In this document: in pieces, positions 1 through 51,828 of the stretch
How positions within the stretch are numbered: the stretch's first letter is position 1
Layout of the letters: every line of letters begins with the position of its first letter
Assembly (NCBI GenBank): GCA_016207465.1
Contig: JACQPP010000090.1
Coordinates: 1 to 51,828 of the forward strand
Length of the DNA stretch: 51,828 nucleotides
Reading direction: 5' to 3'
Origin: Methanobacteriota archaeon
GTDB lineage: Archaea; Halobacteriota; Syntropharchaeia; JACQPP01
The notes under the pieces: generated by a model
The model's input: only the letters and a program-made list of their open reading frames with translations
What the model was told of the DNA's origin: nothing
The model's database searches: none
Made by a program: the position numbers and the translations under genes

Positions 1-1078
1 AGACCATCTCGTCCTCGCCGATTTTGCGCTCCTCCACCAGCCCGGCGTAGCCCAGGTCGTCCTTGGTGATTTCGTCGATGCTGGTGGCCACCTTGGCCCC
101 GGTGGCCCGCGCCAGCTTCTCCATGTCGCTCTCCTTGACCCGGCGCACCGCCAGGATGTTCTTCTTGGCCAGGAAGTGCTGGGCCAGGTCGTCGATGCCC
201 TTCTGGCAGAAGAGGACGTTGGCCCCCGTGGCCGCAATCTTCTCCGCCATGCCCCGGAGCATCTTCTCCTCCTGGTCCATGAAGGACTGGAGCTGGTCCG
301 GGGAGGTGATTTCAATCTTGGCGTCCACCTCGGTCTTCTCAATCTCCAGGGCGCTGTCCACCAGGGCAATCCGGGCCTTCTCAATCTTGGTGGGCATCCC
401 CGGGTGGACCTTCTCCTTGTCCACAATCATGCCCTCGATGAGCTGGCTGTCCTCGACGGAGCCCCCCATCTTCTTCTCCACCTTGATGTGGTCCACATCC
501 ACCTTGCCGTTCTCGTCCACCACGGCCTTCACGGCCTTGACGGAGAGCTTGGCGAAGTGCTCCAGGGCCACGTCGGCCCCCTTGCCGGTTATGGAGGTGG
601 TGGCAATCTTCCGGAGGGCCGCCTCGTCGTCCGGGGAGACCTTGACGGCGAGCTTGTCCAGGATTTCAAAGCACTTGGTGGATGCCAGCCGGTAGCCGGC
701 GGCGATGGTGGTGGGGTGCACATCCTGGTCAATGAGATCCTCGGCCTTCTTCAGCAGCTCCCCCGCCAGCACAACGGCGGTGGTGGTCCCGTCCCCCACC
801 TCGTCGTCCTGGGTCTTCGCCACCTCGACCATCATCTTGGCCGCGGGATGCTCGATGTCCATCTCCTTCAGGATGGTGGCCCCGTCGTTGGTGATGACCA
901 CATCCCCCATGGAGTCCACCAGCATCTTGTCCATGCCCTTCGGCCCAAGGGTGGTTCGCACCGCCGCCGCCACCGCCTTGGCCGCCAGGATATTCCGGCC
1001 CTGGGCCTCCCGGCCCCGAGTCCGCTCCGAGCCCTCCTTCAAGATGAAAATCGGTTGTCCCGACAGTTGTCCGCCCAT
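1..1078 (-). CDS. ths: Thermosome (group II chaperonin) subunit, N-terminal ~359 aa; the 3-prime end runs off the left edge
   Basis: Reverse translation from ATG (1078-1076) reads [59 protein letters not shown]...[13 protein letters not shown]. This is a canonical thermosome N-terminus with the GDGTTT nucleotide motif. It is missing from the ORF track because it has no stop inside the window. Confidence 0.93.
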
Positions 1079-1138
1079 AGATACCTCCTGTTTTCACTGG
1101 AAAGTGGAACCCAGATAGAAATAAAGTTCTATATAAAG

Positions 1139-1414
1139 CTATCGCTTCTTTTTCTCTTCCGCCGCGGCCGGGGACACCTTCTTGGACTCCACCTGGCGCA
1201 TGATGACGATGTCCGCAACGGCGGTGATCCAGCGGTAGGGGATGATGACCCCGCGGGCGTCCACGTCGAAGAGGTCGCGGTTCACGTTGCCCACGGCGAT
1301 GCCGAGGATGCGCTTGTCGTTGGGGTCCAGCACCACATCATCCACGCGCCCCACAAACTTTCCCTTGGTCGTATAGACGTCGAGATTGTGGAAGGCGGAC
1401 AGTTCCATCCGCAT
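1139..1414 (-). CDS. PRC-barrel domain protein (small, archaeal type)
   Basis: 91-aa ORF. The stretch LDVYTTKGKFVGRVDDVVLDPNDKRILGIAVGN...VIIPYRWI fits the PRC-barrel pattern. Third-position GC is high. The start could be the ATG at 1408. Confidence 0.7.
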   Translation of the reverse strand: MRMELSAFHNLDVYTTKGKFVGRVDDVVLDPNDKRILGIAVGNVNRDLFDVDARGVIIPYRWITAVADIVIMRQVESKKVSPAAAEEKKKR

Positions 1415-1524
1415 AGGAAATCAGGGGATACATGGCCCCTCCGTATTAAAACTTTGTGGTTTCCGGTTGCCGGAAAAGCGAGTTGCCGGAGCCCTCCCGG
1501 GGCTTTAAGTATATGTAGTCCGAT

Positions 1525-2808
1525 GTGGTAGTCCTGGGTCGCGAGGAATCCGTGAAGTCTCCCATCCTGAAGAACCCCCGGCTGGCCGCGGAGGGCAGGA
1601 GGCGCATTGATTACGTCTCGGGGCGGATGCCGGTGCTGGAGCGGGTGCGGCGGGAGTTCCAGCGGGGCCGTCCCCTGCGGGGGCTGCGGGTGGTGGCCTG
1701 CCTCCATGTGACGGTGGAGACCGCCAACCTCATCCGCACCCTCCGGGCGGGGGGCGCCCAGGTGGCCGTGACCGGCTCGAATCCGCTCTCCACCCAGGAT
1801 GACATCGCCGCCGCCCTGGCCCGGGAGGGGGTCCACACCTATGCCTTCCGGGGGCAGAGCCAGCGGGACTACTACCGCTGCATCCAGGCGGCCCTCGACA
1901 TCCGCCCCCAGGTGGTCCTGGACGACGGGGCCGACGTGATTGCTACCCTCCACCACGAGCGGCAGGACCTCCTCGAGGGGGTGGTGGGGGCCTGCGAGGA
2001 GACCACCACCGGCGTGGTGCGCCTGCGGGCCCTGGAGGCCCAGGGGCGGCTTCGCTTCCCGGTGCTGGCGGTGAACGACGCGGAGACCAAGATGATGTTC
2101 GACAACCGCTATGGGACGGGCCAGTCCACCCTCCACGGGGTGATGAACGCCACCAACATCCTCTTCGCGGGGAGGGCGGTGGTGGTGGCGGGATACGGCT
2201 GGTGCGGGCGGGGCATCGCGAGCCGAGCCCGGGGGCTGGGGGCCAACGTGATTGTGGTGGAGGTCCACCCCCGCAAGGCCCTGGAGGCGCTCATGGACGG
2301 CTACCGGGTGATGCCCATGTCGGAGGCGGCCCCCCTGGGGGAGGTCTTCATCACCGCCACCGGCGACACCTCCGTCCTCCGCGCCGAGCATTTCCGCCGG
2401 ATGCCCGATGGGGCCATCCTCTCCAACGCGGGCCACTTCAACGTGGAGGTGGACATCGCGGCCCTGCGCCGGGCCTCCCGGCGGGTGCGGACCATCCGGG
2501 AGAACCTGGTGGAGTTCACCCTCCGGGGCGGCCGGAGGCTCTACCTGCTGGCCGACGGGAGGCTCGTCAACCTCGCGGCGGCCCAGGGACACCCCCCGGA
2601 GGTCATGGACATGAGTTTCGCCAACCAGGCCCTCGGCGTCCGCTATCTGGCCCAGCGCCGGGGGGAACTGGAGCCCCGGGTCTACCCCATCCCCCACGAC
2701 ATCGACGACCAGGTGGCCCGGCTGAAACTGGCGACCCTCGGCGTCCGCACCGAGACCCTCACCCGGCAGCAGGAGAAATACCTCTCCTCCTGGGAACTCG
2801 GAACCTAA
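1525..2808 (+). CDS. ahcY: S-adenosyl-L-homocysteine hydrolase
   Basis: 427-aa ORF with LHVTVETANLIRTL, DDGAD, EETTTGV, FPVLAVNDAETK..FDNRYGTGQS and the NAD-binding VVVAGYGWCGRG. The start codon is uncertain (GTG 1525 or GTG 1549). Confidence 0.93.
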   Translation: MVVLGREESVKSPILKNPRLAAEGRRRIDYVSGRMPVLERVRREFQRGRPLRGLRVVACLHVTVETANLIRTLRAGGAQVAVTGSNPLSTQDDIAAALAREGVHTYAFRGQSQRDYYRCIQAALDIRPQVVLDDGADVIATLHHERQDLLEGVVGACEETTTGVVRLRALEAQGRLRFPVLAVNDAETKMMFDNRYGTGQSTLHGVMNATNILFAGRAVVVAGYGWCGRGIASRARGLGANVIVVEVHPRKALEALMDGYRVMPMSEAAPLGEVFITATGDTSVLRAEHFRRMPDGAILSNAGHFNVEVDIAALRRASRRVRTIRENLVEFTLRGGRRLYLLADGRLVNLAAAQGHPPEVMDMSFANQALGVRYLAQRRGELEPRVYPIPHDIDDQVARLKLATLGVRTETLTRQQEKYLSSWELGT

Positions 2809-3563
2809 CCTCCTACGACCATCCGGGGAAACCTCGCGGCGTAGTCGCGGGCCTCGCGGACCTCCTCCGGGGTGGCCCACTTGGCCATCTCCCCGCCCCG
2901 CTCGAGGGCATGGTGGAGGCGCAGGAGCTTCTTGAGCCGCGCCCGGGCCTCCGCAATCTCCCTCGGGGCCGGGGGGTGCCAGCCGCGGGCCCGCCCCAGC
3001 TTGTAGACCACGTCCCGGAGCCGCTCGTCCTCCGGGTTCTCCTGGACCTCCATGAGCACCTCGTCCACCGTGGGGGGCCGCAGGAGCCGGGCCTCCAGGG
3101 TCTCCAGGGCGGTGGGGATGACCCGCATGAGGTTCTTGTGGGGGTAGTTGAGGGGGATGTAGCCGCACATGTAGACCGCGTGCTTCTTCTGCTTGGGGAG
3201 GGCGTAGAGGCTGGTCCACCGCTCCCCCTGGAGGCAGGGGAGGCGGATGAGCTCCCCCTCCTGGACCATCCGGCGCACCTGCCGGTGGAAGGTCATCTCC
3301 GTGATGCCCAGCCCCTGGAGGTTCTCCACCAGCTCCTCGGTGGTCCGCGGCCCCTTCTGGAAGAGGGAGAGAAGGTCCAGGGGCTCCCCACGCCTCTCCC
3401 CGCTGTCCCGCTCCACCACCACCCGGGCCCCCCGCTCGGCCCTCTCCAGGGTGAGGCGCACCGCGTCCCGGGGGCCCCAGCCCAGGAACCTCAACTGCTC
3501 CCCGTCCAGGGCCACCAGGGCCCCCCCGCGCCCCGAGGGACGGAGCCTCGCCGCCTTGGCCAT
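2805..3563 (-). CDS. Hypothetical protein with a winged-helix-like central segment (possible transcription regulator)
   Basis: ORF 2805..3593 trimmed to MAKAARL (ATG 3563). The segment PLDLLSLFQKGPRTTEELVENLQGLGITEMTFHRQVRRMVQEGELIRL looks like a wHTH. I recognise no family. Confidence 0.5.
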   Translation of the reverse strand: MAKAARLRPSGRGGALVALDGEQLRFLGWGPRDAVRLTLERAERGARVVVERDSGERRGEPLDLLSLFQKGPRTTEELVENLQGLGITEMTFHRQVRRMVQEGELIRLPCLQGERWTSLYALPKQKKHAVYMCGYIPLNYPHKNLMRVIPTALETLEARLLRPPTVDEVLMEVQENPEDERLRDVVYKLGRARGWHPPAPREIAEARARLKKLLRLHHALERGGEMAKWATPEEVREARDYAARFPRMVVGG

Positions 3564-3608
3564 CTCTGAACCCTTATATCCCGCGCCCCTCATCTAATCG
3601 TCGCCGCC

Positions 3609-4718
3609 ATGGCCACCCGGGAGAAGACCCTCACCGACTACCTGCGCTCCCTCTACGGCCCCACCGTCCAAGGGGTCCGGGTCTCCGAGCTGGGCCGTCC
3701 CACCCCGGGACAAATCAAGAGGTTCGGATACGGCCGCCCCTACCAGGTGGAGTTCCAGGTCCATGGCCGGCCCCGGCGGGCGGTCCTCGCCTCCATCGTC
3801 GAATCCCCATTCGGCCACGAGACCCCCTGGGACCGCGCGGGAATCCTCCTCTGGCAACACCACGCCTTCAACACCCTCCCGGGCCACGCCCGCTCTCTCG
3901 ACGTGGGCTTCTTCACCCCCCGCGGGGAGATGCGGAGCGCCGGAGAGGCCGAGGAGTTCTTCCAACTCATGGAGATGGCCCCCGGAGACACCTACGCGAA
4001 GGACCTGGAGCGAATCCGCGCCACCGGGGCCACCCCCCTCGACCAGCGCCGGGTGGACTCCATGGCCTCCTACCTCGCCGGAATCCACCGCCGCAAGTCC
4101 CGGAAGGCCATCCTCTGGCACCGCCGGGTCCGCGACCTCGTCGGCCACGGAGAGATGATACTCGGCATGGGCGACTCCTACCCCCCCGGCTGGGAGCGCA
4201 GGCTCGCCGGGGTCGAGAAACAGGCCGTCGAGTGGCGCTGGAAACTCAAGCAGTATCCCCACCGCCTCTCCTGGGTCCACGGGGACTTCCACCCCTGGAA
4301 CATCCTGTTCACTCTCCCCCCATCCGCAGGAGGGGGGGAGTCTCGACGCAGTCGGGACCAGGGGGTGAAGTTCCACCTCCTGGACCGCTCCCGCGGCGAG
4401 TGGGGGGAACCCGGGGACGACGTGAGCAGCATCACCATCAACTACATCCTCTTCAGCGTCCTCAAGCACGGAAAACTGGCGGGGGACTACCAGAGGCTGT
4501 TCGAGAGGTTCTACCAGGTCTATCTGAAGAAATCCGGGGACCGGGAGATGCTCGATGTCATCCAGCCCTGGTACGCATTCCGGGGGCTCGTCGTGGCGAG
4601 CCCGGTGTGGTATCCCAACCACACGAAACGGCAACGGGAGGCCCTGTTCGGGTTCGTGGAGAATGTGATGGATGTGAAGCGATTTGACCCGAAGCGGGTG
4701 AACCGGTATCTGGGTTAG
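3609..4718 (+). CDS. Phosphotransferase-family (APH/choline-kinase-like) small-molecule kinase
   Basis: 369-aa ORF with the catalytic-loop-like HGDFHPWNILF and a downstream LLDRSRGEWGEPGDDVS (DxxxGD-like). It is divergent from 2805..3563. Confidence 0.65.
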   Translation: MATREKTLTDYLRSLYGPTVQGVRVSELGRPTPGQIKRFGYGRPYQVEFQVHGRPRRAVLASIVESPFGHETPWDRAGILLWQHHAFNTLPGHARSLDVGFFTPRGEMRSAGEAEEFFQLMEMAPGDTYAKDLERIRATGATPLDQRRVDSMASYLAGIHRRKSRKAILWHRRVRDLVGHGEMILGMGDSYPPGWERRLAGVEKQAVEWRWKLKQYPHRLSWVHGDFHPWNILFTLPPSAGGGESRRSRDQGVKFHLLDRSRGEWGEPGDDVSSITINYILFSVLKHGKLAGDYQRLFERFYQVYLKKSGDREMLDVIQPWYAFRGLVVASPVWYPNHTKRQREALFGFVENVMDVKRFDPKRVNRYLG

Positions 4719-4921
4719 CCCCCCGACACCACCCGTAGCACCCGCACCTCTCCCTCCTCCACCTTCTCGTCCCCGGGGACCGGGTTCTCCCCGCGGAACA
4801 CCACGACGGTCTCGGGGTTGAATCCGAGTTTCTCCATGGCCTGGTCGTAGGTGGTCCCCTCGGGGAGTTCGAGGGTCTGTTCGCCCTGGGGGAATAGTTT
4901 CACGTGGATTTGCACCATCAT
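4715..4921 (-). CDS. MoaD/ThiS-family ubiquitin-like small modifier (SAMP-like) ending in Gly-Gly
   Basis: 68-aa ORF ending ...VRVLRVVSGG-stop. Length and pattern (LELPEGTTY..A...LG, C-terminal diglycine) fit a beta-grasp protein. It lies 13 nt downstream of the acyl-CoA synthetase gene. Confidence 0.72.
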   Translation of the reverse strand: MMVQIHVKLFPQGEQTLELPEGTTYDQAMEKLGFNPETVVVFRGENPVPGDEKVEEGEVRVLRVVSGG

Positions 4922-4934
4922 CTGCGTAATCTGT

Positions 4935-6875
4935 TTACTGCCGGAACATCTCTTTCACTTTGGCCCTCTGGACCTTGCCGACGGGGGTGATGGGGAGTTG
5001 TTCGGCGAAGCGCACCGATTTGGGTTTCTTGTATCCGGCCATCTTTCCCTTGCACCACTCCAGTATCTCCTGCTCGGTCACGGTGGCCCCGGGTTTGGGC
5101 TGGATGACGGCGCGGACGGCCTCTCCCCATTCGGGGTCGGGGACTCCGATGACGCAGACCTCCTCGACGGCGGGGTGCTTGGCGAGGAGTTCCTCGACTT
5201 CGAGGGGGTAGATTTTCTCGGCGCCGCTGTTGATGCATTCCCCGGTGCGTTCGAGGACGTAGATGAGTCCCTCCTCGTCGCGGCGGGCGAGGTCGCCGCT
5301 GTGGAACCAGCCGTCGCGTATTGCTTTTTTGGTCTTCTCCTCGTCTTTGTAGTATCCGGCCATGATGGTCTCGGCCTTGTAGATGAGTTCCCCCGGCTGT
5401 CCCGAGGGCACGTCGCGGCCCTGCTCGTCCACGATGCGGATTTCGACTCCGGGGAGGCCGGGGCCGATGCACCGCTCCTGGACCATCTGGATGTCGGCGT
5501 CGATGTTCATGGAGACGGCGGGGCTCATCTCGGTCTGGCCCATGACGTCGGCCACGATGGCGTTGGGGAACACCTGGAGCATCTGCTTCTTGATGTCGCC
5601 GGGGAGGAGGGCGGCGCCGCTGACGCAGGTGGCGATGCCGGAGAGGTCTAATTCCCGGAGCGGAGGGTGCTGGAGGAGGCGCTTCCACATGGTGGGAACC
5701 AGGAAGATGATGGCGGGCTTCTCGCGGCGGAGGATGTCCACCACCTCCTGGGGGTCGAAGCGGGATTTGGAGAGGAGGAGGAGGGCGCCGCCCCCGGCGA
5801 TAATCCAGGTGCACATGAAGGAGTAGCCCCCGCCGTGGAACAGGGGGGGACCCAGGATGGTCTTGTGCTCCGTGCGGCCCCCCTCGGAGATTGCGCGGAC
5901 CGCCTTCAGGAAGGGGATGGTGTTCCGGGTCACCCGGACCTTCTTCCGGAGTGCCATGGCGATGACGTGGAGGCGCGCGAAGGGCCGCTTGGACCAGATG
6001 TAGGCGAGGAGTTTGCCCATCTCGATGGGCACGTTTCCCCGCACGCTCATGCGGAAATGGGGGCCGGGGGGCTCCCCCCGGTAGGCGTGGAGGCGCCCCT
6101 CCCGGGCCACCAGGCTGATGACGGAGTGGGCCTGGTCGATGACCAGGGGCGTCCCCTGGAACTCGGGCTTCTGGAGGGCCTTGACCATCTCCGCCAGCCG
6201 GGTGGAGAGGCCGAAGGCGAGCCTGCGGTCGAACTCCCCGCTCCGGGACTTGCCCCACGGGGGCAGGAAGGCGTCGAGGGCCCGGGTGGCCATGTCCATG
6301 TCCTTCAGGAAGTGGGAGTAGGTGAGGACCACCCCCTTCGGCATCCCTGTGGTCCCCCCCGTGTAGAGCAGGGCCGCGACATCGCTCTCCGGGACCTTCA
6401 CCCGGGGCTCCCGGGGTGAGTGGGAGTCCCGCCAGGCGGCGTACTCGGGGCCCCGGTTCACGGATTCTCCCTGGCAGACCACGTGGCGCACCCCCTTCAG
6501 GTTCGGCAGGGCCCGCTGGACCTCGGGGAGGAACTCCCGGTCGAGGAGGATGACCTCGGAGTCCGAGTTGTTGACAATGTATTCGATTTCCCCCGCCACG
6601 AAGCGGTAGTTGAGGGGCACCGACACGGCGCCGAGTTTCTGGATTCCCAGGTTGGTCTCGATGAACTCGGGGGAATTGCGGAACAGGAACGCGACCTTGG
6701 TCCCCCGCCGGACCCCCAGGGAGCGGAGGCCGTTGGCCACCCGGTTCGCCCGGGCGTTCAACATGGACCAGGTGAGCCGCTCCTCCCCCGAGAGGAGGCA
6801 GAGGTCGTCGGGGATGTGCCTGGCGAAGAGGGCCACTCGGGCGCCGAACATGGGTTCCCGCGAATTTCGTCGCAC
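4935..6875 (-). CDS. AMP-dependent acyl-CoA synthetase/ligase (ANL superfamily) with a large internal insertion
   Basis: 646-aa ORF with YTGGTTGMPKGV (A3), PLFHGGG (A4), GQTE, GELIYKAETIMAGYY, WFHSGDLARRDEEGLIYVLER and the terminal KVQRAK lysine motif. About 160 residues separate A3 from A4, against roughly 35-45 in enzymes I remember. Confidence 0.9.
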   Translation of the reverse strand: MRRNSREPMFGARVALFARHIPDDLCLLSGEERLTWSMLNARANRVANGLRSLGVRRGTKVAFLFRNSPEFIETNLGIQKLGAVSVPLNYRFVAGEIEYIVNNSDSEVILLDREFLPEVQRALPNLKGVRHVVCQGESVNRGPEYAAWRDSHSPREPRVKVPESDVAALLYTGGTTGMPKGVVLTYSHFLKDMDMATRALDAFLPPWGKSRSGEFDRRLAFGLSTRLAEMVKALQKPEFQGTPLVIDQAHSVISLVAREGRLHAYRGEPPGPHFRMSVRGNVPIEMGKLLAYIWSKRPFARLHVIAMALRKKVRVTRNTIPFLKAVRAISEGGRTEHKTILGPPLFHGGGYSFMCTWIIAGGGALLLLSKSRFDPQEVVDILRREKPAIIFLVPTMWKRLLQHPPLRELDLSGIATCVSGAALLPGDIKKQMLQVFPNAIVADVMGQTEMSPAVSMNIDADIQMVQERCIGPGLPGVEIRIVDEQGRDVPSGQPGELIYKAETIMAGYYKDEEKTKKAIRDGWFHSGDLARRDEEGLIYVLERTGECINSGAEKIYPLEVEELLAKHPAVEEVCVIGVPDPEWGEAVRAVIQPKPGATVTEQEILEWCKGKMAGYKKPKSVRFAEQLPITPVGKVQRAKVKEMFRQ

Positions 6876-6895
6876 CAGAGACGGATAAATGTTGT

Positions 6896-8617
6896 TCAGA
6901 TGGCCACCTTCACCTGGCTCCGGCCCCCGGTGTTCTGCACCACGATGACATGGCTCTTGTCGTCCACCACCACCGTCCCCGGGGTCACATAGAGATACTG
7001 GGAGTCGCCCACGGCGCCGAGAATCTGCCGCATCACGGTCTCCCGGTTGATGGGGTCCATGTGGACGTCGAACTCGTCAATGGCCCGCACGGGGCTGTGG
7101 ACATACCGCTGGAGGGAGAGGAGGAAGGCCATGACGCTGGTGGTGCGCTCCCCCCCGCTCTGGGTGTAGGCGTCGAGGACCTGGGGCTCCGAGCCCCGGA
7201 ACCCCACCAGCAGCTCGAGGCCCGCCTTCTCCAGGTCCTCGGCCTCCACGAGCCGGAGGTCCCCCGTGGCCCCCACCACCCCCAGGAGCCTCCGGTAGTC
7301 GCCCCCAACCCTCTGGAGGAGGTCGCTGACCATCTGGCGCCAGCGGCCTTTCCGCTCGTCCACCTCGGCCAGGGCCCGCTGGCGGTTCTCGTCGGCCACC
7401 CGGGCCTTCTCCCGCAGCTCGTCGGCCATCCGCCGGTAGGAATCGTAGATTCCCTCCACCTCCTCGGTGACCCCCTCCAGGGCCTGGAGGTGGGCCTCCA
7501 CCAGCCTGCGCTCGTCCCCCACCTCGGAGGGCTTCCGCTGGGTCTCCACCCGCGCCCCCTGGGCCTCCGCGGCCCCCCGGAGGTCATCCCGCTCCTTCAG
7601 GGCGGCCACCCGGTCCCTCTCCAGCTGGCGTCGCTCCCGCTCCAGCAAATCCGCGCGGAAGCCCTCCACCGCCCCCCGGGCGCGGGCCTCCGCCATCCCC
7701 TCGGCGGCCTCCAGGACCCCCCGGCGGCTCTCCGCGGCCCGGTCCATCTCCCTCCTCTGAAGAAGCCGGCTCTCCAGGTCCATCAGCCGGGTCTCCAGTT
7801 CCCCCCGGGCCTCCCCGGCCCTCCCCAGGGCCCCTTCGGCCTCCCGGCGGGCCTCCCCGGCGGCCCGGGTCTTCTCCTCGATTTTCAGGGTGAGGGTCTC
7901 CACTTGGCGCTCGGCCCGCAGGGCCGCGGCCCACGCCTCCTCCAGCCGCAGGGCCTCCTGCTGCCGCTGCAGTTCCTGCTTGCGGAGCCACTTCCCGTGC
8001 TCCCTCTCCCAGTATTGGAGGGTCTCCTCGGCGCGGCGGAGCATGGCGTCCACGCTCCCCGCCTCCTGGGCCATGGAGCGCAGGGTCCCCTGGGCCTCCA
8101 GCACCCGCGCGCGGTAGTCGGCGAGCCCCGCGGCCTCCTCCACCATCCGCAGTTTCTCCGCCGGGGAGACCAGCCCGAAGGTCTCAATCATGTTCTGGTG
8201 CATCACCAGCAGCATGTTGTCGGGGTCCAGCCCGATGTCCGCCAGCAGCCGCTCCACCTCCCCCCGCGTCGCCGCCTTGAAGTCCACCTCATGCCAGTAT
8301 TCCCCGCTCCGCTTCATGTAGCGGGAGAGGCGCACATCGTCCCCCCGCAAGCCGATGGGACGCGCCCCCCCGTTGCCGGTTTTCGGTCTGTTGTCCAGGA
8401 CGACAGTCACTCGGGCGAAGTCCTTGCCCCGCCGGATGAGGTCCGACAGCCTGCGGGAGCGCTCCGTGTAGGTCTGCCCCAGGGCCACCGCGAGGGCCAG
8501 GATGATGCTCGACTTCCCCGACCCGTTGGGTCCGCAGATGATGTTCACCCCCCCGCGGAGGGGGACCCGGGCGTACTCGTAGGACATGAAGTTCTCCAGA
8601 ATGACCTCTTTAATCAT
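6896..8617 (-). CDS. Short SMC/Rad50-like ABC ATPase with a central coiled coil
   Basis: ORF 6896..8818 trimmed to MIKEVILENFMSYEY (ATG 8617). It has Walker A GPNGSGKSS, about 300 aa of heptad-rich E/R/A/L sequence, signature QSGGERTTS and Walker B/D-loop AIDEFDVHMD. There is no CxxC zinc hook. Confidence 0.85.
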   Translation of the reverse strand: MIKEVILENFMSYEYARVPLRGGVNIICGPNGSGKSSIILALAVALGQTYTERSRRLSDLIRRGKDFARVTVVLDNRPKTGNGGARPIGLRGDDVRLSRYMKRSGEYWHEVDFKAATRGEVERLLADIGLDPDNMLLVMHQNMIETFGLVSPAEKLRMVEEAAGLADYRARVLEAQGTLRSMAQEAGSVDAMLRRAEETLQYWEREHGKWLRKQELQRQQEALRLEEAWAAALRAERQVETLTLKIEEKTRAAGEARREAEGALGRAGEARGELETRLMDLESRLLQRREMDRAAESRRGVLEAAEGMAEARARGAVEGFRADLLERERRQLERDRVAALKERDDLRGAAEAQGARVETQRKPSEVGDERRLVEAHLQALEGVTEEVEGIYDSYRRMADELREKARVADENRQRALAEVDERKGRWRQMVSDLLQRVGGDYRRLLGVVGATGDLRLVEAEDLEKAGLELLVGFRGSEPQVLDAYTQSGGERTTSVMAFLLSLQRYVHSPVRAIDEFDVHMDPINRETVMRQILGAVGDSQYLYVTPGTVVVDDKSHVIVVQNTGGRSQVKVAI

Positions 8618-8635
8618 CGGTGCCCCGGGGGTGTT

Positions 8636-8666
8636 CTTTTTAAGTCCCCCCTCTCCTCTTAAAAAC
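8636..8666. promoter_or_regulatory. Pair of inverted TATA-like boxes (CTTTTTAAG at 8636-8644 and CTTAAAAAC at 8658-8666) in the 55-nt divergent spacer
   Basis: Box 1 is centred 33 nt from the ATG at 8673 (+). Box 2 is centred 45 nt from the ATG at 8617 (-). In that assignment the two promoters interleave. Confidence 0.4.
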
Positions 8667-8672
8667 GCCACC

Positions 8673-9374
8673 ATGGTCCTCGCGGGAAAACTCTTTAAAC
8701 TGGCCGAGGAGGCGGAGCCCGCCACCCTCGCCCGCAAACTCAAGGACTTCCGGCGAGAGGAGCAGGCCGAGGTGGACGGCAAGCCCGTGCCCCTCGTCAC
8801 CGAAATCCAGGAACTCAAGCGGGACCCGGGGATGCTTACCGGCTTCCTCTGCCGCGACTACGTGTTCACGGTGCGCTACCGCGACGTCCCCGTCCCCGTC
8901 CAGGCCACCAGCCGGGTCAAGTTCGCCCTCCTCCCCCGCAAGACCAAGAAGAGCGAGGAGACCCTCCTGCTGGTCCTCGACAAGAAGCACCGGGCCAACG
9001 CCGTGGCCGCCCTCTTCGCCGAGGTCGCCCTTGCCGGCATCGTGGAGGCCCGCATCCCCCACGAGACCCTCAAGGGGCTCCACGAGTCCAACCCCGAGGC
9101 CACCAAGGTCATCTTCTTCGACGACATTGACATCCCCAACATCTCCAAGCTCAGCCTCTATGGCCACGCCCTCGCCCAGACCAAACTCTACACCGAATAC
9201 CTCAAGCACGGCAAAATCTGGTACGTCGTCTTCGAGAACCCCCCCCGTGGACCCGGGGGACGCCCCCTCACCGTGGGCATCACGCGCAACTCCATCGTAA
9301 CATTGTTCTCGCGGGTCGAGGAACCCGAGTTCATGGACTACGTGCGGGAGGAGGTCCTGCCCCTCATCTCGTAG
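8673..9374 (+). CDS. Hypothetical protein, divergent partner of the SMC-like ATPase
   Basis: ORF 8586..9374 trimmed to MVLAGKLFKL (ATG 8673). GC3 is high, and I recognise no family. Confidence 0.55.
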   Translation: MVLAGKLFKLAEEAEPATLARKLKDFRREEQAEVDGKPVPLVTEIQELKRDPGMLTGFLCRDYVFTVRYRDVPVPVQATSRVKFALLPRKTKKSEETLLLVLDKKHRANAVAALFAEVALAGIVEARIPHETLKGLHESNPEATKVIFFDDIDIPNISKLSLYGHALAQTKLYTEYLKHGKIWYVVFENPPRGPGGRPLTVGITRNSIVTLFSRVEEPEFMDYVREEVLPLIS

Positions 9375-9376
9375 CC

Positions 9377-9838
9377 ATGGAGCTCGGCCCCGAGCCCAGA
9401 GACCCCCGGGAGGTCATCCGCCAGGCCATCGAGAAAATCCTCCGCGAGCACCGCTTCGCGGTCCTGGCCACCCACGGGGAGGGGGACCCCTGGTGCTCCA
9501 CGGTCTTCTACGCCCCCGCCCCCGGCCACCACCTCTACTTCGGCCTCGGGGGGAAATCCCGGACCCTCCGGCACATCCGGGGGAACCCCCGGGTAGGATT
9601 CGCGGTGGGCATCGAGCGCGAGACCCGCTTCCTCCAGGGAAACGGCGAGGCCCTCCTCCTCGACGACCCCGGGGAGGCCCGGGCGGCCCGGGAGGCGGTG
9701 GCGGCCAAGGTTCCCATCGCCCGGCCTTTCATCGAGGCCAAGGACGCGCGGATGGTCCGCCTGCGGGTGGAAAGGTATTATGTCACCGACTTCCGGAAAC
9801 TCTGGATGGACCCCCGGACCTTCGACCCCCCGCCATGA
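9377..9838 (+). CDS. Pyridoxamine 5-prime-phosphate oxidase-like FMN-binding split-barrel protein
   Basis: 153-aa ORF. The stretch FAVLATHGEGDPWCSTVFYA...LYFGLGGKSRTLRHIRGNPRVGFAV fits the PNPOx-like family pattern. Confidence 0.72.
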   Translation: MELGPEPRDPREVIRQAIEKILREHRFAVLATHGEGDPWCSTVFYAPAPGHHLYFGLGGKSRTLRHIRGNPRVGFAVGIERETRFLQGNGEALLLDDPGEARAAREAVAAKVPIARPFIEAKDARMVRLRVERYYVTDFRKLWMDPRTFDPPP

Positions 9839-9969
9839 CCCTCCTCGTCTGCACGGACTGCAAGCGCACCTTCCCGCGGGGACAGAGCCAGACCCGGATG
9901 GGGGGCCACCTCTGCCCCGAGTGCCTGGAGAAACTCTACCGAAAACTGCAGGGGCCCCCGCCGGGGTAG
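9835..9969 (+). CDS. Small zinc-ribbon protein (44 aa), not listed as its own ORF in the track
   Basis: MTLLVCTDCKRTFPRGQSQTRMGGHLCPECLEKLYRKLQGPPPG has CxxC...CxxC. Its ATG overlaps the upstream stop (ATGA at 9835-9838). GC3 is very high. Confidence 0.55.
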   Translation: MTLLVCTDCKRTFPRGQSQTRMGGHLCPECLEKLYRKLQGPPPG

Positions 9970-9982
9970 CCGGCGAAGGGGG

Positions 9983-12028
9983 TCAAATTCTCTCGGCCAC
10001 CAGTTCCGCGATGTCCTTCGGTGTGAGTTTCTCGTTGAGGTTGGTGGTCTTGGCGCCGTCCTCCATCATGGAGAGGCAGTAGGGGCAGGCGCTGGCGAGG
10101 ATTTTTGCCCCTGTTTCGGCGGCCTCCTGGACGCGGTTCTGGTTGATGCGTGTCCCCAGCCGCTCCTCCATGAGGAAGCGGGCGCCCCCGGCGCCGCAGC
10201 AGAACCCCTTCTCGCGGCTGCGTTTCATCTCCTCCAGTTGGAAGCCGAGGCTCTTGAGGATGTCCCGCTGGGGCTCGTAGATTTGGTTGTAGCGGCCGAG
10301 GTAGCAGGAGTCATGGTAGGTGGCGGTGGTCTTGCCCTGTCCGTCGGCCTTGAGTTTGAGGCGGCCCTTCTGGAGGAGCTCGGCGATGTATTCGGTGTGG
10401 TGGATGACGCGGGCGTTGAAGCCGAATTGGGGGTATTCGTTCTTGAAGGTGTTGAAGCAGTGGGGGCAGGCGGTGACCACGGTGTGGACCTTGTAGCGAT
10501 TGAGGGTCTCGGCGTTGGCCTTGATGAGGGTCTGGCCGAGGAACTCGTTGCCCATGCGGCGGGCGGGGTCGCCGTTGCACTTCTCCTCGGTGCCGAGGAT
10601 GGCGAAGTTGACCCCGGCGGCCCGGAAGATTTTGACGAGGCTGCGGGCGACGGCCTTGTTGCGCTCGTCGAAGGAGGCGGCGCATCCCACCCAGTAGAGG
10701 ACCTCCAGTTGGGTGGCGTCGCCGCGCTCCTTGAGGAGGGGGACCTGGAGGCCCTCGGTCCAGTCGGCCCGCTTCTCGTTGTTGAAGGCCCAGGGGTTCT
10801 GGTTGACCTCGAGGTTGCGGAGGGCCCCTTGGGCCTCGGCGGGCATCTTGCCCTCCATCATGACGAGGTGGCGGCGCATCTCGATGATTTTGCCCATCTG
10901 GTCAATGAAGACGGGGCACTCTTCCACGCAGGCAAGGCATGTGGTGCAGGACCAGAGTTCGTCCTCGGTGATATACTCGGGGCCGATGAGCGCGGGGCGG
11001 GTCCCGGTGCCCCCGGCGAGGATGTCGCGGCTGCTGGCGGTGAGGTTCTCGCGGACGTCCACCACGATTTTCTTGGGGCTGAGGGGCTTGCCGGTCCCGG
11101 CGGCTGGACATACCGATTCGCAGCGGCCGCAGTGGGTGCACCCGTAGGAGTCGAGGATGTCCTTCCAGGTGAGGTCCTCCACCCGGCTGGCCCCGTAGCG
11201 GTCGTTCTCTCCCATGACGGTGAAGTCCATGGGGCGGAGCCTGCCCCGGGGCTCGAGGCTGCGGAAGAAGACGTTGGGGAGGGCGGTGACCACGTGGAAG
11301 TGTTTGGAGAAGGGGAGGTAGGCGAGGAATCCGAAGAGGGCGAGGAGGTGGCCCCACCAGGCCGCTTCGTTGACGGTGCCGGTGAGTTCTGGGCTCCAGC
11401 CCGCGCGGCCGATTTGTCCGGCGAGGACGCGGCTGACGGGGGTCCAGGCGGCCGAGGCGGGGAACTCCTGGCGGAGGATGTGGATGGCGGTGACGAGGGC
11501 GAGGGTGGTGACGATGGTGAGGATGAGGGTGAGGACAATCATGCCGTCCGCGAAGGAGCCCTTGAGTTTCTTGGGGCGGATGACCACGCGGCGGAACATG
11601 GCCATGGCGATGCCGAGGAAGACGAAGGCGATGAAGAGGTCCACGAAGAGGGCGAGGGGCTCGATGAGGCGGCTGGGGGTGTCGCCCGCGGCGAGGGGCA
11701 ACTGGAAGTCGGGGCCCACGAGGCCCTCGCCGACGAACTGGACGACGGTGGCGAAGAGGACGAGGAAGCCGAAGAAGATGAAGGCGTGGAGGACCCCCCC
11801 GTACCACTCCTTGAACATGCGCTTCTGGAGGAACCCGTAGACGATGAGGCTCCGGATGCGCTCGGGGACGTCCACCACCCAGGGGAAGAGGTGGAGGTTG
11901 AAGATGGGGGTGGGCTTGGCCCGCCACATGAGGCGGAGGAGGTGGGCCATCCGGATGCCGAAGACACTGAGGCTGACCGCAAGGATGGCGGCCACCAGCA
12001 GGGCGCGGATGGGGGCTTCGAGGGCCAT
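9983..12028 (-). CDS. Membrane-anchored FeS oxidoreductase, HdrD/GlpC-like with an N-terminal multi-TM (cytochrome-b-like) domain; ETF:quinone oxidoreductase-type partner of EtfAB
   Basis: 681-aa ORF. It has about 5-6 N-terminal TM helices, two ferredoxin motifs (CTHCGRCESVCP, CTTCLACVEECP) and two CCG-type Cys-rich domains (CPHC..., CCGAGG). It sits directly upstream of etfA/etfB on the same strand. Confidence 0.85.
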   Translation of the reverse strand: MALEAPIRALLVAAILAVSLSVFGIRMAHLLRLMWRAKPTPIFNLHLFPWVVDVPERIRSLIVYGFLQKRMFKEWYGGVLHAFIFFGFLVLFATVVQFVGEGLVGPDFQLPLAAGDTPSRLIEPLALFVDLFIAFVFLGIAMAMFRRVVIRPKKLKGSFADGMIVLTLILTIVTTLALVTAIHILRQEFPASAAWTPVSRVLAGQIGRAGWSPELTGTVNEAAWWGHLLALFGFLAYLPFSKHFHVVTALPNVFFRSLEPRGRLRPMDFTVMGENDRYGASRVEDLTWKDILDSYGCTHCGRCESVCPAAGTGKPLSPKKIVVDVRENLTASSRDILAGGTGTRPALIGPEYITEDELWSCTTCLACVEECPVFIDQMGKIIEMRRHLVMMEGKMPAEAQGALRNLEVNQNPWAFNNEKRADWTEGLQVPLLKERGDATQLEVLYWVGCAASFDERNKAVARSLVKIFRAAGVNFAILGTEEKCNGDPARRMGNEFLGQTLIKANAETLNRYKVHTVVTACPHCFNTFKNEYPQFGFNARVIHHTEYIAELLQKGRLKLKADGQGKTTATYHDSCYLGRYNQIYEPQRDILKSLGFQLEEMKRSREKGFCCGAGGARFLMEERLGTRINQNRVQEAAETGAKILASACPYCLSMMEDGAKTTNLNEKLTPKDIAELVAERI

Positions 12029-12031
12029 CGG

Positions 12032-13015
12032 TTATCCCTTGGCCTTCAGCTTCCTGGCCTCTTCGGTGAGGGCGGGGACAATCTGGAAGAGGTCCCCCAC
12101 GATGCCGTAGTCGGCCACCTTGAAGATGGGGGCGTTGGGGTCCTTGTTGATGGCCACGATGCACTTGCTGCTGCTCATCCCGGCGAGGTGCTGGATGGCC
12201 CCGGAGATGCCGCTGGCGATGTAGATGTTGGGGCTCACGGTCTTGCCGGTCTGTCCCACCTGGAAGGAGTGGGGCTTCCATCCCGCGTCCACGACGGCCC
12301 GGCTGGCCCCCACGGCGGCCCCGAGTTCGGCGGCGAGGTCGTGGATGATTTTGAAGTTGGCGGGGTCCTTCATCCCGCGGCCCCCGGAGCAGATGATGCT
12401 GGCCTCGGTGAGTTCGATGGCGCCCCCGGTGGCGGTCTTGGCGGTCTCCTTCACGATGGTCTTGAGGGCATTGTCGTCCACCTGCACCGGGACCTTGACG
12501 GTCTCGGGGGCGGCCCCCGGGTTGGCCGGGGGGACGGGGACGGCGTTGGGGCGGAGGGTGGCCATCTGGATGGGGGTGGTGAAGGTGACCGTGGTGCGGG
12601 CCTTGCCGGCGTAGACGGGGCGGAGGGCGACGAGTTTGCCGTCCTTCCACTGGAGGTCGGTGCAGTCGGTGGCGAGTCCGGCGCCGGTGCGGGCGGCGAC
12701 GCGGGGGAGTAGGTCCTTGCCGTAGGAGGTGGCCCCGGCGAGCACGGCCCCCGGCTTGTGCTGGGCCACCAGGCCGGAGACGATGGCCGCGTAGGCCTCG
12801 GCCCCGTAGTTCTTGAGGCGCGGGTCGTCCGCGACAAACACCCTCTGGGCCCCATGGGCCCCCAGGGTCTTCGCCAGCCCCTCGGGTCCGATGAGGACCG
12901 CCCCGGTCTTGCCCCCGGCGGCCCCCGCGAGTTCCCGGGCCTTGCCGAGGCACTCCAGGGTGGTCCGCTTGACCGCTCCATCGCGGACCTCGGCGACCAC
13001 CCAGATGTCGCTCAT
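12032..13015 (-). CDS. etfA: Electron transfer flavoprotein alpha subunit
   Basis: 327-aa ORF with the C-terminal FAD-binding region ...SGGRGM...[11 protein letters not shown]....[27 protein letters not shown]. Confidence 0.92.
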
Positions 13016-13806
13016 ATCTGGAGGAGTTTCGCCTCCTCCCGGAGGAGGGTGAGGAGTTTCTGGGCGGCCTCCTGGGGGGTCTCGTATTCGATGAGCTTTC
13101 CGGCCTTGCGCGGCGGGGGGAGGGCCATCTCCGCCACCTGGGTGCGGGGGGCGGTCTCCTCGGGCTTGAGCCCCAGGTCCTTGAGGGCCTGTGCCTTGAG
13201 GGGCTTGGACTTGGCCTTCATGATGTTCGGCAGCGTCGGGTAGCGGGGCTCGTGGATGCCGTTGAGGCCCTTCTGGACGGAGAGCACGGCGGGCAGCGGG
13301 ATTTCCAGGTTCTCCTCGGCCCCCTCAATCTGGCGGGAGACCTTGGCCGACTTCTTGTCCGCGGCCACCTCGAGTTTGGTGGCGATGCCCACCGAGGGGA
13401 CCCCCAGGAACTCGCCGAGGGCGGGGCCCACCTGGCCGCTGTCGTCGTCAATGGCCTGCTTGCCCACCAGCACCAGGTCGCGGGGCAGCCCCTGGATGGC
13501 CTTGGCGAGGATGCGGGCGACGGTGATGGCGTCCACGTCAAGGTCCTCCTTGATGTGGACCGCGCTGTCGGCCCCCATGGCGAGGGCCGTGCGGAGGGTC
13601 TCCTCCACTCGCTGGGGACCCATGGAGACCACGGTCACGGTGCCCCCCATCTTCTCCTTCATGCGGAGGGCGGCCTCGATGGCGAGCTCGTCGTAGGGGC
13701 TGATGACCCACTTGACCCCCTCCGGGTCCAAGGCGGGCCTCTGGGGGTGGACCTTCACCTTGGTCTCGGTGTCCGGGACCTGCTTGATGCAGACGACCGT
13801 GTTCAT
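13012..13806 (-). CDS. etfB: Electron transfer flavoprotein beta subunit
   Basis: 264-aa ORF starting MNTVVCIKQVPDTETKV, with ISPYDELAIEAALR. Its stop overlaps the etfA start (13012-13015). Confidence 0.92.
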   Translation of the reverse strand: MNTVVCIKQVPDTETKVKVHPQRPALDPEGVKWVISPYDELAIEAALRMKEKMGGTVTVVSMGPQRVEETLRTALAMGADSAVHIKEDLDVDAITVARILAKAIQGLPRDLVLVGKQAIDDDSGQVGPALGEFLGVPSVGIATKLEVAADKKSAKVSRQIEGAEENLEIPLPAVLSVQKGLNGIHEPRYPTLPNIMKAKSKPLKAQALKDLGLKPEETAPRTQVAEMALPPPRKAGKLIEYETPQEAAQKLLTLLREEAKLLQI

Positions 13807-13831
13807 CCCGGCGGAGAGTCTTGAAAAAGTC

Positions 13832-13839
13832 TATTTAAA
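13832..13839 (-). promoter_or_regulatory. TATA-like box (plus strand TATTTAAA) for etfB
   Basis: It is centred about 30 nt upstream of the ATG at 13806. Confidence 0.5.
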
Positions 13840-13985
13840 CGTTTCCTAACCCTGGGGAAAGGGACTCCGCGGCGCTCCGTTTTCGACGTGGCTCACGTAG
13901 CTCTACGTAACTACTTCTCTCCCCGGCAGGTCAGGATTCTCTCCACCTGTTCCTTCAACCCCGGCAACTCCCCCTGTGTGCTCTT

Positions 13986-14261
13986 CTACACCGCCTCCAG
14001 GTTCACCCCGAAGTATTCGTGGATGAGGCGGTTACGGATGTCCATCCAGTCCCTCCAGGGGACTCCCGGGTGCTTGGCGCGGAACCCCCGGGAGACCTGA
14101 CGGGCGGCCTCCCCGATGATTCCCATCTGGCGGACGACGGCATCTTGGACCAGGGGGGTCTCCAGGAAGGTGTTCTTGTCGACGCCCTGGAGGTAGGTTT
14201 CTATGCGGGCGATGGAGTCGAGGATGTGCTTCAGGTAGACCTCATCCGACCGTTGCTTCAT
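13986..14261 (-). CDS. HEPN-domain (DUF86) toxin of an MNT-HEPN pair
   Basis: Internal Met of ORF 13986..14561: MKQRSDEVYLKHILDSIARIETYL...VQDAVVRQMGIIGEAA...RNRLIHEYFGV (Rx4-6H motif). It overlaps the upstream MNT gene by 20 nt. Confidence 0.82.
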   Translation of the reverse strand: MKQRSDEVYLKHILDSIARIETYLQGVDKNTFLETPLVQDAVVRQMGIIGEAARQVSRGFRAKHPGVPWRDWMDIRNRLIHEYFGVNLEAV

Positions 14262-14553
14262 AGACCACGACCTTCTGCTTCTCGACAATGGGGCGGAGGT
14301 GGGGGTTGAGGGCCTCCTCGGTGACGATTTCGACCCGGCGGCCCAGGGATTTCGAGAGTTCCCGTTCCAGCCGGACGAGTTCGAGGAGGCTTTTGGGTTC
14401 CCGGAAGCGCACCAGTAGGTCGAGGTCGCTCTTGGGGGTGGCTTCGCCTCGGGCGGTGGAGCCGAAGATGGAGATGCGGAGGGCTCCGTGGGGCCGGAGA
14501 AGGGTCCCGAGGCTCTTGCGGAGTTCTCCGATGTCGTTGGGTCTGCGGGCCAT
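14242..14553 (-). CDS. Minimal nucleotidyltransferase (MNT) antitoxin
   Basis: 103-aa ORF with the pol-beta-type motif IFGSTARGEATPKSDLDLLV. Confidence 0.85.
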   Translation of the reverse strand: MARRPNDIGELRKSLGTLLRPHGALRISIFGSTARGEATPKSDLDLLVRFREPKSLLELVRLERELSKSLGRRVEIVTEEALNPHLRPIVEKQKVVVYEATVG

Positions 14554-14604
14554 GGGCGCAAATCTCCAATAGGCTGGCGGGGGGCTTTAGCCTTTCTTTC
14601 GGCC

Positions 14605-15759
14605 TTATCCCCCTCTGCTCCGCATCAGTTCCCGGGCGATGACCATCCTCTGTATCTCGTTGGCCCCCTCGTAGATTTGGAGGATTTTGGCGTCGCGCAT
14701 GAGTTTCTCCACGGGGTATTCCTTGATGTAGCCGTATCCGCCGTGGATTTGGACGGCTTCGGTGGTGGCGCGCATGGCGGTGTCGCTGGCGAAGGCCTTG
14801 GCGATGGAGGACTCCTTGGAGGCGCGCAGGTCGTGGTCAATCATCCAGGCGCTCTTCCAGGTCATCATGCGGGCGGCCTCCATCTCCATGGCCATCTGCG
14901 CCAGTTTGAACTGGGTGGCCTGGAAATCAATCAGGGGTCTCCCGAACTGCCTGCGCTGCATGGCGTAGTCGAGGCTGTGGTCGATGGCGGCGCGGGTGAC
15001 CCCGACTCCCATGGCGGCAATCCAGGGGCGGGTGTTGTCGAGGGTCTTCATGGCGTTCTTGAATCCCTCTCCCTCCCTGCCGAGGAGGTTCGCGGCCGGC
15101 ACCCTGGCATCCTCGAAGACCAGTTCGCTGGTGGCGGAGCAGCGGATGCCCATCTTGTCCTCGTCCTTGGCCACCGCGAGCCCCTTTGTTTTCTTCTTCT
15201 CGACGACGATGGCGCAGATGGCCTTGTCCCTCTTGGTGCGGTCGAGGGTGGCGAAGAGGGTGATGAGGTCGGCCTGGGAGCCGTTGGTGCAGAACCGCTT
15301 GGTGCCGTTGATGAGATAGTCGTCGCCCTCGCGGCGGAGGGTGCATCCGAGGCCGGCGGCGTCGCTCCCCGAGTCGGGCTCGGTGAGGGCGAAGGCGGCG
15401 ATGAGGGGCCTCTCCACGAACCCGGGGAGCCAGCGCCTCTTCTGCTCCTCCGAGCCCCCCACCAGGATGGGGCGGAGGGCGAGGCTGGTGGACATGAAGG
15501 TGGTGGTCATCCCGGCGCATGCGGCGCCGAACTCCTCCACCACGAGGCACTCGTCGAAGCACCCGAGGCCCAGGCCCCCGTAGTCCGGGGGGATGCGGAG
15601 GTTGAGGAGGCCGAGCCCGTGGGCCTTCTCCAGGAGGTCCCGGGGAAATTTTTCCTCGCGGTCATACTGGGCCGCCTTGGGCCGCATCTCGTTCTGGGCG
15701 AACTTGCGGGCCAGGTTGACCAGTTCCTCCTGCTCCGGGGTCAGCCGGAAATCAATCAT
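14605..15759 (-). CDS. Acyl-CoA dehydrogenase
   Basis: 384-aa ORF with AFALTEPDSGSDAA, FCTNGS and the C-terminal QIHGGYGYIKEYPVEKLMRDAKILQIYEGANEIQR. Confidence 0.92.
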   Translation of the reverse strand: MIDFRLTPEQEELVNLARKFAQNEMRPKAAQYDREEKFPRDLLEKAHGLGLLNLRIPPDYGGLGLGCFDECLVVEEFGAACAGMTTTFMSTSLALRPILVGGSEEQKRRWLPGFVERPLIAAFALTEPDSGSDAAGLGCTLRREGDDYLINGTKRFCTNGSQADLITLFATLDRTKRDKAICAIVVEKKKTKGLAVAKDEDKMGIRCSATSELVFEDARVPAANLLGREGEGFKNAMKTLDNTRPWIAAMGVGVTRAAIDHSLDYAMQRRQFGRPLIDFQATQFKLAQMAMEMEAARMMTWKSAWMIDHDLRASKESSIAKAFASDTAMRATTEAVQIHGGYGYIKEYPVEKLMRDAKILQIYEGANEIQRMVIARELMRSRGG

Positions 15760-15795
15760 CGCCTATGTCCTCCGCTCGTCAAGGAGGAACCCGGC

Positions 15796-18654
15796 TTATT
15801 TAATGGTTTTCGAGGGGGCTCGGCCTTTCGGCTTCGTCGAAAACCTCCCCGCCCCTTCAGGTGGGGAGGGCCAGAAGGCGCGGGTGGCCGCGTAGTGCCT
15901 CTCGGCGGTCCAGATGGCCCGGAGGAGGCTGTCGTCGTCCCCGGTCTGGCGGAGGATGCGGGCGGCGGTCTCCGGCCCCACCCCCCGGGCGGAGAGGGCG
16001 AGGATGGCCCGGCGGCCGTGGGAGAGCACCAGGCTCGCGTTCCGGTGGAGACGGCGATATGCCCTCCTCTCATCGTCGCTCTTCGGCCCCTTGCGGGCGA
16101 GGCGGGCCTCGGCATCCTCCCAGGGCTTGAGGGCTGCCAGCAGGCGGGAGCCGCATCGGGGGCAGGCGGGCTTCTCCTCCCAGTGGCCCACCCGCTTGGT
16201 GGCGGTGTATTCATGGCAGCCGAGGCAGACCACCATGGCCCGGTCCCGCTCCAGCCGCTTCCGCAGTGTGTCGAGGATGGTGCGGTCGGCCCGCTCCGGG
16301 GAGAGGAGTTCGCCCCCCTCGCGGAACCCCAGCAGCCCGAGGGGGCTGGGCTTGCCCCACACCACCTCTGCCTCTCCGCGGCGGAGTTCCCCGAGGGCCT
16401 CCCGGGCTCCCTCCACGTCGAGTTTCTCCCGGAGGAGGACCCGGAGGGCCTCCCGGTGGACCGGTCCCCCCTCGAAGAGTTCCTCGAGGCGGCGGTCGGT
16501 GAGGCGCGCCTCGGAGGAGAGGACTCCGAACTTGCGGGCCACATGGGTGAGGGCCCAATGGAGCAGGGGGGTCCCCCGGAGGGCCCGCTCCGCCAGTCCG
16601 GGGATGTGCTCCGGCTGGAGTCCGTCGAGGGCCTCCCGGAGGCTCGCCCGGGGGGGTACCTCCATGCGAATCCGGCAGGGGTCCACCCGCAGGGCCACGC
16701 TGGACCCGGAGCGCGCGGAGAGCAGGGAGGCCAGCACCCGTCCCAGGGCCTCGTTGACCCGGTGGCCCCGGCAGAGGTTGAGGGTCACCGTGGAGCCCTG
16801 GGCCTCCGCCACCCAGCGGGTGTCGGTGGCCACCGGGAAACCCCCATCCATCTGCTCCCGGAAGACCTCCAGGACCCGCCGGAGGGGGACCGCCTCGACG
16901 GGGTAGGGCCCAGCGAGGGCCCGGCGGATGTCCTCCTCGGATTTTTCCTCCCGGAGAGCCCGGGCGATGGCCTCCCGGAGCCGCCCCACCTCCCGGGCCA
17001 CCTCCCCGGGGACCAGAATCTCGTCCCCCTCCCAGCGGGGGACCTCCCCCTCCAGTGTCTCCAGGGGCTCCACCGTGACGCGGCCCTCCTCTATCTCGAT
17101 GACCCGCCAGAGGTCCCCCCGGGTGATGAAGGCGGCTCCCGGGGGGCAGAAGCGGTGGACGAAGGACTCGTCGAGGGTCCCCACCACCCTCCGCTCGGCC
17201 AGGTTGTAGACCTCGAATTTTTTCTCGTCGGGAATCATGGAGAGGTTCCCCGTCACGTAGTCCCGGGTCCGCGGCCTCCTCCGCCCCTCCCTCCCCAGGA
17301 GCCCCACCTGGGAGAGGAGGGCCAGCACCCCCTCGAACTCCTCCCGGGGGAACTCCCGGAAGGGCTCCGCCCGCCGCAGGAGGGCATGCATCTCCTCCGC
17401 GCCGCGCCCCTCCAGCCCCATGGCGCACATCTGGTTCGCCGCCACATCCAGTGGGGCCAGGGGGATGGGGGGCGACTCCACCTCCCCCGCCCGGGCCCGG
17501 CGGGCCAGCACCCACGACTCCAGGATGTCGTCGGCGTCCCGCGCCAGCAGAATCCCGGAGGACACCCCTTCGAGGCGGTGGCCGGAGCGCCCCACCCTCT
17601 GGACAAGCCGCACCGCCTGCCGGGGGCTCCCCACCTGCACCACTAAATCCACGCTCCCGATGTCAATCCCGAGTTCGAGGGAGGAGGTGCAGAGGAGCCC
17701 CCGCAGGTCCCCCTTTTTGAATGCCTCCTCGGCCTCCACCCGCGCCTGGGCCGCCAGGCTCCCGTGGTGGACTCCGACGGGGGAGCCGAGCCGCCGCAGC
17801 CGCGCGCCGAGGGCCTCGGCGGCCTGCCGGGTGTTCACGAACATCAGCACGCTCCGGTGGCGGTCCACCAGCTCGCGGAGGGTGCGCACCTGGGCCGCCA
17901 CCTCCGGCTCGCACCTCAGCTCTCCGGCCAGCCTCGCGTCCTCCTCTCCCACCTCCGGGGCCACCACCCGTATCTCCATGGATTTCGGGAGGGGGACCCG
18001 CACCACCCTGCACCTCCTCCCCGCTCCGCACAGGAACTGGGCCACGCGCTCCGGGTCTCCCACGGTGGCGGAGAGACCAATCCTGCGGGCCTCCGGGCGC
18101 TCCCCCAATATCTCGGTGCGGACGGCCTCCAGCCTCTCCAGGGCCACTGCCATCTGGCTCCCTCTCTTGGAGCCCGCCACCTCATGGACCTCGTCCACCA
18201 CAATCCACTCCACCCGGGCCAGGTGCTCCCGGAGCCTCCGCCCGAGGAGCATGGCCTGGAGGGTCTCCGGGGTCGAGACCAGCACATCCGGGGCATGGAG
18301 GGCCTGTTTCCTCCTCTCCCCCTTGGGGGTGTCCCCGTGGCGCACCTCCACCCGGAGCCCCACGTCCTCCGCCAGCCCCTCCAGCCGGGAGAGGAGGTCC
18401 CGGTTGAGGGCCCGCAGTGGGGTGAGATACAGGAGCCGCACCCCTGCCTGGGGCCCCTGGGCGAGCAGGAGGTGGAAGAGGGGGACCAGTGCCGCCTCGG
18501 TCTTCCCCGAGCCGGTGGGGGCCACCAGGAGCACGTGGGAGCCCGAGAGGATGGGCCCCAGCGCCTCCTTCTGGGGGGGCGTCGGGGAGCCGAGCCCCCG
18601 CTTCTCCAGGGCCGCGAGGAGAAGAGGGTGGAGCGTGGCGGGCCAGCCGGGCAT
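15796..18654 (-). CDS. lhr: Lhr-family DEAD/DEAH-box ATP-dependent helicase with a C-terminal zinc ribbon
   Basis: ORF 15796..18714 trimmed to MPGWPATLHP (ATG 18654). It has APTGSGKTEAA, VVDEVHEV, the helicase C motifs (FVNTRQAAE, HHGSL, LELGIDIG, VGRSGH) and a late CLGCHEYT...CPRCGS. Confidence 0.86.
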   Translation of the reverse strand: MPGWPATLHPLLLAALEKRGLGSPTPPQKEALGPILSGSHVLLVAPTGSGKTEAALVPLFHLLLAQGPQAGVRLLYLTPLRALNRDLLSRLEGLAEDVGLRVEVRHGDTPKGERRKQALHAPDVLVSTPETLQAMLLGRRLREHLARVEWIVVDEVHEVAGSKRGSQMAVALERLEAVRTEILGERPEARRIGLSATVGDPERVAQFLCGAGRRCRVVRVPLPKSMEIRVVAPEVGEEDARLAGELRCEPEVAAQVRTLRELVDRHRSVLMFVNTRQAAEALGARLRRLGSPVGVHHGSLAAQARVEAEEAFKKGDLRGLLCTSSLELGIDIGSVDLVVQVGSPRQAVRLVQRVGRSGHRLEGVSSGILLARDADDILESWVLARRARAGEVESPPIPLAPLDVAANQMCAMGLEGRGAEEMHALLRRAEPFREFPREEFEGVLALLSQVGLLGREGRRRPRTRDYVTGNLSMIPDEKKFEVYNLAERRVVGTLDESFVHRFCPPGAAFITRGDLWRVIEIEEGRVTVEPLETLEGEVPRWEGDEILVPGEVAREVGRLREAIARALREEKSEEDIRRALAGPYPVEAVPLRRVLEVFREQMDGGFPVATDTRWVAEAQGSTVTLNLCRGHRVNEALGRVLASLLSARSGSSVALRVDPCRIRMEVPPRASLREALDGLQPEHIPGLAERALRGTPLLHWALTHVARKFGVLSSEARLTDRRLEELFEGGPVHREALRVLLREKLDVEGAREALGELRRGEAEVVWGKPSPLGLLGFREGGELLSPERADRTILDTLRKRLERDRAMVVCLGCHEYTATKRVGHWEEKPACPRCGSRLLAALKPWEDAEARLARKGPKSDDERRAYRRLHRNASLVLSHGRRAILALSARGVGPETAARILRQTGDDDSLLRAIWTAERHYAATRAFWPSPPEGAGRFSTKPKGRAPSKTIK

Positions 18655-18714
18655 GGTAGATACTCTCCGCCTAAAACCCCCCGTGGGCACTCCTCTACCG
18701 CCGCACCGAATCAA

Positions 18715-18900
18715 AGATATGTTATCTTAAGAGATTTTTCAATATTGGGAGTAAGTATTTATACCCCCATCGCAAGACTCTATGCCCCGATTGTTATATA
18801 AGAAATCGTTATCTGTGGACCTATTATAATGATAAATCTAATAACATAACAGAATAGAAACATTTATCCGTTGGACGGAGTAACTACTGTTTGAGGTTTC
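18715..18900. other. AT-rich (about 30-35% GC) non-coding spacer upstream of the helicase gene
   Basis: Hand counts of two 60-nt lines give 18/60 and 21/60 G+C against about two-thirds elsewhere. There is no ORF above 10 codons. The heptamer GTTATCT occurs at 18721 and 18808. Confidence 0.8.
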
Positions 18901-19033
18901 TTCGCTGGCACCAACCTCCCTAAACCCCCACCAAATCAGGGATTCGGCCCCCCCTCCCTCATGGCAAAAACAGGGGCCGGGTCCCCCCTTTTGCCGGCGA
19001 AGAACCCATCGCTCCCTGACGTTATGTGCTGAA

Positions 19034-20041
19034 TCAGGCCCAGCCGTTTTCCAGGTACCACTGGTAGGCGATGCGGAGCCCGATTTTGGTGTCGGGGTAG
19101 AGGAGCTGGAATCCGAGTTTTTTGAGTTTCTGGTTGCTGAACCAGAAGTTGCCGTCCATGTATTCGATGGTGTTGGGCTCGATGGGGGGCCGGGCCCCGA
19201 TTTTGCGGCCCCGCTTGTCGAGGCGCCGGGCGAGGCGGTTCATGAACCGCACCATGAACCGGTGGGAGAGGTTCACCTTGTAGATGCGGCCCCCGGCGAA
19301 CTGGGCGGCGTCCAGGAGGAGGTCGTAGATGGTGTAGAGGGCGTCGTCCACCACGTTGTAGGGCTCCCCGATGGCCTCCGGCTTCCGGGAGAGGAAGCGG
19401 GCGGCGCGGGCCACGTCGGTGACGTAGACCGCGGGGGCCCGGTGGTTGCGGAGGTTGTAGGCGACGAAGGGGAGCTGGCCCTTCATGACGATGTTGCCCA
19501 CGGTGGCCATGCCGTAGCGGCTCCAGGGGCCGTACATGGGGGCGGGGCGGATGACCGTGAGGGGGAACCCCTGCTCCCGGTGGAGTTTCCAGGCATACTG
19601 CTCCTGGAGCCACTTGGTCTTGTTGTAGGGGTTGACGGGGTCCTTGGGGTGGTCCTCGGTGACCGGGACGGTCTTGGGGAGGCCGTAGACCCCCTCGGTG
19701 GACCAGTGGATGAAGCGCTTCACGCCGCTGTCCATGGCCGCCTCGCAGAGGTTCTGCATGCCCCCCACGTTGACCCGGTGGAGCTGCTCGTAGGTGGCGG
19801 AGTAGTCGAAGAGGCTGGCGGGGTGGAAGACAATCTCCACGTCCTCGACGAGAGGCCGGAGGCTCTTCTTGTCGAGGAGGTCGGCGGGGATGAACTCGGC
19901 CCCGAGTTCCTTCACGTGGGCCGGGTCGGAGGTGGGCAGGTCGGTGGCCCGCACGGGGAGCCCCTCCCCGCGGAGGAGTTCCACCAGGTTCTGCCCGACG
20001 AATCCGCAGGCTCCGGTGACGAGGACCCTGGGTGTGGCCAT
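19034..20041 (-). CDS. NAD-dependent epimerase/dehydratase (extended SDR)
   Basis: 335-aa ORF starting MATPRVLVTGACGFVGQNLV (TGxxGxxG), with a downstream YNKTK (YxxxK). Confidence 0.82.
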   Translation of the reverse strand: MATPRVLVTGACGFVGQNLVELLRGEGLPVRATDLPTSDPAHVKELGAEFIPADLLDKKSLRPLVEDVEIVFHPASLFDYSATYEQLHRVNVGGMQNLCEAAMDSGVKRFIHWSTEGVYGLPKTVPVTEDHPKDPVNPYNKTKWLQEQYAWKLHREQGFPLTVIRPAPMYGPWSRYGMATVGNIVMKGQLPFVAYNLRNHRAPAVYVTDVARAARFLSRKPEAIGEPYNVVDDALYTIYDLLLDAAQFAGGRIYKVNLSHRFMVRFMNRLARRLDKRGRKIGARPPIEPNTIEYMDGNFWFSNQKLKKLGFQLLYPDTKIGLRIAYQWYLENGWA

Positions 20042-20065
20042 CGGGAGGGGGATGGCCCCCGGGGC

Positions 20066-20072
20066 TTTAAAT
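20066..20072 (-). promoter_or_regulatory. TATA-like box TTTAAAT for the epimerase gene
   Basis: It is centred about 28 nt upstream of the ATG at 20041. Confidence 0.45.
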
Positions 20073-20110
20073 CCTTCCGCCCCAAATCCCTCTTCTTTCT
20101 TTTTCTGCGG

Positions 20111-20127
20111 AAAAATAAAGAAAAAAA
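20111..20127 (-). terminator. Oligo-T tracts (T7 and T5 on the minus strand) just after the AOR stop
   Basis: The minus strand reads TGA-AGAAG-TTTTTTT-CTTTA-TTTTT, which is the archaeal intrinsic terminator type. Confidence 0.55.
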
Positions 20128-20132
20128 CTTCT

Positions 20133-22019
20133 TCAGGCGGTCGCCTTTCCGTCCCACAAATCGCGGGCCACCTTCTCCATGCCGAGCTGGAGGAGTTTCT
20201 CCCGGGTGGGCTTGCCGGTGGCGGGGTCCCACTTGCGCCACTCGTAGAATTCCTTGAGCTGGAGTTCGAGGTTGGGGAGCTGGCCCGCCACAGTGGTGGT
20301 GCCGTCGGGGTTCTTGGTCTTCTTCGCGGTCCCCCCGCTCGGGAGGGGGGTCATGACAATCTTGGGGAGGGTGTCGTCCCGGGCGGTGAGGCCCGCGCGG
20401 ATGTTGTAGGCGCGCTTCAGGTTGTTGATGCGCTCCCCGGTGAGTTTGAGGTCGGGGATGGTGTGGGGGACGCCGGTCCCGGCGGTGAGGAGGTCGGCAA
20501 TTTGCTGGACGCTGGGCTTGGCGAACTGGCAGAGGACGATGGTGTTGTAGACGGCCATGTAGTCCTGGGCGCGGGCGGTGAGGATGCCCTTGCCCGGGTC
20601 GAGGAAGCGGTTCATGGGCTTCATCTCCCACTCCGGGACGCCGGTCCCGAGCTCGACCTCGAAGGGGCTGCCGTAGAGGTGGCAGGCCCCCCGGCTGCTG
20701 GTGGCGTATTCGCTGGCCATGCTGAAGAAGGCCCGGGCGTCGTGCATGGGAATCTCCATGCCCTTCACGTGGGCGGCCCACTCGGGGTGGCCGTAGTGCT
20801 TGCCCATGTGGCGGACCCCCTCGGCGAGGATGCCGCCCAGGCCCCGGCGGTGGGCCATGAGGTCGAGGAGGTAGGGGATGGCGTGGGGGTCCCCCCAGGG
20901 GAGCTCGCGGCCCGCCTGCTCCCGGGTGATGAGCCCCTTCTCGTAGAGGTAGAGGGAGAAGGCCACGACGACCCCGGCGCTGATGGTGTCCATGCCGTAG
21001 CGGTTGCAGAGCCAGTTGGCGTGGGCGACGGCCTCCAGGTTGTCGTTGGCGCAGAGGGGCCCGAAGGTGGCCGCCGTCTCATATTCGGGTCCGGCGGTCT
21101 CCCCGCCGGGGATGGCGAAGGGCCCCGACTCCACCTCCACCACCCGGGCGCAGCGGATGGGGCAGGAGTGGCAGGCCTCGTTGTGGGCGAGGATGGTCTC
21201 CTTCATGGCGGCCCCGCTCACCTTCTTGGCCCCCGCGAACTTGCCCTCGGTGAAATACTTGATGGAGACGTCGCCGAACATCTCGGCCATCTCCATGTAG
21301 CCGTCGGTCCCCAGCTCCTGGAAGATTTTGAAGGTCGGGGCCTTCTTCATGTGGGCATAGGAGGCCTTGCAGAGCTCCATGAACCGGGCCCGGTCGGACA
21401 CGGGGACCCGGGTCTGGACCTTGCGGCAGGTGATGGCCTTGAGCCTCTTGGAGCCCATGACCGCCCCCGGTCCACCGCGGGCCGCGGCTCGCCCGTCCTC
21501 GCTGATGATGGCCGACACCTTCACCAGGTTCTCCCCGGCGGGGCCGATGCAGCAGGTGCGCAGGTCCAGGTCCTTGTTGTTCAGGACCTCCTGGGTCTGG
21601 TAGGTGTCCTTCCCCACCAGGTCCTCGGCGCTGTGGAACTCCACCGTGTCCCCGGCGATGGTGAGCCGCGTCCACCGGGGGGCGCGGCCCCGGATGGCGA
21701 GGGCGTCCCACCCGGAGAAGCGGAGCCATGAGCCCCAGTCCCCCCCGGCGTTGGCCTCCCCCCAACAGCCGGTGAGGGGCGACTTGAAGCAGACCACATG
21801 GCGCCCCGTGTCCGGGGCCCCGCTGGCAGTGAGGGGACCAGGCATGAAGAGGAGGGTATTGTCGGGGGAGAGCGGGTCCACCCCGTAGTTGCCCCAGTCG
21901 TAGAGCAGTTTGGCCCCCAGCCCCGAGCCCCCGATGTAGGCCCGGGCGTCGGCCGGGTCAATCTCCTGCGACTTGAAGGTCTGCTTCCCCAGGTCCACCA
22001 CCAGGAGCTTCTTCAACAT
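20133..22019 (-). CDS. aor: Aldehyde:ferredoxin oxidoreductase (tungsto/molybdopterin AOR family)
   Basis: ORF 20133..22421 trimmed to MLKKLLVVDLGKQTF (ATG 22019, 628 aa). It has GGSGLGAKLLYD, CIGPAGENLV, EACHSCPIRCAR (cluster Cys) and GMDTISAG. Confidence 0.9.
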   Translation of the reverse strand: MLKKLLVVDLGKQTFKSQEIDPADARAYIGGSGLGAKLLYDWGNYGVDPLSPDNTLLFMPGPLTASGAPDTGRHVVCFKSPLTGCWGEANAGGDWGSWLRFSGWDALAIRGRAPRWTRLTIAGDTVEFHSAEDLVGKDTYQTQEVLNNKDLDLRTCCIGPAGENLVKVSAIISEDGRAAARGGPGAVMGSKRLKAITCRKVQTRVPVSDRARFMELCKASYAHMKKAPTFKIFQELGTDGYMEMAEMFGDVSIKYFTEGKFAGAKKVSGAAMKETILAHNEACHSCPIRCARVVEVESGPFAIPGGETAGPEYETAATFGPLCANDNLEAVAHANWLCNRYGMDTISAGVVVAFSLYLYEKGLITREQAGRELPWGDPHAIPYLLDLMAHRRGLGGILAEGVRHMGKHYGHPEWAAHVKGMEIPMHDARAFFSMASEYATSSRGACHLYGSPFEVELGTGVPEWEMKPMNRFLDPGKGILTARAQDYMAVYNTIVLCQFAKPSVQQIADLLTAGTGVPHTIPDLKLTGERINNLKRAYNIRAGLTARDDTLPKIVMTPLPSGGTAKKTKNPDGTTTVAGQLPNLELQLKEFYEWRKWDPATGKPTREKLLQLGMEKVARDLWDGKATA

Positions 22020-22074
22020 GGACACCCAGCGGGTTCCCCGGGAACTACATAACCGTTTCGCCTCCGGGAAAAAC

Positions 22075-22083
22075 CATAAATAG
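22075..22083 (+). promoter_or_regulatory. TATA-like box CATAAATAG
   Basis: It is centred 26 nt upstream of the ATG at 22105, which implies a leaderless transcript. Confidence 0.5.
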
Positions 22084-22104
22084 GCCCCCGCCATCTCTTG
22101 CGCG

Positions 22105-22689
22105 ATGACCGACGCCCGGCTCTCCGAGGTTCCCCCGGGGGTTCTCGCCATCCTCCAGTTCGTGCGGGAGGGGGCCCGCAAGCGGGGCCAGGTCATCAAG
22201 CGGCTGGGCCTCCCCCCGGAGCAGGCCGAGCCCTGGCTCAAGGAGGCCGCGGCCGCCGGATACCTCGCCGAGGAGAAGGGCCGGCTGGTCCTCACCCCGA
22301 AGGGGCTCGCCGAGGTCCTTGCCCTCGAGCAGAGGCGCCCCATCGTCATGCCCCCGCACCGCTGGAAGCACGAGATGTGGCTCGACAAGGCCGCCGGGGG
22401 CGTCCTCATGGCCGTCGGCATCTCCCTGGTCTACACCGGCTTCACCCTCGGCCTCCAGATATTCAACACCCCCGCCCCCCAGTTCGAGGCCCCCAACCTG
22501 AACATCGGCTCCCTCCTCGGGAGAGGCGGCGGGGAGGGAGGCGACCTGGGCTCGGCCGTCTTCGGCCCCATGCAGCAGATGTTCTCCTCCAGCATCCTCA
22601 CCGCATTCAAGGCCGCCGGGGCCGGCATCATCGTCAGCGCCGGGGGGGTCCTCCTCAGCCGCGGGGTCCAGCTGTTCAAGAGGCCGTAG
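22105..22689 (+). CDS. Hypothetical protein: N-terminal winged-helix plus C-terminal membrane/Gly-rich segment
   Basis: 194-aa ORF. LAILQFVREGARKRGQVIKRLGL...GYLAEEKGRLVLTPKG looks like a wHTH, followed by hydrophobic stretches (GGVLMAVGISLVYTGF, AGAGIIVSAGGVLL). Confidence 0.55.
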   Translation: MTDARLSEVPPGVLAILQFVREGARKRGQVIKRLGLPPEQAEPWLKEAAAAGYLAEEKGRLVLTPKGLAEVLALEQRRPIVMPPHRWKHEMWLDKAAGGVLMAVGISLVYTGFTLGLQIFNTPAPQFEAPNLNIGSLLGRGGGEGGDLGSAVFGPMQQMFSSSILTAFKAAGAGIIVSAGGVLLSRGVQLFKRP

Positions 22690-22692
22690 AAC

Positions 22693-23139
22693 ATGGGCCG
22701 GTTCTTCGAGGAGTTCCGCATGGGGGAGGTCCTCCACACCGGGGGGCGCACCGTCACCGAGACCGACATCGTCCTCTTCTCCACCCAGACCGGGGCCCAC
22801 AACCCCATGTTCCTCAACGAGGAGTACGCCAAGAAGACCCCGTTCGGGGGCCGCATCGCCCCGGGGATGCTCACCCTCTCCATCTCCACCGCCCTCACCT
22901 ACCAGACCGGGGTCCTCGAGGGGACCCTCATCGCCCTCCAGAGCCTCGACTCCATCCGCTTCCCCGCCCCGGTGCGCCCCGGGGACACCCTCGCCATGGA
23001 CCTCGAGGTGGTCGGGCTCGAGGACGACGCGGCGAAGAAGCGCGGCCTCGTGAAGATGCGGGGAACCGCCCGGAACCAGAAGGGCGAGGCGGTCCTCGAG
23101 GCCCAGTGGAACTTCCTCATGCGCAGGAAGGCAACATGA
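22693..23139 (+). CDS. MaoC-like (R)-specific enoyl-CoA hydratase / hot-dog fold dehydratase
   Basis: 148-aa ORF with FSTQTGAHNPMFLNEEYAKKTPFGGRIAPGML and FPAPVRPGDTL. Confidence 0.85.
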   Translation: MGRFFEEFRMGEVLHTGGRTVTETDIVLFSTQTGAHNPMFLNEEYAKKTPFGGRIAPGMLTLSISTALTYQTGVLEGTLIALQSLDSIRFPAPVRPGDTLAMDLEVVGLEDDAAKKRGLVKMRGTARNQKGEAVLEAQWNFLMRRKAT

Positions 23140-23891
23140 GCCTCCGGCGGGCCAAGAAGGGGGAGTCCCCCGGGCGGGTGCTGGTCTCCGGGTTCCCCAA
23201 TATGCGGAACGTCTCCAAGCTGGCCGCCGAGGGGTTCATCCACGGCCTCGACGCCCGGGTGCTCCGCGAGGTCCCCTCCGAGAGCCTCGCCGGCATCCCC
23301 CCCCGGATTTCGGTCCAGGAGGGCATCGCCTCCCTCGCGGGGTTCCGCCTCTACACGGCCCGCGCCCCCCGCGGGGAGGGGGACCCCCTGGAGGTCATCG
23401 TGGCCACCGGGGAGACCCAGCCCCCCAACGCCCTCGGCTACGTGGCCCTCGCCCGGGAAATCCTCGGCCACGCCCGCGACCTCGGCGTCCAGGAGATATA
23501 CACCGTGGGCTCCCTCGGCGTCCCCTGGGACCGGCCCCAGCGGCAGGTGGTCGCCGTCTCCGGGAGCCCCGACCTCAAGAGGCGCCTCCAGGAGGCCGGG
23601 GTGGCTCCGGGGGCCGACGGGGGCCCCATCAGCGGCATCGAGGCCATCCTCCCCGCCTACGCCCACCTCGAGGAGGTCCCCGCGGCCCTGGTGCTGGTGG
23701 AGACCCACTGGGACGAGTCCACCTACGCCTCCCCCGACCCCCGCGCGGCCATCGCCGGAGTCCAGGCCATCTCGAAATTCCTGGGCGTCACCGTCCCCAC
23801 CCGCTGGCTCGAGGAACTCCAGCCCCGGGAGGCCCCCCCGGCCGAGGAGAGCCTCCGGCCGGGAAAAGAAGAACCCGGGGGATACGGATAA
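23136..23891 (+). CDS. PAC2-family (proteasome assembly chaperone-like) protein
   Basis: In-frame Met of ORF 22098..23891: MSLRRAKKGESPGRVLVSGFPNMRNVSKLAAEGFIHGL... The ATG overlaps the MaoC stop (ATGA). This family call is from memory only. Confidence 0.55.
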   Translation: MSLRRAKKGESPGRVLVSGFPNMRNVSKLAAEGFIHGLDARVLREVPSESLAGIPPRISVQEGIASLAGFRLYTARAPRGEGDPLEVIVATGETQPPNALGYVALAREILGHARDLGVQEIYTVGSLGVPWDRPQRQVVAVSGSPDLKRRLQEAGVAPGADGGPISGIEAILPAYAHLEEVPAALVLVETHWDESTYASPDPRAAIAGVQAISKFLGVTVPTRWLEELQPREAPPAEESLRPGKEEPGGYG

Positions 23892-23918
23892 CCCCTTTTT
23901 CTTTCGCGGGACCCCGTT

Positions 23919-24713
23919 CTACTTCTCGGCCTTCAGGCACTCCATCTCGCGCTCCAGCAGGGAGAGCTCCTTCGCCTCCAGGCTCCGGGGGTCCACGGAG
24001 AGGATGAGGCGGGCGTTGCTGTGGGCCACAATCTCCCGGAGCCCGTAGAGGAACTTGAGGGTCCCCGGGAACCCCTTGGTCTGGACGAGGTATTCGAGGG
24101 CGTTGATGAGCACCACCCCCTCGCTGCGCTCGCGGAGGAACTTGGCGATGAGGAAGGAGAGCTCCTCCAGGTCCTCCACCGCCTGGAACTCCCGGGAGGG
24201 GGGCTGCTGGCCAATCCACACGATGGGGGTCTTGTGGAGCCGGTGGGTGTCGCGGATTCGCTTCGGGGGCGAGCGGGTGAAGCAGAGCCCCGGGGCCCCA
24301 TGGGTCACCAGGTCGGCGAACATCTCCAGGGCGGCCTCGGGGCGCTCCTCCCGCACCAGGTAGCAGAGCCCCCGCTCCAGGGAGACACCGGGCTGGCCCT
24401 CCCGGGGGGCCTCCGCCTCCGAGAGCAGGAGGAACCGGTACTTCACCGCCCCGATGGGGGCCATGTCGAACCTCGCCCCCGCCTGCTCCAAGACCGCCTC
24501 TATGTCCTTCTGGAACCGCTTGAACTGGCGGGCCTTCAGCTCCGCCCGGTAGACCACCAGAAAATAGGTCTCCCTCCGGCCCTCCAGGGTGAACTCCCCC
24601 CTCCCGAAGGTGAGGGGGGTCGGCCCCTTCTCATGGACCTTCAGGACCCGCTCCACCGTCTGCACCGAGGCCTCATCGTAGGCGATGACCAGGAATCCGA
24701 GACCGGCAACCAT
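23919..24713 (-). CDS. Soluble DUF835-domain protein
   Basis: 264-aa ORF. The C-terminal ~150 aa (GLCFTRSPPKRIRDTHRLHKTPIVWIGQQ...GVVLINALEYLV...ARLILSVDPRSLEAKELSLLEREM) align by eye with the C-terminal domains of 28151..29350 and 29417..30655. Confidence 0.75.
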   Translation of the reverse strand: MVAGLGFLVIAYDEASVQTVERVLKVHEKGPTPLTFGRGEFTLEGRRETYFLVVYRAELKARQFKRFQKDIEAVLEQAGARFDMAPIGAVKYRFLLLSEAEAPREGQPGVSLERGLCYLVREERPEAALEMFADLVTHGAPGLCFTRSPPKRIRDTHRLHKTPIVWIGQQPPSREFQAVEDLEELSFLIAKFLRERSEGVVLINALEYLVQTKGFPGTLKFLYGLREIVAHSNARLILSVDPRSLEAKELSLLEREMECLKAEK

Positions 24714-24752
24714 GACGCTGGGGCTCCAGACAGGGAGAGGGGGGCCCCGGCG

Positions 24753-24762
24753 AAATATTTAT
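24753..24762. promoter_or_regulatory. Palindromic TATA-like box AAATATTTAT in a divergent intergenic region
   Basis: It is centred about 32 nt upstream of the ATG at 24790 (+) and about 45 nt upstream of the ATG at 24713 (-). Confidence 0.45.
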
Positions 24763-24789
24763 CCATCACCCCCCTCCCCAGTTCTACCC

Positions 24790-24894
24790 ATGCTCTTCGG
24801 CAAGAAGAAAAACAAGGAGCAGTACAAGTGCGCCTGCGGCTTCGTGTCCGACAAGCCGGGGACCCACTGCGGCCAGCTCCTCCAGAAGGCCTGA
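24790..24894 (+). CDS. Small Cys/His-containing protein (34 aa), unannotated sORF
   Basis: MLFGKKKNKEQYKCACGFVSDKPGTHCGQLLQKA. 33 of 34 codons end in G/C, matching the host coding bias. A TATA-like box lies at the leaderless distance. Confidence 0.5.
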   Translation: MLFGKKKNKEQYKCACGFVSDKPGTHCGQLLQKA

Positions 24895-24911
24895 GCGCCC
24901 CCCCTCGCCCT

Positions 24912-25463
24912 TCAGGCCCCGGAGCCCACCAGCGGCAGGTGGTCACAGAACCGCTGCACCAGCAGCAGCGCCCGGCGGCTCGCGTCCACCAGGGAGAGGG
25001 GGAAGCCCTCCTGCTTCCGTGCAATCACGAAAATCTCGTCGAGCTTGAGGAAGTTCATGATGTCCTGGGGGGTGGGCCACACCCGGATGTTCACCTGCAC
25101 CTCCCCCGTGGCAATCTTCCCCAGGAGTTCGCTGGAGCCCACCTCCCCGTTCACATAGCCCACCAGGTCCTCCATGGGCCCCGCGATGACCAGGTGGGCC
25201 TTCCCCGCGCGCCCCTTCCGGATGCGGGCCCTCCCCCGCACGAACTGCATGGTGATGGCCCCCTCCTCCCCCATGTCGAACACCACGATGCGGTTCATCC
25301 TCCGCATCCACCTCCGGGCCACCCGGTCGTTCTTCAGCCGGCTGGATATGCCATACTCCATCAGCCGCACAATCCCCTCCAGCATCAGCTCTCCGTTCTC
25401 CCCTCTCCCGGGAACCGACGGCTCTCTCCCGCGCGCCCCCATCCTGCGCTTGCCGGCCTTCAC
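24912..25463 (-). CDS. SCP2 (sterol-carrier-like) domain protein, tentative
   Basis: 183-aa ORF. RIVVFDMGEEGAITMQFVRGRARIRKG..KAHLVIAGPMEDLVGYVNGEV..SELLGKIATGEVQVN resembles the SCP2 pattern. The start is uncertain (GTG 25463 or ATG 25385). Confidence 0.45.
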   Translation of the reverse strand: MKAGKRRMGARGREPSVPGRGENGELMLEGIVRLMEYGISSRLKNDRVARRWMRRMNRIVVFDMGEEGAITMQFVRGRARIRKGRAGKAHLVIAGPMEDLVGYVNGEVGSSELLGKIATGEVQVNIRVWPTPQDIMNFLKLDEIFVIARKQEGFPLSLVDASRRALLLVQRFCDHLPLVGSGA

Positions 25464-25486
25464 GGGACAGGGTTTTTGTAGCAGGG

Positions 25487-25494
25487 ATTAAAAT
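25487..25494. promoter_or_regulatory. Shared TATA-like box ATTAAAAT between divergent genes
   Basis: It is centred about 24 nt from the ATG at 25514 (+) and about 27 nt from the GTG at 25463 (-). Confidence 0.4.
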
Positions 25495-25513
25495 CTTTCC
25501 CCCAGCATCAACC

Positions 25514-26242
25514 ATGGTCACTGCGCGCGATTTTCGCCCCGGCCTCCGGGTCGTCCTCGTGGAACCCCGCCACGAGGGCAACGTGGGCAGCGTGGCCCGG
25601 GTGATGAAGAACTTCGGCTTCTCCCGCCTCTGCCTCGTCAACCCCTGCCCCCTCGGGGGCCAGGCGCGGGCCATGGCCCTCCACGCCCGCGACATCCTCC
25701 AGGGGGCCCGCCGCCACCGGACCCTCGAGGCGGCCCTCCGCGGGGCCCCCCTCGCGGTCGGGGCCACCGCGAAGGGTTCGCCGGGCGACGGCTTCCTCCG
25801 GGGGCCCCGCATGACACCCCGGGAACTCGCCGCCCACCTGAAAAAGCGGAGGCCCCGGGAGACCGCCCTGGTCCTCGGGCGGGAGGACTTCGGCCTCCGC
25901 ACCGAGGAGATGGCCCGCATGGACCTCATCGTCACCATCCCCACCACCCGCGCCTACCCGAGCCTCAACCTCAGCCACGCCGCCGCCATCCTCCTCCACG
26001 AGCTCTCCGCGGTCCCCTGGGAGCCCAGGTCCCCCCCGGCGGCCCCGCAGAGCCTCCAGGCCTACCTCGACGACTGGGAGCAGACCATGGCCGACATCGG
26101 ATACTTCCCCCACCGCCGCCAGCGGGCCCGCATCATGCTCCGCCGCCTCCTCGCCCGCGCCGGACCCACCCGCCTCGAACTCTCCATGCTCCGCGGCCAA
26201 TTGCGGCAGACCCGCAACGCCGCGCAGAGGGGACGCCGCTGA
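25514..26242 (+). CDS. trmJ: SpoU/TrmJ-type RNA 2-prime-O-methyltransferase
   Basis: 242-aa ORF with RVVLVEPRHEGNVGSVARVMKNFGF, LVLGREDFGL and IPTTRAYPSLNLSHAAAILLHEL (SPOUT knot motifs). Confidence 0.82.
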   Translation: MVTARDFRPGLRVVLVEPRHEGNVGSVARVMKNFGFSRLCLVNPCPLGGQARAMALHARDILQGARRHRTLEAALRGAPLAVGATAKGSPGDGFLRGPRMTPRELAAHLKKRRPRETALVLGREDFGLRTEEMARMDLIVTIPTTRAYPSLNLSHAAAILLHELSAVPWEPRSPPAAPQSLQAYLDDWEQTMADIGYFPHRRQRARIMLRRLLARAGPTRLELSMLRGQLRQTRNAAQRGRR

Positions 26243-26245
26243 CCA

Positions 26246-26307
26246 GCCCCCATGCCAGTGGTTCTCCCCCGGGAGAAACCGGCGTTGGGCAACCCCAGCA
26301 TGGGGGC
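26246..26307 (+). other. Nested stem-loop immediately after the trmJ stop (terminator or small structured RNA)
   Basis: The outer stem is 10 bp, GCCCCCATGC (26246-26255) with GCATGGGGGC (26298-26307). It encloses an inner hairpin GGTTCTCCC-CC-GGGAGAAACC (26260-26280). Confidence 0.4.
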
Positions 26308-26392
26308 GTGACTCCCGCGCCACCGGAGAACTACTTACCCTGTAAACCCGCATCTATCAACAGGAATGGGTAATCCACTTACCCGCCCGCTT

Positions 26393-26408
26393 CCCTAACA
26401 TGTTAGGG
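26393..26408. promoter_or_regulatory. Perfect 16-bp palindrome CCCTAACATGTTAGGG upstream of the metallophosphoesterase gene
   Basis: Read directly from the sequence. It is preceded by GGGTAA-TCCAC-TTACCC (26368-26384). The ATG at 26444 has an SD-like GGAGGTG at 26435-26441. Confidence 0.4.
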
Positions 26409-26443
26409 ACAAGGTTCTCCGGGTCCCCGGGGCCCAGGGGGAG

Positions 26444-27493
26444 GTGATGCGGCTCGCGGTGGTGGCGGGGGTTCTCCTGCTGGTGCTCCTCGGGAGCGGG
26501 ACGGTGGGCGGCCCCACCCGTGTCTTCTCCTTCGCGGTGGTCAGCGACATCCACATCGGCGAGGAGTTCCCCGACTACGGGACCCCCGGCTACGCTGACA
26601 CCGGCGGCGGCCAGGAGTACTGGATTACGGAGAACGCCCGGCGGGCGGTGGCCCGGGTCAACGAGCGGCGCCTCCCCGACGACATCCGCTTCGTCCTCGT
26701 CACCGGCGACCTCACCGACTCGGCGGAGCGCTCCGAGTTCCTCAAGGCCCGGGAGATACTTGACGGCCTCCGGGTCCCCTACGTCCCGCTCCTGGGCAAC
26801 CACGACGTGTGGCCCTACACCCGGGACACCGAGGCCCCTGACCCCGTGGGGGACCGGGTCTTCGAGGAGGTCTTCGCCCCGGCGTTTGACCGCCTCTCCC
26901 GCACCTTCCGCCGGTGGGAGAAGGAGCCAGGCCCCGTGTGGGACCCCGAGGTGGGGCGCACCGCCCGGTTCCAGAACCTCGCCTTCGACTACCAGGGATT
27001 CCACGTTGTGGGCCTCGACTTCGTCTCCCGCCAGCACGCCCCCCTCGGCCAGCCGGGGGCCCCCGGCGAGGCCGACCTCCACGATTTCGCCGGGGGAACC
27101 TACCGGTGGCTCCAGGGCCACCTCGCCGCCTACCCCCGCACGAAGAAGGACAACATCCTCCTCTTCCAGCACCACCCCATGACCAAGGACCCATGGGGCT
27201 TCGCCATGGCCTTCTCCTACGGGGAGTACGCCAAGCTCGTGGGCATGCTGAACAACTACAAGTACGACATCGGCCTCTGCGCCGCCGGCCACTTCCACCG
27301 CTACGCCGACTACAACGTGCGCACCCTCTCCCTCTGGCCCTCCACCGTCTGCCCGGGGGTGGAGCAGCCCTCCAACAAGCAGGTCATCACCTCCCTCGTC
27401 CCCTACTCCTACTACGACCCCGGGATGAGCGTGCGCCTCTTCCAGGTCTACAGCGACGGCCGGGTGGACGCGCAGACCATCTGGGAAGCGTAA
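26444..27493 (+). CDS. Secreted/membrane-anchored calcineurin-like metallophosphoesterase
   Basis: 349-aa ORF with an N-terminal hydrophobic signal/anchor (LAVVAGVLLLVLLG), then VVSDIHIG, VTGDLTD, LLGNHD and a late AAGHFH. Confidence 0.85.
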   Translation: MMRLAVVAGVLLLVLLGSGTVGGPTRVFSFAVVSDIHIGEEFPDYGTPGYADTGGGQEYWITENARRAVARVNERRLPDDIRFVLVTGDLTDSAERSEFLKAREILDGLRVPYVPLLGNHDVWPYTRDTEAPDPVGDRVFEEVFAPAFDRLSRTFRRWEKEPGPVWDPEVGRTARFQNLAFDYQGFHVVGLDFVSRQHAPLGQPGAPGEADLHDFAGGTYRWLQGHLAAYPRTKKDNILLFQHHPMTKDPWGFAMAFSYGEYAKLVGMLNNYKYDIGLCAAGHFHRYADYNVRTLSLWPSTVCPGVEQPSNKQVITSLVPYSYYDPGMSVRLFQVYSDGRVDAQTIWEA

Positions 27494-27496
27494 TCC

Positions 27497-28144
27497 TCAC
27501 AGGATTGAGTCGAGCACCTTCTTCTCCGCGAGGCGCAGGTGCTCCATGGCCGTGGGCTTCGCCACCCCCAGAATCTCCGCGAGCTTCGCCAGCCGGACCC
27601 GCTTGGGCTTCTCGTAGTAGCCGAGGCGGTGGGCGAGCCGGAGGGCCTCCCGCTGGCGCGGGGTGAGGGACTCCAGGATGGTGGAGCGGGTGAAGTCGGC
27701 CGCCGAGAACCGCACAATCCTCCAGCGGAACCCGATTCGGTCCGCCTCCCGGATGAGCCGCTGGAGGCCCTCGGTGGAGCCCCGGATGCTCACCCGCATC
27801 TCCCCCTCCCGGACCTCCAGGAGGGGGTCGAAGGAGAGGTCCGTCCGCCGGAGCACCAGCCGGTAGAGGGGGACCGCCCGGTGGCGGAGCCGCATCAGGC
27901 AGGTCACGCCTCCCCCGGGGTCCCGGGAGAGGAGTTCGCACCGGAGCACCGTCTCCCGGTCCACCAGCCGCCGCGGGTCGAAACCGGGGCCCGGAGGCCG
28001 GAGGTCCACCACCGCCGTGACCTCCCGCTCGTCGTACTTCAGCACATGGAGGGAGCGGACCTCGCCCCACCGGGTCACGGAATGGAGCCAGCGCTCATCC
28101 CACTGACCGGGGGGGAGGGAGACCACCAGCCTCCGGAGTTCCAT
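27497..28144 (-). CDS. HTH_10 (bacterio-opsin-activator-type) DNA-binding regulator
   Basis: 215-aa ORF with the C-terminal LTPRQREALRLAHRLGYYEKPKRVRLAKLAEILGVAKPTAMEHLRLAEKKVL. It starts 6 nt after the stop of the upstream 7TM-DUF835 gene. Confidence 0.85.
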   Translation of the reverse strand: MELRRLVVSLPPGQWDERWLHSVTRWGEVRSLHVLKYDEREVTAVVDLRPPGPGFDPRRLVDRETVLRCELLSRDPGGGVTCLMRLRHRAVPLYRLVLRRTDLSFDPLLEVREGEMRVSIRGSTEGLQRLIREADRIGFRWRIVRFSAADFTRSTILESLTPRQREALRLAHRLGYYEKPKRVRLAKLAEILGVAKPTAMEHLRLAEKKVLDSIL

Positions 28145-28150
28145 GCTCCC

Positions 28151-28620
28151 CTACGCCACCCCGGGCGGCGCCATCAACTCGTTCTCCAGCATCGCCCGTT
28201 CTTTCTCGCTGACCACTCTCGGGTCGGTCCGCACCAGCAGCACCGCGTTCCCGGACCCCGCCACCTCCTTCAGTGTGGTCACGAGCCAGAAGTACATCTG
28301 GAACTCGTAGCGGTGGACCATGTAGGCCGCGCCGTCCAAGAGCACCACGGCGTCGGGGGCCTCGCGGATGAAGTCCTTCACCATGTTGGCCACATCGTCG
28401 AGCCGGTTCACGGTCCGGATGCCCTTCTCCGGGGGCTCGGCCCCCAGCCACACGATGGGGGTCACCGCGAGCCCCATCTGCTCGCGCACGCTGCCGGGGT
28501 GGTCGCGGGTGAGGCAGAGGCCCGGCCGGCCGTGCTTCGCCAGGTCCCCGAATATTTCGTGGGCCCGCCGGGAGGAGGCGTCGGGGAACAGATAGGCCCC
28601 CTTTTCGATACTGTACCTGG
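28151..28620 (-). repeat. Paralogous repeat, copy 1 (DUF835-coding 3-prime half of copy B)
   Basis: It aligns with 29417..29885 and includes a 77-nt perfectly identical run (28317-28393 = 29580-29656). Confidence 0.85.
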
Positions 28621-29350
28621 GAGGCTGGGGGGACACCGCCTCCTGGGTGGGGGTGATGATTATCTTGTACCGCAGAATCGCAAAACTGAAAAACGCCGCT
28701 GTGACAATCCCCGCCTCGTTCTCGTCCACCGGGAGGTAGATTCCAGCGAACATGCGACCGGCACCCGTGGCGATGGAGAACCCCGTCAGGGTGCATACGC
28801 CCGCCAGAAGCGCTCCCAGGGCCCTCCTCTCCGCCGAGGAACCCGTTCTCACATACGCCCGCCCCCAGAGGCCGATGGCCAGCAGTGCCGGGACCGCAGC
28901 CACCGCCATGTAGGCCGGAATCAGTGGACCGTACTTCATGTAGAAAAATCCCGCGCCCTCCAAAACCGCCACTTCCGTCGCGAATAGACCGATGTCCTGC
29001 AGGAACAGAGATGTGAGCACGAGAGCGGGGATGTAGGGGAGGACAAAGAACAGGCGCCGGTTCATGAAACGGACTCTCCGGGGAAACAGGAGGCAGAATA
29101 GCAGGAAGGTGGCCGACATGAAGGGGACCAGAACGCCGTTTCCGTAACGGTAGAGAACACGGCTTTCATCCGTGTGCCACCCCATCCGTCCAGGCAGATA
29201 CGCGAGTGCGAAGAGAACAAAGAAGACCAGCAAGAGAAGGAAGACGCGGCTGGCCGTATCCTCCCGGTTGCGCCGCCATACAATCGCGCCGAACAGGGCG
29301 GCGATGCCGATGGTAATCAATGGAAAAATGGCGTTGATGGCCATGTGCAT
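28151..29350 (-). CDS. Membrane protein: N-terminal ~7-TM sensor-like domain fused to a C-terminal DUF835 domain (copy B)
   Basis: ORF 28151..29362 (TTG), trimmed here to the ATG at 29350. The N-terminal ~240 aa are multi-TM. The C-terminus reads GLCLTRDHPGSVREQMGLAVTPIVWLG...AVVLLDGAAYMVHRYEFQMYFWLVTTLKEVAGSGNAVLLVRTDPRVVSEKERAMLENEL. Confidence 0.8.
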   Translation of the reverse strand: MHMAINAIFPLITIGIAALFGAIVWRRNREDTASRVFLLLLVFFVLFALAYLPGRMGWHTDESRVLYRYGNGVLVPFMSATFLLFCLLFPRRVRFMNRRLFFVLPYIPALVLTSLFLQDIGLFATEVAVLEGAGFFYMKYGPLIPAYMAVAAVPALLAIGLWGRAYVRTGSSAERRALGALLAGVCTLTGFSIATGAGRMFAGIYLPVDENEAGIVTAAFFSFAILRYKIIITPTQEAVSPQPPRYSIEKGAYLFPDASSRRAHEIFGDLAKHGRPGLCLTRDHPGSVREQMGLAVTPIVWLGAEPPEKGIRTVNRLDDVANMVKDFIREAPDAVVLLDGAAYMVHRYEFQMYFWLVTTLKEVAGSGNAVLLVRTDPRVVSEKERAMLENELMAPPGVA

Positions 29351-29384
29351 CCGCAAATGCAAATGAAAAGAAAACGAATGCCGC

Positions 29385-29393
29385 TTATATAAA
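29385..29393 (-). promoter_or_regulatory. TATA-like box (minus strand TTTATATAA) for DUF835 copy B
   Basis: It lies in the 54-nt spacer between the two paralogues, about 39 nt upstream of the ATG at 29350. Confidence 0.45.
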
Positions 29394-29416
29394 CATTCAC
29401 TTGTGGCACCGGGACC

Positions 29417-29885
29417 CTATGCCGCCGGCGCCGCTTGCAACTCGTTCTCCAGCATGGCCCGCTCCTTCTCGCTCACCACACGCGGGTCCATGCGAACGAG
29501 CAGGATGCCGTTGCCCGCCCCGGCCACCTCCTTCAAGGTCGTCACGAGCCAGAAATACATCTGGAACTCGTAGCGATGAACCATGTAGGCCGCGCCGTCC
29601 AAGAGCACCACGGCGTCGGGGGCCTCGCGGATGAAGTCCTTCACCATGTTGGCCACGTCGTCGAGGCGGTTCACGGTCCGGATGCCCTTCTCCGGGGGCT
29701 CCGAGCCCATCCACACAATCGGGGTGGTGGTGAGCCCCATCTGCTCGCGCACCCGGCGGGGGGGGTCGCGGGTGAGGCAGAGGCCGGGCCGACCATGTTT
29801 GGTGAGGTCTCCGAAGATTTCGTGGGCCCGCTGGGAGGAGGGGTCGGGGAGAAGGTAGGCGCGACCACCTCGGAGGGTATACTTG
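29417..29885 (-). repeat. Paralogous repeat, copy 2 (DUF835-coding 3-prime half of copy C)
   Basis: See copy 1. The 5-prime (TM-coding) halves of the two genes are not alignable by eye at the nucleotide level. Confidence 0.85.
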
Positions 29886-30655
29886 GGTGGTTGGGGAGAA
29901 ACGGCCTCCGGGGCGGGGCTGACGAAGGCCCCGTGGCGCTTCACCGCGTAGCCGGTGAGGACAACCAGGGGAAGAGGGAGGAGGTCCCCCAGTTCTCCGG
30001 GCCACCGGCCCGTAAGTTTAAACAGGATGTTGGGTGCCACACCTCCCACCAGCAGGGAGAGGACTAGTCCCAACACGAACAGGAGAATCTGGCGGCGCGC
30101 GGTATGGGAACCGCTCAAAAGATAGGAGGCCCCGAATCGGGCCAGCACAAAGGGGACTCCGACCCCCAGGGTGAGCGCCACCAGGGGGAAGAGAGGAAGC
30201 AGCTCGTACTCGAACTGGTAGCCGAATTCCAGGAGCGTCAACGACGTGAGCCGGTACACCATCCCCGAGGCGATGGCGACGGCGGAGGCGGCGCTGAGAA
30301 GGTACACCCCCGAAAGCACCGGTGTCTGGACCCGGAGAAGGCCATCCATCCACCTCCCCGCCCCAGGAGCCGGTGAGGGAGCCCTGGACAGAGCCGGGAA
30401 CACACAGGAAAAATGGGCGGTGATGGCGACCAGCAGGACCAGCAGAGAATGGGAGGCAAGCGCGATGAAGGTGTACTGCTCCGGGGTCATGAATTCATCA
30501 AAAAAATAAAAGAAGGAGACCCCGGCCAGGATGGCCGCGCCAATGGCAAAGAGCTGGTTCGCCCGGTTCCCCGGGTTCCGCCACAACACATAGACCGCCA
30601 GGAACGCGATGCAGAGGAAGGAAACGAGGGCGGGAATGGCGTAGAGAAGGGCCAT
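29417..30655 (-). CDS. Membrane protein: N-terminal ~7-TM sensor-like domain fused to a C-terminal DUF835 domain (copy C)
   Basis: 412-aa ORF. The N-terminus (LCIAFLAVYVLWRNPGNRANQLFAIGAAILA...) resembles the 7TM input region of archaeal histidine kinases. The C-terminal domain is nearly identical to copy B. Confidence 0.8.
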   Translation of the reverse strand: MALLYAIPALVSFLCIAFLAVYVLWRNPGNRANQLFAIGAAILAGVSFFYFFDEFMTPEQYTFIALASHSLLVLLVAITAHFSCVFPALSRAPSPAPGAGRWMDGLLRVQTPVLSGVYLLSAASAVAIASGMVYRLTSLTLLEFGYQFEYELLPLFPLVALTLGVGVPFVLARFGASYLLSGSHTARRQILLFVLGLVLSLLVGGVAPNILFKLTGRWPGELGDLLPLPLVVLTGYAVKRHGAFVSPAPEAVSPQPPKYTLRGGRAYLLPDPSSQRAHEIFGDLTKHGRPGLCLTRDPPRRVREQMGLTTTPIVWMGSEPPEKGIRTVNRLDDVANMVKDFIREAPDAVVLLDGAAYMVHRYEFQMYFWLVTTLKEVAGAGNGILLVRMDPRVVSEKERAMLENELQAAPAA

Positions 30656-30694
30656 TGTCCATCCCCTGCCGCGACAAAAGTTAAAGGTAGCGGT

Positions 30695-30817
30695 TCACCA
30701 GATGCCCAGTTCCCGGATGAGCTGCTGGGTGGTGTACACCCACCCGCGCTCCACATCCCGGCGGGCCGCCCTCAGCGCCAGCCTCGCCTCCGGGGTCAGT
30801 TCGGCCCCGTCCTTCAT
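30695..30817 (-). CDS. Small helical protein (40 aa), antitoxin-C-terminus-like, unannotated sORF
   Basis: MKDGAELTPEARLALRAARRDVERGWVYTTQQLIRELGIW. GC3 is strongly biased. It is divergent from nfo. Confidence 0.4.
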   Translation of the reverse strand: MKDGAELTPEARLALRAARRDVERGWVYTTQQLIRELGIW

Positions 30818-30854
30818 TTACCCTCCACGGAAACACCGCCCCATGCAACCATTT

Positions 30855-30893
30855 ATATTTTTTCCCGCGAACGCAGTTCGCGGGAAAAAATAT
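30855..30893. promoter_or_regulatory. Perfect inverted repeat, 18-bp arms and a 3-nt spacer, overlapping the nfo TATA-like box and start codon
   Basis: ATATTTTTTCCCGCGAAC-GCA-GTTCGCGGGAAAAAATAT, with both arms verified base by base. The nfo ATG is at 30892. Confidence 0.75.
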
Positions 30894-31734
30894 GCTCCTC
30901 GGCGCCCATGTCTCCGTGGCCGGGGGCCTCGACCGGGCCCCCGGGAATGGCGCGAGCATCGGTTGCGAGGCCATCCAGATTTTCTCCAAGAACCAGCGCC
31001 AGTGGAAGACCCGGCCCCTGGGGGACGCCGAGGCGGGGAAATTCCGCGAGGGGGTGCGGGAGAGGGACATCCGGGAGGTGGTCATCCATGACTCCTACCT
31101 CATCAACCTGGCTGACCCCAACGAGGAGGGGGTGCGCAGGTCCCGGGAGGCGTTCGTGGACGAGATGCGCCGGGCCGATGCCCTCGGCGTGGGCTACCTC
31201 ATCTTCCACCCCGGGGCCCCCAAGGAGGCCGGGGAGGCCTACGGCCTCAAGCGGATTGCGGAGAGCCTCGACTGGTGTCTCGCCAAGGCCGACGAGACAA
31301 AAGCAATGCTGCTGCTGGAGAACACGGCGGGGCAGGGCTCCAACGTGGGCTGGAGGTTCGAGCACATCCACGACATCATGGAGGGGGTCTCCGACCGGAA
31401 GCGGCTCGGCGTTTGTGTGGACACCTGCCACACCTTCGCCGCGGGCTACGACATCCGCACCCGCGAGGGATACGAGGCCACCGTCCGCCAAATCGAGAGA
31501 CACATCGGCCTCGGGAATATCCGGGCCTTCCATCTCAACGACTCCAAGAAGGACTTGAACTGCCGGGTGGACCGCCACGAGCACATCGGGGAGGGCAAAA
31601 TCGGCCTCGAATTGTTCCGCTGGCTCGTCAACGACCCGAGGTTCGAGAATGTCCCCGCCGTGCTGGAGACGCCGGGGGAGGAGGAGGACTTCCGGCGGAA
31701 CCTGAAGGTCCTCAAGGGACTGCGGAAGAAGTGA
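30892..31734 (+). CDS. nfo: Endonuclease IV (AP endonuclease, TIM-barrel)
   Basis: 280-aa ORF with MLLGAHVS..GG, IQIFSKNQRQW, VIHDSYLINLA, LIFHPG, LLLENTAGQG, VCVDTCHTFAAGYD, FHLNDSK and DRHEHIGEGKIG. Confidence 0.93.
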   Translation: MLLGAHVSVAGGLDRAPGNGASIGCEAIQIFSKNQRQWKTRPLGDAEAGKFREGVRERDIREVVIHDSYLINLADPNEEGVRRSREAFVDEMRRADALGVGYLIFHPGAPKEAGEAYGLKRIAESLDWCLAKADETKAMLLLENTAGQGSNVGWRFEHIHDIMEGVSDRKRLGVCVDTCHTFAAGYDIRTREGYEATVRQIERHIGLGNIRAFHLNDSKKDLNCRVDRHEHIGEGKIGLELFRWLVNDPRFENVPAVLETPGEEEDFRRNLKVLKGLRKK

Positions 31735-31773
31735 ACCGAAAGTATTATATCTCATCTCATCTCATTCTAAACC

Positions 31774-31992
31774 ATGGGCGTTCCGGCCACCGTGCGGCGC
31801 TGGGGCTCCTCCCTGGCGGTGACCCTGCCAAAGGAGTTGGTGAGGTCCCTCTCCCTGAGGGAAGGGGAGAAAATCCACATCGAGGTGAAGAAGGAGAACC
31901 CTCTGCGCGAGGTCTTCGGGAAGGGGAAACTGGACAAGCCAATCGACAAGGTGATGCGGGAGATTGATTCCGAGTTGTGGGGCGGGCTGTGA
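31774..31992 (+). CDS. vapB: AbrB/SpoVT-type antitoxin (VapB-like)
   Basis: 72-aa ORF. VRRWGSSLAVTLPKELVRSLSLREGEKIHIEV is a swapped-hairpin motif. Confidence 0.8.
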   Translation: MGVPATVRRWGSSLAVTLPKELVRSLSLREGEKIHIEVKKENPLREVFGKGKLDKPIDKVMREIDSELWGGL

Positions 31993-32342
31993 CGACCTAC
32001 CTCTTTGACACCTACGCCTTCCTGAAACTCTACGAGGGCGCCCGCAGTTATGAGAGGTACTTGCGGGAGGACTTCGTGACCACCGCTCTCCAAATCATCG
32101 AGTTGCACTACAAGCTCCGGAAGATGGCAGACCCGGATGCCGATGCGGTCGTCTCCAAATTTTGCCGCCTGGAGGAAATCACTTGCGAGGACGTGGTGGA
32201 AGGGATGAAGGTGAAGGAGAAGATGCCGGAGCTCTCCCCCGCCGACGCCATCGGCTACGCGGTGGCCCGGAGACTGGGCATCCCATTCCTCACGGGGGAC
32301 GGGCCCATGAGAAAACTGCCGGGCGTGGAGTTCGTGCGGTAG
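31989..32342 (+). CDS. vapC: PIN-domain ribonuclease toxin (VapC-like)
   Basis: It starts VTTYLFDTYAFL at a GTG overlapping the vapB stop (GTGA), and has late acidic residues (PADAIGYAVARRLGIPFLTGD). Confidence 0.75.
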   Translation: MTTYLFDTYAFLKLYEGARSYERYLREDFVTTALQIIELHYKLRKMADPDADAVVSKFCRLEEITCEDVVEGMKVKEKMPELSPADAIGYAVARRLGIPFLTGDGPMRKLPGVEFVR

Positions 32343-32362
32343 ATGGTTCCGGGGAGGCAACC

Positions 32363-32368
32363 TATATA
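32363..32368 (+). promoter_or_regulatory. TATATA box
   Basis: It is centred about 25 nt upstream of the ATG at 32390. Confidence 0.5.
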
Positions 32369-32389
32369 CCCCGGCTCCGATTCTCCTCC

Positions 32390-33346
32390 ATGGCCGAGTC
32401 TCCCACCGCCCCCGCCGTCCCCGGGGAGCAGCCCCTCCAGATTACGTTCGGGAAGATGTTCCGGAGCCTGTGGTCCCTCTCGGGGCCCGGGTTCTGGGCG
32501 GGCTCCATCTTCATGGGCTACATCGGCCACATCCTCGCCCGGAAGGCAATCACCCTGGATGTGAACCTCTTCTTCGGGGCGGTGGTCCTGGGTCCCCTGG
32601 TGCTGGGGGGCACGTTGATGCTGAACGATTATTTCGACCGGGAGGACGACCGGGGGAACCCGCGGAAGGCCCGCTCCCCCATCCTGCGGGGGATTGTGGA
32701 CCCGGTGAACGCCCTCCACGCGAGCCTCGCCCTGATGGCCATCGGCCTCTCCCTGGCCGCCGCCATTTCCCGCGAGTTCGCCCTGCTCTCGGTTGGGGCG
32801 GCGGTCCTCGCCGTGGCCTACTCGACCCCCCCGGTGCGCCTCAAGCGGGTGGGGGGCTTTGACCTGGTGGCGAACCTCCTGGGCTTCGGGGTCCTCTGTC
32901 CCCTGGGGGGCTGGACCATCGCCGGGGGCCGCATCGCCGACTTCCCCCTCTTCTTCCTCTGGGTCTCCCTCGGGGGCGTGGCCAGTGCGTATCTGGCCAC
33001 CACCCTGGTGGACTATGAGGCCGACACCCGGGCGGGGGTGCGCTCCATCGCCGTGAAGCTGGGCCGGCGGGCCACCTACTGGGGGGGCTTCGTGGCCATG
33101 GCGGTGGCCAGCGCCGCGGTCCTCTACGATGGCTTTGTCCGCGGCCCCCAGGCGTTCCTCTACAGGCCCGAGTTCGTCCAGCGGGTGTGGCCCCTGGCGG
33201 TGGCCCCGGTGGGTTTCTACGCGTGGTTCGTCCGGCTGATGACCCCCCGGAACTTCTGGTTCACCAGCGCCATGGTGGCCTTCAGTGTGGCCATCCCCAA
33301 CATCCTCTTCCTCCTCTGGTACGCGGGGGTGTGGAGGGTCGCATAG
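32390..33346 (+). CDS. UbiA-family membrane prenyltransferase
   Basis: In-frame Met of ORF 32162..33346. It is multi-TM, with NDYFDREDD (NDxxDxxxD) and a second Asp-rich motif DYEADTRAG. Confidence 0.82.
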   Translation: MAESPTAPAVPGEQPLQITFGKMFRSLWSLSGPGFWAGSIFMGYIGHILARKAITLDVNLFFGAVVLGPLVLGGTLMLNDYFDREDDRGNPRKARSPILRGIVDPVNALHASLALMAIGLSLAAAISREFALLSVGAAVLAVAYSTPPVRLKRVGGFDLVANLLGFGVLCPLGGWTIAGGRIADFPLFFLWVSLGGVASAYLATTLVDYEADTRAGVRSIAVKLGRRATYWGGFVAMAVASAAVLYDGFVRGPQAFLYRPEFVQRVWPLAVAPVGFYAWFVRLMTPRNFWFTSAMVAFSVAIPNILFLLWYAGVWRVA

Positions 33347-33348
33347 GG

Positions 33349-34461
33349 ATGGCGGAGGCGTTCTCCTGGGGGCCGGGGGACCTGAGGGAGCTGGAGGGCA
33401 ACCTCCTCGACGAGCGCTCCAGCCGCTGGATGTACCTGCGGCTCGCGGAGATGGACGACCAGCGGGAGCGCGCCGAGCTTCTGCGGAGCCTCGCCGACTT
33501 CGAGGAGAAGCACACGGGCCTCTGGGAGAAACTGCTTCTCCATCTGGACCGCCGCGTCCCCGGGGAGCGGCGGATGGCGGACCACCGCATCCTCGTGCTC
33601 CTCGCCCGCCTCTTCGGGGTGGGGGCGGTGCTCCCCATCGTCCACAAGGGGGAGGTGGACGCCATCGCCAAGTACAAGCGGCAGGCGGCCCGCTGGCGGG
33701 ACCCGGCGGCCCAGGAGGTCTTCCCGGGGATTCTGCGGGACGAGATTGCCCACGAGGTGGACACCTTCAACGCCATGCGAGGGGCCGGGGCCACCCGAGG
33801 GGGACTCCGGAGTGCCATCCTCGGGGCCAACGACGGCCTGGGCTCGATACTGGCATTGGCGGCGGGGGTCGCCGGGGCCACCCGCTCCAGCCCCCTGGTC
33901 CTCATGGCGGGGGTGGCGGGGCTCATCGCCGGGGCGGTCTCCATGGCGGCCTCCAACTACGTGTCGGTGAAGGCCGAGCAGGAGGGATACGCGGCCCATG
34001 TCCGCATCCAGCGGGAGGCGGCGGAGGCGGCCCCGGAGGTCAAGGGGGCCCAGCTCCAGGCGGCCTACCGGGCCAAGGGGCTCACCGGGGCCGAGGCGGA
34101 GCAGGTGGTCTCACGCCTCATGGAGAAGCCCGAGGAGTTCCTCCGGGCCCTGCTGGCGGAGGAGCACGGACTCGCCGGGGACCATGTCGAGAGCCCTCCG
34201 CGCCTCGCCGCCTACACGGGGCTCGCCTTCATCCTCGCCGGCCTCATCCCCATCCTCCCCTTCCTGGTGCTCCCCGCCACCCCCGGGGTCATCGCCTCCG
34301 TCGTCCTCACCGGAGTGGCCCTCTTCTTCGCCGGGGTCCTCCGCGCCCTCTCCACCCTCCACCCCTTCCTGCGGAGCGGGGCCGAGATGGTCCTCATCGG
34401 CATGGGCTCCGCGACGGCCACCTACATGGTGGGGCTGGCGATGGGGGGCGCGGTGGGGTGA
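33349..34461 (+). CDS. VIT1/CCC1-family iron/manganese transporter with an N-terminal ferritin-like domain
   Basis: In-frame Met of ORF 33187..34461. The N-terminal domain has EEKH...EIAHE pairs. The C-terminus reads AILGANDGLGSILALAAGVAGA, followed by TM helices. Confidence 0.8.
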   Translation: MAEAFSWGPGDLRELEGNLLDERSSRWMYLRLAEMDDQRERAELLRSLADFEEKHTGLWEKLLLHLDRRVPGERRMADHRILVLLARLFGVGAVLPIVHKGEVDAIAKYKRQAARWRDPAAQEVFPGILRDEIAHEVDTFNAMRGAGATRGGLRSAILGANDGLGSILALAAGVAGATRSSPLVLMAGVAGLIAGAVSMAASNYVSVKAEQEGYAAHVRIQREAAEAAPEVKGAQLQAAYRAKGLTGAEAEQVVSRLMEKPEEFLRALLAEEHGLAGDHVESPPRLAAYTGLAFILAGLIPILPFLVLPATPGVIASVVLTGVALFFAGVLRALSTLHPFLRSGAEMVLIGMGSATATYMVGLAMGGAVG

Positions 34462-34477
34462 GGCCGGATGGGCCTCA
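34457..34477 (+). terminator. 8-bp hairpin GTGAGGCC-GGATG-GGCCTCAC spanning the VIT1 stop codon
   Basis: Read directly from the sequence. No clear T-tract follows, so a terminator role is tentative. Confidence 0.3.
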
Positions 34478-34535
34478 CATCTCCCCCCGGAACTCCCGGG
34501 TCCAGCACCCCCGGCGGCGGTCCCGGACTGGAGGC
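34475..34535 (-). repeat. Direct repeat L: decayed copy of an hsdS 3-prime end (frameshifted, 20-nt deletion)
   Basis: It aligns with 36428..36507. Identical blocks are CTCCCCCCGGAAC (13 nt) and TCCAGCACCCCCGGC (15 nt), then 18/20 after a 20-nt gap. Minus-strand translation gives ..LQSGTAA..PGVLD..FRGEM-stop in shifted frames. Confidence 0.8.
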
Positions 34536-34693
34536 ACAAAGTCTATTAAACACCAAGTCCTGTCCTATTCGATGCCTGGGTCCCCAAGCGTCAACCGGGC
34601 GATTACTTTCACCCCCCTCTCGACGAGAGCATATGCATTCATTTCTCGGCCTCTCCAAATAGGCGAAAATCGAAGCCTACCGAGGTATTCTCG

Positions 34694-35482
34694 ATGAGCG
34701 ACAACAGCAAAATCGAGTGGACTGAGGCCACCTGGAACCCGGTCACCGGTTGCACTAAAATCAGCCCGGGCTGCAAATACTGCTACGCCGAGCGCATGGC
34801 CCGCCGCCTCCAGGCCATGGGCCAGCACCGATACCGCAACGGCTTCCGGGTCACCCTCCAAGAAGACCTCGTTGACCTCCCCCGCAAGTGGAAGGAGGGG
34901 CGCCGCATCTTCGTCAACAGCATGAGCGACCTCTTTCACGCCGAGGTCCCATTCGACTTCATCCAAAGATGTTTCGACACCATGCGAGAGGCCGACCAGC
35001 ACACCTACCAGGTACTCACCAAGCGCCCCGAGAGGATGCTTGAGTTCGCCCTAGAGGCCCTGGAGGGACCCTGGCCTCCCCAGGTCTGGGCCGGGACCAG
35101 CGTGGAGAACGCGGATTACAAGTGGCGCATTGATATGCTGCGGGGGGTTCCAGCCTCTACCCGATTCCTCTCTATCGAGCCCCTCATCGGCCCCATGGGC
35201 AACCTCGACCTTGAGGGAATCCACTGGGTCATCGTCGGAGGAGAATCCGGGCCCCAGGCGCGGCCCATGGAGGCCGAGTGGGCCCGCGAGGTCCGGGACC
35301 AATGCCACGAGGCGGGGGTCGCGTTCTTCTTCAAACAGTGGGGGGGAACGAGAAAAAAACTCACAGGCCGCATTCTAGACGGAAGGACATGGGATGAATA
35401 CCCCTTATCTCTGCCGAAAAATAGGCTAACAAGTAGTGAAACGTCATTCTCCAACTCAATCCGCTTAGCAACACAAGTTTAA
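34694..35482 (+). CDS. DUF5131 (phage Gp37/Gp68 family) three-Cys-motif protein
   Basis: 262-aa ORF with N-terminus [31 protein letters not shown] (C20-x6-C27-x2-C30), then [27 protein letters not shown] and FFFKQWGG. Confidence 0.85.
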
Positions 35483-35499
35483 AGTGGGTTTATGTGCCT

Positions 35500-36426
35500 A
35501 TGGAAGTCTCCTATCACACACGAGTGAAACATAAGCTACTCGGTGACTATCTGAGTATCTGGGAAACGGCAATAAAGGGAAAGATACCGTTGCTTCAATT
35601 TGTTGACCTCTTTGCCGGTGATGGCATATGCAAACTTGAGAGTAGCCTTTCAATTACGTGGGATGGCTCAGCCATTTTGGGAGCAAGGATAGTAGGGGGT
35701 GTACCTGGCTGGAAGTGTATCCTGAATAGTTGGGACCCAAATGACCGGACTATATGCGACAGGCTAAAACACACTCTTGGAGAGACGAAGCCAAACATCC
35801 AAATTTTGAGCGAGGATGCAAATTTGTTGGTTGGCAAGATACTATCCTCGGCCTTCATCAACCCCAATTACCCGTCAATTTTTTTCTTAGACCCTACAGC
35901 ACACTCCCAACTCCCGTGGTCCACAATCGAAAAAATCGGAAACCATCGAGGGAAAATTAATAGAAACGATACCAGGTTAAGCCGACGTCCAGAGCTCATA
36001 GTGACGCTTATGACTGTCGGGATGCAAAGGAACCCGCAAGACCTTCCAGGCATATCGCGCGCGCTGGGCGTGACCGAAGAATGGTTGGAAACCTGGATTG
36101 AGTTTTGGAAGGAGTTACCAGAGAATCAAGGTGAACCCATCAACAAATCATTTCTCGATTTGTTTACTCTGAAACTCGAACGCCTCTATGGGCACAAACC
36201 ACTAACCATGAGTGTTCATAATCGAATGAAAAGCATCGTGTATTGGATTGTCTTCGCGTCAAGCCACAAGAGGGGAGTCGAGATTTATGGGCGCCTTATT
36301 CCCTGCGTGGAAAAGTACCATGAGGTAGAGTGGTGGAAGGAAGTGGGGGAATTGAAGATTTTAGAGATGAAGGAGAAGATGCGGCAAAAGGGACAACAAT
36401 TTCTTGATGAGAGGTTTTCCCGCTAA
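35500..36426 (+). CDS. tcmP: Three-Cys-motif partner protein TcmP-like (Rossmann/SAM-MTase-like motifs)
   Basis: ORF 35494..36426, with ATG at 35500. It has SYHTRVKHKLLGDYL, FVDLFAGDG and IFFLDPTAH. It is about 45% GC by hand count. The family call is from memory of the TIGR04474 description. Confidence 0.7.
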   Translation: MEVSYHTRVKHKLLGDYLSIWETAIKGKIPLLQFVDLFAGDGICKLESSLSITWDGSAILGARIVGGVPGWKCILNSWDPNDRTICDRLKHTLGETKPNIQILSEDANLLVGKILSSAFINPNYPSIFFLDPTAHSQLPWSTIEKIGNHRGKINRNDTRLSRRPELIVTLMTVGMQRNPQDLPGISRALGVTEEWLETWIEFWKELPENQGEPINKSFLDLFTLKLERLYGHKPLTMSVHNRMKSIVYWIVFASSHKRGVEIYGRLIPCVEKYHEVEWWKEVGELKILEMKEKMRQKGQQFLDERFSR

Positions 36427-36427
36427 T

Positions 36428-36507
36428 TCACAACTCCCCCCGGAACGCCCTATCCAGCACCCCCGGCAGCATCGCGTCGAGCCCGGCGGCGGTCTCGGAC
36501 TGGAGAC
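36428..36507 (-). repeat. Direct repeat R: intact-frame copy of the hsdS 3-prime end
   Basis: It encodes ..LQSETAAGLDAMLPGVLDRAFRGEL-stop. It is the partner of 34475..34535. Confidence 0.8.
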
Positions 36508-36589
36508 GGCGGAGGGAGTCCACCTTGGATTGGAGGGTGTAGAGTTTTTTGTCAACGTATCTGCGGCAGGTGTCGGCTTCGGTGTTCAT
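36428..36589 (-). pseudogene. 53-codon remnant ORF: HsdR-like N-terminus fused in frame to an HsdS C-terminal conserved region (type I R-M deletion scar)
   Basis: MNTEADTCRRYVDKKLY resembles the (S/T)E(A/S)DTcR..i.P.L start of type I/III restriction R subunits. TLQSKVDSLRRLQSETAAGLDAMLPGVLDRAFRGEL resembles the HsdS C-terminal ...LLPsiLdkAFkGEL ending. Confidence 0.5.
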
Positions 36590-36846
36590 CTCTTCCTCCC
36601 CCGTCCTTCCCACCACACCCATATCCCCAGCCCCTCCATGAGCCTCCGGAACTCCCCGGGGTGGGCGGCCTGCCACCGGGTCCCGTGGGCCTCCATGGTC
36701 TTGACGATGTCGGGGATGAAGTTGTGCTTGAGGGCCCGCTCCACGGTCCTCTGGAGTCCCTTCTCTGTGCCCTCGCGGAGCCACTTCTCGAAGAGGCGCT
36801 GGAGGGCCTCCGGGGTGAGGGCGGGGTCGCGGGGGCGGAGCCGCAT
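36586..36846 (-). CDS. Hypothetical 86-aa protein, translationally coupled (ATGA) to the remnant ORF
   Basis: MRLRPRDPALTPEALQRLFEKWLREGTEKGLQRTVERALKHNFIPDIVKTMEAHG... GC3 is near 100% in the first 22 codons. I recognise no family. Confidence 0.45.
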   Translation of the reverse strand: MRLRPRDPALTPEALQRLFEKWLREGTEKGLQRTVERALKHNFIPDIVKTMEAHGTRWQAAHPGEFRRLMEGLGIWVWWEGRGRKR

Positions 36847-36863
36847 GAGGAGGGGTTTGCGGG

Positions 36864-38618
36864 TCACGGTTTTTTTCCCCCGGGTTCCATCCGCTTCTGC
36901 ATGGAATACATCTTGAGGACCTCCTGGACGGTGGTGGCCTCCTCGGCCCCCTTGTCTCCCCGGATGTCTCCGGTGAGGCGGGGGAAGCGGAGGGCGTATC
37001 CGGGCTCGGTGGGGGTGCGGCCGCAGGTGTGGCTGGGGGAGCGGGTGATTTCGTCGGCGGCCACCTCGATGACATACCGGGGGGTGACCCATGCATCGGG
37101 CTCCACGAGGGAGTCCACGTTCCTGGGGCGGGCCCGGAGGGTGATGGCGTCGAGTTTCTTCTTGAACTCGGTCATGTCGGCCTCGGTGAGGCCGGAGCCC
37201 ACCTTGGCCACGGTCTTGAATGTCTCCGTTTTGGGGTCCCAGACGGCGCCGAGGACGGTGCCCATGCCGAACTGGGCCCTCTGGCCGCGCCCCTTGAAGT
37301 AGCCGACGATGGCGAGGTCGAGGGTGTCGGCCAATTCCCCCCGGTAGGAGCGCTTGAGTTTTATCCAGGCGAACTTGCGGGCCCCGGCCACGTAGGGGGC
37401 CCGGAGGTCCTTGGCGATGATGCCCTCCAGCCCCGCCTCGATGCAGTGATGGAAGTAGTCCTCGAGTTCCCTGGGGGTGGAGACGTGGCGGGCCTCGGCC
37501 ATCTGCAGGGTCTCCCCCTGGCGGAGGGCATTCTCCAGCCGGGCCCGGCGCTCCCCGTAGGGGACCCGGGTGAGGTCCTCCCCCTGGTGGTAGAGGAGGT
37601 CGAAGGCGAAGAGCCGGAGGGGGAGGTCGCGGGCCGCCTGGGCCACCCCGTGCTTGCGCTTCCTCTGGATGGTCTCCTGGAAGGGGAGGTGGGCCCCGGT
37701 GGCCTCGTCGTAGGAGAGGGCCTCCCCCTCGAGGATGGCGTCCCCCGCAATCTGCCGCCGGGCCCCCTCGACAATCTCGGGGAACATGGGGGTGGTCTTC
37801 TCCAGGCGGCGGGAGAACAGTTCCACCCGCTCCCCCCGCTTGTGGACCTGGATGCGGAATCCATCGTATTTGGCCTCGGCGAGGCATGGCCCCATCTTCC
37901 CGATGATTTCCTCGGGGCCGGGGAGCCGCTCGGCGAGGGCGGGGCGGATGGGGGAGCCCACCCGGGGGGTGAAGCGCCCGATTTTCCCCGGGGACTCGAG
38001 GAGGGTCCGGGCGACGAGCCCGAGGTCGGAGCAGAGGTTGTAGGCCCGCTCCAGGCTCTCCTTGAGGGACTTGTCCCCCACCTGGCAGGCCGAGAGGGCC
38101 TCCAGGATGGTGGCATCCCCCGCCCCCAACCTCAGTTTGCCGATGGGGACCCGCGCGATATACTTGGCCTCCACCGGGGTGGCCGCGGTGAGGAGCTCGG
38201 TGAGGAGGCCGATTTTCACATCCTGGCTCCCCGTCCCGCCGGTGGCGGCCATGCGGGTGAAGGTCTCGAAGACCGAGGCCACCGTGAGGGGCTCGGGCTC
38301 CGTGAGGCGCGAGCGGGGGCCCCCCGCGAGTCCCTGGGCGGTGAGCCCCAGGTCCCCCGAGGTCTTGTAGTGCTTCTCCACCTGGGCCCGGCTCCGCCCG
38401 GTGGCCCGCGCGATGGCCTTCGCCACGAACTTCTCCCCCAGCCCAATCTCCGCCCCCTCGAATGGGGGGGAGATGCCCCCCTGCAGGAGATAGACCACCC
38501 GGTCAATCTCCCCCGCCGGGGTCTCCCGGAAGAGGCCGGCGAGGATGTCCATCATCTCCAGGCGCCGGGGGGTCGCATCGAGGCGCTCGAAGACCTCGCA
38601 GAGGCGGGAGAACTCCAT
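36864..38618 (-). CDS. lig: ATP-dependent DNA ligase
   Basis: 584-aa ORF with EAKYDGFRIQVHK (adenylation Lys motif I), LEGEALSYD, EGIIAKD, WIKLKRSY and a C-terminal OB domain. Confidence 0.93.
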   Translation of the reverse strand: MEFSRLCEVFERLDATPRRLEMMDILAGLFRETPAGEIDRVVYLLQGGISPPFEGAEIGLGEKFVAKAIARATGRSRAQVEKHYKTSGDLGLTAQGLAGGPRSRLTEPEPLTVASVFETFTRMAATGGTGSQDVKIGLLTELLTAATPVEAKYIARVPIGKLRLGAGDATILEALSACQVGDKSLKESLERAYNLCSDLGLVARTLLESPGKIGRFTPRVGSPIRPALAERLPGPEEIIGKMGPCLAEAKYDGFRIQVHKRGERVELFSRRLEKTTPMFPEIVEGARRQIAGDAILEGEALSYDEATGAHLPFQETIQRKRKHGVAQAARDLPLRLFAFDLLYHQGEDLTRVPYGERRARLENALRQGETLQMAEARHVSTPRELEDYFHHCIEAGLEGIIAKDLRAPYVAGARKFAWIKLKRSYRGELADTLDLAIVGYFKGRGQRAQFGMGTVLGAVWDPKTETFKTVAKVGSGLTEADMTEFKKKLDAITLRARPRNVDSLVEPDAWVTPRYVIEVAADEITRSPSHTCGRTPTEPGYALRFPRLTGDIRGDKGAEEATTVQEVLKMYSMQKRMEPGGKKP

Positions 38619-38666
38619 GGGATACAGTCTTACGAGAGGCCCGGGATTTCATTAACGTTCTCGTCC

Positions 38667-39821
38667 ATGGCCGACCCCACTCCCCCGCACGGGCGCTGGT
38701 TGTTGTTCCTCCTCCCCTTCTCCTCCGTGCTGGTCCTGGGTTTCGGGGTGGCCCTGGTGGGTCCCACCCTGCGGGGCCTCGAAGGGGGACTGGAGTGGTG
38801 GCAGAATTCCCTCCTGGCCTCGGCGGTGTTCCTGGGCATCTCGGGGTCGGCCCTGGCCTTCGGCCGGCTCGGGGAGAGATTGGGTTTCCACCGGGTGATT
38901 CCCCTGGGGGTCGCCGTGCTGGCGGCCTCCCTGGCTCTCCTGGCCCTCGGCGGCGGAGGGTTTCTCCCGGTCCTCCTGGGGTTCCTGGTGATAGGGGTCT
39001 CCTTCGGGGCCATCCAGGCCGCCGGGAACCCCCTGGTTCCCCGATTGTTCCCCGAGCGCCCCGGGGCCGCCCTCAACCTCCTCCACACGGCGTGGTCCAT
39101 CGGGGCATTCGCCGGGCCTGTCCTGGCGGGCATCTACGCCGCGCGGGGGGACATCCAGGGGGTCTTCCAGATTGGCCTCCTGCTCTCCCTGGGGTTCCTC
39201 GGGGGCTCCATGGTGCTGGTGCGGAGGTTCCCCCCAGCCCCCGGGGACTCGGCCCCGGAGAAGCGGGTGGACCTGGGCTTCCCACTCCCCCTCGTTCTCC
39301 TCATCCTGGCCAATTTTTTCTACGCGGGCTCGGAGATGTCCATCAACAGCTGGCTCCCCACCTACCTCGGCGCCGGGGGGGCGGGGCAGGCGGAGGCGGG
39401 GCTCTCCCTGGGGCTCTTCTGGGGGCTGATGGGGCTCGGGAGGGTCATGCTGGGGCCCCTGCTGGACCGATTCGAGCCCCGCCGGATGCTCCTGGGCCAC
39501 ATCGGGCTCGCCCTGCTCCTCTACGGGGCCTCCCTGCTCCTGCCGGGCATGGCCTTCCTCCTCTGGCCCCTCGCCGGGTTCCTCTACTCGGTGATGTTCC
39601 CCGGCCTCATGGTCCTCACCTCCCGGCGGTTCCCCCGGAGGCCGGGGGCCGCCATGGGGGCCATCTTCACATTCGGCGTCTGGGGGGCCGTCGTCTTCCC
39701 CGCCCTCCTCGGCGGACTGGTGGCCCGGGTGGGGGCGTGGACGGTTCCCGTGGTGGCGGCGGGGAGCCTGGGGGGAATGGGAGCCGTCATACTGGCCCTA
39801 CGCGAGAGGCCAGCCACCTGA
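38667..39821 (+). CDS. MFS transporter (12-TM type)
   Basis: In-frame Met (MADPTPPHGRWLL) of ORF 37029..39821, 384 aa. It is hydrophobic throughout, with GRLGERLG-type loop motifs. Confidence 0.8.
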   Translation: MADPTPPHGRWLLFLLPFSSVLVLGFGVALVGPTLRGLEGGLEWWQNSLLASAVFLGISGSALAFGRLGERLGFHRVIPLGVAVLAASLALLALGGGGFLPVLLGFLVIGVSFGAIQAAGNPLVPRLFPERPGAALNLLHTAWSIGAFAGPVLAGIYAARGDIQGVFQIGLLLSLGFLGGSMVLVRRFPPAPGDSAPEKRVDLGFPLPLVLLILANFFYAGSEMSINSWLPTYLGAGGAGQAEAGLSLGLFWGLMGLGRVMLGPLLDRFEPRRMLLGHIGLALLLYGASLLLPGMAFLLWPLAGFLYSVMFPGLMVLTSRRFPRRPGAAMGAIFTFGVWGAVVFPALLGGLVARVGAWTVPVVAAGSLGGMGAVILALRERPAT

Positions 39822-39918
39822 AGGACGAAGCCGCAGATTTCGCAGATTATGTAGGCTGGATACGGGTGGGGGACTTCTTGTAGAGACCACGTGTAAATTA
39901 CAGGCGGACAGGTCACAC

Positions 39919-40134
39919 ATGACTTCACGAACAGGGCCTCAGTCACAGAGGGGCAAAAGACAGTCCGAGGAGGGGTGGTGGATAATTGTCTCGGCTGATG
40001 GGCACAAGTATACCGGTTATGTGGAGAGCGGTGGACAACTCGACGGTTTCTGTGTAGAGTTTGGTGCAGAGGAATGCTTTGGACCATTCTCTACCGAGAG
40101 GAAAGCCAGAAAAATTGCTGGGCTTCCACCCTAA
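39919..40134 (+). CDS. Hypothetical 71-aa protein in a lower-GC islet
   Basis: This ORF appears only in the track and I recognise no motif. Local GC is about 53%. Confidence 0.35.
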   Translation: MTSRTGPQSQRGKRQSEEGWWIIVSADGHKYTGYVESGGQLDGFCVEFGAEECFGPFSTERKARKIAGLPP

Positions 40135-40226
40135 TTCATTAACGAAGAGGAAACGCTAAGGACAGATGGGGCCAGGGACCTTCTTGTGCTTATCTCCAAG
40201 ACTAACGAAGACCGGAAAAGCTAAGC

Positions 40227-40703
40227 TTGATTCATGGATTATGGAGTGTGCCCTATACGGAACACTCCCACAGGTTCGCCGTTACCATCTTGGCCCACCA
40301 CTATCCGGAGGCGAAGAAGGAAATCGAAGCCGTAGTGGTGGACCCCCATACCCCTCTCGGCCGAGGACACCAGCCGACCCCCTCCAAAGTGCTCCAAGCC
40401 CGATTCCGCAGCCTGGGATGGAGGACAGAGAAGACAGTCGGAGAATCAAGCCTCCGATTCGATGCCCTTAAAGGTCGGGTTGCCATTGAAATCGAGTTAA
40501 CAGACCCCGCGGATGTCCTGAATACACTTCTCAAGTTCCAGATTGCGAATTCCGGGAATCAAATTGACGTGGGTCTGCTCGTGGTCTACGACGATTCCAT
40601 CAGGGGGACGAACATCCCGAAAATCGGAAAAGCAAAAAGTGACCTTCGCCTGTTCTCGAACTTGGTGTTCTGCCCTGTCTGGGTTATTGGCTTGAAAGAG
40701 TAA
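40227..40703 (+). CDS. BglII/BstYI-fold (PD-(D/E)xK) restriction-endonuclease-like protein, orphan
   Basis: 158-aa ORF. ...RFRSLGWRTEK...LRFDALKGRVAIEIELTDPADVLNTLLKFQIANSGNQIDVGLLVVYD matches the remembered BglII core pattern (D..K...vEvq.....v..dl.Kf......idvGv.I). No methyltransferase gene is nearby. Confidence 0.55.
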   Translation: MIHGLWSVPYTEHSHRFAVTILAHHYPEAKKEIEAVVVDPHTPLGRGHQPTPSKVLQARFRSLGWRTEKTVGESSLRFDALKGRVAIEIELTDPADVLNTLLKFQIANSGNQIDVGLLVVYDDSIRGTNIPKIGKAKSDLRLFSNLVFCPVWVIGLKE

Positions 40704-40719
40704 TCTGTGGCTCGTTTAT

Positions 40720-41787
40720 TCAGTAGTTTTCGCTTCTCCGCCGCACGAACTCCCGGTCCTTCGCGTATTCCTGGATGAGTTCGGCGGCGGCCTCGGCGGC
40801 CGATTTGGTGGGCTTGTATCCGAGGAGGCGCTTGGCCTTCTCCACGCTGTAGGTGTTGTGGTAGAAGACATAGTCCCACTGGTATCTGGGGAGGCGGTGG
40901 AAGCCGAGGGCCCCGGTGACCGCCATGAGGAGGCGGCCCGTGGTGCGGTTCCCCGGCACATACACGATGCGGGACTTGGAGCCGGCGGCCCGGATGAGGG
41001 ACTCCACAATCTCCTTCTGGGTGCTGGAGCGGTCTGTGGAGATGTTGAAGGCCTGGCCCACGGCCCCCGGCTTCTCGGCGCAGAGGTGGTATCCCTGGAG
41101 GACATCCTTGTAGTAGACGAAGTCGCCCCGGGTCTCGCCGCGGTTCATGAGGGGGACGATGCCCCCCTGGAGGACGCGGTCCATGAGGTCGAGGATGGGG
41201 CGGTGGTTGTAGTAGCCGGGGCCGCAGATGGTGGGCATCCGCACCGCCGCCGCCTCCAGCCCGGTCTCCTTGCAGTAGGCCCACAATCTCTTCTCGGACT
41301 CCAGTTTGTGGAGGCCATACCAGCCGACGGGGTGGTCGGTGGGGGCCTCCTCGGTGCATGGCTGGGGGGGCCGGGTCCCGTAGATTTCGATGGTGCTGGT
41401 GTGGACGAACCGCCTCACTCCGGCCCGGGTGGACTCCTTGAGGATGTTGTCCATCCCCCCGATGTTGATGTCCCACCGGGTCTTCTCCGGGAGTTTGGAG
41501 AGGCTCTGGACGAAGGCGAGGTGGAAGACCGTGTCCACCCCCCGGAGGGCCCCGGCGAGGGCCTGGGGGTCCCGCAGGTCCCCCTGGGTGAACTCGGCCC
41601 CCTCCGGCAGATATTTGGTCTTCTGGATGTCGAAGATGCGCACCTCCCGCTTCTTCTCCATGAGATGGCGGGCGAGGTGGCTGCCCAGGTATCCCGCGCC
41701 GCCGGTGACGAGGTCCACGGTGTGTTCACCCCTCCCCCATTCTCCCCCAGATAAGTATATTCTCCTGTCCCTCCATCTTGCCACCAC
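40720..41787 (-). CDS. NAD-dependent epimerase/dehydratase (extended SDR)
   Basis: It has VDLVTGGAGYLGSHLARHL (TGxxGxxG) and YGLHK (YxxxK). The likely true start is the GTG at 41718, with a TATA-like ATATACTTA about 35 nt upstream. The longer ORF start overlaps the mtd promoter region. Confidence 0.82.
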   Translation of the reverse strand: MVARWRDRRIYLSGGEWGRGEHTVDLVTGGAGYLGSHLARHLMEKKREVRIFDIQKTKYLPEGAEFTQGDLRDPQALAGALRGVDTVFHLAFVQSLSKLPEKTRWDINIGGMDNILKESTRAGVRRFVHTSTIEIYGTRPPQPCTEEAPTDHPVGWYGLHKLESEKRLWAYCKETGLEAAAVRMPTICGPGYYNHRPILDLMDRVLQGGIVPLMNRGETRGDFVYYKDVLQGYHLCAEKPGAVGQAFNISTDRSSTQKEIVESLIRAAGSKSRIVYVPGNRTTGRLLMAVTGALGFHRLPRYQWDYVFYHNTYSVEKAKRLLGYKPTKSAAEAAAELIQEYAKDREFVRRRSENY

Positions 41788-41789
41788 CC

Positions 41790-42611
41790 ATGGCCAAGGT
41801 CGGTGTGCTGAAGTTGGGCAACATCGGGGTCTCCCCCCTCCTGGAGCACCTCTTGGACGAGCGTGCGGACCGCGGGGGCCTCGATGTGAGGGCGTGGTCC
41901 TCGGGCACGAAGATGGGGGAGCCGGAGGCGGCCCTGGCGGAGGAGGTCAACCGGTGGGGCCCGGACCTCTCGGTGCTGGTGAGCCCCAACACCGTCCTCC
42001 CCGGCCCCGCTCGGGCCCGGGCCATCCTGAAGGCTCCCCTGCTCATCGTCTCCGATGGGGCCGCGCGCAAGGCCGCCAGGGACCTGGAGAGGCCAGGCGT
42101 GGGCTACATCCTCTTCACGGGGGACGCCATGCTGGGGGCCCGGCGCGAGTTGTTGGACCCCACGGAGATGGTGCTGTTCAACAGTGACATCCTCCGGGTC
42201 CTCTCGGTGTGCGGGGCCCTGCGTCTGCTCCACCAGGAGATTGACGGTGTCCTGGACCAGGTCCAGCGGAAGGCCAGCCCCCTGGCGATGCCCCGGCTGG
42301 TGGCCGACGGCCCCACGGTGGTGGCCCGCGCGGGGTTCTCCAGCCCCTATGCCCACGCCAAGGCGCTGGCGGCCTACGCCATGTGCGAGAAGGCGGCCCA
42401 GATGGCCCATGAGGCCTGCTTCGTCCTCAAGGAGCCCATCCAGTATGTGCCTCTGGCGGCGGCGGTCCACGAGTCGGTGCGTGCGGCGGCCCGCCTCGCG
42501 GATGAGGCCCGGGAGATGGAGAAGGGGGGGGACCGGGTCTACCGCACCCCCCACGACAAGGCGGGTGGGACCCAGAGGAGGCGGGGCCTCCTGGGGAAGC
42601 CAGAGGGATGA
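41790..42611 (+). CDS. mtd: F420-dependent methylenetetrahydromethanopterin dehydrogenase
   Basis: MAKVGVLKLGNIGVSPLLEHLLDERADR...GARRELLDPTEMVLFNSDILRVL...GFSSPYAHAKALAAYAM...AAAVHESVRAAARLADEAREMEK...RTPH aligns along its whole length with remembered Mtd sequences. Confidence 0.88.
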   Translation: MAKVGVLKLGNIGVSPLLEHLLDERADRGGLDVRAWSSGTKMGEPEAALAEEVNRWGPDLSVLVSPNTVLPGPARARAILKAPLLIVSDGAARKAARDLERPGVGYILFTGDAMLGARRELLDPTEMVLFNSDILRVLSVCGALRLLHQEIDGVLDQVQRKASPLAMPRLVADGPTVVARAGFSSPYAHAKALAAYAMCEKAAQMAHEACFVLKEPIQYVPLAAAVHESVRAAARLADEAREMEKGGDRVYRTPHDKAGGTQRRRGLLGKPEG

Positions 42612-42667
42612 ACACCCGGGTTTTCGCTCCTCTGATAGAGAGAATCGGGTGCGAAACGATTAACTGA

Positions 42668-44497
42668 TTGGGGGCTGAATGGTCTGCGATGGCGGGGTGG
42701 GTCTCGGAGGTCCGGGAACTGCTGCAGGAAACCCAGGGGCGCCTCGACCGGCTGGCGGGCCATCTGGGGGAGATTGAGGAGGGGGCCAGCCGCAAGGTGG
42801 ACTTGAGCCGCACCCGGCAGATGCTCGCGGAGCGCATCCGGGAGGTCCGGGGCCTGGAGGAGGAGTTGGGGGGGCTGCGGGTGGAAGACCTGGAGTCGGC
42901 CCTCCGCTCCCGGGACCTCCTGCTGGAGGCCGACCTTCGCCGGGCCGTCGCCTTCCTCGACTCCTGGGCGCGCACCCTGGGGACCCCCGAGGCCGTCCAG
43001 CAGGTGGCCCGGAGGGCCGCGGAGGCGGTCCGCGTCCCCCTGCAGGCGTGGCTGGAGGAGGAGGCCCGCGTGCTCCGGGCGTCGGTGGAGTCGGCGGTCG
43101 CCGCCCGCTCCGGGGACTCCATCCGCATCTCGGCGGAGGTCCGGGCCATCCGGGGCCTCCTCGATGGGCTCCGCGAGCACACCGCCCCCGTGGAGGAGCG
43201 CATGGACCGCCTCGAAGCCACCCTCCAGCAGGGCGTCGAGACCTCCCTGGCCCGCGCCGGGGAGGCATCCCTTCAGGCCCGGGGGGCCGCCACCGCGGCA
43301 GGCCAGGCCACCGCCCGCGCCGCCCAGGCCGAGGCCCTCATGCAGTCCATCCTCTCCAGTCTCCCCTCCGCCGAGGAGGTGAAGGTCCGGCTGGAGGGAC
43401 AGGCCGCTTCCCTGGAGCGGCTCTCCGCCGAGGCCCGGAGCCTCTCCGAGCGCCTGCAGCGGCTCCCCGAGGCCCTCCGCCTCGACGTGGAGACCGCCGC
43501 CTCCGCGGCCCTCGGCTCCCGCTCCCGGAGCCTGGAGGGACGGCTGGAGGGCGTCGAGTCCCTCCAGGGCCGCCTCCAGGCCGACGTGGCAGCCCTCCGG
43601 GGGTCGCTGGAGGAGACCGACACCGCCCTCCGCCGCGAGACCGCCGGGCTCCCTGCCCGGGTGGAGGTCGCCCTGCACCAGGCCAGCCAGGCCACGGAGG
43701 GCATCGAGGGCCTCCGGGGCCAGGTGGAGGGTCTCGCCCGGCGGCTCCAGGAGGAGGGGGACCGGGCCCGCTCCGAGGCCTCCCGCCTCCAGGCTGAATT
43801 CTCCCGTTCCCTCCAGGCGGCGGTGGAGCCCGTCTCCCGGGCCCTCCAGCGGGCGGAGGCCGCGGCCGGCGAGGCGCGGCAGCTGGGGGAGCGAATCGCG
43901 GGCCTCGACCGGAGGATGCAGCACGTTGACAGCGACATCCAGGGGAGCCGGGAGGAGGAGCAGAAGGCCCGGGAGTCCCTGGTCCGGGTCCTCCTGCGCC
44001 ACGAGCAGGCACTCGACGAGCTCCCCGCCCGCTTTCCCCTGTGGGAGGAGTTCGAGGCCAATCTCCAGGCCCTTGAGCAGAAGGTGTCCCGGCCTCCCCC
44101 GGAGCCCTCCCCGCCTCTGGAGGCGAAGATGGAGGCCGTGGCCGCCGAGGTGCGGGGCCAGGTGGCCGCCCTGGTCCAGCGGCTGGAGGCCCTGGAGACC
44201 CGCCCGCCCCCACCGGGACCTGGACATGCCCCGGTTCCCGATGTTGCCATTGTCCCCGTGGATGCGGCCAGCCATGATGGCGCGGCTCCGCCTCCCCGGG
44301 ACCCCTTGCCGGTGTCGCTGGTGGACCGGAGGGGCCGCCGGGGGGCGCTGCTCACGGCCATCGCCGTGCTCGACCGGGACTACCGGCAGGGCCATCTGAA
44401 GCCCGAGGAGTTCGAGGCCTCCCTGCGGGCCATGCGGGCCGCCCGCCGGTCCCCGCCGGAGCCGGAGAACCCGGACCCCCCGCGACAAGACGGGTGA
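42668..44497 (+). CDS. Long coiled-coil protein with a Pro-rich linker and a SHOCT-like C-terminal motif
   Basis: 609-aa ORF, with about 480 aa of A/E/L/R-rich helical repeats. It ends ...ALLTAIAVLDRDYRQGHLKPEEFEASLRAMRAA. The start may be the ATG at 42689. Confidence 0.6.
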   Translation: MGAEWSAMAGWVSEVRELLQETQGRLDRLAGHLGEIEEGASRKVDLSRTRQMLAERIREVRGLEEELGGLRVEDLESALRSRDLLLEADLRRAVAFLDSWARTLGTPEAVQQVARRAAEAVRVPLQAWLEEEARVLRASVESAVAARSGDSIRISAEVRAIRGLLDGLREHTAPVEERMDRLEATLQQGVETSLARAGEASLQARGAATAAGQATARAAQAEALMQSILSSLPSAEEVKVRLEGQAASLERLSAEARSLSERLQRLPEALRLDVETAASAALGSRSRSLEGRLEGVESLQGRLQADVAALRGSLEETDTALRRETAGLPARVEVALHQASQATEGIEGLRGQVEGLARRLQEEGDRARSEASRLQAEFSRSLQAAVEPVSRALQRAEAAAGEARQLGERIAGLDRRMQHVDSDIQGSREEEQKARESLVRVLLRHEQALDELPARFPLWEEFEANLQALEQKVSRPPPEPSPPLEAKMEAVAAEVRGQVAALVQRLEALETRPPPPGPGHAPVPDVAIVPVDAASHDGAAPPPRDPLPVSLVDRRGRRGALLTAIAVLDRDYRQGHLKPEEFEASLRAMRAARRSPPEPENPDPPRQDG

Positions 44498-44516
44498 AAC
44501 CACGGAACCGGCGGGT

Positions 44517-45287
44517 TCAGAGTTGGTATTTCATGAGCCAGTCGCCGCCGTCCACGGTGAGGACCTCGCCGGTGATGTAGTCGGCCTCGTCGGAGACGAG
44601 GAAGGCGACGGCCAGGGCGATGTCCTCCGGTGTGCCCCACCTCTGGAGGGGGACGCGGTCGCGGATGCGCTCGTAGGCCCCGGGGATGGAGAAGAACCGC
44701 TCCTTCGAGCCCTCCGTGATGATGGCGCCGGGGGCCACGGCGTTGACGCGGACCTTGAAGCGGGCCCATTCCACGGCGAGGCTCTTGGTGAGGGCGATGG
44801 CGGCGGCCTTGGAGGTGACGGTGTGGCACATGCCGGGGGCCCCGGTCCACGCCAGGGGGGTCACGTTGTTGACGATGGAGCCAGACTTCTGCTTGAGCAT
44901 CCGCCGGGCGGCGGCCTGGGAGCAGTAGAAGGTCCCGTGGAGGTTGATGCCCATCACCGCGTTCCAGGCGTTCTCCGAGAGCTGGAGGGCCGGGCAGGCG
45001 AAGTTGGCCCCCGCGTTGTTGAAGAGGATGTCCACGCGGCCGAAGCGCTCCACCGCGGCCTGGACCATGCGCTCCGCCTGCTCGGGGACCCGGATGTCCG
45101 TGGGGACCACCTGCCCTTCCCCCCCGAGACCCTGGACCTCCTGGAGGGTGGCCTGGAGGGGCTCGGCCTTCCGCCCCGAGAGGGTGAGGCGGGCCCCCCG
45201 GCGGGCGAACTCCAGGGCGGTGGCCTTCCCGATGCCGGTCCCCGCCCCGGTGACGATGGCCGACCGGCCCTCCAGCGGCCGGCTCAT
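44517..45287 (-). CDS. Short-chain dehydrogenase/reductase, 2,4-dienoyl-CoA-reductase-like
   Basis: In-frame Met (MSRPLEGRSAIVTGAGTGIGKA) of ORF 44517..45788, with NNAG and VNAVAPGAI. It is a paralogue of the next gene. Confidence 0.85.
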   Translation of the reverse strand: MSRPLEGRSAIVTGAGTGIGKATALEFARRGARLTLSGRKAEPLQATLQEVQGLGGEGQVVPTDIRVPEQAERMVQAAVERFGRVDILFNNAGANFACPALQLSENAWNAVMGINLHGTFYCSQAAARRMLKQKSGSIVNNVTPLAWTGAPGMCHTVTSKAAAIALTKSLAVEWARFKVRVNAVAPGAIITEGSKERFFSIPGAYERIRDRVPLQRWGTPEDIALAVAFLVSDEADYITGEVLTVDGGDWLMKYQL

Positions 45288-46177
45288 GGCCGGTTCCCCC
45301 CGGTCTTCTTCTTCGGCGCGGGGAGAACGGAGAACATCTCCATGATCCCCTGGCCCAGCCAGGAGCCGCCGTCCACGGTGATGACATCCCCGTTGATGTA
45401 GTCCCCCCAGTCGCTCACCAGCAGGCCCACGATGTTGGCGATCTCCATGGGGTCCCCGAACCGCTTGACGGGCACGTGGTCCCGGAGGCGCCGCTGGACC
45501 TCCGGATTGGGGAAGAGGTTCTGCATGGCCCCCTCGGTGAAGATGGGACCCGGGGCCACGGCGTTCACCCGGATGTTGTGGGGGGACCACTCCACCGCCA
45601 GGGTCTTGGTCATGGCGATGACTCCCGCCTTGGCGGAGGCATTGTGGCTGGTCCCCGGCCCCCCGGTCCACGCCATGGTGGAGACGATGTTCACGATGCG
45701 CCCGTACTTCTGCCGGACCATCTCCCGGCCCGCGGCCTGGGAGCAGAAGAAGGTCCCGTTGAGGACGATGCCGGTCACGGCGTTCCACCCGTTCACCGAC
45801 AGTTGCATGGCGGGGGAGACGAAGTTCCCCGAGGCATTGTTCACCAGGATGTCCACCCTCCCGAACCTCTCCTTGGCGGCCGCGACCATCCTCTGGACCT
45901 CGGCCATCACCCGGACATCCGTGGGGACCGCCAGGGCCCCCGCCCCCCGGGCCTCCAGCTCCTTCACCACCGGCTCCAGGTGCTCCCTCTTGCGGCTCGC
46001 CACCACCACATTGGCCCCCAGATGGCCCAGGGTGAGGGCGATGGCCCGCCCGATGCCCGTTCCCCCCCCGGTGACAATCGCGGTCCTCCCCTTGAGGCAG
46101 CCCGCGGGGAGCATGGGCTTCAGCCCATCCGGGGGCGGAGAGGGACCCGAATCCTTGACCGGGGAGGACGTGGCCAT
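45284..46177 (-). CDS. Short-chain dehydrogenase/reductase, 2,4-dienoyl-CoA-reductase-like
   Basis: 297-aa ORF with GRTAIVTGGGTGIGRA, NNASGNF, SAKAG and VNAVAPGPI. Its stop overlaps the downstream SDR start. Confidence 0.85.
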   Translation of the reverse strand: MATSSPVKDSGPSPPPDGLKPMLPAGCLKGRTAIVTGGGTGIGRAIALTLGHLGANVVVASRKREHLEPVVKELEARGAGALAVPTDVRVMAEVQRMVAAAKERFGRVDILVNNASGNFVSPAMQLSVNGWNAVTGIVLNGTFFCSQAAGREMVRQKYGRIVNIVSTMAWTGGPGTSHNASAKAGVIAMTKTLAVEWSPHNIRVNAVAPGPIFTEGAMQNLFPNPEVQRRLRDHVPVKRFGDPMEIANIVGLLVSDWGDYINGDVITVDGGSWLGQGIMEMFSVLPAPKKKTGGNRP

Positions 46178-46259
46178 CGAGAATCCCGTGGACTCATACT
46201 GGAAGGGGGCTCAAAAAGATTCCCCACCGGCACACCATTAAGAGGAGAAGCCTCTTCAG

Positions 46260-47525
46260 ATGAAACCGGAGTCCCCCATGCCGCAGTCCCGCGCGAAGCC
46301 CCACCGGACCCCCCGGATGAAGCCCCTCAAGTCCCTCATCTCCCTGGAGGAGTGCCGCCATATCCTCCTCGACTCGGTGAAGCCCATCCAGGGGGTGGAG
46401 GAGGCGGACCTGACGGGGGCCCGGGGGCGGGTGCTCGCGGAGCCCCTCCAGGCCGGGGTGGACGTGCCCCCGTTCCGGCGCGCGGCCATGGACGGATACG
46501 CGGTGCGCGCCGGGGACACCTACGGCGCGGGAAACATGAGCCCCCGGAAACTGCGGCGCATCGAGAGCATCCACGCTGGGGAGACCCCCACCCGCCGGGT
46601 GGAGAAGGGCACATGCACACAAATCGCCACCGGGGCCCCCATGCCCGAGGGGGCCGACGCGGTGGTCATGGTAGAGGACACCGAAGCACAAGGCGAGGCC
46701 ATCCTCATCTACGACGCCATCCACCCCGGCGGGAACTCGAGCCCCGCCGGGGAGGACATCCGCCGGGGCACCACCATCCTCCCCGCGGGGGCCATGCTGG
46801 ACCCCGCCAAGGTGGGAGTGGCCGCCGCCCTCGGGGTGGCCCGCGTCAAGGTGTATCGGAGGCCCCGCGTGGCGGTCATCCCCTCCGGCAACGAGGTGGT
46901 CCCCCCGGGGGGGCCGCTGCCCGCGGGGAAAATCTACGACGTGAACACCTACACCCTCTCCACCCTCCTCGCGGAGCACGGCGCCGAGCCCCGGACCTAC
47001 CCCGTCGCCCTGGACACCCTCGCATCGGTGAAGGGGACCCTCGAAAAGGCCCTGCGCGAGTGCGACATGGTGGTCCTCAGCGGAGGCTCCAGCGTGGGGG
47101 AGAAGGACCTCATGGTGGAGGCCATCGGCGCCCTCGGCGAGGTCAAGTTCCACGGAATCGCCGTCAAGCCCGGCAAGCCCACACTGGGGGCCGTCGCCCG
47201 CGGGAAACTCATCCTCGGAATGCCCGGATACCCCACCAGCTGCCTCACCAACGGCTATGGCGTCCTCGTCCCCGTCGTCCGCCGGCTGGCCCGCCTGCCA
47301 CCCTGGGAGCCCCGCATCCAGAAGGTCCCCATGAGCCGCCGAATCACCAGCACCATCGGCCGCCACCAGTTTCTGCCCGTGCGAATCCAGAACGGCGAGG
47401 CGGTGCCGGTGTTCAAGGAGAGCGGGGCCATCACCAGCATGAGCGAGGCCGACGGATACATCGAGATACCCGCGAACGTGGATTTGGTGGAGAAGGGGGA
47501 GATGGTGGAGGTGAAGCTGTTTTAA
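46260..47525 (+). CDS. moeA: Molybdopterin molybdenum/tungsten transferase MoeA
   Basis: It has PPFRRAAMDGYAVRA, ATGAPMPEGADAVVMVE, GNEV, LSGGSSVGEKD and KPGKP. The start is more likely the ATG at 46317 (MKPLKSLISLEEC). Confidence 0.9.
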   Translation: MKPESPMPQSRAKPHRTPRMKPLKSLISLEECRHILLDSVKPIQGVEEADLTGARGRVLAEPLQAGVDVPPFRRAAMDGYAVRAGDTYGAGNMSPRKLRRIESIHAGETPTRRVEKGTCTQIATGAPMPEGADAVVMVEDTEAQGEAILIYDAIHPGGNSSPAGEDIRRGTTILPAGAMLDPAKVGVAAALGVARVKVYRRPRVAVIPSGNEVVPPGGPLPAGKIYDVNTYTLSTLLAEHGAEPRTYPVALDTLASVKGTLEKALRECDMVVLSGGSSVGEKDLMVEAIGALGEVKFHGIAVKPGKPTLGAVARGKLILGMPGYPTSCLTNGYGVLVPVVRRLARLPPWEPRIQKVPMSRRITSTIGRHQFLPVRIQNGEAVPVFKESGAITSMSEADGYIEIPANVDLVEKGEMVEVKLF

Positions 47526-47563
47526 GAAGCGAAACCTTTAAGTTTTACACCGTGTAATACGTT

Positions 47564-47773
47564 GTGATGGCGACGCTCTCTGTTCAGGTCCGCCGCGTGG
47601 GGAACTCCCTGGGGGTCCTCTTTCCCAAGCAGGTGGTGGAGGATATGAAGATTCAGGAGCGGGATGTGGTGAAGGTGGAAATCCAGAAGGAGAAGGTGAG
47701 CGGATTCGGGATGGCCCGGGGGGCGCCGCCCTACGACCGCAAGAAAATCCGAGACGACATCCGCGAATGGTAG
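47564..47773 (+). CDS. vapB: AbrB/SpoVT-type antitoxin (VapB-like)
   Basis: VQVRRVGNSLGVLFPKQVVEDMKIQERDVVKVEI. The ATG at 47567 is the likely start. Confidence 0.8.
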   Translation: MMATLSVQVRRVGNSLGVLFPKQVVEDMKIQERDVVKVEIQKEKVSGFGMARGAPPYDRKKIRDDIREW

Positions 47774-48168
47774 CCTCGTATATTGTGGATACCAGCGCGT
47801 GGATTGAGTATTTTGAGGGCACCGACGCGGGACGCCAGGTGCGGCAGGTGGTCGAAGCCCCGAATCAGATGGTTCTGGCCCCGGAGTGCGTGGTGGCCGA
47901 ACTGAAGATATGGGCCCTCTTGGCCGGGAAGGAGTTCGAGCCCTTCTATGGGGTGGTGCGCAACATCGCCATCGTCGAGCCCATCCATCTGGAGGAGTGG
48001 CTCGAAGCCGCGCAAATCCGGCAGGAGATGAGGGCGCAGAAGGACCGGAAGGACTTCGGCATCATTGATGCGCTGCTGGTGGCGAAACAGCGAAGGCATC
48101 ACGCGAGAATCGTCACAGGGGACCCTCACTTTAAGGGGTTGAAGGATGTCGTGTTCATCAAGGAGTGA
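47767..48168 (+). CDS. vapC: PIN-domain ribonuclease toxin (VapC)
   Basis: It has YIVDTSAWIEYF (first acidic residue), ...ECVVAEL..., DALLVA and IVTGDPHFK. It overlaps vapB by 7 nt. Confidence 0.85.
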   Translation: MVASYIVDTSAWIEYFEGTDAGRQVRQVVEAPNQMVLAPECVVAELKIWALLAGKEFEPFYGVVRNIAIVEPIHLEEWLEAAQIRQEMRAQKDRKDFGIIDALLVAKQRRHHARIVTGDPHFKGLKDVVFIKE

Positions 48169-48174
48169 AGAGGA

Positions 48175-49584
48175 ATGGTTCCGCCCCGCTACAGCAAACT
48201 GACCCCGGCCCTCTTGGATTCCCTCCGCTCCATCGTCGGCCTCCCCCATGTTCTCACCGACCGGGAGTCCCTGAAGCAGAATGCCACCGACGCCACCGGG
48301 GTGATTTTCCGCATGCCGGAGGCGGTGGTGCGGCCCGGCTCCGCCGGGGAGGTGGCGGGGGTCCTGCGGCTCTGCGATGAGCACAGGGTGCCCGTCACCC
48401 CCCGCGGGGGCGGGACGGGGTTGAGCGGGGGGGCGATGCCGGTCCAGGGGGGCATTGTCCTCGTCCTGGACCGGATGAACCGGATTCTCGAGATTGACCG
48501 GGAGTCCATGGCGGCCGTGGTGGAGGCGGGCGTCACCACCCAGGCCATCCAGGAGGCGGTGGAGGCGGTCGGCCTCTTCTATCCCCCGGACCTCCCCACC
48601 AGCGGGTCCTCGACCCTCGGGGGGAACATCGCCCACAACGCGGGTGGCACCCGGGCGGTGAAGTACGGGGTGACCCGCGACTGGGTCCTGGGGTGCGAGG
48701 CGGTCCTCCCGACGGGCGAGGTCATCCACTTGGGGGGGAAGCTGGTGAAGAGCAGCACGGGCTACAACTTGACCCAGCTCCTGGTGGGCTCCGAGGGGAC
48801 CTTGGCGGTGGTCACCCGGCTCGTTCTCCGCTTGCGTCCCTTCCCCGCCCACTCGTGGACCCTGGTGGCCCCCTTCGCCGACATGCACGCCGCGGCCCGG
48901 CTGGGTCCCGAGCTTTTCCGGATGGGGGTGGTCCCCCGGACCCTTGAACTCATGGAGCGCAGGGCCATCCAGGCCGTGGAGGAGAAGACCGGCGAGTCCC
49001 ATGCCTTCGGCAGCGGGGGCGCCATCGCCCTCGTCGAGGTGGACGGGACCGACCCCGGCGCCGTGGAGGCAGAGGCCCAGAAGGTGGGGGAGGCCTGTGC
49101 CCGCCTGGCCAGCGGGGATGTGATGGTCTGCGACACCCCGGCCAAGGTGCAGCGGGTCTGGAAACTCCGCGACAGCTTCGGCGAGATTCTGCGGCCCCGG
49201 GTCTCCCGCGCCCCCGACATCGTGGTCCCCCGGTCCCAGGTGCCCGAGTTTTTCCGGGCCCTCGACGAGGTGAAGGGGAAATATCCCGCCATCGAGACCA
49301 TCAGTTTCGGACACGCCGGAGATGGGAACATCCACCTGATGGTCCTCAAGGGCAGCACCGCCGAGTGGCGGGACACCGTCAACAGGGCCATCGAGGAGGT
49401 CTACCGGCGGGTGGTGGCCCTCGGGGGCACCATCAGCGCCGAGCACGGCGTGGGGGCGGTGAACCGCGAGTTCCTCAAGCTCGCCTTCACCGAGGCGGAG
49501 GTGGACCTCATGCGCCGCATCAAGATGGCCTTCGACCCCCACGGCATCCTGAACCCGGGAAAGATTTTCTCCCCGGGTGGGTGA
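48175..49584 (+). CDS. FAD-linked oxidase (GlcD / D-lactate dehydrogenase family)
   Basis: 469-aa ORF with VTPRGGGTGLSGGA, the FAD-binding PCMH-type region, and a C-terminal GTISAEHGVG...DP.GILNPGK. Confidence 0.88.
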   Translation: MVPPRYSKLTPALLDSLRSIVGLPHVLTDRESLKQNATDATGVIFRMPEAVVRPGSAGEVAGVLRLCDEHRVPVTPRGGGTGLSGGAMPVQGGIVLVLDRMNRILEIDRESMAAVVEAGVTTQAIQEAVEAVGLFYPPDLPTSGSSTLGGNIAHNAGGTRAVKYGVTRDWVLGCEAVLPTGEVIHLGGKLVKSSTGYNLTQLLVGSEGTLAVVTRLVLRLRPFPAHSWTLVAPFADMHAAARLGPELFRMGVVPRTLELMERRAIQAVEEKTGESHAFGSGGAIALVEVDGTDPGAVEAEAQKVGEACARLASGDVMVCDTPAKVQRVWKLRDSFGEILRPRVSRAPDIVVPRSQVPEFFRALDEVKGKYPAIETISFGHAGDGNIHLMVLKGSTAEWRDTVNRAIEEVYRRVVALGGTISAEHGVGAVNREFLKLAFTEAEVDLMRRIKMAFDPHGILNPGKIFSPGG

Positions 49585-49593
49585 ACTGCGCGT

Positions 49594-50307
49594 GTGAAGC
49601 CCCCCATCGAGTTCCCCGAGGAGCAGAAGGTCCTCGAAATCGCCCGGAAGACATTCCACGCCCTGGTGGGCATCGGGACGATGGTGCTCTTCGTGCTCTT
49701 CGGGCGGTTCTGGCTCGCGTTGTTCCTCTGCGGGATGCTGGCCCTGGGGGTGGCCGTGTCGGAGTGGTCCCTGCGGGGCCGCCGCATCCCGTTGTTCACG
49801 GCCCTCATGCTGCTCTTCGACCGGCCGGAGGACATCCGGCTCCGCCCGGGCTTCGGGGTCTTCACCATCCTCGGGGGCTTCCTCCTGGTGCTGGTGTTCC
49901 CGTATCTCCCCGGGGTCTCTCTGCTGGCCGCCCACGTCCCCCAGGTGTGCCGGGGGCTCTTCTTCGGGGCCATTGTCCCCTGCTCGCGGCTGGACCCGTG
50001 GGGGGTGGTGACCCTCTCGGGGATGCTGGCGGCCACATTCTCCGACACCCTCTCCACCGTCGGGGGGGTCTATTTCGGGAAACATCGGTGGCCCCACAAC
50101 CGGAGGAAGTCCCTGGAGGGCTCCCTCTTCAACCTGGCGGGGGCGGTGGGGGCGGTCTCCCTGGTGGCCCCGGTGCGGGTGGCCCTGGTGGTGGCCCTGG
50201 TGGTGATGGTAGTGGAGTCCCTCCCCCATGTGGACGACAACCTCAACATCCCTGTCGCGGGGACCGCCGCCACCGGGGCCCTCTTTGCCCTCGGCTTCGC
50301 CGGATAA
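49594..50307 (+). CDS. CTP-dependent polyprenol (dolichol/phytol) kinase or CdsA-family membrane protein
   Basis: 237-aa multi-TM ORF with GKHRWPHNRRKSLEGSLFN (the K.S.EGS family motif). Confidence 0.65.
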   Translation: MKPPIEFPEEQKVLEIARKTFHALVGIGTMVLFVLFGRFWLALFLCGMLALGVAVSEWSLRGRRIPLFTALMLLFDRPEDIRLRPGFGVFTILGGFLLVLVFPYLPGVSLLAAHVPQVCRGLFFGAIVPCSRLDPWGVVTLSGMLAATFSDTLSTVGGVYFGKHRWPHNRRKSLEGSLFNLAGAVGAVSLVAPVRVALVVALVVMVVESLPHVDDNLNIPVAGTAATGALFALGFAG

Positions 50308-50349
50308 CGGTGAACCTATAAGCGGGGGGCGGGGGATTGTTGGCAGTCC

Positions 50350-51789
50350 ATGGGCGAGCCTCTCCCCGCGGTCCCGGCGGTCTCGAAGTGGGCGATGCTG
50401 GGGATGGTGTCGGTGGGGGTATTCATGGCGACCCTGGACTCCTCCATCGTGAATGTGGCCCTGCCCACGGTGCGCACGGCCCTCTCCCCGCCGGGGGAGC
50501 CCGCGGACATCGGGCAGGCCCAGTGGGTCGTCACCGCCTATATGCTGGTGATTGCGGCCACCCTCATGCCCTTCGGCCGATTGGGGGAGCTGCGCGGCAA
50601 GGGGCGCATCTATGGCCTCGGGTTTCTCTTCTTCATCTTGGGCTCGGCCCTCTGCGGCCTCGCCCAGAGCCTCCCCATGCTGGCGGCCTTCCGGGGACTC
50701 CAGGGGGTGGGGGCCTCGATGTTGATGGCTCTGGGGCCCGCCCTCTTGGTGGGGGCCTTCCCGCCGGGGGAGATGGGGCGCGCCATGGGGCTCATCGGCA
50801 TGGTGGTGGCCGCCGGGGTCTCCGTCGGCCCCGGCCTCGGGGGCCTCCTGGTGGGCATTGACTGGCGCACCATCTTCCTCCTCAACGTCCCCCTCGGGCT
50901 CCTCGGGGCCCGGTGGGTGTGGCGGGCCATTGGGGACGTCCCCTCCGACCGGGGCCCCTTCGACACGGGGGGCGCGGTTCTCTTCGGGGGGGCCATCTCC
51001 CTCCTCGTCTTCCTCCTGGCCCCCCTCGCGGGCCGGGGCCTCGAGCTCCCCGCCCTGCTGGCCCTCCCGTGGCCCCAGGGGCCCCTGGGTCTCGCGGCGG
51101 CCCTGGCCCTCCTCGTCCTGTTCGTGCGGGTGGAGATGCGGAGGGAGAGCCCCATGGTGGACCTGGGGCTCATGAGGCACCGGGCCTTCGCCTCCGCCGG
51201 CCTGGCGAGCCTCCTCTCCTTCTTCGCCCTCTCCTCCACCGCCATCCTCATGCCCTTCTTCCTCTACGACGTGCGGGGGTTCTCCCCGACCCAGATTGGC
51301 CTGATGCTCACCGCCCTCCCCCTGGCCCTCTCGGTCCTCGCCCCCCTCGGGGGGCGGCTGGCCGACCGCGTCGGGGTGCGGGGGCCCGCCACCGCCGGCA
51401 TCCTGGTCATGGGGGGAGGTCTCCTCCTCCTCTCCGGGGTCAACGGCTCCACCCCGGTGGCCGACATCGTCGCGCGGTTCCTGGTGGTGGGGGTGGGCGT
51501 GGGGCTCTTCTCGGCCCCCAACAACAGCGCCCTCATGGGCTCCGTGCCCCGCGACCGCCTGGGGCTCGCCGGGGGGATGCTGGCCCTCGTGCGGACCCTC
51601 GGGGGCCTCCTTGGAATCGCGGCCAGCGTCTCCATGTTCACCCTCCTCCGGGCCGGGGGCCTCGACTTCACCCCCGCCATGAGCCGGGTCTTCCAGGCCT
51701 TCGCCATCGCCTGCGCCGCGGGGGCCCTCTTCTCCCTCGCCCGCCCGGGGCCCCCATCCCACGCCCCGGGGTCGCCCGGGAAAGTTTGA
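50350..51789 (+). CDS. MFS transporter, DHA2/EmrB-like (14-TM type)
   Basis: 479-aa ORF with LDSSIVNVALPT, the GRLGELRGKGRIY loop and FRGLQGVGAS. Confidence 0.85.
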   Translation: MGEPLPAVPAVSKWAMLGMVSVGVFMATLDSSIVNVALPTVRTALSPPGEPADIGQAQWVVTAYMLVIAATLMPFGRLGELRGKGRIYGLGFLFFILGSALCGLAQSLPMLAAFRGLQGVGASMLMALGPALLVGAFPPGEMGRAMGLIGMVVAAGVSVGPGLGGLLVGIDWRTIFLLNVPLGLLGARWVWRAIGDVPSDRGPFDTGGAVLFGGAISLLVFLLAPLAGRGLELPALLALPWPQGPLGLAAALALLVLFVRVEMRRESPMVDLGLMRHRAFASAGLASLLSFFALSSTAILMPFFLYDVRGFSPTQIGLMLTALPLALSVLAPLGGRLADRVGVRGPATAGILVMGGGLLLLSGVNGSTPVADIVARFLVVGVGVGLFSAPNNSALMGSVPRDRLGLAGGMLALVRTLGGLLGIAASVSMFTLLRAGGLDFTPAMSRVFQAFAIACAAGALFSLARPGPPSHAPGSPGKV

Positions 51790-51828
51790 TGGTCCCCGCG
51801 CGCGAAACCAGCCCCACCCCCATGGCCC

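Follow-up and report, generated by a model that had tools for sequence, protein, structure and literature searches.

Tandem 7TM-DUF835 proteins with an inactivated KaiC-like domain, and an adjacent HTH_10 regulator gene, as a putative archaeal signalling locus

The window analysed here, i.e., the whole stretch of 51,828 nucleotides (52 kb), carries three DUF835 genes and one HTH_10 gene, all on the minus strand. Gene C (29417..30655) encodes a 412-aa 7TM-DUF835 protein (Pfam DUF835 E = 1.7e-21), with a divergent 7TM sensor domain at aa 4–248 (29912..30646; identified with a family HMM from which B and C had been left out) and a DUF835, or inactivated KaiC-like, domain at aa 257–410 (29426..29887; 180 bits with our own HMM). 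Gene B (28151..29344) encodes a 397-aa protein of the same type, comprising a HisKA_7TM-type sensor domain (28646..29344; Pfam, own HMM and AF2) and a DUF835 domain (28169..28621; Pfam and own HMM). The open reading frame of B reaches a TTG at 29362, but the ATG at 29344 is most likely the start, because a database copy (P0001) starts there and homologues align accordingly. The gene for the 215-aa HTH_10 transcription factor (27497..28144) has its DNA-binding domain at 27512..27667, and a soluble DUF835 protein of 264 aa is encoded at 23919..24713. An ORF check returned all four reading frames as listed in the initial annotation, and its domain assignments (DUF835 in three proteins, HTH_10 in the fourth, and the 7TM halves of B and C) are right.

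The N-terminal half of B matches HisKA_7TM (PF16927) with 48.1 bits, above the cut-off of 28.6, and that of C with 19.2 bits, under the cut-off. Residues 4–248 of C nevertheless score 77 bits (E = 5e-20) against the 7TM family HMM, and the earlier description of this half as resembling the 7TM region of histidine kinases is true of a divergent member. For B, AF2 (pLDDT 90, pTM 0.80) predicts seven TM helices (residues 3–26, 30–53, 59–86, 98–116, 142–166, 170–200 and 208–226) ahead of an alpha/beta domain, and the hydropathy plot of C has six peaks. The motifs NPxxxxNRxF and FPR are conserved on the cytoplasmic side of the 7TM domain. Foldseek with full-length B gave mostly weak, generic matches to GPCR-type or rhodopsin 7TM proteins, which we did not accept as homology. 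We know of no ligand for HisKA_7TM, which would suit a transport or purely structural role of the membrane domains; against it, the sole Pfam match is to the sensor region at the N-terminus of histidine kinases, the structural matches are to receptor- or rhodopsin-type bundles and not to transporters, and the same 7TM domain also occurs joined to kinase, cyclase and RCK domains, so that we give such a role next to no credence. With HisKA_7TM as the only Pfam family and a seven-helix bundle in the model of B, the domains are of sensor type, as first annotated. Neither B nor C has a Pfam match to HisKA (DHp) or HATPase_c, and in both DUF835 occupies the position of the kinase, again as first annotated.

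The DUF835 (PF05763) scores are 76.9 bits for C, 75.0 for B and 102.3 for the soluble protein, at a cut-off of 33.1. The DUF835 domain of the soluble paralogue is 34% identical to that of B and was modelled by AF2 with pLDDT above 90, while its small N-terminal domain, a low-confidence beta-alpha-beta-beta-alpha-beta arrangement, may be ACT-like. A RecA/KaiC-like fold, which the initial annotation had raised for DUF835 together with a nucleotide site, is present in the model of the soluble paralogue: the Foldseek matches in the PDB include KaiC (8fwj, E = 8.6e-6; 6x61, CI domain), RadA/Rad51/DMC1 and DnaB, along with two Pyrococcus proteins, PH0284, which is an ATPase of the RecA superfamily, and PH0250 (TM-score to target 0.45–0.54). 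In a sequence-profile search of the PDB, the best match was the KaiC-like FlaH, weakly and over a Walker-B-like strand. Comparison of the DUF835 profile with a single KaiC-like ATPase sequence by hhalign was uninformative, and the fold search was decisive.

As to the nucleotide site, a motif scan found no Walker A sequence ([AG]xxxxGK[ST]) in any of 178 DUF835 domains from 150 family members. Lacking a P-loop, DUF835 would be unable to hydrolyse ATP in the manner of KaiC and most likely signals by protein-protein contacts. It could still be argued that the domain is no dead scaffold but binds nucleotides or has a cryptic enzymatic function, since its fold is that of P-loop NTPases and an hhhhD strand resembling Walker B (VVLLDG) is often found in the family; however, several members, the soluble paralogue (VVLINA) among them, have another residue in place of the Asp of this strand, and together with the missing Walker A this makes such a function very improbable. 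To our knowledge, no DUF835 protein has been studied experimentally. Under the name "iKaiC", the domain is already on record as an inactivated KaiC-like output domain of response regulators (Galperin et al. 2018, PMC5847659, citing Makarova et al. 2017).

DUF835 defines a sizeable archaeal family, which takes the place of the kinase in many sensors: an exhaustive HMMER search with a limit of E < 1e-3 returned 1,666 representative clusters. Word-indexed searches with B, the HTH_10 protein and a 37-sequence profile had given almost only the proteins of the window, and early scans of genome and metagenome contigs, whose patterns derived from alignments limited to the window or to very close sequences, found nothing. 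Among the best-matching 110 of the 1,666, HisKA_7TM occurs in 57, and further partners are PAS, GAF, REC, CBS, V4R and HAMP/4HB_MCP. Fusions among the relatives include 7TM-DUF835-cyclase, 7TM-DUF835-RCK, TM-DUF835-wHTH and tandem DUF835-DUF835, the last in 26 of 150. Because DUF835 is joined to classical input and output domains, its initial description as a signal-output or docking domain is reasonable. The domain comparisons thus lend good support to a non-enzymatic signalling module, which is a prediction already made and not new.

The genes tightly coupled to DUF835 elsewhere are those encoding histidine kinases as well as response regulators, or a KaiC-like ATPase. In the first arrangement, a 7TM-DUF835 gene is followed by a histidine kinase gene at a gap of 0–2 nt and then by a REC or REC-PAS-DUF835 gene. 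We dropped the notion that these downstream kinases are soluble and need a separate membrane sensor, as they have 4–6 TM segments of their own. In the second (loci L081–L084), the gene of a DUF835 protein has that of a KaiC-like ATPase (PF06745) 22 nt upstream, with one further DUF835 gene as well as a REC gene nearby. This proximity, the RecA/KaiC fold and the tandem DUF835 members, which recall the two domains of KaiC, would fit a model in which DUF835 serves as adaptor or subunit for an active KaiC-like ATPase whose gene lies elsewhere in the genome, and a KaiC-centred signalling hub was proposed by Makarova et al. 2017, as cited in PMC5847659. On the other hand, the ATPase pairing occurs in just one independent context, and phmmer detected no KaiC-like ATPase in the 52-kb window; we regard an adaptor role, which is compatible with our preferred reading below, as possible but rather unlikely. 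A kinase core or REC domain was likewise not detectable by phmmer in the ORFs of the window, and thus no other partner of the DUF835 proteins is visible locally.

The HTH_10 protein is composed of an N-terminal domain of about 150 aa and a C-terminal HTH_10 (PF04967; residues 160–211) scoring 75.5 bits against a cut-off of 23.1, and belongs to a subfamily of 215–225-aa proteins. It had been called "Bat-type", and the DNA-binding domain bears this out; the remainder of a Bat protein does not, since none of 15 subfamily members matched GAF, PAS or BAT in Pfam and the protein itself hit HTH families only (E < 0.1). An HVO_0513_N match was found in one of the 15 relatives. The idea that the N-terminal domain is itself DUF835-like was rejected, as no profile-profile similarity was found.

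The junction between B and this gene consists of a 6-nt spacer, GGGAGC (28145..28150, minus strand), which separates the stop codon of B (TAG) from the ATG of the HTH_10 gene; it is purine-rich and Shine-Dalgarno-like, and the gap is as first annotated. Upstream of B, between C and B, lies a putative TATA box, TTTATATA (29386..29393, minus strand), one of three exact TTTAWATA matches in the 52-kb window (0.04 expected) and 36–42 nt upstream of the ATG codons of B. With a TATA box of its own, B may be transcribed together with the HTH_10 gene and separately from C. B and HTH_10 thus probably form a bicistronic unit, and the initial claim of co-transcription probably holds for this pair, but C, which precedes the TATA box, is probably transcribed apart. 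A weak TATA-like element, TTTAACTTTT (30676..30685, minus strand), about 26 nt upstream of the ATG of C, is a possible promoter element. A scan for sigma-70 promoters and intrinsic terminators gave nothing useful, these models not being applicable to archaea. The half-site of a palindrome near nfo is not repeated above chance in the window, and the palindrome is therefore not tied to the HTH_10 protein.

B and C are mosaics. Their DUF835 halves are 85% identical (dS 0.57, dN 0.09, with one stretch at 98% nucleotide identity), whereas their sensor halves have diverged to saturation, a pattern that indicates concerted evolution of the DUF835 halves. Base composition also differs: GC3 is 0.75 and 0.79 in the sensor halves of B and C, respectively, against a window mean of 0.91, while it is 0.93 in the DUF835 half of B and 0.94 in the HTH_10 gene, which is like the other genes of the window. 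The atypical sensor halves, compared with the HTH_10 gene, suggest a different history.

The initial annotation named missing adjacency between DUF835 and HTH_10 genes elsewhere as a refutation of its proposal, and this is what the survey found. Across 97 other loci, a sample equivalent to approximately ten independent gene contexts, none of 105 DUF835 genes has an HTH_10 gene beside it; the two HTH_10 genes found in these loci are both more than 6 kb away. In L043 and L070, the distance from an orthologue of the present HTH_10 protein to the nearest DUF835 gene exceeds 6 kb, and unrelated genes intervene. The closest homologues of B are 43% and 32% identical to it, and their neighbours are unrelated. 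Conversely, 558 kb of sequence from 80 HTH_10 loci contained no DUF835 or 7TM gene; 14 of these loci encode the N-terminal domain seen in the HTH_10 protein of the window. The juxtaposition, found nowhere else in the survey, is specific to this lineage and may reflect chance gene order. That DUF835 directly controls the HTH_10 protein is possible, and with the pairing not conserved it is the single 6-nt junction that points to it. Of the initial proposal that DUF835 is an output or docking domain controlling HTH_10, the first part is reasonable in view of the domain fusions and the second is not supported.

Two explanations of the pairing follow from these data. The HTH_10 protein may be an ordinary local regulator, of itself or its neighbours, joined to B by rearrangement and with no physical coupling to DUF835. 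The lack of conservation, the GC3 difference and the solitary occurrence of the small HTH_10 proteins of the subfamily in the 80 loci argue for this; against it, same-strand genes 6 nt apart usually belong to a single operon, whose members often have related functions. We consider it a plausible account, at somewhat less than even odds. Alternatively, the genes may form a dedicated module in which a 7TM sensor docks by its DUF835 domain to the HTH_10 regulator and controls it directly. The junction with its Shine-Dalgarno-like spacer is consistent with this, as are the direct fusions, seen in P0086 and in one more relative, that join DUF835 to a DNA-binding winged-helix domain, and the tight coupling of other 7TM-DUF835 genes to signalling effectors. 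The survey counts and the distant orthologues speak against it, and the HTH_10 N-terminal domain shares neither profile similarity nor a known interface with DUF835; thus, a dedicated module is unlikely.

The explanation we prefer, with a probability of roughly 0.6, is that B and C are paralogous membrane proteins of a 7TM-iKaiC type, presumably sensors, which signal by contacts, B being co-transcribed with HTH_10. The input would be the seven-helix domain, with its N-terminus outside and its C-terminus inside, joined by a conserved P-x-x-E linker to the cytoplasmic DUF835. By analogy with relatives, the proteins may oligomerise and sense ligands. The P-loop-less RecA/KaiC-fold domain would then most likely pass the signal on through protein-protein contacts, candidates for which are other DUF835 domains (C, B or the soluble paralogue) or a cytoplasmic effector. 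The HTH_10 regulator may be the local output of B, e.g., held at or released from the membrane by a putative contact, or may merely be a regulator of the operon. We also speculate, with considerable doubt, that a kinase-free route operates, in which B, perhaps assembled with C and the soluble paralogue into a hetero-oligomer, binds the HTH_10 protein via DUF835, and a membrane or extracellular cue leads to its release or activation.

The locus brings nothing new on the DUF835 domain itself, and the protein type belongs to a signalling family that had been predicted before. Archaeal signalling is thought to lean largely on protein-protein contacts and KaiC-like proteins and not on DNA-binding response regulators. 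Against this background the arrangement is very compact, with one putative sensor and one transcription factor on what is probably one transcript, and would be a test case for the role of a dead KaiC domain if the pairing is functional. Were the kinase-free route true, it would be the first defined DUF835 output and a simple two-gene model of the proposed KaiC-type network. The wider survey, with its 7TM-DUF835/kinase/REC operons, its cyclase, RCK and wHTH fusions and its tandem DUF835 proteins, is probably the more useful lead.

Among known systems, the iKaiC/DUF835 response regulators (REC-DUF835 and REC-PAS-PAS-DUF835; PMC5847659) have in common with B, C and the soluble protein the Pfam family, the P-loop-less fold, the position at the output end, and the lineages in which they occur (Thermoplasmata and methanogens). 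Their input is a phosphorylatable REC domain, while here it is a 7TM domain or, for the soluble protein, the small and possibly ACT-like domain; moreover, the window has no kinase or REC domain and one of its genes is probably co-transcribed with HTH_10. The HisKA_7TM histidine kinases (PF16927 with HisKA/HATPase_c), an example of which is VNG_2180C (PMC5847659), share the homologous seven-helix N-terminal domain with its NPxxxxNRxF and FPR motifs. In them it is followed by a DHp and a catalytic domain; B and C have DUF835 instead of both, and phosphotransfer within these proteins is therefore impossible. With KaiC and the KaiC-like ATPases (cyanobacterial KaiC, ArlH/FlaH and PH0284), DUF835 shares the fold and a weak FlaH profile similarity, and some family members are tandem like KaiC CI-CII; in contrast, DUF835 lacks Walker A, has only about 150 residues, is membrane-anchored, and its assembly into rings is unproven. 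The Bat and haloarchaeal HTH_10 regulators have the C-terminal HTH_10 in common with the protein of the window, which differs by the missing GAF, PAS and BAT domains, an N-terminal domain that is at best HVO_0513_N-like, and its membership of a subfamily of 215–225-aa proteins mostly found alone. Finally, membrane sequestration of transcription factors is exemplified by anti-sigma factors and by Mlc-PtsG; by analogy and not homology, the present pair would work in the same way if B retained the HTH_10 protein at the membrane pending a signal.

On the minus strand, transcription proceeds from C (30655-29417; 412 aa) through B (29362/29344-28151, with two candidate starts) to the gene of a 215-aa HTH_10 protein (28144-27497), and the same strand carries the gene of a third DUF835 protein, which is soluble (24713-23919; 264 aa). 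The domain assignments of the initial annotation (DUF835, HTH_10 and 7TM) were borne out by Pfam, as was the presence of the soluble DUF835 gene. DUF835 scores 76.9 bits in C, 75.0 bits in B and 102.3 bits in the soluble protein (cut-off 33.1), and HTH_10 scores 75.5 bits over residues 160-211 of the 215-aa protein. HisKA_7TM was found in B (48.1 bits; cut-off 28.6), while C reaches just 19.2 bits. Despite this low Pfam score, the membrane half of C is a true member of the 7TM family, since residues 4-248 score 77 bits against an HMM of the 7TM region that was built from 35 relatives and from which B and C were left out. NCBIfam has no model for C, B, the HTH_10 protein or the soluble protein.

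The stop of B and the start of the HTH_10 gene are separated only by the spacer GGGAGC, as read in the sequence, and a perfect archaeal TATA box, TTTATATA, is present between C and B at 29386-29393. The latter is one of three exact matches to TTTAWATA in the 52 kb, where 0.04 would be expected; another lies upstream of the ETF-beta gene with the typical spacing. Based on the start in the database copy and on homologue alignment, B probably begins at ATG 29344. Together, the TATA box and the GGGAGC junction suggest that B and the HTH_10 gene probably form a bicistronic unit under a promoter of their own, and that C is a separate unit. The surrounding genes have housekeeping functions (SpoU methylase, metallophosphoesterase, endonuclease IV and PAC2), and no kinase, REC domain or KaiC-like ATPase was found in the 52-kb window.

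A putative 40-aa ORF, MKDGAELTPEARLALRAARRDVERGWVYTTQQLIRELGIW, without a Pfam match, lies directly upstream of C (30695-30817, minus strand). Beyond it, positions 30855-30893 hold a perfect inverted repeat, ATATTTTTTCCCGCGAAC-TGC-GTTCGCGGGAAAAAATAT (18 + 3 + 18 nt), which overlaps the TATA-like ATTTATAT. The repeat sits where transcription diverges, in the intergenic region that separates endonuclease IV (ATG 30892) from the minus-strand genes toward C. Its half-site has no other copies above chance across the window, and the repeat may act as an operator or form a hairpin in the 5'-UTR. Directly after endonuclease IV (31774-32342, plus strand), a gene for a MazE/AbrB-type antitoxin overlaps one for a PIN-domain toxin in a VapBC-like arrangement; a second ORF that appears PIN-like by eye from its sequence is located at 47767-48168 (plus strand). 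The DUF5131 gene at 34694-35482 (plus strand; 346 bits; GC3, the G+C at third codon positions, of 0.76) has surroundings with a G+C of 0.59 versus about 0.68 and may belong to an integrated mobile element.

The AF2 model of B (pLDDT 90, pTM 0.80) contains seven helices followed by an alpha/beta domain, with a beta hairpin in the loop joining helices 4 and 5. Since helices 1, 3 and 5 are each followed by an Arg-rich loop, the positive-inside rule would place the N-terminus of B outside and its DUF835 domain in the cytoplasm. A fold search with B returned weak matches to generic receptor- or rhodopsin-type 7TM proteins, and neither Pfam nor the fold search revealed a transporter family. The proposal that the membrane domains are of the sensor type thus stands.

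The two halves of B and C differ in their history. The DUF835 halves are 85% identical (dS 0.57, dN 0.09) and include a 30-codon stretch that is 98% identical in DNA, whereas the sensor halves are saturated (dS 2.2, dN 1.06) with 23% identity. GC3 in the sensor halves is 0.75 for B (28646-29344) and 0.79 for C (29912-30646); the corresponding values are 0.93 and 0.87 in the DUF835 halves, 0.94 in the HTH_10 gene and 0.91 +/- 0.05 in other genes of the window, an MFS transporter gene (0.95) among them. By composition, the sensor modules look either foreign or fast-evolving. Diverged sensor halves combined with similar DUF835 halves make B and C mosaics, i.e., different sensor modules placed on a homogenised output module, a pattern that would fit a shared partner or hetero-oligomerisation of B and C.

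Among searchable papers, DUF835 was named in PMC5847659 only, which lists "DUF835 (iKaiC)", an inactivated KaiC-like ATPase domain, as an output domain of response regulators and reports REC-DUF835 and REC-PAS-PAS-DUF835 proteins in Methanomicrobia and Thermoplasmata. The passage naming the domain refers for details of iKaiC to Makarova et al. 2017. When the soluble paralogue is modelled with AF2, pLDDT exceeds 90 throughout DUF835, and the best fold matches of the model in the PDB are KaiC (8fwj, E value 8.6e-6; 6x61, CI domain) and RadA/Rad51/DMC1, along with the Pyrococcus RecA-superfamily ATPase PH0284, Pyrococcus PH0250 and DnaB. At the sequence level, the best PDB match to the DUF835 profile is the KaiC-like FlaH, aligned across the Walker-B-like strand (E value 0.015). 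None of 178 DUF835 domains from 150 family members contains a Walker A motif, and the Walker-B-like Asp is not strictly conserved. Of the RecA/KaiC-like fold and nucleotide site raised in the initial annotation, the fold is therefore present and the site absent. The first 95 residues of the soluble protein are predicted, at low confidence (pLDDT 50-70), to form a beta-alpha-beta-beta-alpha-beta domain whose structure weakly resembles that of ACT-domain proteins (3w7b, 3obi, 1y7p); as modelled, it may serve as an input domain that binds small molecules.

An exhaustive HMMER search yielded 1,666 representative clusters (E < 1e-3), and dozens of relatives of 390-415 aa align with B over its full length. 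In the best 110 of the 1,666 clusters, DUF835 is always present and HisKA_7TM occurs in 57, other domains being PAS, GAF, REC, CBS, V4R, HAMP/4HB_MCP and TarH; the 7TM-DUF835 architecture is common rather than unusual. Longer members include 7TM-DUF835-DUF835, 7TM-DUF835-adenylate/guanylate cyclase, 7TM-DUF835-TrkA(RCK) and TM-DUF835-winged helix, and 26 of 150 family members have two DUF835 domains. Additional output domains C-terminal of DUF835 were observed in P0050, P0088, P0123, P0086, P0009 and P0031 (adenylate/guanylate cyclase, TrkA_N/TrkA_C (RCK), MarR-like winged helix or a second DUF835). These architectures place DUF835 between or after sensor domains and ahead of enzymatic or DNA-binding outputs, so that, judged by domain order, it behaves as a transmitter or scaffold module. 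Most likely, the 7TM domain of B and C would sense a membrane or extracellular cue, and the signal would then be relayed by the non-catalytic KaiC-like domain through protein-protein contacts.

The initial annotation suggested that DUF835 controls the HTH_10 protein. DUF835 contexts were sampled in 97 loci with 105 DUF835 genes (80 loci from species-representative genomes, mainly Thermoplasmata and Methanomassiliicoccales MAGs, and 17 found from individual homologues), which amount to about ten independent contexts because 38 share a downstream thioredoxin and 19 a downstream enolase. An HTH_10 HMM combined with a motif search detected HTH_10 genes in just two of the 97 (L043 and L070), more than 6 kb downstream of DUF835 with unrelated genes between; both are orthologues of the window regulator (33% identity, same N-terminal domain). 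The neighbours of the closest homologues of B are unrelated, P0004 (43% identity) being flanked by genes for PRPP synthetase and a ParA/MinD-like protein and P0007 (32% identity) being monocistronic among formate-dehydrogenase genes. Conversely, 80 metagenome loci with HTH_10 relatives (558 kb in total) contained neither DUF835 genes nor 7TM genes of the B/C family, and 14 of them encode the N-terminal domain of the window HTH_10 protein. This protein belongs to a subfamily of 215-225 aa with a common N-terminal domain (L098-L113), one member of which matches Pfam HVO_0513_N. Preferential adjacency was consequently not found, and the proposed module has no support beyond the window locus. That the HTH_10 protein, probably co-transcribed with B, is the target of the B/C signal is unlikely; that it is just a neighbouring regulator is a somewhat more probable but still tentative reading.

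In other genomes, DUF835 genes occur in several other couplings. In one subfamily, a 7TM-DUF835 gene and the membrane histidine kinase gene downstream of it are 0-2 nt apart (L085:5635-9110, L087:2954-7189, L089:1271-5914, L090:707-3634), and the gene after the kinase, in the two loci where it is identifiable, encodes REC (L085) or REC-PAS-DUF835 (L087). At L081:3218-6819 (the same locus as L082-L084), a TM-DUF835 gene (453 aa) is preceded, 22 nt upstream, by the gene of a KaiC-like ATPase (PF06745, 218 aa); beside them are a REC gene and a divergent, stand-alone DUF835 gene of 148 aa. L057:7248-10938, from a Methanomassiliicoccaceae MAG, has three tandem 7TM-DUF835 genes. These contexts support signalling, possibly also DUF835-DUF835 contacts, and give no support for one fixed DUF835 partner. 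The L087-type operon has two DUF835 proteins within one two-component operon, and in L057 a frameshift or an assembly error breaks the third gene into separate ORFs for 7TM and DUF835.

In 38 of the Thermoplasmata MAG loci L001-L080, the gene after a 7TM/TM-DUF835 gene, at a distance of -17 to +99 nt, encodes a canonical thioredoxin with the WCGPC motif in all 38 (e.g., the gene pair at L002:7440-8750 and 8794-9207); the paired DUF835 proteins have mutual identities down to 43%. The KaiC partners KaiB and the N-terminal domain of SasA have thioredoxin-like folds and, by this analogy, the pairing may be more than synteny. To our knowledge, the family of B and C is known and predicted but experimentally untouched, and the B/C locus is a correctly described additional member of it.

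What the first reader, a model, noticed from the sequence alone, without database searches (positions are those of the whole stretch)
34475..36507. The cassette is bracketed by direct repeats that are two copies of an hsdS 3-prime end (att-like architecture)
34475-34535 and 36428-36507 align in direct orientation. The alignment runs TCACA, 1 mismatch, a 13-nt identity, 1 mismatch, CCC, a 3-vs-2-nt indel, a 15-nt identity, then a 20-nt segment (AGCATCGCGTCGAGCCCGGC) present only on the right, then 18/20.

On the minus strand the right copy encodes the in-frame end ...LQSETAAGLDAMLPGVLDRAFRGEL-stop. The left copy encodes the same end, degraded: LQSGTAA / frameshift / PGVLD / frameshift / FRGEM-stop. 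One intact and one displaced, decaying copy of a target gene's 3-prime end, flanking about 1.9 kb of compositionally foreign DNA, is the classic signature of site-specific integration. Alternatively it could come from recombination between hsdS conserved regions. No integrase is present in the window.
Basis: seen in the sequence. Interest (0 to 1): 0.75.

Follow-up and report, generated by a model that had tools for sequence, protein, structure and literature searches.

The report
Defence-gene cassette flanked by duplicated hsdS gene end
A foreign two-gene cassette (DUF5131 plus TcmP, a candidate anti-virus or DNA-modification pair) sits at the tail of a collapsed type I restriction-modification operon in an archaeal genome and is flanked by two copies of that operon's last ~78 bases; this is a real insertion footprint, but nothing shows that an integrase made it.

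Summary
Window 34475-34533 and 36428-36505 are direct repeats with a local alignment score of 62, against at most 33 for any other place in the window. They bracket 1,892 bp of lower-GC DNA.

Both repeats are the last 25 codons plus the stop codon of a type I hsdS gene. They share rare residues, so they descend from a single allele.

Two parts of the interpretation need changing.
- **The "intact" copy is not an hsdS gene.** It is the tail of a 53-codon ORF that fuses the first 17 codons of an EcoAI-family hsdR to the last 36 codons of hsdS. That ORF is the in-frame scar of a deleted hsdR-hsdM-hsdS operon.
- **Nothing supports integrase-mediated att recombination.** The window has no recombinase, transposase or tRNA. 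The longest exact block shared by the repeats is 15 nt. Five other DUF5131-TcmP loci have no bracketing repeats, and only 1 of about 83 loci lies beside a type I system.

The cassette matches PADLOC candidates PDC-M30/M41, a class that was originally found embedded in BREX, DISARM and type I R-M loci.

My best reading is a recombinational insertion at the 3' end of hsdS that duplicated host sequence. The orphan left copy then decayed, and the operon was deleted later. No close relative exists in any collection searched, so no empty site could be examined. Interest is modest.

The parts
33349..34461 (+). Host gene for a rubrerythrin-like plus VIT1 protein. It converges on the left hsdS remnant, and its stop codon lies 13 nt before the repeat.
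   Evidence: Pfam VIT1 7.6e-57; GC3 0.95.
34475..34533 (-). Left repeat. This is a decayed orphan copy of the last 25 codons plus stop of hsdS. It has a 20-nt deletion, a 1-nt insertion and several substitutions, and it is not part of any ORF.
   Evidence: Alignments; three-frame reading; rare residues shared with the right copy.
34536..34693 (+). Left end of the inserted DNA, upstream of the DUF5131 gene (GC 0.51). The motif GATTACTTTCAC lies about 90 nt upstream of the start codon and also occurs in L171, with a looser TTCAC match in L172.
   Evidence: Composition; sequences and alignment.
34694..35482 (+). DUF5131 (phage Gp37/Gp68) protein of 262 aa. The three-Cys motif C20-x6-C27-x2-C30 is intact.
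   Evidence: Pfam PF07505 1.6e-103; PADLOC PDC-M41B 2.6e-116 and PDC-M30B 6.8e-111; phrog_2045 4.9e-101.
35500..36426 (+). TcmP, the three-Cys-motif partner protein (308 aa from the ATG at 35500; an alternative GTG lies at 35494). Its predicted fold is a class I SAM-methyltransferase, RlmJ/DUF519-like. The stop codon lies 1 nt from the S53 stop codon.
   Evidence: TIGR04474 at 104.6 bits against a cut-off of 53; weak PDC-M41A/M30A hits; AlphaFold model with pLDDT 81 and pTM 0.82; Foldseek hits 2oo3, 7p9i_A and 3axs at E about 1e-5 to 1e-4.
36428..36505 (-). Right repeat. This is the in-frame copy of the last 25 codons plus stop of hsdS (L29-L53 of S53). Positions 36462-36481 are the 20 nt missing from the left copy.
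   Evidence: GC3 about 0.96, counted by hand from the sequence.
36428..36589 (-). S53, a 53-codon ORF. Codons 1-17 (36539-36589) come from the start of an EcoAI-family hsdR. Codons 18-53 (36428-36538) come from the C-terminal conserved region of hsdS. It is the in-frame scar of a deleted hsdR-hsdM-hsdS operon.
   Evidence: BLASTP against P0027: residues 1-16 match 1-16 (11/16), and 9-53 match 385-429 (58%, E 6e-16). P0027 and P0013 match NF046051, the EcoAI R subunit. Pfam HSDR_N plus Methylase_S on P0027 and P0025. Alignment with six other scars. PDB HsdS hits.
36586..36843 (-). Small host-like ORF (sm94, 85 aa from the ATG) with no known family. Its TGA stop overlaps the S53 ATG as ATGA.
   Evidence: GC3 0.92. 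No hits in Pfam, NCBIfam, PADLOC, PHROGs or plasmids beyond one sub-threshold Pfam match, Rv0078B-related antitoxin at E 0.018 and 15.5 bits against a cut-off of 27.1.
36864..38618 (-). Host ATP-dependent DNA ligase, used as the anchor for the synteny searches.
   Evidence: Pfam DNA_ligase_A_N, _M and _C; best relatives 55% identical and 70% identical.

Best explanation
The locus once carried a type IB (EcoAI-family) restriction-modification operon in the order hsdR-hsdM-hsdS. It lay downstream of the ligase and sm94, and hsdS converged on VIT1.

A foreign 1.9-kb module was inserted at the very 3' end of hsdS. The module encodes a DUF5131 protein, which belongs to the radical-SAM superfamily, and its TcmP partner, which has a methyltransferase fold. 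This pair is the PADLOC candidate PDC-M30/M41.

The insertion was recombinational, not catalysed by a dedicated integrase. Two routes are possible: a single crossover through a short hsdS homology, or a break-repair event. Either way it left the host's own last ~78 nt of hsdS on both sides of the insert, and hsdS stayed intact.

The downstream (left) copy was now orphaned and decayed. It lost 20 nt between CCCGGC repeats, gained 1 nt and accumulated substitutions. Later an in-frame deletion from hsdR codon 17 to hsdS codon -36 removed the operon and left the 53-codon scar.

**Shown:** the repeats and their significance; their hsdS identity and common allele; the scar; the foreign composition and family membership of the cassette; and the absence of a recombinase.

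**Inferred:** the insertion mechanism, the order of events, and any function of the cassette.
For: - **The repeat is real.** Score 62 against a window-wide maximum of 33.
- **Both copies come from one allele.** They share rare residues along the whole segment. This favours duplicated host sequence.
- **Codon composition is host-like.** GC3 of the duplicated codons is about 0.96 by hand count, against 0.53 for tcmP.
- **All polarisable differences lie on the left copy.** These are E32G, L53M, the RA cluster with its extra nucleotide, and the 20-nt deletion. The right copy keeps the family consensus at those positions. This suggests the right copy stayed under selection after the duplication, so hsdS outlived the insertion.
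- **S53 is an hsdR::hsdS scar**.
- **The hsdR-hsdM-hsdS order is plausible.** It occurs in L207 and in EcoKI (PMC12707154).
- **No recombinase, transposase or tRNA is present**, and no terminal inverted repeats lie at the cassette ends.
- **The cassette is a known module of defence islands.** It hits PDC-M30/M41. The PDC sets were derived from genes embedded in BREX, DISARM and type I R-M systems (bioRxiv 10.1101/2024.01.29.577857). Plasmid copies lie beside McrBC, methylases and ATPases.
- **Both cassette genes are intact**.
Against: - No empty-site allele, circular junction or pre-deletion relative could be found. The event itself is therefore unobserved.
- A 78-nt duplication is much longer than ordinary target-site duplications.
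- A single crossover would require the incoming DNA to carry this host's own hsdS tail already.
- The foreign DNA ends within 1 nt of the hsdS stop codon. An element-borne replacement 3' end (the att model) explains that more naturally than chance does. The coincidence is only moderate, though, because the hsdS-VIT1 spacer is just 13 nt.
- The polarity argument rests on 4-5 events (P about 0.03-0.06).
Confidence: 0.5

Rival explanations
1. Site-specific integration. A small integrative element carrying an attP that mimics the hsdS 3' end was inserted by an integrase acting in trans. The element's copy replaced the gene's 3' end (right copy) and displaced the original (left copy).
For: - The repeats are direct and sit exactly at the composition boundaries.
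- The repeat ends exactly at the stop codon, and foreign DNA starts 1 nt later.
- One copy is in frame and the other is decayed.
Against: - No integrase lies in the cassette or anywhere in the 51.8-kb window.
- The longest exact block is 15 nt, and mismatches are spread across the whole repeat.
- Both copies carry this allele's rare residues along the full length. An imported attP would be expected to look generic or donor-like.
- Both copies have host-like GC3.
- Five other DUF5131-TcmP loci show no bracketing repeats of 20 nt or more.
- Only 1 of about 83 loci lies beside a type I system.
- The closest relative abuts a fumarase-like gene and has no significant flank repeat (P 0.05-0.12, with only 40 nt of flank available).
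Confidence: 0.15
2. Tandem island model. A circular DNA carrying the same R-M operon plus the cassette, arranged as in L207, recombined homologously with a resident operon. This gave R-M / cassette / R-M. Two separate deletions then reduced each operon copy to a stub: S53 on the right and the hsdS tail on the left.
For: - L207 shows an EcoAI-family hsdR-hsdM-hsdS operon directly beside a DUF5131 gene followed by a 382-aa ORF whose TcmP identity I did not test.
- A circular permutation of that unit gives the order seen in the window.
- hsdR::hsdS deletion scars are common in metagenomes.
- The model explains why the two copies are the same allele.
Against: - It needs three events.
- Tandem copies would be expected to collapse by recombination and take the cassette with them.
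- The hsdS tail (GC3 about 0.96) and tcmP (GC3 0.53) differ strongly in composition, which argues against joint arrival.
- The region upstream of DUF5131 does not align with L207, and no hsdR remnant lies to the left.
Confidence: 0.2
3. Two independent hsdS genes. The locus held two separately acquired hsdS genes, and the repeats are just their conserved C-terminal regions. The cassette simply lies between them.
For: The HsdS C-terminal helix is highly conserved. Database tails share on average 18 of 25 residues with the right copy. I also know multi-hsdS loci to exist.
Against: - The left and right copies share five rare states, with a joint frequency of about 1e-6 if independent.
- The left copy is closer to the right than to any of 136 database tails.
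- No TRD or other hsdS sequence lies upstream of the left copy.
Confidence: 0.07
4. Assembly artefact. Foreign DNA was spliced into the contig at a shared repeat.
For: The window appears to be a metagenome-assembled contig, because its proteins sit on a single 51,828-bp contig. The composition also changes sharply at both junctions.
Against: - The repeats share at most 15 exact bases, too few to bridge an assembly graph.
- The left copy carries its own decay pattern.
- Both junctions are unique sequence.
Confidence: 0.02

Closest known systems
Defence genes embedded in or abutting type I R-M loci (PrrC in EcoPrrI; TgvAB in V. cholerae VPI-2; the PADLOC PDC sets from 'guilt-by-embedding')
   Same: This is a small accessory cassette physically tied to a type I R-M operon. 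The pair matches PDC-M30/M41. The PDC sets were derived from BREX, DISARM and type I R-M embedded genes (PMC11411939; PMC12707154).
   Different: - The cassette lies just past the hsdS stop codon, not between hsd genes.
- It is in the opposite orientation to the operon.
- The host operon has since been deleted to a 53-codon scar.
- A duplicated gene end marks the insertion point. The papers I read do not describe this for embedded cassettes.
Integrase-mediated genomic islands that target the 3' end of a gene (tRNA, tmRNA or protein-coding) and regenerate it (from my own knowledge)
   Same: Direct repeats made of the target's 3' end flank foreign DNA. The reading frame is preserved on one side, and a displaced copy lies on the other.
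   Different: - There is no integrase in the element or the window.
- The element has only two genes.
- The repeats are imperfect everywhere.
- Both copies carry host-specific residues and host codon usage.
- No recurrence was seen at other cassette loci.
Recombination through HsdS conserved regions (TRD shuffling, plasmid cointegration through hsdS in Lactococcus, phase-variable hsdS loci) (from my own knowledge, with the CR architecture from PMC12707154)
   Same: The repeated segment is exactly the C-terminal conserved helix of HsdS, the part of the gene known to act as a recombination substrate. A single crossover there would give flanking direct copies.
   Different: - No second hsdS, TRD or recombinase is present.
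- The product is not a new specificity. It is a non-hsd cassette bracketed by the conserved-region tail.
- The orientation is direct, not inverted.

Membership tests
Integrase-mediated integrative element (att-flanked island) | A tyrosine or serine recombinase encoded in the element or beside it | tested here: not met
   Pfam scans of the cassette genes and about 45 ORFs across the window found no integrase, resolvase or transposase. NCBIfam, PADLOC and PHROGs scans of the cassette also found none.
Integrase-mediated integrative element (att-flanked island) | attL and attR sharing an identical core at the element boundaries | tested here: inconclusive
   Direct repeats lie at both boundaries, but identity is about 88% with two indels and the longest exact block is 15 nt. 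Decay after the event could explain this.
Integrase-mediated integrative element (att-flanked island) | An empty site or an excised circular form in relatives or in reads | not testable with these tools
   No relative closer than 70% ligase identity was found, and none shows synteny. No read data are available.
Integrase-mediated integrative element (att-flanked island) | The same element recurs at the same target in other genomes | tested here: not met
   The closest DUF5131 (79% identity) abuts a fumarase-like gene. Five other loci have no bracketing repeats. Only 1 of about 83 loci lies next to a type I system.
Type I R-M specificity subunit (HsdS) | Homology to the HsdS C-terminal conserved region | tested here: met
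   PDB HsdS 5ybb_D and 3okg_A at E 2e-4; annotated S subunits at E 1e-5; 962 phmmer hits at protein C-termini; weak PADLOC Specificity_I hits.
Type I R-M specificity subunit (HsdS) | Two target recognition domains (Methylase_S) and partner hsdM and hsdR genes | tested here: not met
   S53 has 53 codons and no Pfam domain. Its first 17 codons are hsdR-like. No hsdM or hsdR lies in the window. It is a remnant, not a gene.
DUF5131-TcmP pair (PADLOC PDC-M30/M41) | A DUF5131 protein with the three-Cys motif next to a TcmP (TIGR04474) protein | tested here: met
   PF07505 at 1.6e-103, with C20/C27/C30 present. TIGR04474 at 104.6 bits against a cut-off of 53. PDC-M41B 2.6e-116; PDC-M41A 2.9e-8.
DUF5131-TcmP pair (PADLOC PDC-M30/M41) | Anti-phage or nucleic-acid-modifying activity | not testable with these tools
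   Fold evidence only. TcmP models as an RlmJ-like class I methyltransferase. DUF5131 is listed within the radical SAM superfamily (PMC9477430). The PDCs are untested candidates.
Transposon or insertion sequence | A transposase, terminal inverted repeats and a short target-site duplication | tested here: not met
   No transposase. No inverted repeat pairs the two cassette ends. The duplication is 78 nt, far longer than typical.
Integron gene cassette | An attC-type imperfect palindrome at the cassette end, plus IntI and attI | tested here: not met
   No IntI-type integrase in the window. No palindromic element at the cassette ends.

The most novel reading that the evidence does not exclude
Small cassettes in these high-GC lineages may be gained, and perhaps lost, without any dedicated integrase. 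The route would be recombination through a duplicated end segment of the neighbouring gene, tens to hundreds of bases long. This would be a gene-end-repeat cassette system loosely analogous to integron cassettes.

The hint is a second, unrelated locus, L172. There, five direct copies of the promoter plus 5' part of a DUF5131 gene (64-93% identical by repeat family; the truncated ones are decaying) each precede different small toxin-antitoxin-like genes. That parallels the duplicated hsdS 3' end seen here.
Probability: 0.08. Interest if true: 0.7.

Novelty: new member of a known kind. Interest (0 to 1): 0.3.

Why it matters
The locus records a stepwise turnover of immune genes in an archaeal genome that has no close sequenced relative. 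A type I R-M operon acquired a candidate defence or modification pair at its tail and was itself deleted later, while the newcomer survived intact.

The duplicated gene end gives base-pair boundaries for the DUF5131-TcmP module, whose function is unknown. It also shows that such modules can insert without disrupting the neighbouring gene.

If the repeats proved to be a recombination substrate, that would point to an integrase-free route for moving cassettes. As it stands, this is a well-documented single case of a known pattern.

Tried and rejected
1. **Empty-site search through host synteny.** I scanned genome contigs and metagenome contigs with the ligase. The best hits were 55% identical and showed no synteny. 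The 90%-identity clusters of the ligase, VIT1 and endonuclease IV are singletons. The best ligase in 5.8 billion proteins is 70% identical, and its contig L258 has different neighbours. This led nowhere.
2. **Exact look-ups of TcmP and the ligase** gave no other contig.
3. **Close TcmP relatives** are at most 44% identical, sit on contigs under 4 kb, and are paired with SPL-like radical SAM genes. They say nothing about flanks.
4. **Target duplication in L171.** The left flank against the fumarase 3' end gave P 0.05-0.12, which is not significant. Only 40 nt of flank are available.
5. **Bracketing repeats at five other DUF5131-TcmP loci:** none of 20 nt or more.
6. **Scan of 3 Mb of fetched loci for orphan HsdS tails or pairs of tails.** Only L173, L174 and L207 were found, and none was paired.
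7. **Alignment of DUF5131 upstream regions across loci.** Only a short shared motif emerged, and there was no similarity to L207.
8. **tRNA, Rfam and promoter/terminator scans** found nothing relevant.
9. **sm94** has no confident match in Pfam, NCBIfam, PADLOC, PHROGs or plasmids.
10. **The idea that the two copies are the central and distal conserved regions of one hsdS** was rejected, because both copies end in a stop codon at the same position.
Full report
**1. Observation**

A local alignment scores 62. Two thousand random 61-mers from the window gave a mean of 14.8 (sd 3.2, maximum 33), and tiling both strands found no third copy.

The 20 nt present only on the right (36462-36481) sit between two CCCGGC hexamers. 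Homologous proteins carry the corresponding residues. The left copy therefore lost these bases by a microhomology deletion.

On the minus strand the right copy reads LQSETAAGLDAMLPGVLDRAFRGEL-stop. The left copy reads LQSGTAA / PGVLD / FRGEM-stop across three frames.

The 1,892 nt between the repeats differ from the host in composition:
- host genes: GC about 0.70, GC3 0.92-0.95
- DUF5131 gene: GC 0.60, GC3 0.76
- tcmP: GC 0.46, GC3 0.53

The longest exact block shared by the repeats is 15 nt, so an assembly join through them is not credible.

**2. What the repeats are**

The right copy ends a 53-codon ORF, S53 (36428-36589, minus strand). Several searches place its tail in HsdS:
- It matches annotated S subunits on plasmids at E 1e-5.
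- It matches the last 39 residues of the solved HsdS structures 5ybb_D and 3okg_A at E 2e-4.
- An exhaustive phmmer search gave 962 hits, nearly all at the extreme C-terminus of 350-460 aa proteins. Those checked carry Methylase_S.

The hsdS 3' end label is therefore correct.

The best full-length matches to S53 are of a different kind. They are short ORFs that fuse an HsdR N-terminus (M.TEADTCRKYV.PKL...) to an HsdS C-terminus, and each has a different junction. Longer examples show the two halves clearly:
- P0027 carries HSDR_N and ResIII followed by Methylase_S. It matches the EcoAI/FtnUII R-subunit model at 2e-91.
- S53 residues 1-16 match P0027 residues 1-16 (11 of 16).
- S53 residues 9-53 match P0027 residues 385-429 (58%, E 6e-16).

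S53 is therefore the in-frame scar of a deletion that removed almost all of an hsdR-hsdM-hsdS operon. That gene order is seen intact in L207 and in EcoKI (PMC12707154).

The so-called intact copy is not an hsdS gene. The window contains no hsdM, no hsdR and no target recognition domain.

**3. Relationship between the two copies**

I took 136 database HsdS tails. The residues that the left and right copies share are rare among them:
- S at position 3: 8%
- G at position 8: 4%
- G at position 15: 1%
- V at position 16: 24%
- R at position 22: 21%

The left copy matches the right at 16 of 18 readable positions. The best database tail reaches 13. The two copies therefore descend from one allele. 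Two independently acquired hsdS genes are unlikely.

Every difference that can be polarised against the family consensus lies on the left copy: E32G, L53M, the RA cluster with its extra base, and the 20-nt deletion. I infer that the right copy stayed under purifying selection after the duplication. If so, hsdS survived the insertion and the operon was deleted later. This rests on 4-5 events, P about 0.03-0.06.

**4. The cassette**

- **34694-35482** encodes a DUF5131 (Gp37/Gp68) protein with its three cysteines intact. Scores are Pfam 1.6e-103, PADLOC PDC-M41B 2.6e-116 and PDC-M30B 6.8e-111, and phrog_2045 4.9e-101. DUF5131 is listed within the radical SAM superfamily (PMC9477430).
- **35500-36426** encodes TcmP, at 104.6 bits against a TIGR04474 cut-off of 53. 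Its AlphaFold model (pLDDT 81, pTM 0.82) resembles class I SAM methyltransferases. The best matches are DUF519 (2oo3) and RlmJ (7p9i_A) at E about 2e-5, with TM-scores of 0.39-0.55.

The PADLOC PDC sets were defined from genes embedded in BREX, DISARM and type I R-M systems and remain untested (bioRxiv 10.1101/2024.01.29.577857). Plasmid copies of the pair sit among McrBC, methylases and ATPases. The cassette is thus an ordinary, sporadically distributed defence-island module and probably a nucleic-acid modification pair.

**5. Is it an att-flanked mobile element?**

Evidence against:
- Pfam scans of about 45 ORFs found no recombinase or transposase.
- There is no tRNA.
- No terminal inverted repeats lie at the cassette ends.
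- The closest DUF5131 (79% identity, L171) lies in another high-GC host with a very different TcmP. It abuts a fumarase-like gene, and its flank shows no significant repeat (P 0.05-0.12, with only 40 nt of flank available).
- Five further loci have no bracketing repeats of 20 nt or more.
- Of about 83 viral and plasmid loci, only L207 has a type I system next to the pair.
- Both repeat copies have host-like GC3 and share host-specific residues along their whole length. That fits duplicated host sequence better than an imported attP.

Evidence for the att reading:
- The foreign DNA ends 1 nt from the hsdS stop codon, and the reading frame is preserved on that side. The hsdS-VIT1 spacer is only 13 nt, so the coincidence is moderate.

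**6. Most likely history**

My confidence in this history is 0.5.
1. A type IB operon lay downstream of the ligase and sm94.
2. The cassette entered at the hsdS tail by recombination, either a single crossover through short hsdS homology or break repair. This duplicated about 78 nt.
3. The orphan left copy decayed.
4. The operon was later deleted to S53.

Rivals:
- Tandem R-M copies around the cassette, followed by two deletions (0.2). L207 makes this plausible. The composition contrast argues against it.
- Integration by an integrase acting in trans (0.15).
- Two independent hsdS genes (0.07).
- Assembly artefact (0.02).

**7. What could not be done**

No empty site or pre-deletion allele is available. 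The ligase, VIT1 and endonuclease IV form singleton 90%-identity clusters. The best ligase relatives are 55% identical in the two contig collections and 70% identical in the protein collection, and none shows synteny.

**8. Verdict**

The hsdS identity and the foreign cassette are confirmed. The att / site-specific integration reading is only partly supported, and the "intact hsdS" reading is wrong.

The case is a new member of a known kind: a defence-candidate cassette attached to a type I R-M locus, here with an unusually clear duplicated gene-end footprint. Interest is modest (0.3). The most novel reading still open is integrase-free cassette movement through gene-end repeats, hinted at by the L172 array. 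I put its probability at about 0.08.

Noticed in passing
window 36428-36589 (-); proteins P0012, P0013, P0015, P0016, P0025, P0027, P0038, P0040, P0060; loci L173, L174: In-frame hsdR(5')::hsdS(3') fusion ORFs of 50-429 aa recur in metagenomes. All come from the EcoAI-type family and each has a different junction. Whole type I operons therefore seem to be lost often by internal deletion that keeps the first codons of hsdR and the last codons of hsdS. Some junctions lie where both genes encode R-(R/G)-I/Y-V, a possible microhomology.
   Followed up: partly
L172 1-7847 (ENA ERZ27254809 k141_536533): The locus holds five direct copies (64-93% identical, depending on the repeat family) of about 55 nt of upstream sequence plus the first 160-300 nt of a DUF5131 gene. 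Only one copy is full length and is followed by a TcmP. The truncated copies have lost their start codons or the third cysteine. Each truncated copy precedes different small genes: ParE, NYN, or DUF5678 with an Asp-protease-like gene. The last three units form a tandem array with a period of about 1,157 nt.
   Followed up: partly
window 39900-40710: A second low-GC islet (0.50-0.55) carries a BglII-like restriction endonuclease ORF (40227-40703, Pfam 2.1e-11). No methyltransferase was detected beside it. An unassigned 71-aa ORF lies upstream (39919-40134). This may be another R-M remnant.
   Followed up: partly
L171 1-3100 (Logan SRR22388343): The closest DUF5131 (79% identity, GC 0.52) is paired with a TcmP that shows no detectable BLAST similarity to the window's. 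The pair lies in another roughly 70%-GC host, 15 nt from the stop codon of a convergent fumarase-like gene. The motif GATTACTTTCAC lies about 90 nt upstream of the start codon in both L171 and the window. In all three loci examined, the partner gene has lower GC than the DUF5131 gene.
   Followed up: partly
L161, L162: The nearest relatives of the window's TcmP (36-44% identity) sit beside spore-photoproduct-lyase-like radical SAM genes instead of DUF5131. The TcmP partner therefore seems to be exchangeable between radical-SAM-type enzymes.
   Followed up: no
L207 667-7938 (IMGVR_UViG_3300050581_000226): An intact EcoAI-family hsdR-hsdM-hsdS operon is transcribed divergently from a DUF5131 gene and a 382-aa partner ORF whose TcmP identity I did not test. 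It is the only one of about 83 fetched loci that links the pair to a type I system.
   Followed up: partly
window 36586-36843 (-): A small ORF with host-like codon usage (GC3 0.92) has no homologue in any library searched, apart from one sub-threshold Pfam match (Rv0078B-related antitoxin, E 0.018). Its stop codon overlaps the S53 (former hsdR) start codon as ATGA, which suggests it was once translationally coupled to hsdR.
   Followed up: partly
window 31774-32342 and 47767-48168: There is a MazE/AbrB-like antitoxin plus a PIN toxin pair, and a second lone PIN gene. Three DUF835 genes, two of them carrying HisKA_7TM N-termini, lie at 23919-24713, 28151-29362 and 29417-30655.
   Followed up: no
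whole window: The host's placement is uncertain. The ligase is closest to Micrarchaeota-labelled MAGs at only about 55% identity, and the best match anywhere is 70%. Yet the window encodes AFOR, ETF, acyl-CoA dehydrogenase, Mtd and Lhr at about 70% GC, which seems unusual to me for DPANN genomes.
   Followed up: no

Follow-up and report, generated by a model that had tools for sequence, protein, structure and literature searches.

According to one study, only two radical-SAM enzymes had been linked to DNA: spore photoproduct lyase (SPL), which acts in repair, and gp53 of phage M6, an SPL-like isomerase of thymidine hypermodification, where DNA bases are changed after replication (PMC8989533). 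Both of the characterised SPL-like enzymes that we found act on DNA (PMC8989533), and gp53 provides a precedent for the installation of a DNA base modification by a protein of this type. A related group, DUF5131, is a curated radical-SAM subgroup at RadicalSAM.org, where it stands beside SPL in Megacluster-5; a CX6CX2C motif is reported for its members (Megacluster-5-2; PMC9477430). Radical-SAM enzymes also occur in the context of defence islands, as prokaryotic viperins and the Ophion system OpnABC, and in mobile two-gene sets that have been defined bioinformatically, such as radical SAM mobile pair A and B (TIGR04471 and TIGR04470).

[quoted passage not shown] The first of them resembles SPL in fold only, as the SPL models TIGR04070 and PF20903 do not match it; its cluster motif is CX6CX2C, not the CX3CX2C of SPL, and it has 262 residues against ~340 in SPL. 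To our knowledge, SPL works without a methyltransferase-like partner. Unlike the window DUF5131 protein, gp53 has no TcmP partner either, and none of the enzymes of its pathway (5-hmdU; kinase, amino-acid transferase, PLP decarboxylase) is encoded in the cassette. The window DUF5131 protein gives a partial match to mobile pair A (E 2.5e-23; score 82.7 versus a cutoff of 355), and radical-SAM partners of other TcmPs match pair B weakly, far below the equivalog cutoffs. The mobile pair consists of two radical-SAM proteins, whereas in the window a radical-SAM protein is combined with a protein of the methyltransferase fold. Viperins and Ophion belong to other radical-SAM clades and have other partners; Ophion, with its PHP and PRTase components, was considered as the same system and found to be unrelated.

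The pair as such has been catalogued before. The NCBI pipeline PGAP already names both genes, and the same pair is annotated on plasmids. PADLOC-DB v2 lists it as candidates PDC-M41 and PDC-M30, which belong to a class (PDC) of explicitly unvalidated 'guilt-by-embedding' candidates; the DUF5131 protein matches PDC-M41B (2.6e-116) and PDC-M30B (6.8e-111), and the window TcmP matches the corresponding A-component models weakly (E 2.9e-8 for PDC-M41A and 4.6e-5 for PDC-M30A). A first-pass annotation of this DNA had stated that no biochemical function is known for the pair and had proposed it as an undescribed system. The first statement agrees with the literature on DUF5131, TcmP, PDC-M41/M30 and PF22560, in which we found no functional study or experiment on any member; the second has to be given up in view of the names at NCBI and PADLOC. 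The pair is uncharacterised, but not undiscovered.

Table 1. Features of the DUF5131-TcmP cassette and its flanks (positions in the window)
Feature	Position	Strand	Basis
Left flank repeat, degraded copy of the hsdS 3' end	34476-34535	-	Direct repeats D1/D2, alignment
DUF5131 (Gp37/Gp68) gene, radical-SAM superfamily (gene 1)	34694-35482	+	262 aa; PF07505 match
CX6CX2C cluster motif of gene 1 (C20, C27, C30; residues 20-30)	34751-34783	+	Translation
Invariant GGESG segment of gene 1, end of a late barrel strand	35237-35251	+	Translation
TcmP (three-Cys-motif partner) gene (gene 2)	35494/35500-36426	+	TIGR04474; class I SAM-methyltransferase fold (predicted)
Methyltransferase motif I, DLFAGDG, of TcmP	35605-35625	+	Translation
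Asp131-Pro132 at the motif IV position of TcmP	35890-35895	+	Translation; inside FFLDPTAH, 35881-35904
53-aa remnant ORF, C-terminal conserved region of a type I S subunit	36428-36589	-	Matches to S genes

The DUF5131 protein

Gene 1 encodes a bona fide DUF5131 protein. Its residues 4-237 cover positions 1-243 of PF07505, a full-length match above the gathering score (E 1.6e-103; 345.9 bits versus a cutoff of 28.9), and it also matches phrog_2045. Multiple alignment of 48 DUF5131 homologues revealed that C20, C27 and C30 are invariant; these cysteines are presumed to be the ligands of a SAM-binding [4Fe-4S] cluster. The block G182-P187 is invariant in the same alignment, and its GGESG segment may be the counterpart of the SAM-contacting motif of the GxIxGxxE type found in radical-SAM enzymes. 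No conservation is seen in the C-terminal ~25 residues, for which the model is of low confidence.

The AF2 model of the protein (pLDDT 81) contains a partial (beta/alpha) barrel core like that of solved radical-SAM enzymes. Its closest PDB structure is SPL (4fhg; E 1.1e-3, prob 1.00), and the top four matches are all SPL structures (4fhg, 4fhf, 4rh0 and 4k9r; prob 0.98-1.00, TMq 0.42-0.51). BlsE and MiaB follow below SPL, and all E-values are modest, 1.1e-3 being the best. Sequence searches of the DUF5131 and TcmP proteins against PDB returned nothing meaningful. The membership in a curated radical-SAM subgroup, the CX6CX2C motif and the predicted fold nearest to SPL support the earlier description of gene 1 as an Fe-S protein of the radical-SAM type.

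The TcmP protein and the gene order

Gene 2 can be read as 310 residues from GTG at 35494 or as 308 residues from ATG at 35500, and the latter start is likely. The first-pass annotation had set gene 2, which lies on the same strand, 17 nt behind gene 1 and under its own TATA-like element. The distance is correct for the ATG (11 nt remain before the GTG), but the promoter is rejected on geometry: the element GTTTAAAG (35477-35484) shares bases with the stop codon of gene 1 and is positioned just 16-23 nt upstream of the ATG. Since archaeal TATA boxes are located ~26 nt upstream of the transcription start, GTTTAAAG is unable to drive a transcript that contains this start codon. The two genes are more likely transcribed together.

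In the HMM searches both families named for the pair were recovered above cutoff, gene 2 matching TIGR04474 (TcmP) with E 8.2e-30 and 104.6 bits (NCBIfam cutoff 53) over residues 8-266 (positions 2-256 of 263 in the model). Pfam has no model for TcmP. The family comprises 2524 representative clusters, and the window protein falls into a small archaeal subfamily: its closest relative shows 43-46% identity, and E <= 1e-30 is reached by only ~56 representatives. Longer relatives carry an additional winged-helix domain (PF22560). This domain is absent from the window protein; the profile alignment places it beyond the region that the window protein has in common with the longer relatives.

The AF2 model of TcmP was obtained with high confidence (pLDDT 90, pTM 0.88). 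Its top Foldseek match is 2oo3 (E 4.2e-6), a DUF519 protein that we take to be a member of the RlmJ family, followed by methyltransferases only; all 31 PDB matches at E <= 1e-3, including Trm1, are class I methyltransferases, though with modest E-values and TM scores of ~0.5. The viral structure library likewise gave generic methyltransferases only, and the profile search of TcmP against PDB found no methyltransferase and nothing meaningful. Predicted structure and conserved motifs support a class I SAM-methyltransferase-like fold for TcmP, as had been suggested for gene 2, and a methyltransferase role is putative. Both motifs previously pointed out, DLFAGDG and FFLDPTAH, are present. In DLFAGDG, presumably the SAM-binding loop, D36 is represented by Asp or Glu in 149 of 151 family representatives and G42 by Gly in 147; in the second motif D131 is found in 151/151 and P132 in 150/151 representatives. 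At motif II, where 126 of the 151 representatives carry an acidic residue, the window protein has Ser, which counts against the functional reading proposed below.

Comparison with the amino-methyltransferases RlmJ (DUF519), RsmD and Trm1 revealed several common traits, namely the class I fold, motif I D-x-F-x-G-x-G, a D-A-N-like motif III, D-P at motif IV, and a conserved N-terminal helix with a Lys. The residues after D-P are different, P-Y/F in these enzymes, Y/F-G in the TcmP family (DP[YF]G) and T-A-H in the window protein (DPTAH), so that the 'DPPY-type' motif IV of the first-pass annotation is reduced to a resemblance in position. Sequence homology of TcmP and RlmJ could not be demonstrated: hhalign against E. 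coli RlmJ gave a probability of 1.3% and aligned motif I alone, and we therefore claim resemblance in fold, not homology. Matches to the RsmD family (PF03602) are marginal (E 0.01) and occur in 3 of 25 TcmP relatives.

Foreign origin of the cassette

Both genes deviate in GC3 (0.757 for the DUF5131 gene and 0.531 for the TcmP gene) from the host genes, where it amounts to 0.91-0.94. The cassette is bracketed by direct repeats which are remnants of an hsdS 3' end. The right repeat is the 3' end of the 53-aa ORF (36428-36507), and the left one lacks 20 nt and has a 1-nt indel in comparison with it; the 24-nt repeat core occurs in the window only at 34510 and 36482, with 0 occurrences expected by chance. 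Residues 13-53 of the ORF match plasmid genes for 'restriction endonuclease subunit S' (E 1e-5 and 2e-5), and the short N-terminal piece (residues 1-12) looks like the N-terminus of HsdR, from which we assume it derives; the ORF has no Pfam match. The cassette is foreign and horizontally acquired. Neither a tRNA gene nor an integrase accompanies the cassette within the window, and its flanking repeats are hsdS fragments, so that arrival by means of an integrative element finds no support.

The surroundings agree with the restriction-modification debris and toxin-antitoxin context described previously, with the hsdS remnants at the flanks of the pair and VapB/VapC at 31774-32342; endonuclease IV and DNA ligase are also among the genes around the cassette. 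Profile searches detected no nuclease domain in the cassette, which has only dead hsdS and hsdR fragments alongside. The combination of a methyltransferase and a cognate nuclease that defines classical restriction-modification is thus absent from it.

Pairing and genomic company

We examined 25 archaeal TcmP loci, and in every one of them the tcmP gene adjoins a radical-SAM gene of the SPL/DUF5131 clade, and the pair recurs in phages and on plasmids, as expected from the earlier proposal of a conserved gene neighbourhood. The partners represent four homologous types: DUF5131, SPL-like proteins (PF20903), Rv2578c/PA0069-like proteins with CX3CX3C, and small proteins with CX3CX2C. The three cysteines are invariant in all four, which also share the motifs LTK and S/R-x-E/D-P and a conserved glycine, corresponding to G182 of DUF5131, which is invariant across the types. 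All four gene orientations are found, and in one locus (L012) the components form a natural 670-aa fusion of a Zn-ribbon, TcmP, wHTH and radical-SAM domains. Among nine paired loci, DUF5131 proteins share a median of 63% identity and TcmPs 38%; in each of the 36 comparisons DUF5131 shows the higher conservation. The fast divergence of TcmP looks like evolution of specificity and fits macromolecule recognition.

The TcmP/DUF5131 family is patchy and mobile, and is found on plasmids, in prophages and beside restriction-modification systems. Neighbours of the archaeal pairs include HsdR, HsdS, HsdM, type IIG enzymes and transposases; plasmid pairs adjoin McrC/AAA/N6-MTase or Eco57I-MTase/GIY-YIG genes. 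Overall, type I or IIG restriction-modification genes, McrBC and Hna stand beside the pair. The validated defence gene hna directly adjoins it on pSymA, and one tcmP seems to be co-regulated with hna. In two temperate Gordonia phages, Bosnia (gp44/45) and Fairfaxidum (gp42/43), tcmP directly follows the immunity repressor and is faced by a convergent DUF5131 gene. This position after the Gordonia repressor is a lysogenically expressed slot that holds the prophage defence genes of CarolAnn. CarolAnn 43/44, considered as the same system, are RexAB-like and unrelated; their only bearing here is that they exemplify the repressor-linked slot. Several loci (L003, L004 and L015) lie among housekeeping genes, which counts against a conflict role. 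DUF5131 is present in 181 phage records, only ~8-10 of which also have TcmP (by tblastn, which may miss divergent TcmPs); therefore DUF5131 can act without TcmP or with another partner. No effector or nuclease is consistently linked to the pair across the loci, a point against an antiviral role through modification.

Possible function

What follows is our inference on the substrate and chemistry of the pair, on the formation of a complex and on its place in biology. The cassette would be a horizontally acquired two-component nucleic-acid module of genetic conflict, in which TcmP provides the choice of site and the radical-SAM enzyme the change of a base; we put the chances of this reading at about even. 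Its target is most likely DNA, and its role is most probably exclusion of, or defence against, invading DNA, not housekeeping. In the proposed mechanism, TcmP, with its SAM-binding methyltransferase fold, would select the target site and hold a flipped-out base in a pocket around the invariant Asp-Pro, possibly also methylating it. The [4Fe-4S] cluster bound by the CX6CX2C motif of DUF5131, acting in a complex with TcmP, would cleave SAM to yield a 5'-deoxyadenosyl radical, which would abstract hydrogen from the presented base, so that a covalent change is made or processed. By analogy with SPL and gp53, this chemistry may concern the C5-methyl or C6 of a pyrimidine. Such a module would move on plasmids, prophages and defence islands. 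The reading as a DNA-directed conflict module is supported by the SPL-clade partners, the obligatory adjacency, the natural fusion, the foreign origin, the restriction-modification and defence neighbours, the rapid divergence of TcmP, the position after the phage immunity repressor, and the PADLOC listing. Counted against DNA as the target are the nearest characterised structural relatives of TcmP, which are RNA or small-molecule methyltransferases, and the lack in the window TcmP of the wHTH domain of its longer relatives.

A more specific variant, which we regard as a long shot, is immunity of the restriction-modification kind with radical chemistry. TcmP would read sequence and methylation, the SPL-clade enzyme would lesion or crosslink unmarked DNA instead of cutting it, and the solo DUF5131 genes of phage early regions would counter this by undoing the lesion or preventing it in advance. 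Such lesion-making is in effect SPL chemistry run towards damage.

The structural relatives of TcmP raise the question of an RNA substrate. TcmP might recognise a nucleotide in tRNA or rRNA that is then modified by the radical-SAM enzyme, in the manner of RlmN/Cfr, MiaB or TYW1, with host or invader translation altered as a result. RNA methyltransferases are indeed among the best fold matches of TcmP (2oo3, Trm1, MnmM, TYW4, TrmB and BCDIN3D), the weak RsmD-family matches come from three TcmPs of the subfamily, and an actinophage DUF5131 gene is annotated as 'RNA methyltransferase'. That label is attached to the DUF5131 gene itself, however, and looks like an annotation artefact; all partners come from the SPL/DUF5131/COG1533-like clade, in which the characterised members have DNA as their substrate, longer TcmPs have a winged helix, and the pair recurs beside DNA restriction-modification genes. 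We consider an RNA module unlikely. Still less probable, in our opinion, is a DNA-repair module that would directly reverse a pyrimidine lesion as SPL does, TcmP being the subunit for lesion recognition and base flipping, even though SPL is the nearest solved structure to the DUF5131 model, some TcmPs pair with true SPL-like proteins that match the SPL models directly (PF20903, TIGR04070), and endonuclease IV and DNA ligase are encoded nearby. These neighbours are coincidental, because the cassette is foreign in composition and flanked by hsdS remnants. The patchy and mobile distribution of the family argues against repair as well, as do the divergence of TcmP, which is much faster than that of its partner and unusual for a repair factor, and the slot after the phage immunity repressor, which better suits exclusion.

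Nucleic acid need not be the substrate at all if the radical-SAM enzyme makes an antiviral or signalling compound, as viperins make chain-terminator nucleotides, and TcmP methylates the product or regulates its synthesis. Antiviral defence by radical-SAM enzymes is established through small molecules or routes that are still obscure (viperins and, recently, Ophion), and many fold matches of TcmP are small-molecule O-methyltransferases, for example COMT. DUF5131, though, falls in another clade than viperins, its nearest structural match is a lyase that binds DNA, relatives of TcmP are fused to wHTH and Zn-ribbon domains, and the rapid divergence of TcmP fits a macromolecule better, which makes a small-molecule producer very unlikely. 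Finally, the window ORFs could be decaying cargo, the non-functional leftovers of a degraded type I restriction-modification or defence locus. The hsdS and hsdR pieces at the flanks are clearly dead, and a Ser stands at the usually acidic motif II position of TcmP. Against decay, the DUF5131 and TcmP ORFs are both full length in comparison with their homologues (98-100% coverage), D36, G42, D131 and P132 of TcmP are intact, the residues invariant in the 48 aligned DUF5131 proteins are present in the window protein (by construction of the alignment), and both AF2 models are of high confidence; we therefore regard decay as highly improbable.

Implications

The clade of DUF5131 and its relatives is large, with representatives on hundreds of plasmids and phages. 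TcmP has ~2500 representative clusters; its members accompany validated defence genes and, in temperate phages, are located in the slot for lysogenic defence. The constancy of TcmP beside four interchangeable radical-SAM types and the natural fusion are experimental handles on the system, as is the occurrence of the pair on a Pseudomonas plasmid and in Gordonia phages, which are amenable to genetics. Solving the chemistry of the pair would give a function to genes that the NCBI pipeline annotates by name only, and would probably reveal either a new base modification of DNA (or RNA) or a novel means to disable DNA that invades the cell.

The DUF5131 gene and tcmP in the window

The two genes are separated by only 11-17 nt, depending on the tcmP start chosen (the ATG is the start in the database copy P0001), and this short gap suggests that they are co-transcribed. 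Both open reading frames stand where the first-pass annotation placed them, with family matches far above chance, whereas its claim that tcmP has a TATA box of its own fails. The TATA-like element GTTTAAAG at 35477-35484 overlaps the stop codon of the DUF5131 gene and precedes the ATG by 16-23 nt. In archaea, the distance from the TATA box to the transcription start is ~26 nt, so that this element is too near to drive a transcript containing the ATG.

Positions of the features discussed (L-numbers denote loci from other genomes, phages or plasmids encoding TcmP and/or DUF5131)
Feature	Source	Position	Strand	Description
VapB-like (MazE_antitoxin)/VapC (PIN) toxin-antitoxin pair	window	31774-32342	+	overlapping genes
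Left flank repeat	window	34476-34535	-	hsdS 3' end, pseudogene fragment
DUF5131 gene	window	34694-35482	+	262 aa
tcmP	window	35494-36426	+	310 aa from GTG; 308 aa from ATG at 35500
Right flank repeat	window	36428-36507	-	hsdS 3' end, part of 53-aa ORF
hsdS-remnant ORF	window	36428-36589	-	53 aa; 3' end is the right repeat
BglII-family endonuclease ORF	window	40227-40703	+	158 aa, PF09195 E 2.1e-11
TcmP/radical-SAM fusion	L012, archaeon MAG JAPDKB010000011.1	4891-6903		670 aa
Bosnia pair	L033, Gordonia phage	3354-5826		repressor -> TcmP <- DUF5131
Fairfaxidum pair	L031, Gordonia phage	3992-6284		repressor -> TcmP <- DUF5131
Solo DUF5131	L032, Mycobacterium prophage prophiT36-2a	2305-4906		early/replication region, without TcmP
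pSymA cluster	L037, S. meliloti	19221-24882		DUF5131 -> 415-aa TcmP-like, convergent with 308-aa TcmP, then 845-aa ORF

The first gene product matches Pfam PF07505/DUF5131 over the full length (E 1.6e-103, 345.9 bits, cutoff 28.9) as well as phrog_2045, and its three-Cys motif occupies residues 20-30, in agreement with the identity proposed at first pass. Within the radical-SAM superfamily, DUF5131 constitutes a curated subgroup (SFLD; RadicalSAM.org Megacluster-5-2), in which CX6CX2C is the variant of the cluster motif and whose neighbours are the 'spore photoproduct lyase' (5-3) and 'MJ0683-like' (5-1) subgroups (PMC9477430). Among the 120 matches listed, homologues are 63-79% identical to the window protein, and an alignment of 48 sequences drawn from them has 72 invariant columns, including C20, C27, C30, NSMSD, LTKR, S-x-EP, GGESGP, and FFFKQWGG. 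The AF2 model (pLDDT 81, pTM 0.81) is closest to the spore photoproduct lyase (SPL) structure 4fhg (E 1.1e-3, prob 1.00, TMq 0.51), followed by SPL structures 4fhf, 4rh0, and 4k9r; other TIM-barrel and radical-SAM proteins score lower. SPL HMMs did not match the protein, which is thus SPL-like by predicted fold, yet not an SPL.

The second product, TcmP, has no Pfam match. Its confident AF2 model (pLDDT 90, pTM 0.88) retrieved exclusively class I SAM-dependent methyltransferases from the PDB (31/31 matches at E <= 1e-3), led by 2oo3 (E 4.2e-6, TMt 0.56), a protein of DUF519, the RlmJ family, and continuing with catechol O-methyltransferases, METTL13, Trm1, MnmM, and TYW4. Both motifs noticed in the initial reading, the motif I-like DLFAGDG and FFLDPTAH, are present. 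A full HMMER scan yielded relatives in 2524 representative clusters at E <= 1e-3, only 56 of them at E <= 1e-30. In 151 aligned representatives (window numbering), position 36 of motif I is D or E in 149, G42 is kept in 147, D131 is invariant (151/151), and P132 (150/151) and K10 in the N-terminal helix (145/151) are nearly so. Y17, R162/R163, E/D165, and R177 are also strongly conserved, and a motif III-like D106-A-N108 is common. Position 77 (motif II) is acidic in 126 representatives and Ser in the window protein; D-P is mostly followed by Y/F-G in the family and by T-A-H in the window. This pattern resembles that of the amino-methyltransferases RlmJ, RsmD, and Trm1. Comparison with E. coli RlmJ by hhalign detected no sequence-level homology (probability 1.3%), and the RsmD family was matched at best with E 0.01, in 3 of 25 TcmP relatives. 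Longer relatives carry a C-terminal PF22560 winged-helix domain, and in the profile alignment the window protein ends upstream of this region.

Pairing of TcmP with radical-SAM proteins

We surveyed 25 archaeal or metagenomic loci encoding TcmPs of the window subfamily, whose genome-collection matches are exclusively archaeal (Methanoperedens, Methanoregula, Methanoculleus, Methanocellaceae, Thermoplasmata, Altiarchaeota, Woesearchaeota, and Nanoarchaeota). A radical-SAM gene immediately adjoins tcmP in every locus (25/25), which bears out the conserved neighbourhood expected at first pass. The partner is not always DUF5131 proper (CX6CX2C; 8 loci and the window): it may be SPL-like (PF20903, CX3CX2C; 5 loci), Rv2578c/PA0069-like (CX3CX3C; 6 loci), of a small type (CX3CX2C; 5 loci), or, in the single outlier L019, a CX3CX2C protein with a weak DUF5131 match. 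The three Cys, an LTK motif (K110), an S/R-x-E/D-P motif (P163), and G182 are common to all partner types, which form a single clade. Since all arrangements occur (radical SAM -> TcmP, TcmP -> radical SAM, divergent, and convergent), function rather than shared operon structure keeps the genes adjacent.

A natural fusion at locus L012 combines a Zn-ribbon, TcmP (181.7 bits), GMT-like PF22560 wHTH, and radical-SAM domains, a classical sign that the two proteins act together. A free-standing second tcmP (4026-4907) lies directly upstream of it. Across the nine DUF5131-proper loci, median identity is 63% for the radical-SAM protein and 38% for TcmP, the former being better conserved in 36/36 comparisons; judged from these sequences, the asymmetry is the pattern of what would be a conserved catalytic engine with a diversifying recognition subunit. 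One Methanocellaceae MAG (CAVYKK01) has two separate loci of the small CX3CX2C type, L027 and L029, and the tcmP of L027 is apparently broken up, its parts being the ORFs 9878-10198 and 10272-10946.

Origin and flanks of the cassette

The cassette is foreign: GC3 is 0.757 in the DUF5131 gene and 0.531 in tcmP, against 0.91-0.94 in the flanking host genes (VIT1, DNA ligase, and Nfo), and windowed GC drops to 0.52-0.58 at 35 to 37 kb. The difference in GC3 between the two genes hints at separate donors or at joining through partner swapping; it fits the shuffling seen elsewhere, where four radical-SAM types are interchangeable. On either side of the cassette stands one copy of an imperfect direct repeat of ~60-80 nt, whose 24-nt core has no third copy in the window (0 expected). 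In the 53-aa ORF, residues 13-53 match genes annotated as type I 'restriction endonuclease subunit S' (E 1e-5 and 2e-5), and the left copy, with its 20-nt deletion and 1-nt indel, is a pseudogene fragment. The type I R-M debris reported at first pass is thus real, with hsdS remnants directly flanking the pair, and suggests that the cassette formerly lay inside, or entered by recombination, a type I R-M locus now decayed.

We found no tRNA gene or integrase in the cassette, and apart from the VapB/VapC pair and the BglII-family ORF the nearby genes are housekeeping (endonuclease IV, UbiA, VIT1, and ATP-dependent DNA ligase). The VapB/VapC pair, which separates the genes for endonuclease IV and UbiA, has a GC3 (~0.85) slightly below that of host genes. 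The BglII-family ORF occupies a second low-GC patch (GC 0.53, GC3 0.635); the few neighbours scanned, an adjacent 71-aa ORF and a downstream NAD-dependent epimerase-like ORF, are not methyltransferases, and the endonuclease gene is possibly an orphan or a remnant.

Defence genes and mobile elements at other loci

The type I R-M association, debris in the window, recurs at other archaeal loci. Among 112 ORFs at 24 archaeal loci (nearest three per side; a descriptive tally rather than an enrichment test), most are housekeeping, and the top families are ResIII (5) and DDE transposases (4, plus 3 DUF772), followed by Eco57I/N6_Mtase/MmeI methylases (3), type I S subunits (3), HsdR (2), and type IIG (2). 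In particular, HsdS and HsdM adjoin the pair at L017, and HsdR and a DUF1828/1829 protein at L023 and L028. In a Thermoplasmatales MAG (L001, 10001-14283), a TcmP and SPL-like pair is enclosed by an IS4-type transposase, a MazE-like gene, an N4/N6 methylase, and an MvaI/BcnI-family endonuclease, which makes it a compact mobile defence islet.

DUF5131 is also present in 181 phage records, with Mycobacterium, Gordonia, Burkholderia, and Natrialba among those represented, and in 438 plasmid records. The neighbours of the pair are McrC, an AAA ATPase, and a large N6-methylase on Nocardioides pNOCA01, and a methylase of Eco57I type and a GIY-YIG nuclease on R. phaseoli pRphaN771a; on P. aeruginosa pP9Me1, in the gene order of the window, the pair directly follows a site-specific integrase. 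Two TcmP paralogues share one S. meliloti pSymA cluster, whose 845-aa ORF is presumably hna, as the published gene order places hna there. The validated defence gene hna (SMa2245) and SMa2243 (TcmP) form one putative transcription unit and are each induced ~2-fold (PMC12445080); one pSymA tcmP is apparently co-transcribed with hna.

In Gordonia phages Bosnia and Fairfaxidum (families checked), tcmP, annotated merely as 'methyltransferase' or 'hypothetical protein', lies on the same strand immediately 3' of the immunity repressor, and the integrase adjoins. Prophage defence genes of CarolAnn occupy the same lysogenically expressed slot (PMC6426606), although that system itself is unrelated to the pair. 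The solo DUF5131 of prophiT36-2a, misannotated as 'RNA methyltransferase', is directly 3' of genes for a C5-cytosine DNA methylase and a small DNA-binding protein. In phage DNA metabolism, DUF5131 may act independently of TcmP.

Possible function

The first-pass annotation was correct on protein identities, pairing, and context, and it erred, besides the TATA box, in calling the pair undescribed. TIGR04474 is defined by adjacency to the three-Cys-motif gene, PGAP names both genes, and PADLOC-DB v2 lists them under the unvalidated candidates PDC-M41 and PDC-M30, the first gene as component B (very strong matches, 2.6e-116 and 6.8e-111) and the second as component A (weak matches, 2.9e-8 and 4.6e-5). 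According to recent surveys, most PDCs are unvalidated, and a full-text literature search found no functional work on DUF5131, TcmP, PDC-M41/M30, or PF22560. The window pair is a divergent archaeal member of a catalogued but functionally uncharacterised kind.

TcmP would bind SAM and nucleic acid, flip out a base, receive it in the pocket that surrounds the invariant D-P, and perhaps methylate it. The DUF5131 enzyme would dock on TcmP, and its [4Fe-4S] cluster with SAM would form a 5'-deoxyadenosyl radical that takes hydrogen from the base so presented. The characterised SPL-like enzymes, SPL and M6 gp53, both handle pyrimidine C5-methylene/C6 radicals in DNA (PMC8989533), and by this analogy DNA, via pyrimidine chemistry, is the favoured substrate. 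We see an even chance that the pair is a modification module directed at DNA and operating as a complex; if so, a protective or epigenetic mark and direct damage to invader DNA would be about equally probable. The role is most probably in genetic conflict, either prophage or plasmid exclusion or defence. The observations behind this proposal are family memberships, predicted folds, cofactor-type motifs, obligatory adjacency, a single fusion, rate asymmetry, foreign origin, and the frequent company of defence genes and mobile elements.

RNA methyltransferases are the nearest folds to TcmP, yet modification of RNA is unlikely given the SPL-clade partners, the wHTH in TcmP relatives, and the R-M context. 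DNA repair, to which the likeness to SPL would point, seems a shade more doubtful still for a mobile and patchy family with a fast-evolving TcmP partner. Radical-SAM defence has precedents for a small-molecule product, an improbable one here, outside the viperin clade and with fusions of DNA-binding type. The flanking fragments are dead, but both ORFs are intact with key residues kept, which makes it highly improbable that the pair itself is a dead remnant.

As far as the literature search shows, four points are new: a constant TcmP with four interchangeable SPL-clade radical-SAM types, the natural TcmP/radical-SAM fusion, the repressor-linked position in Gordonia phages, and the hsdS-remnant repeats framing the cassette. 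The chemistry of the pair is probably new, and it can readily be tested now.
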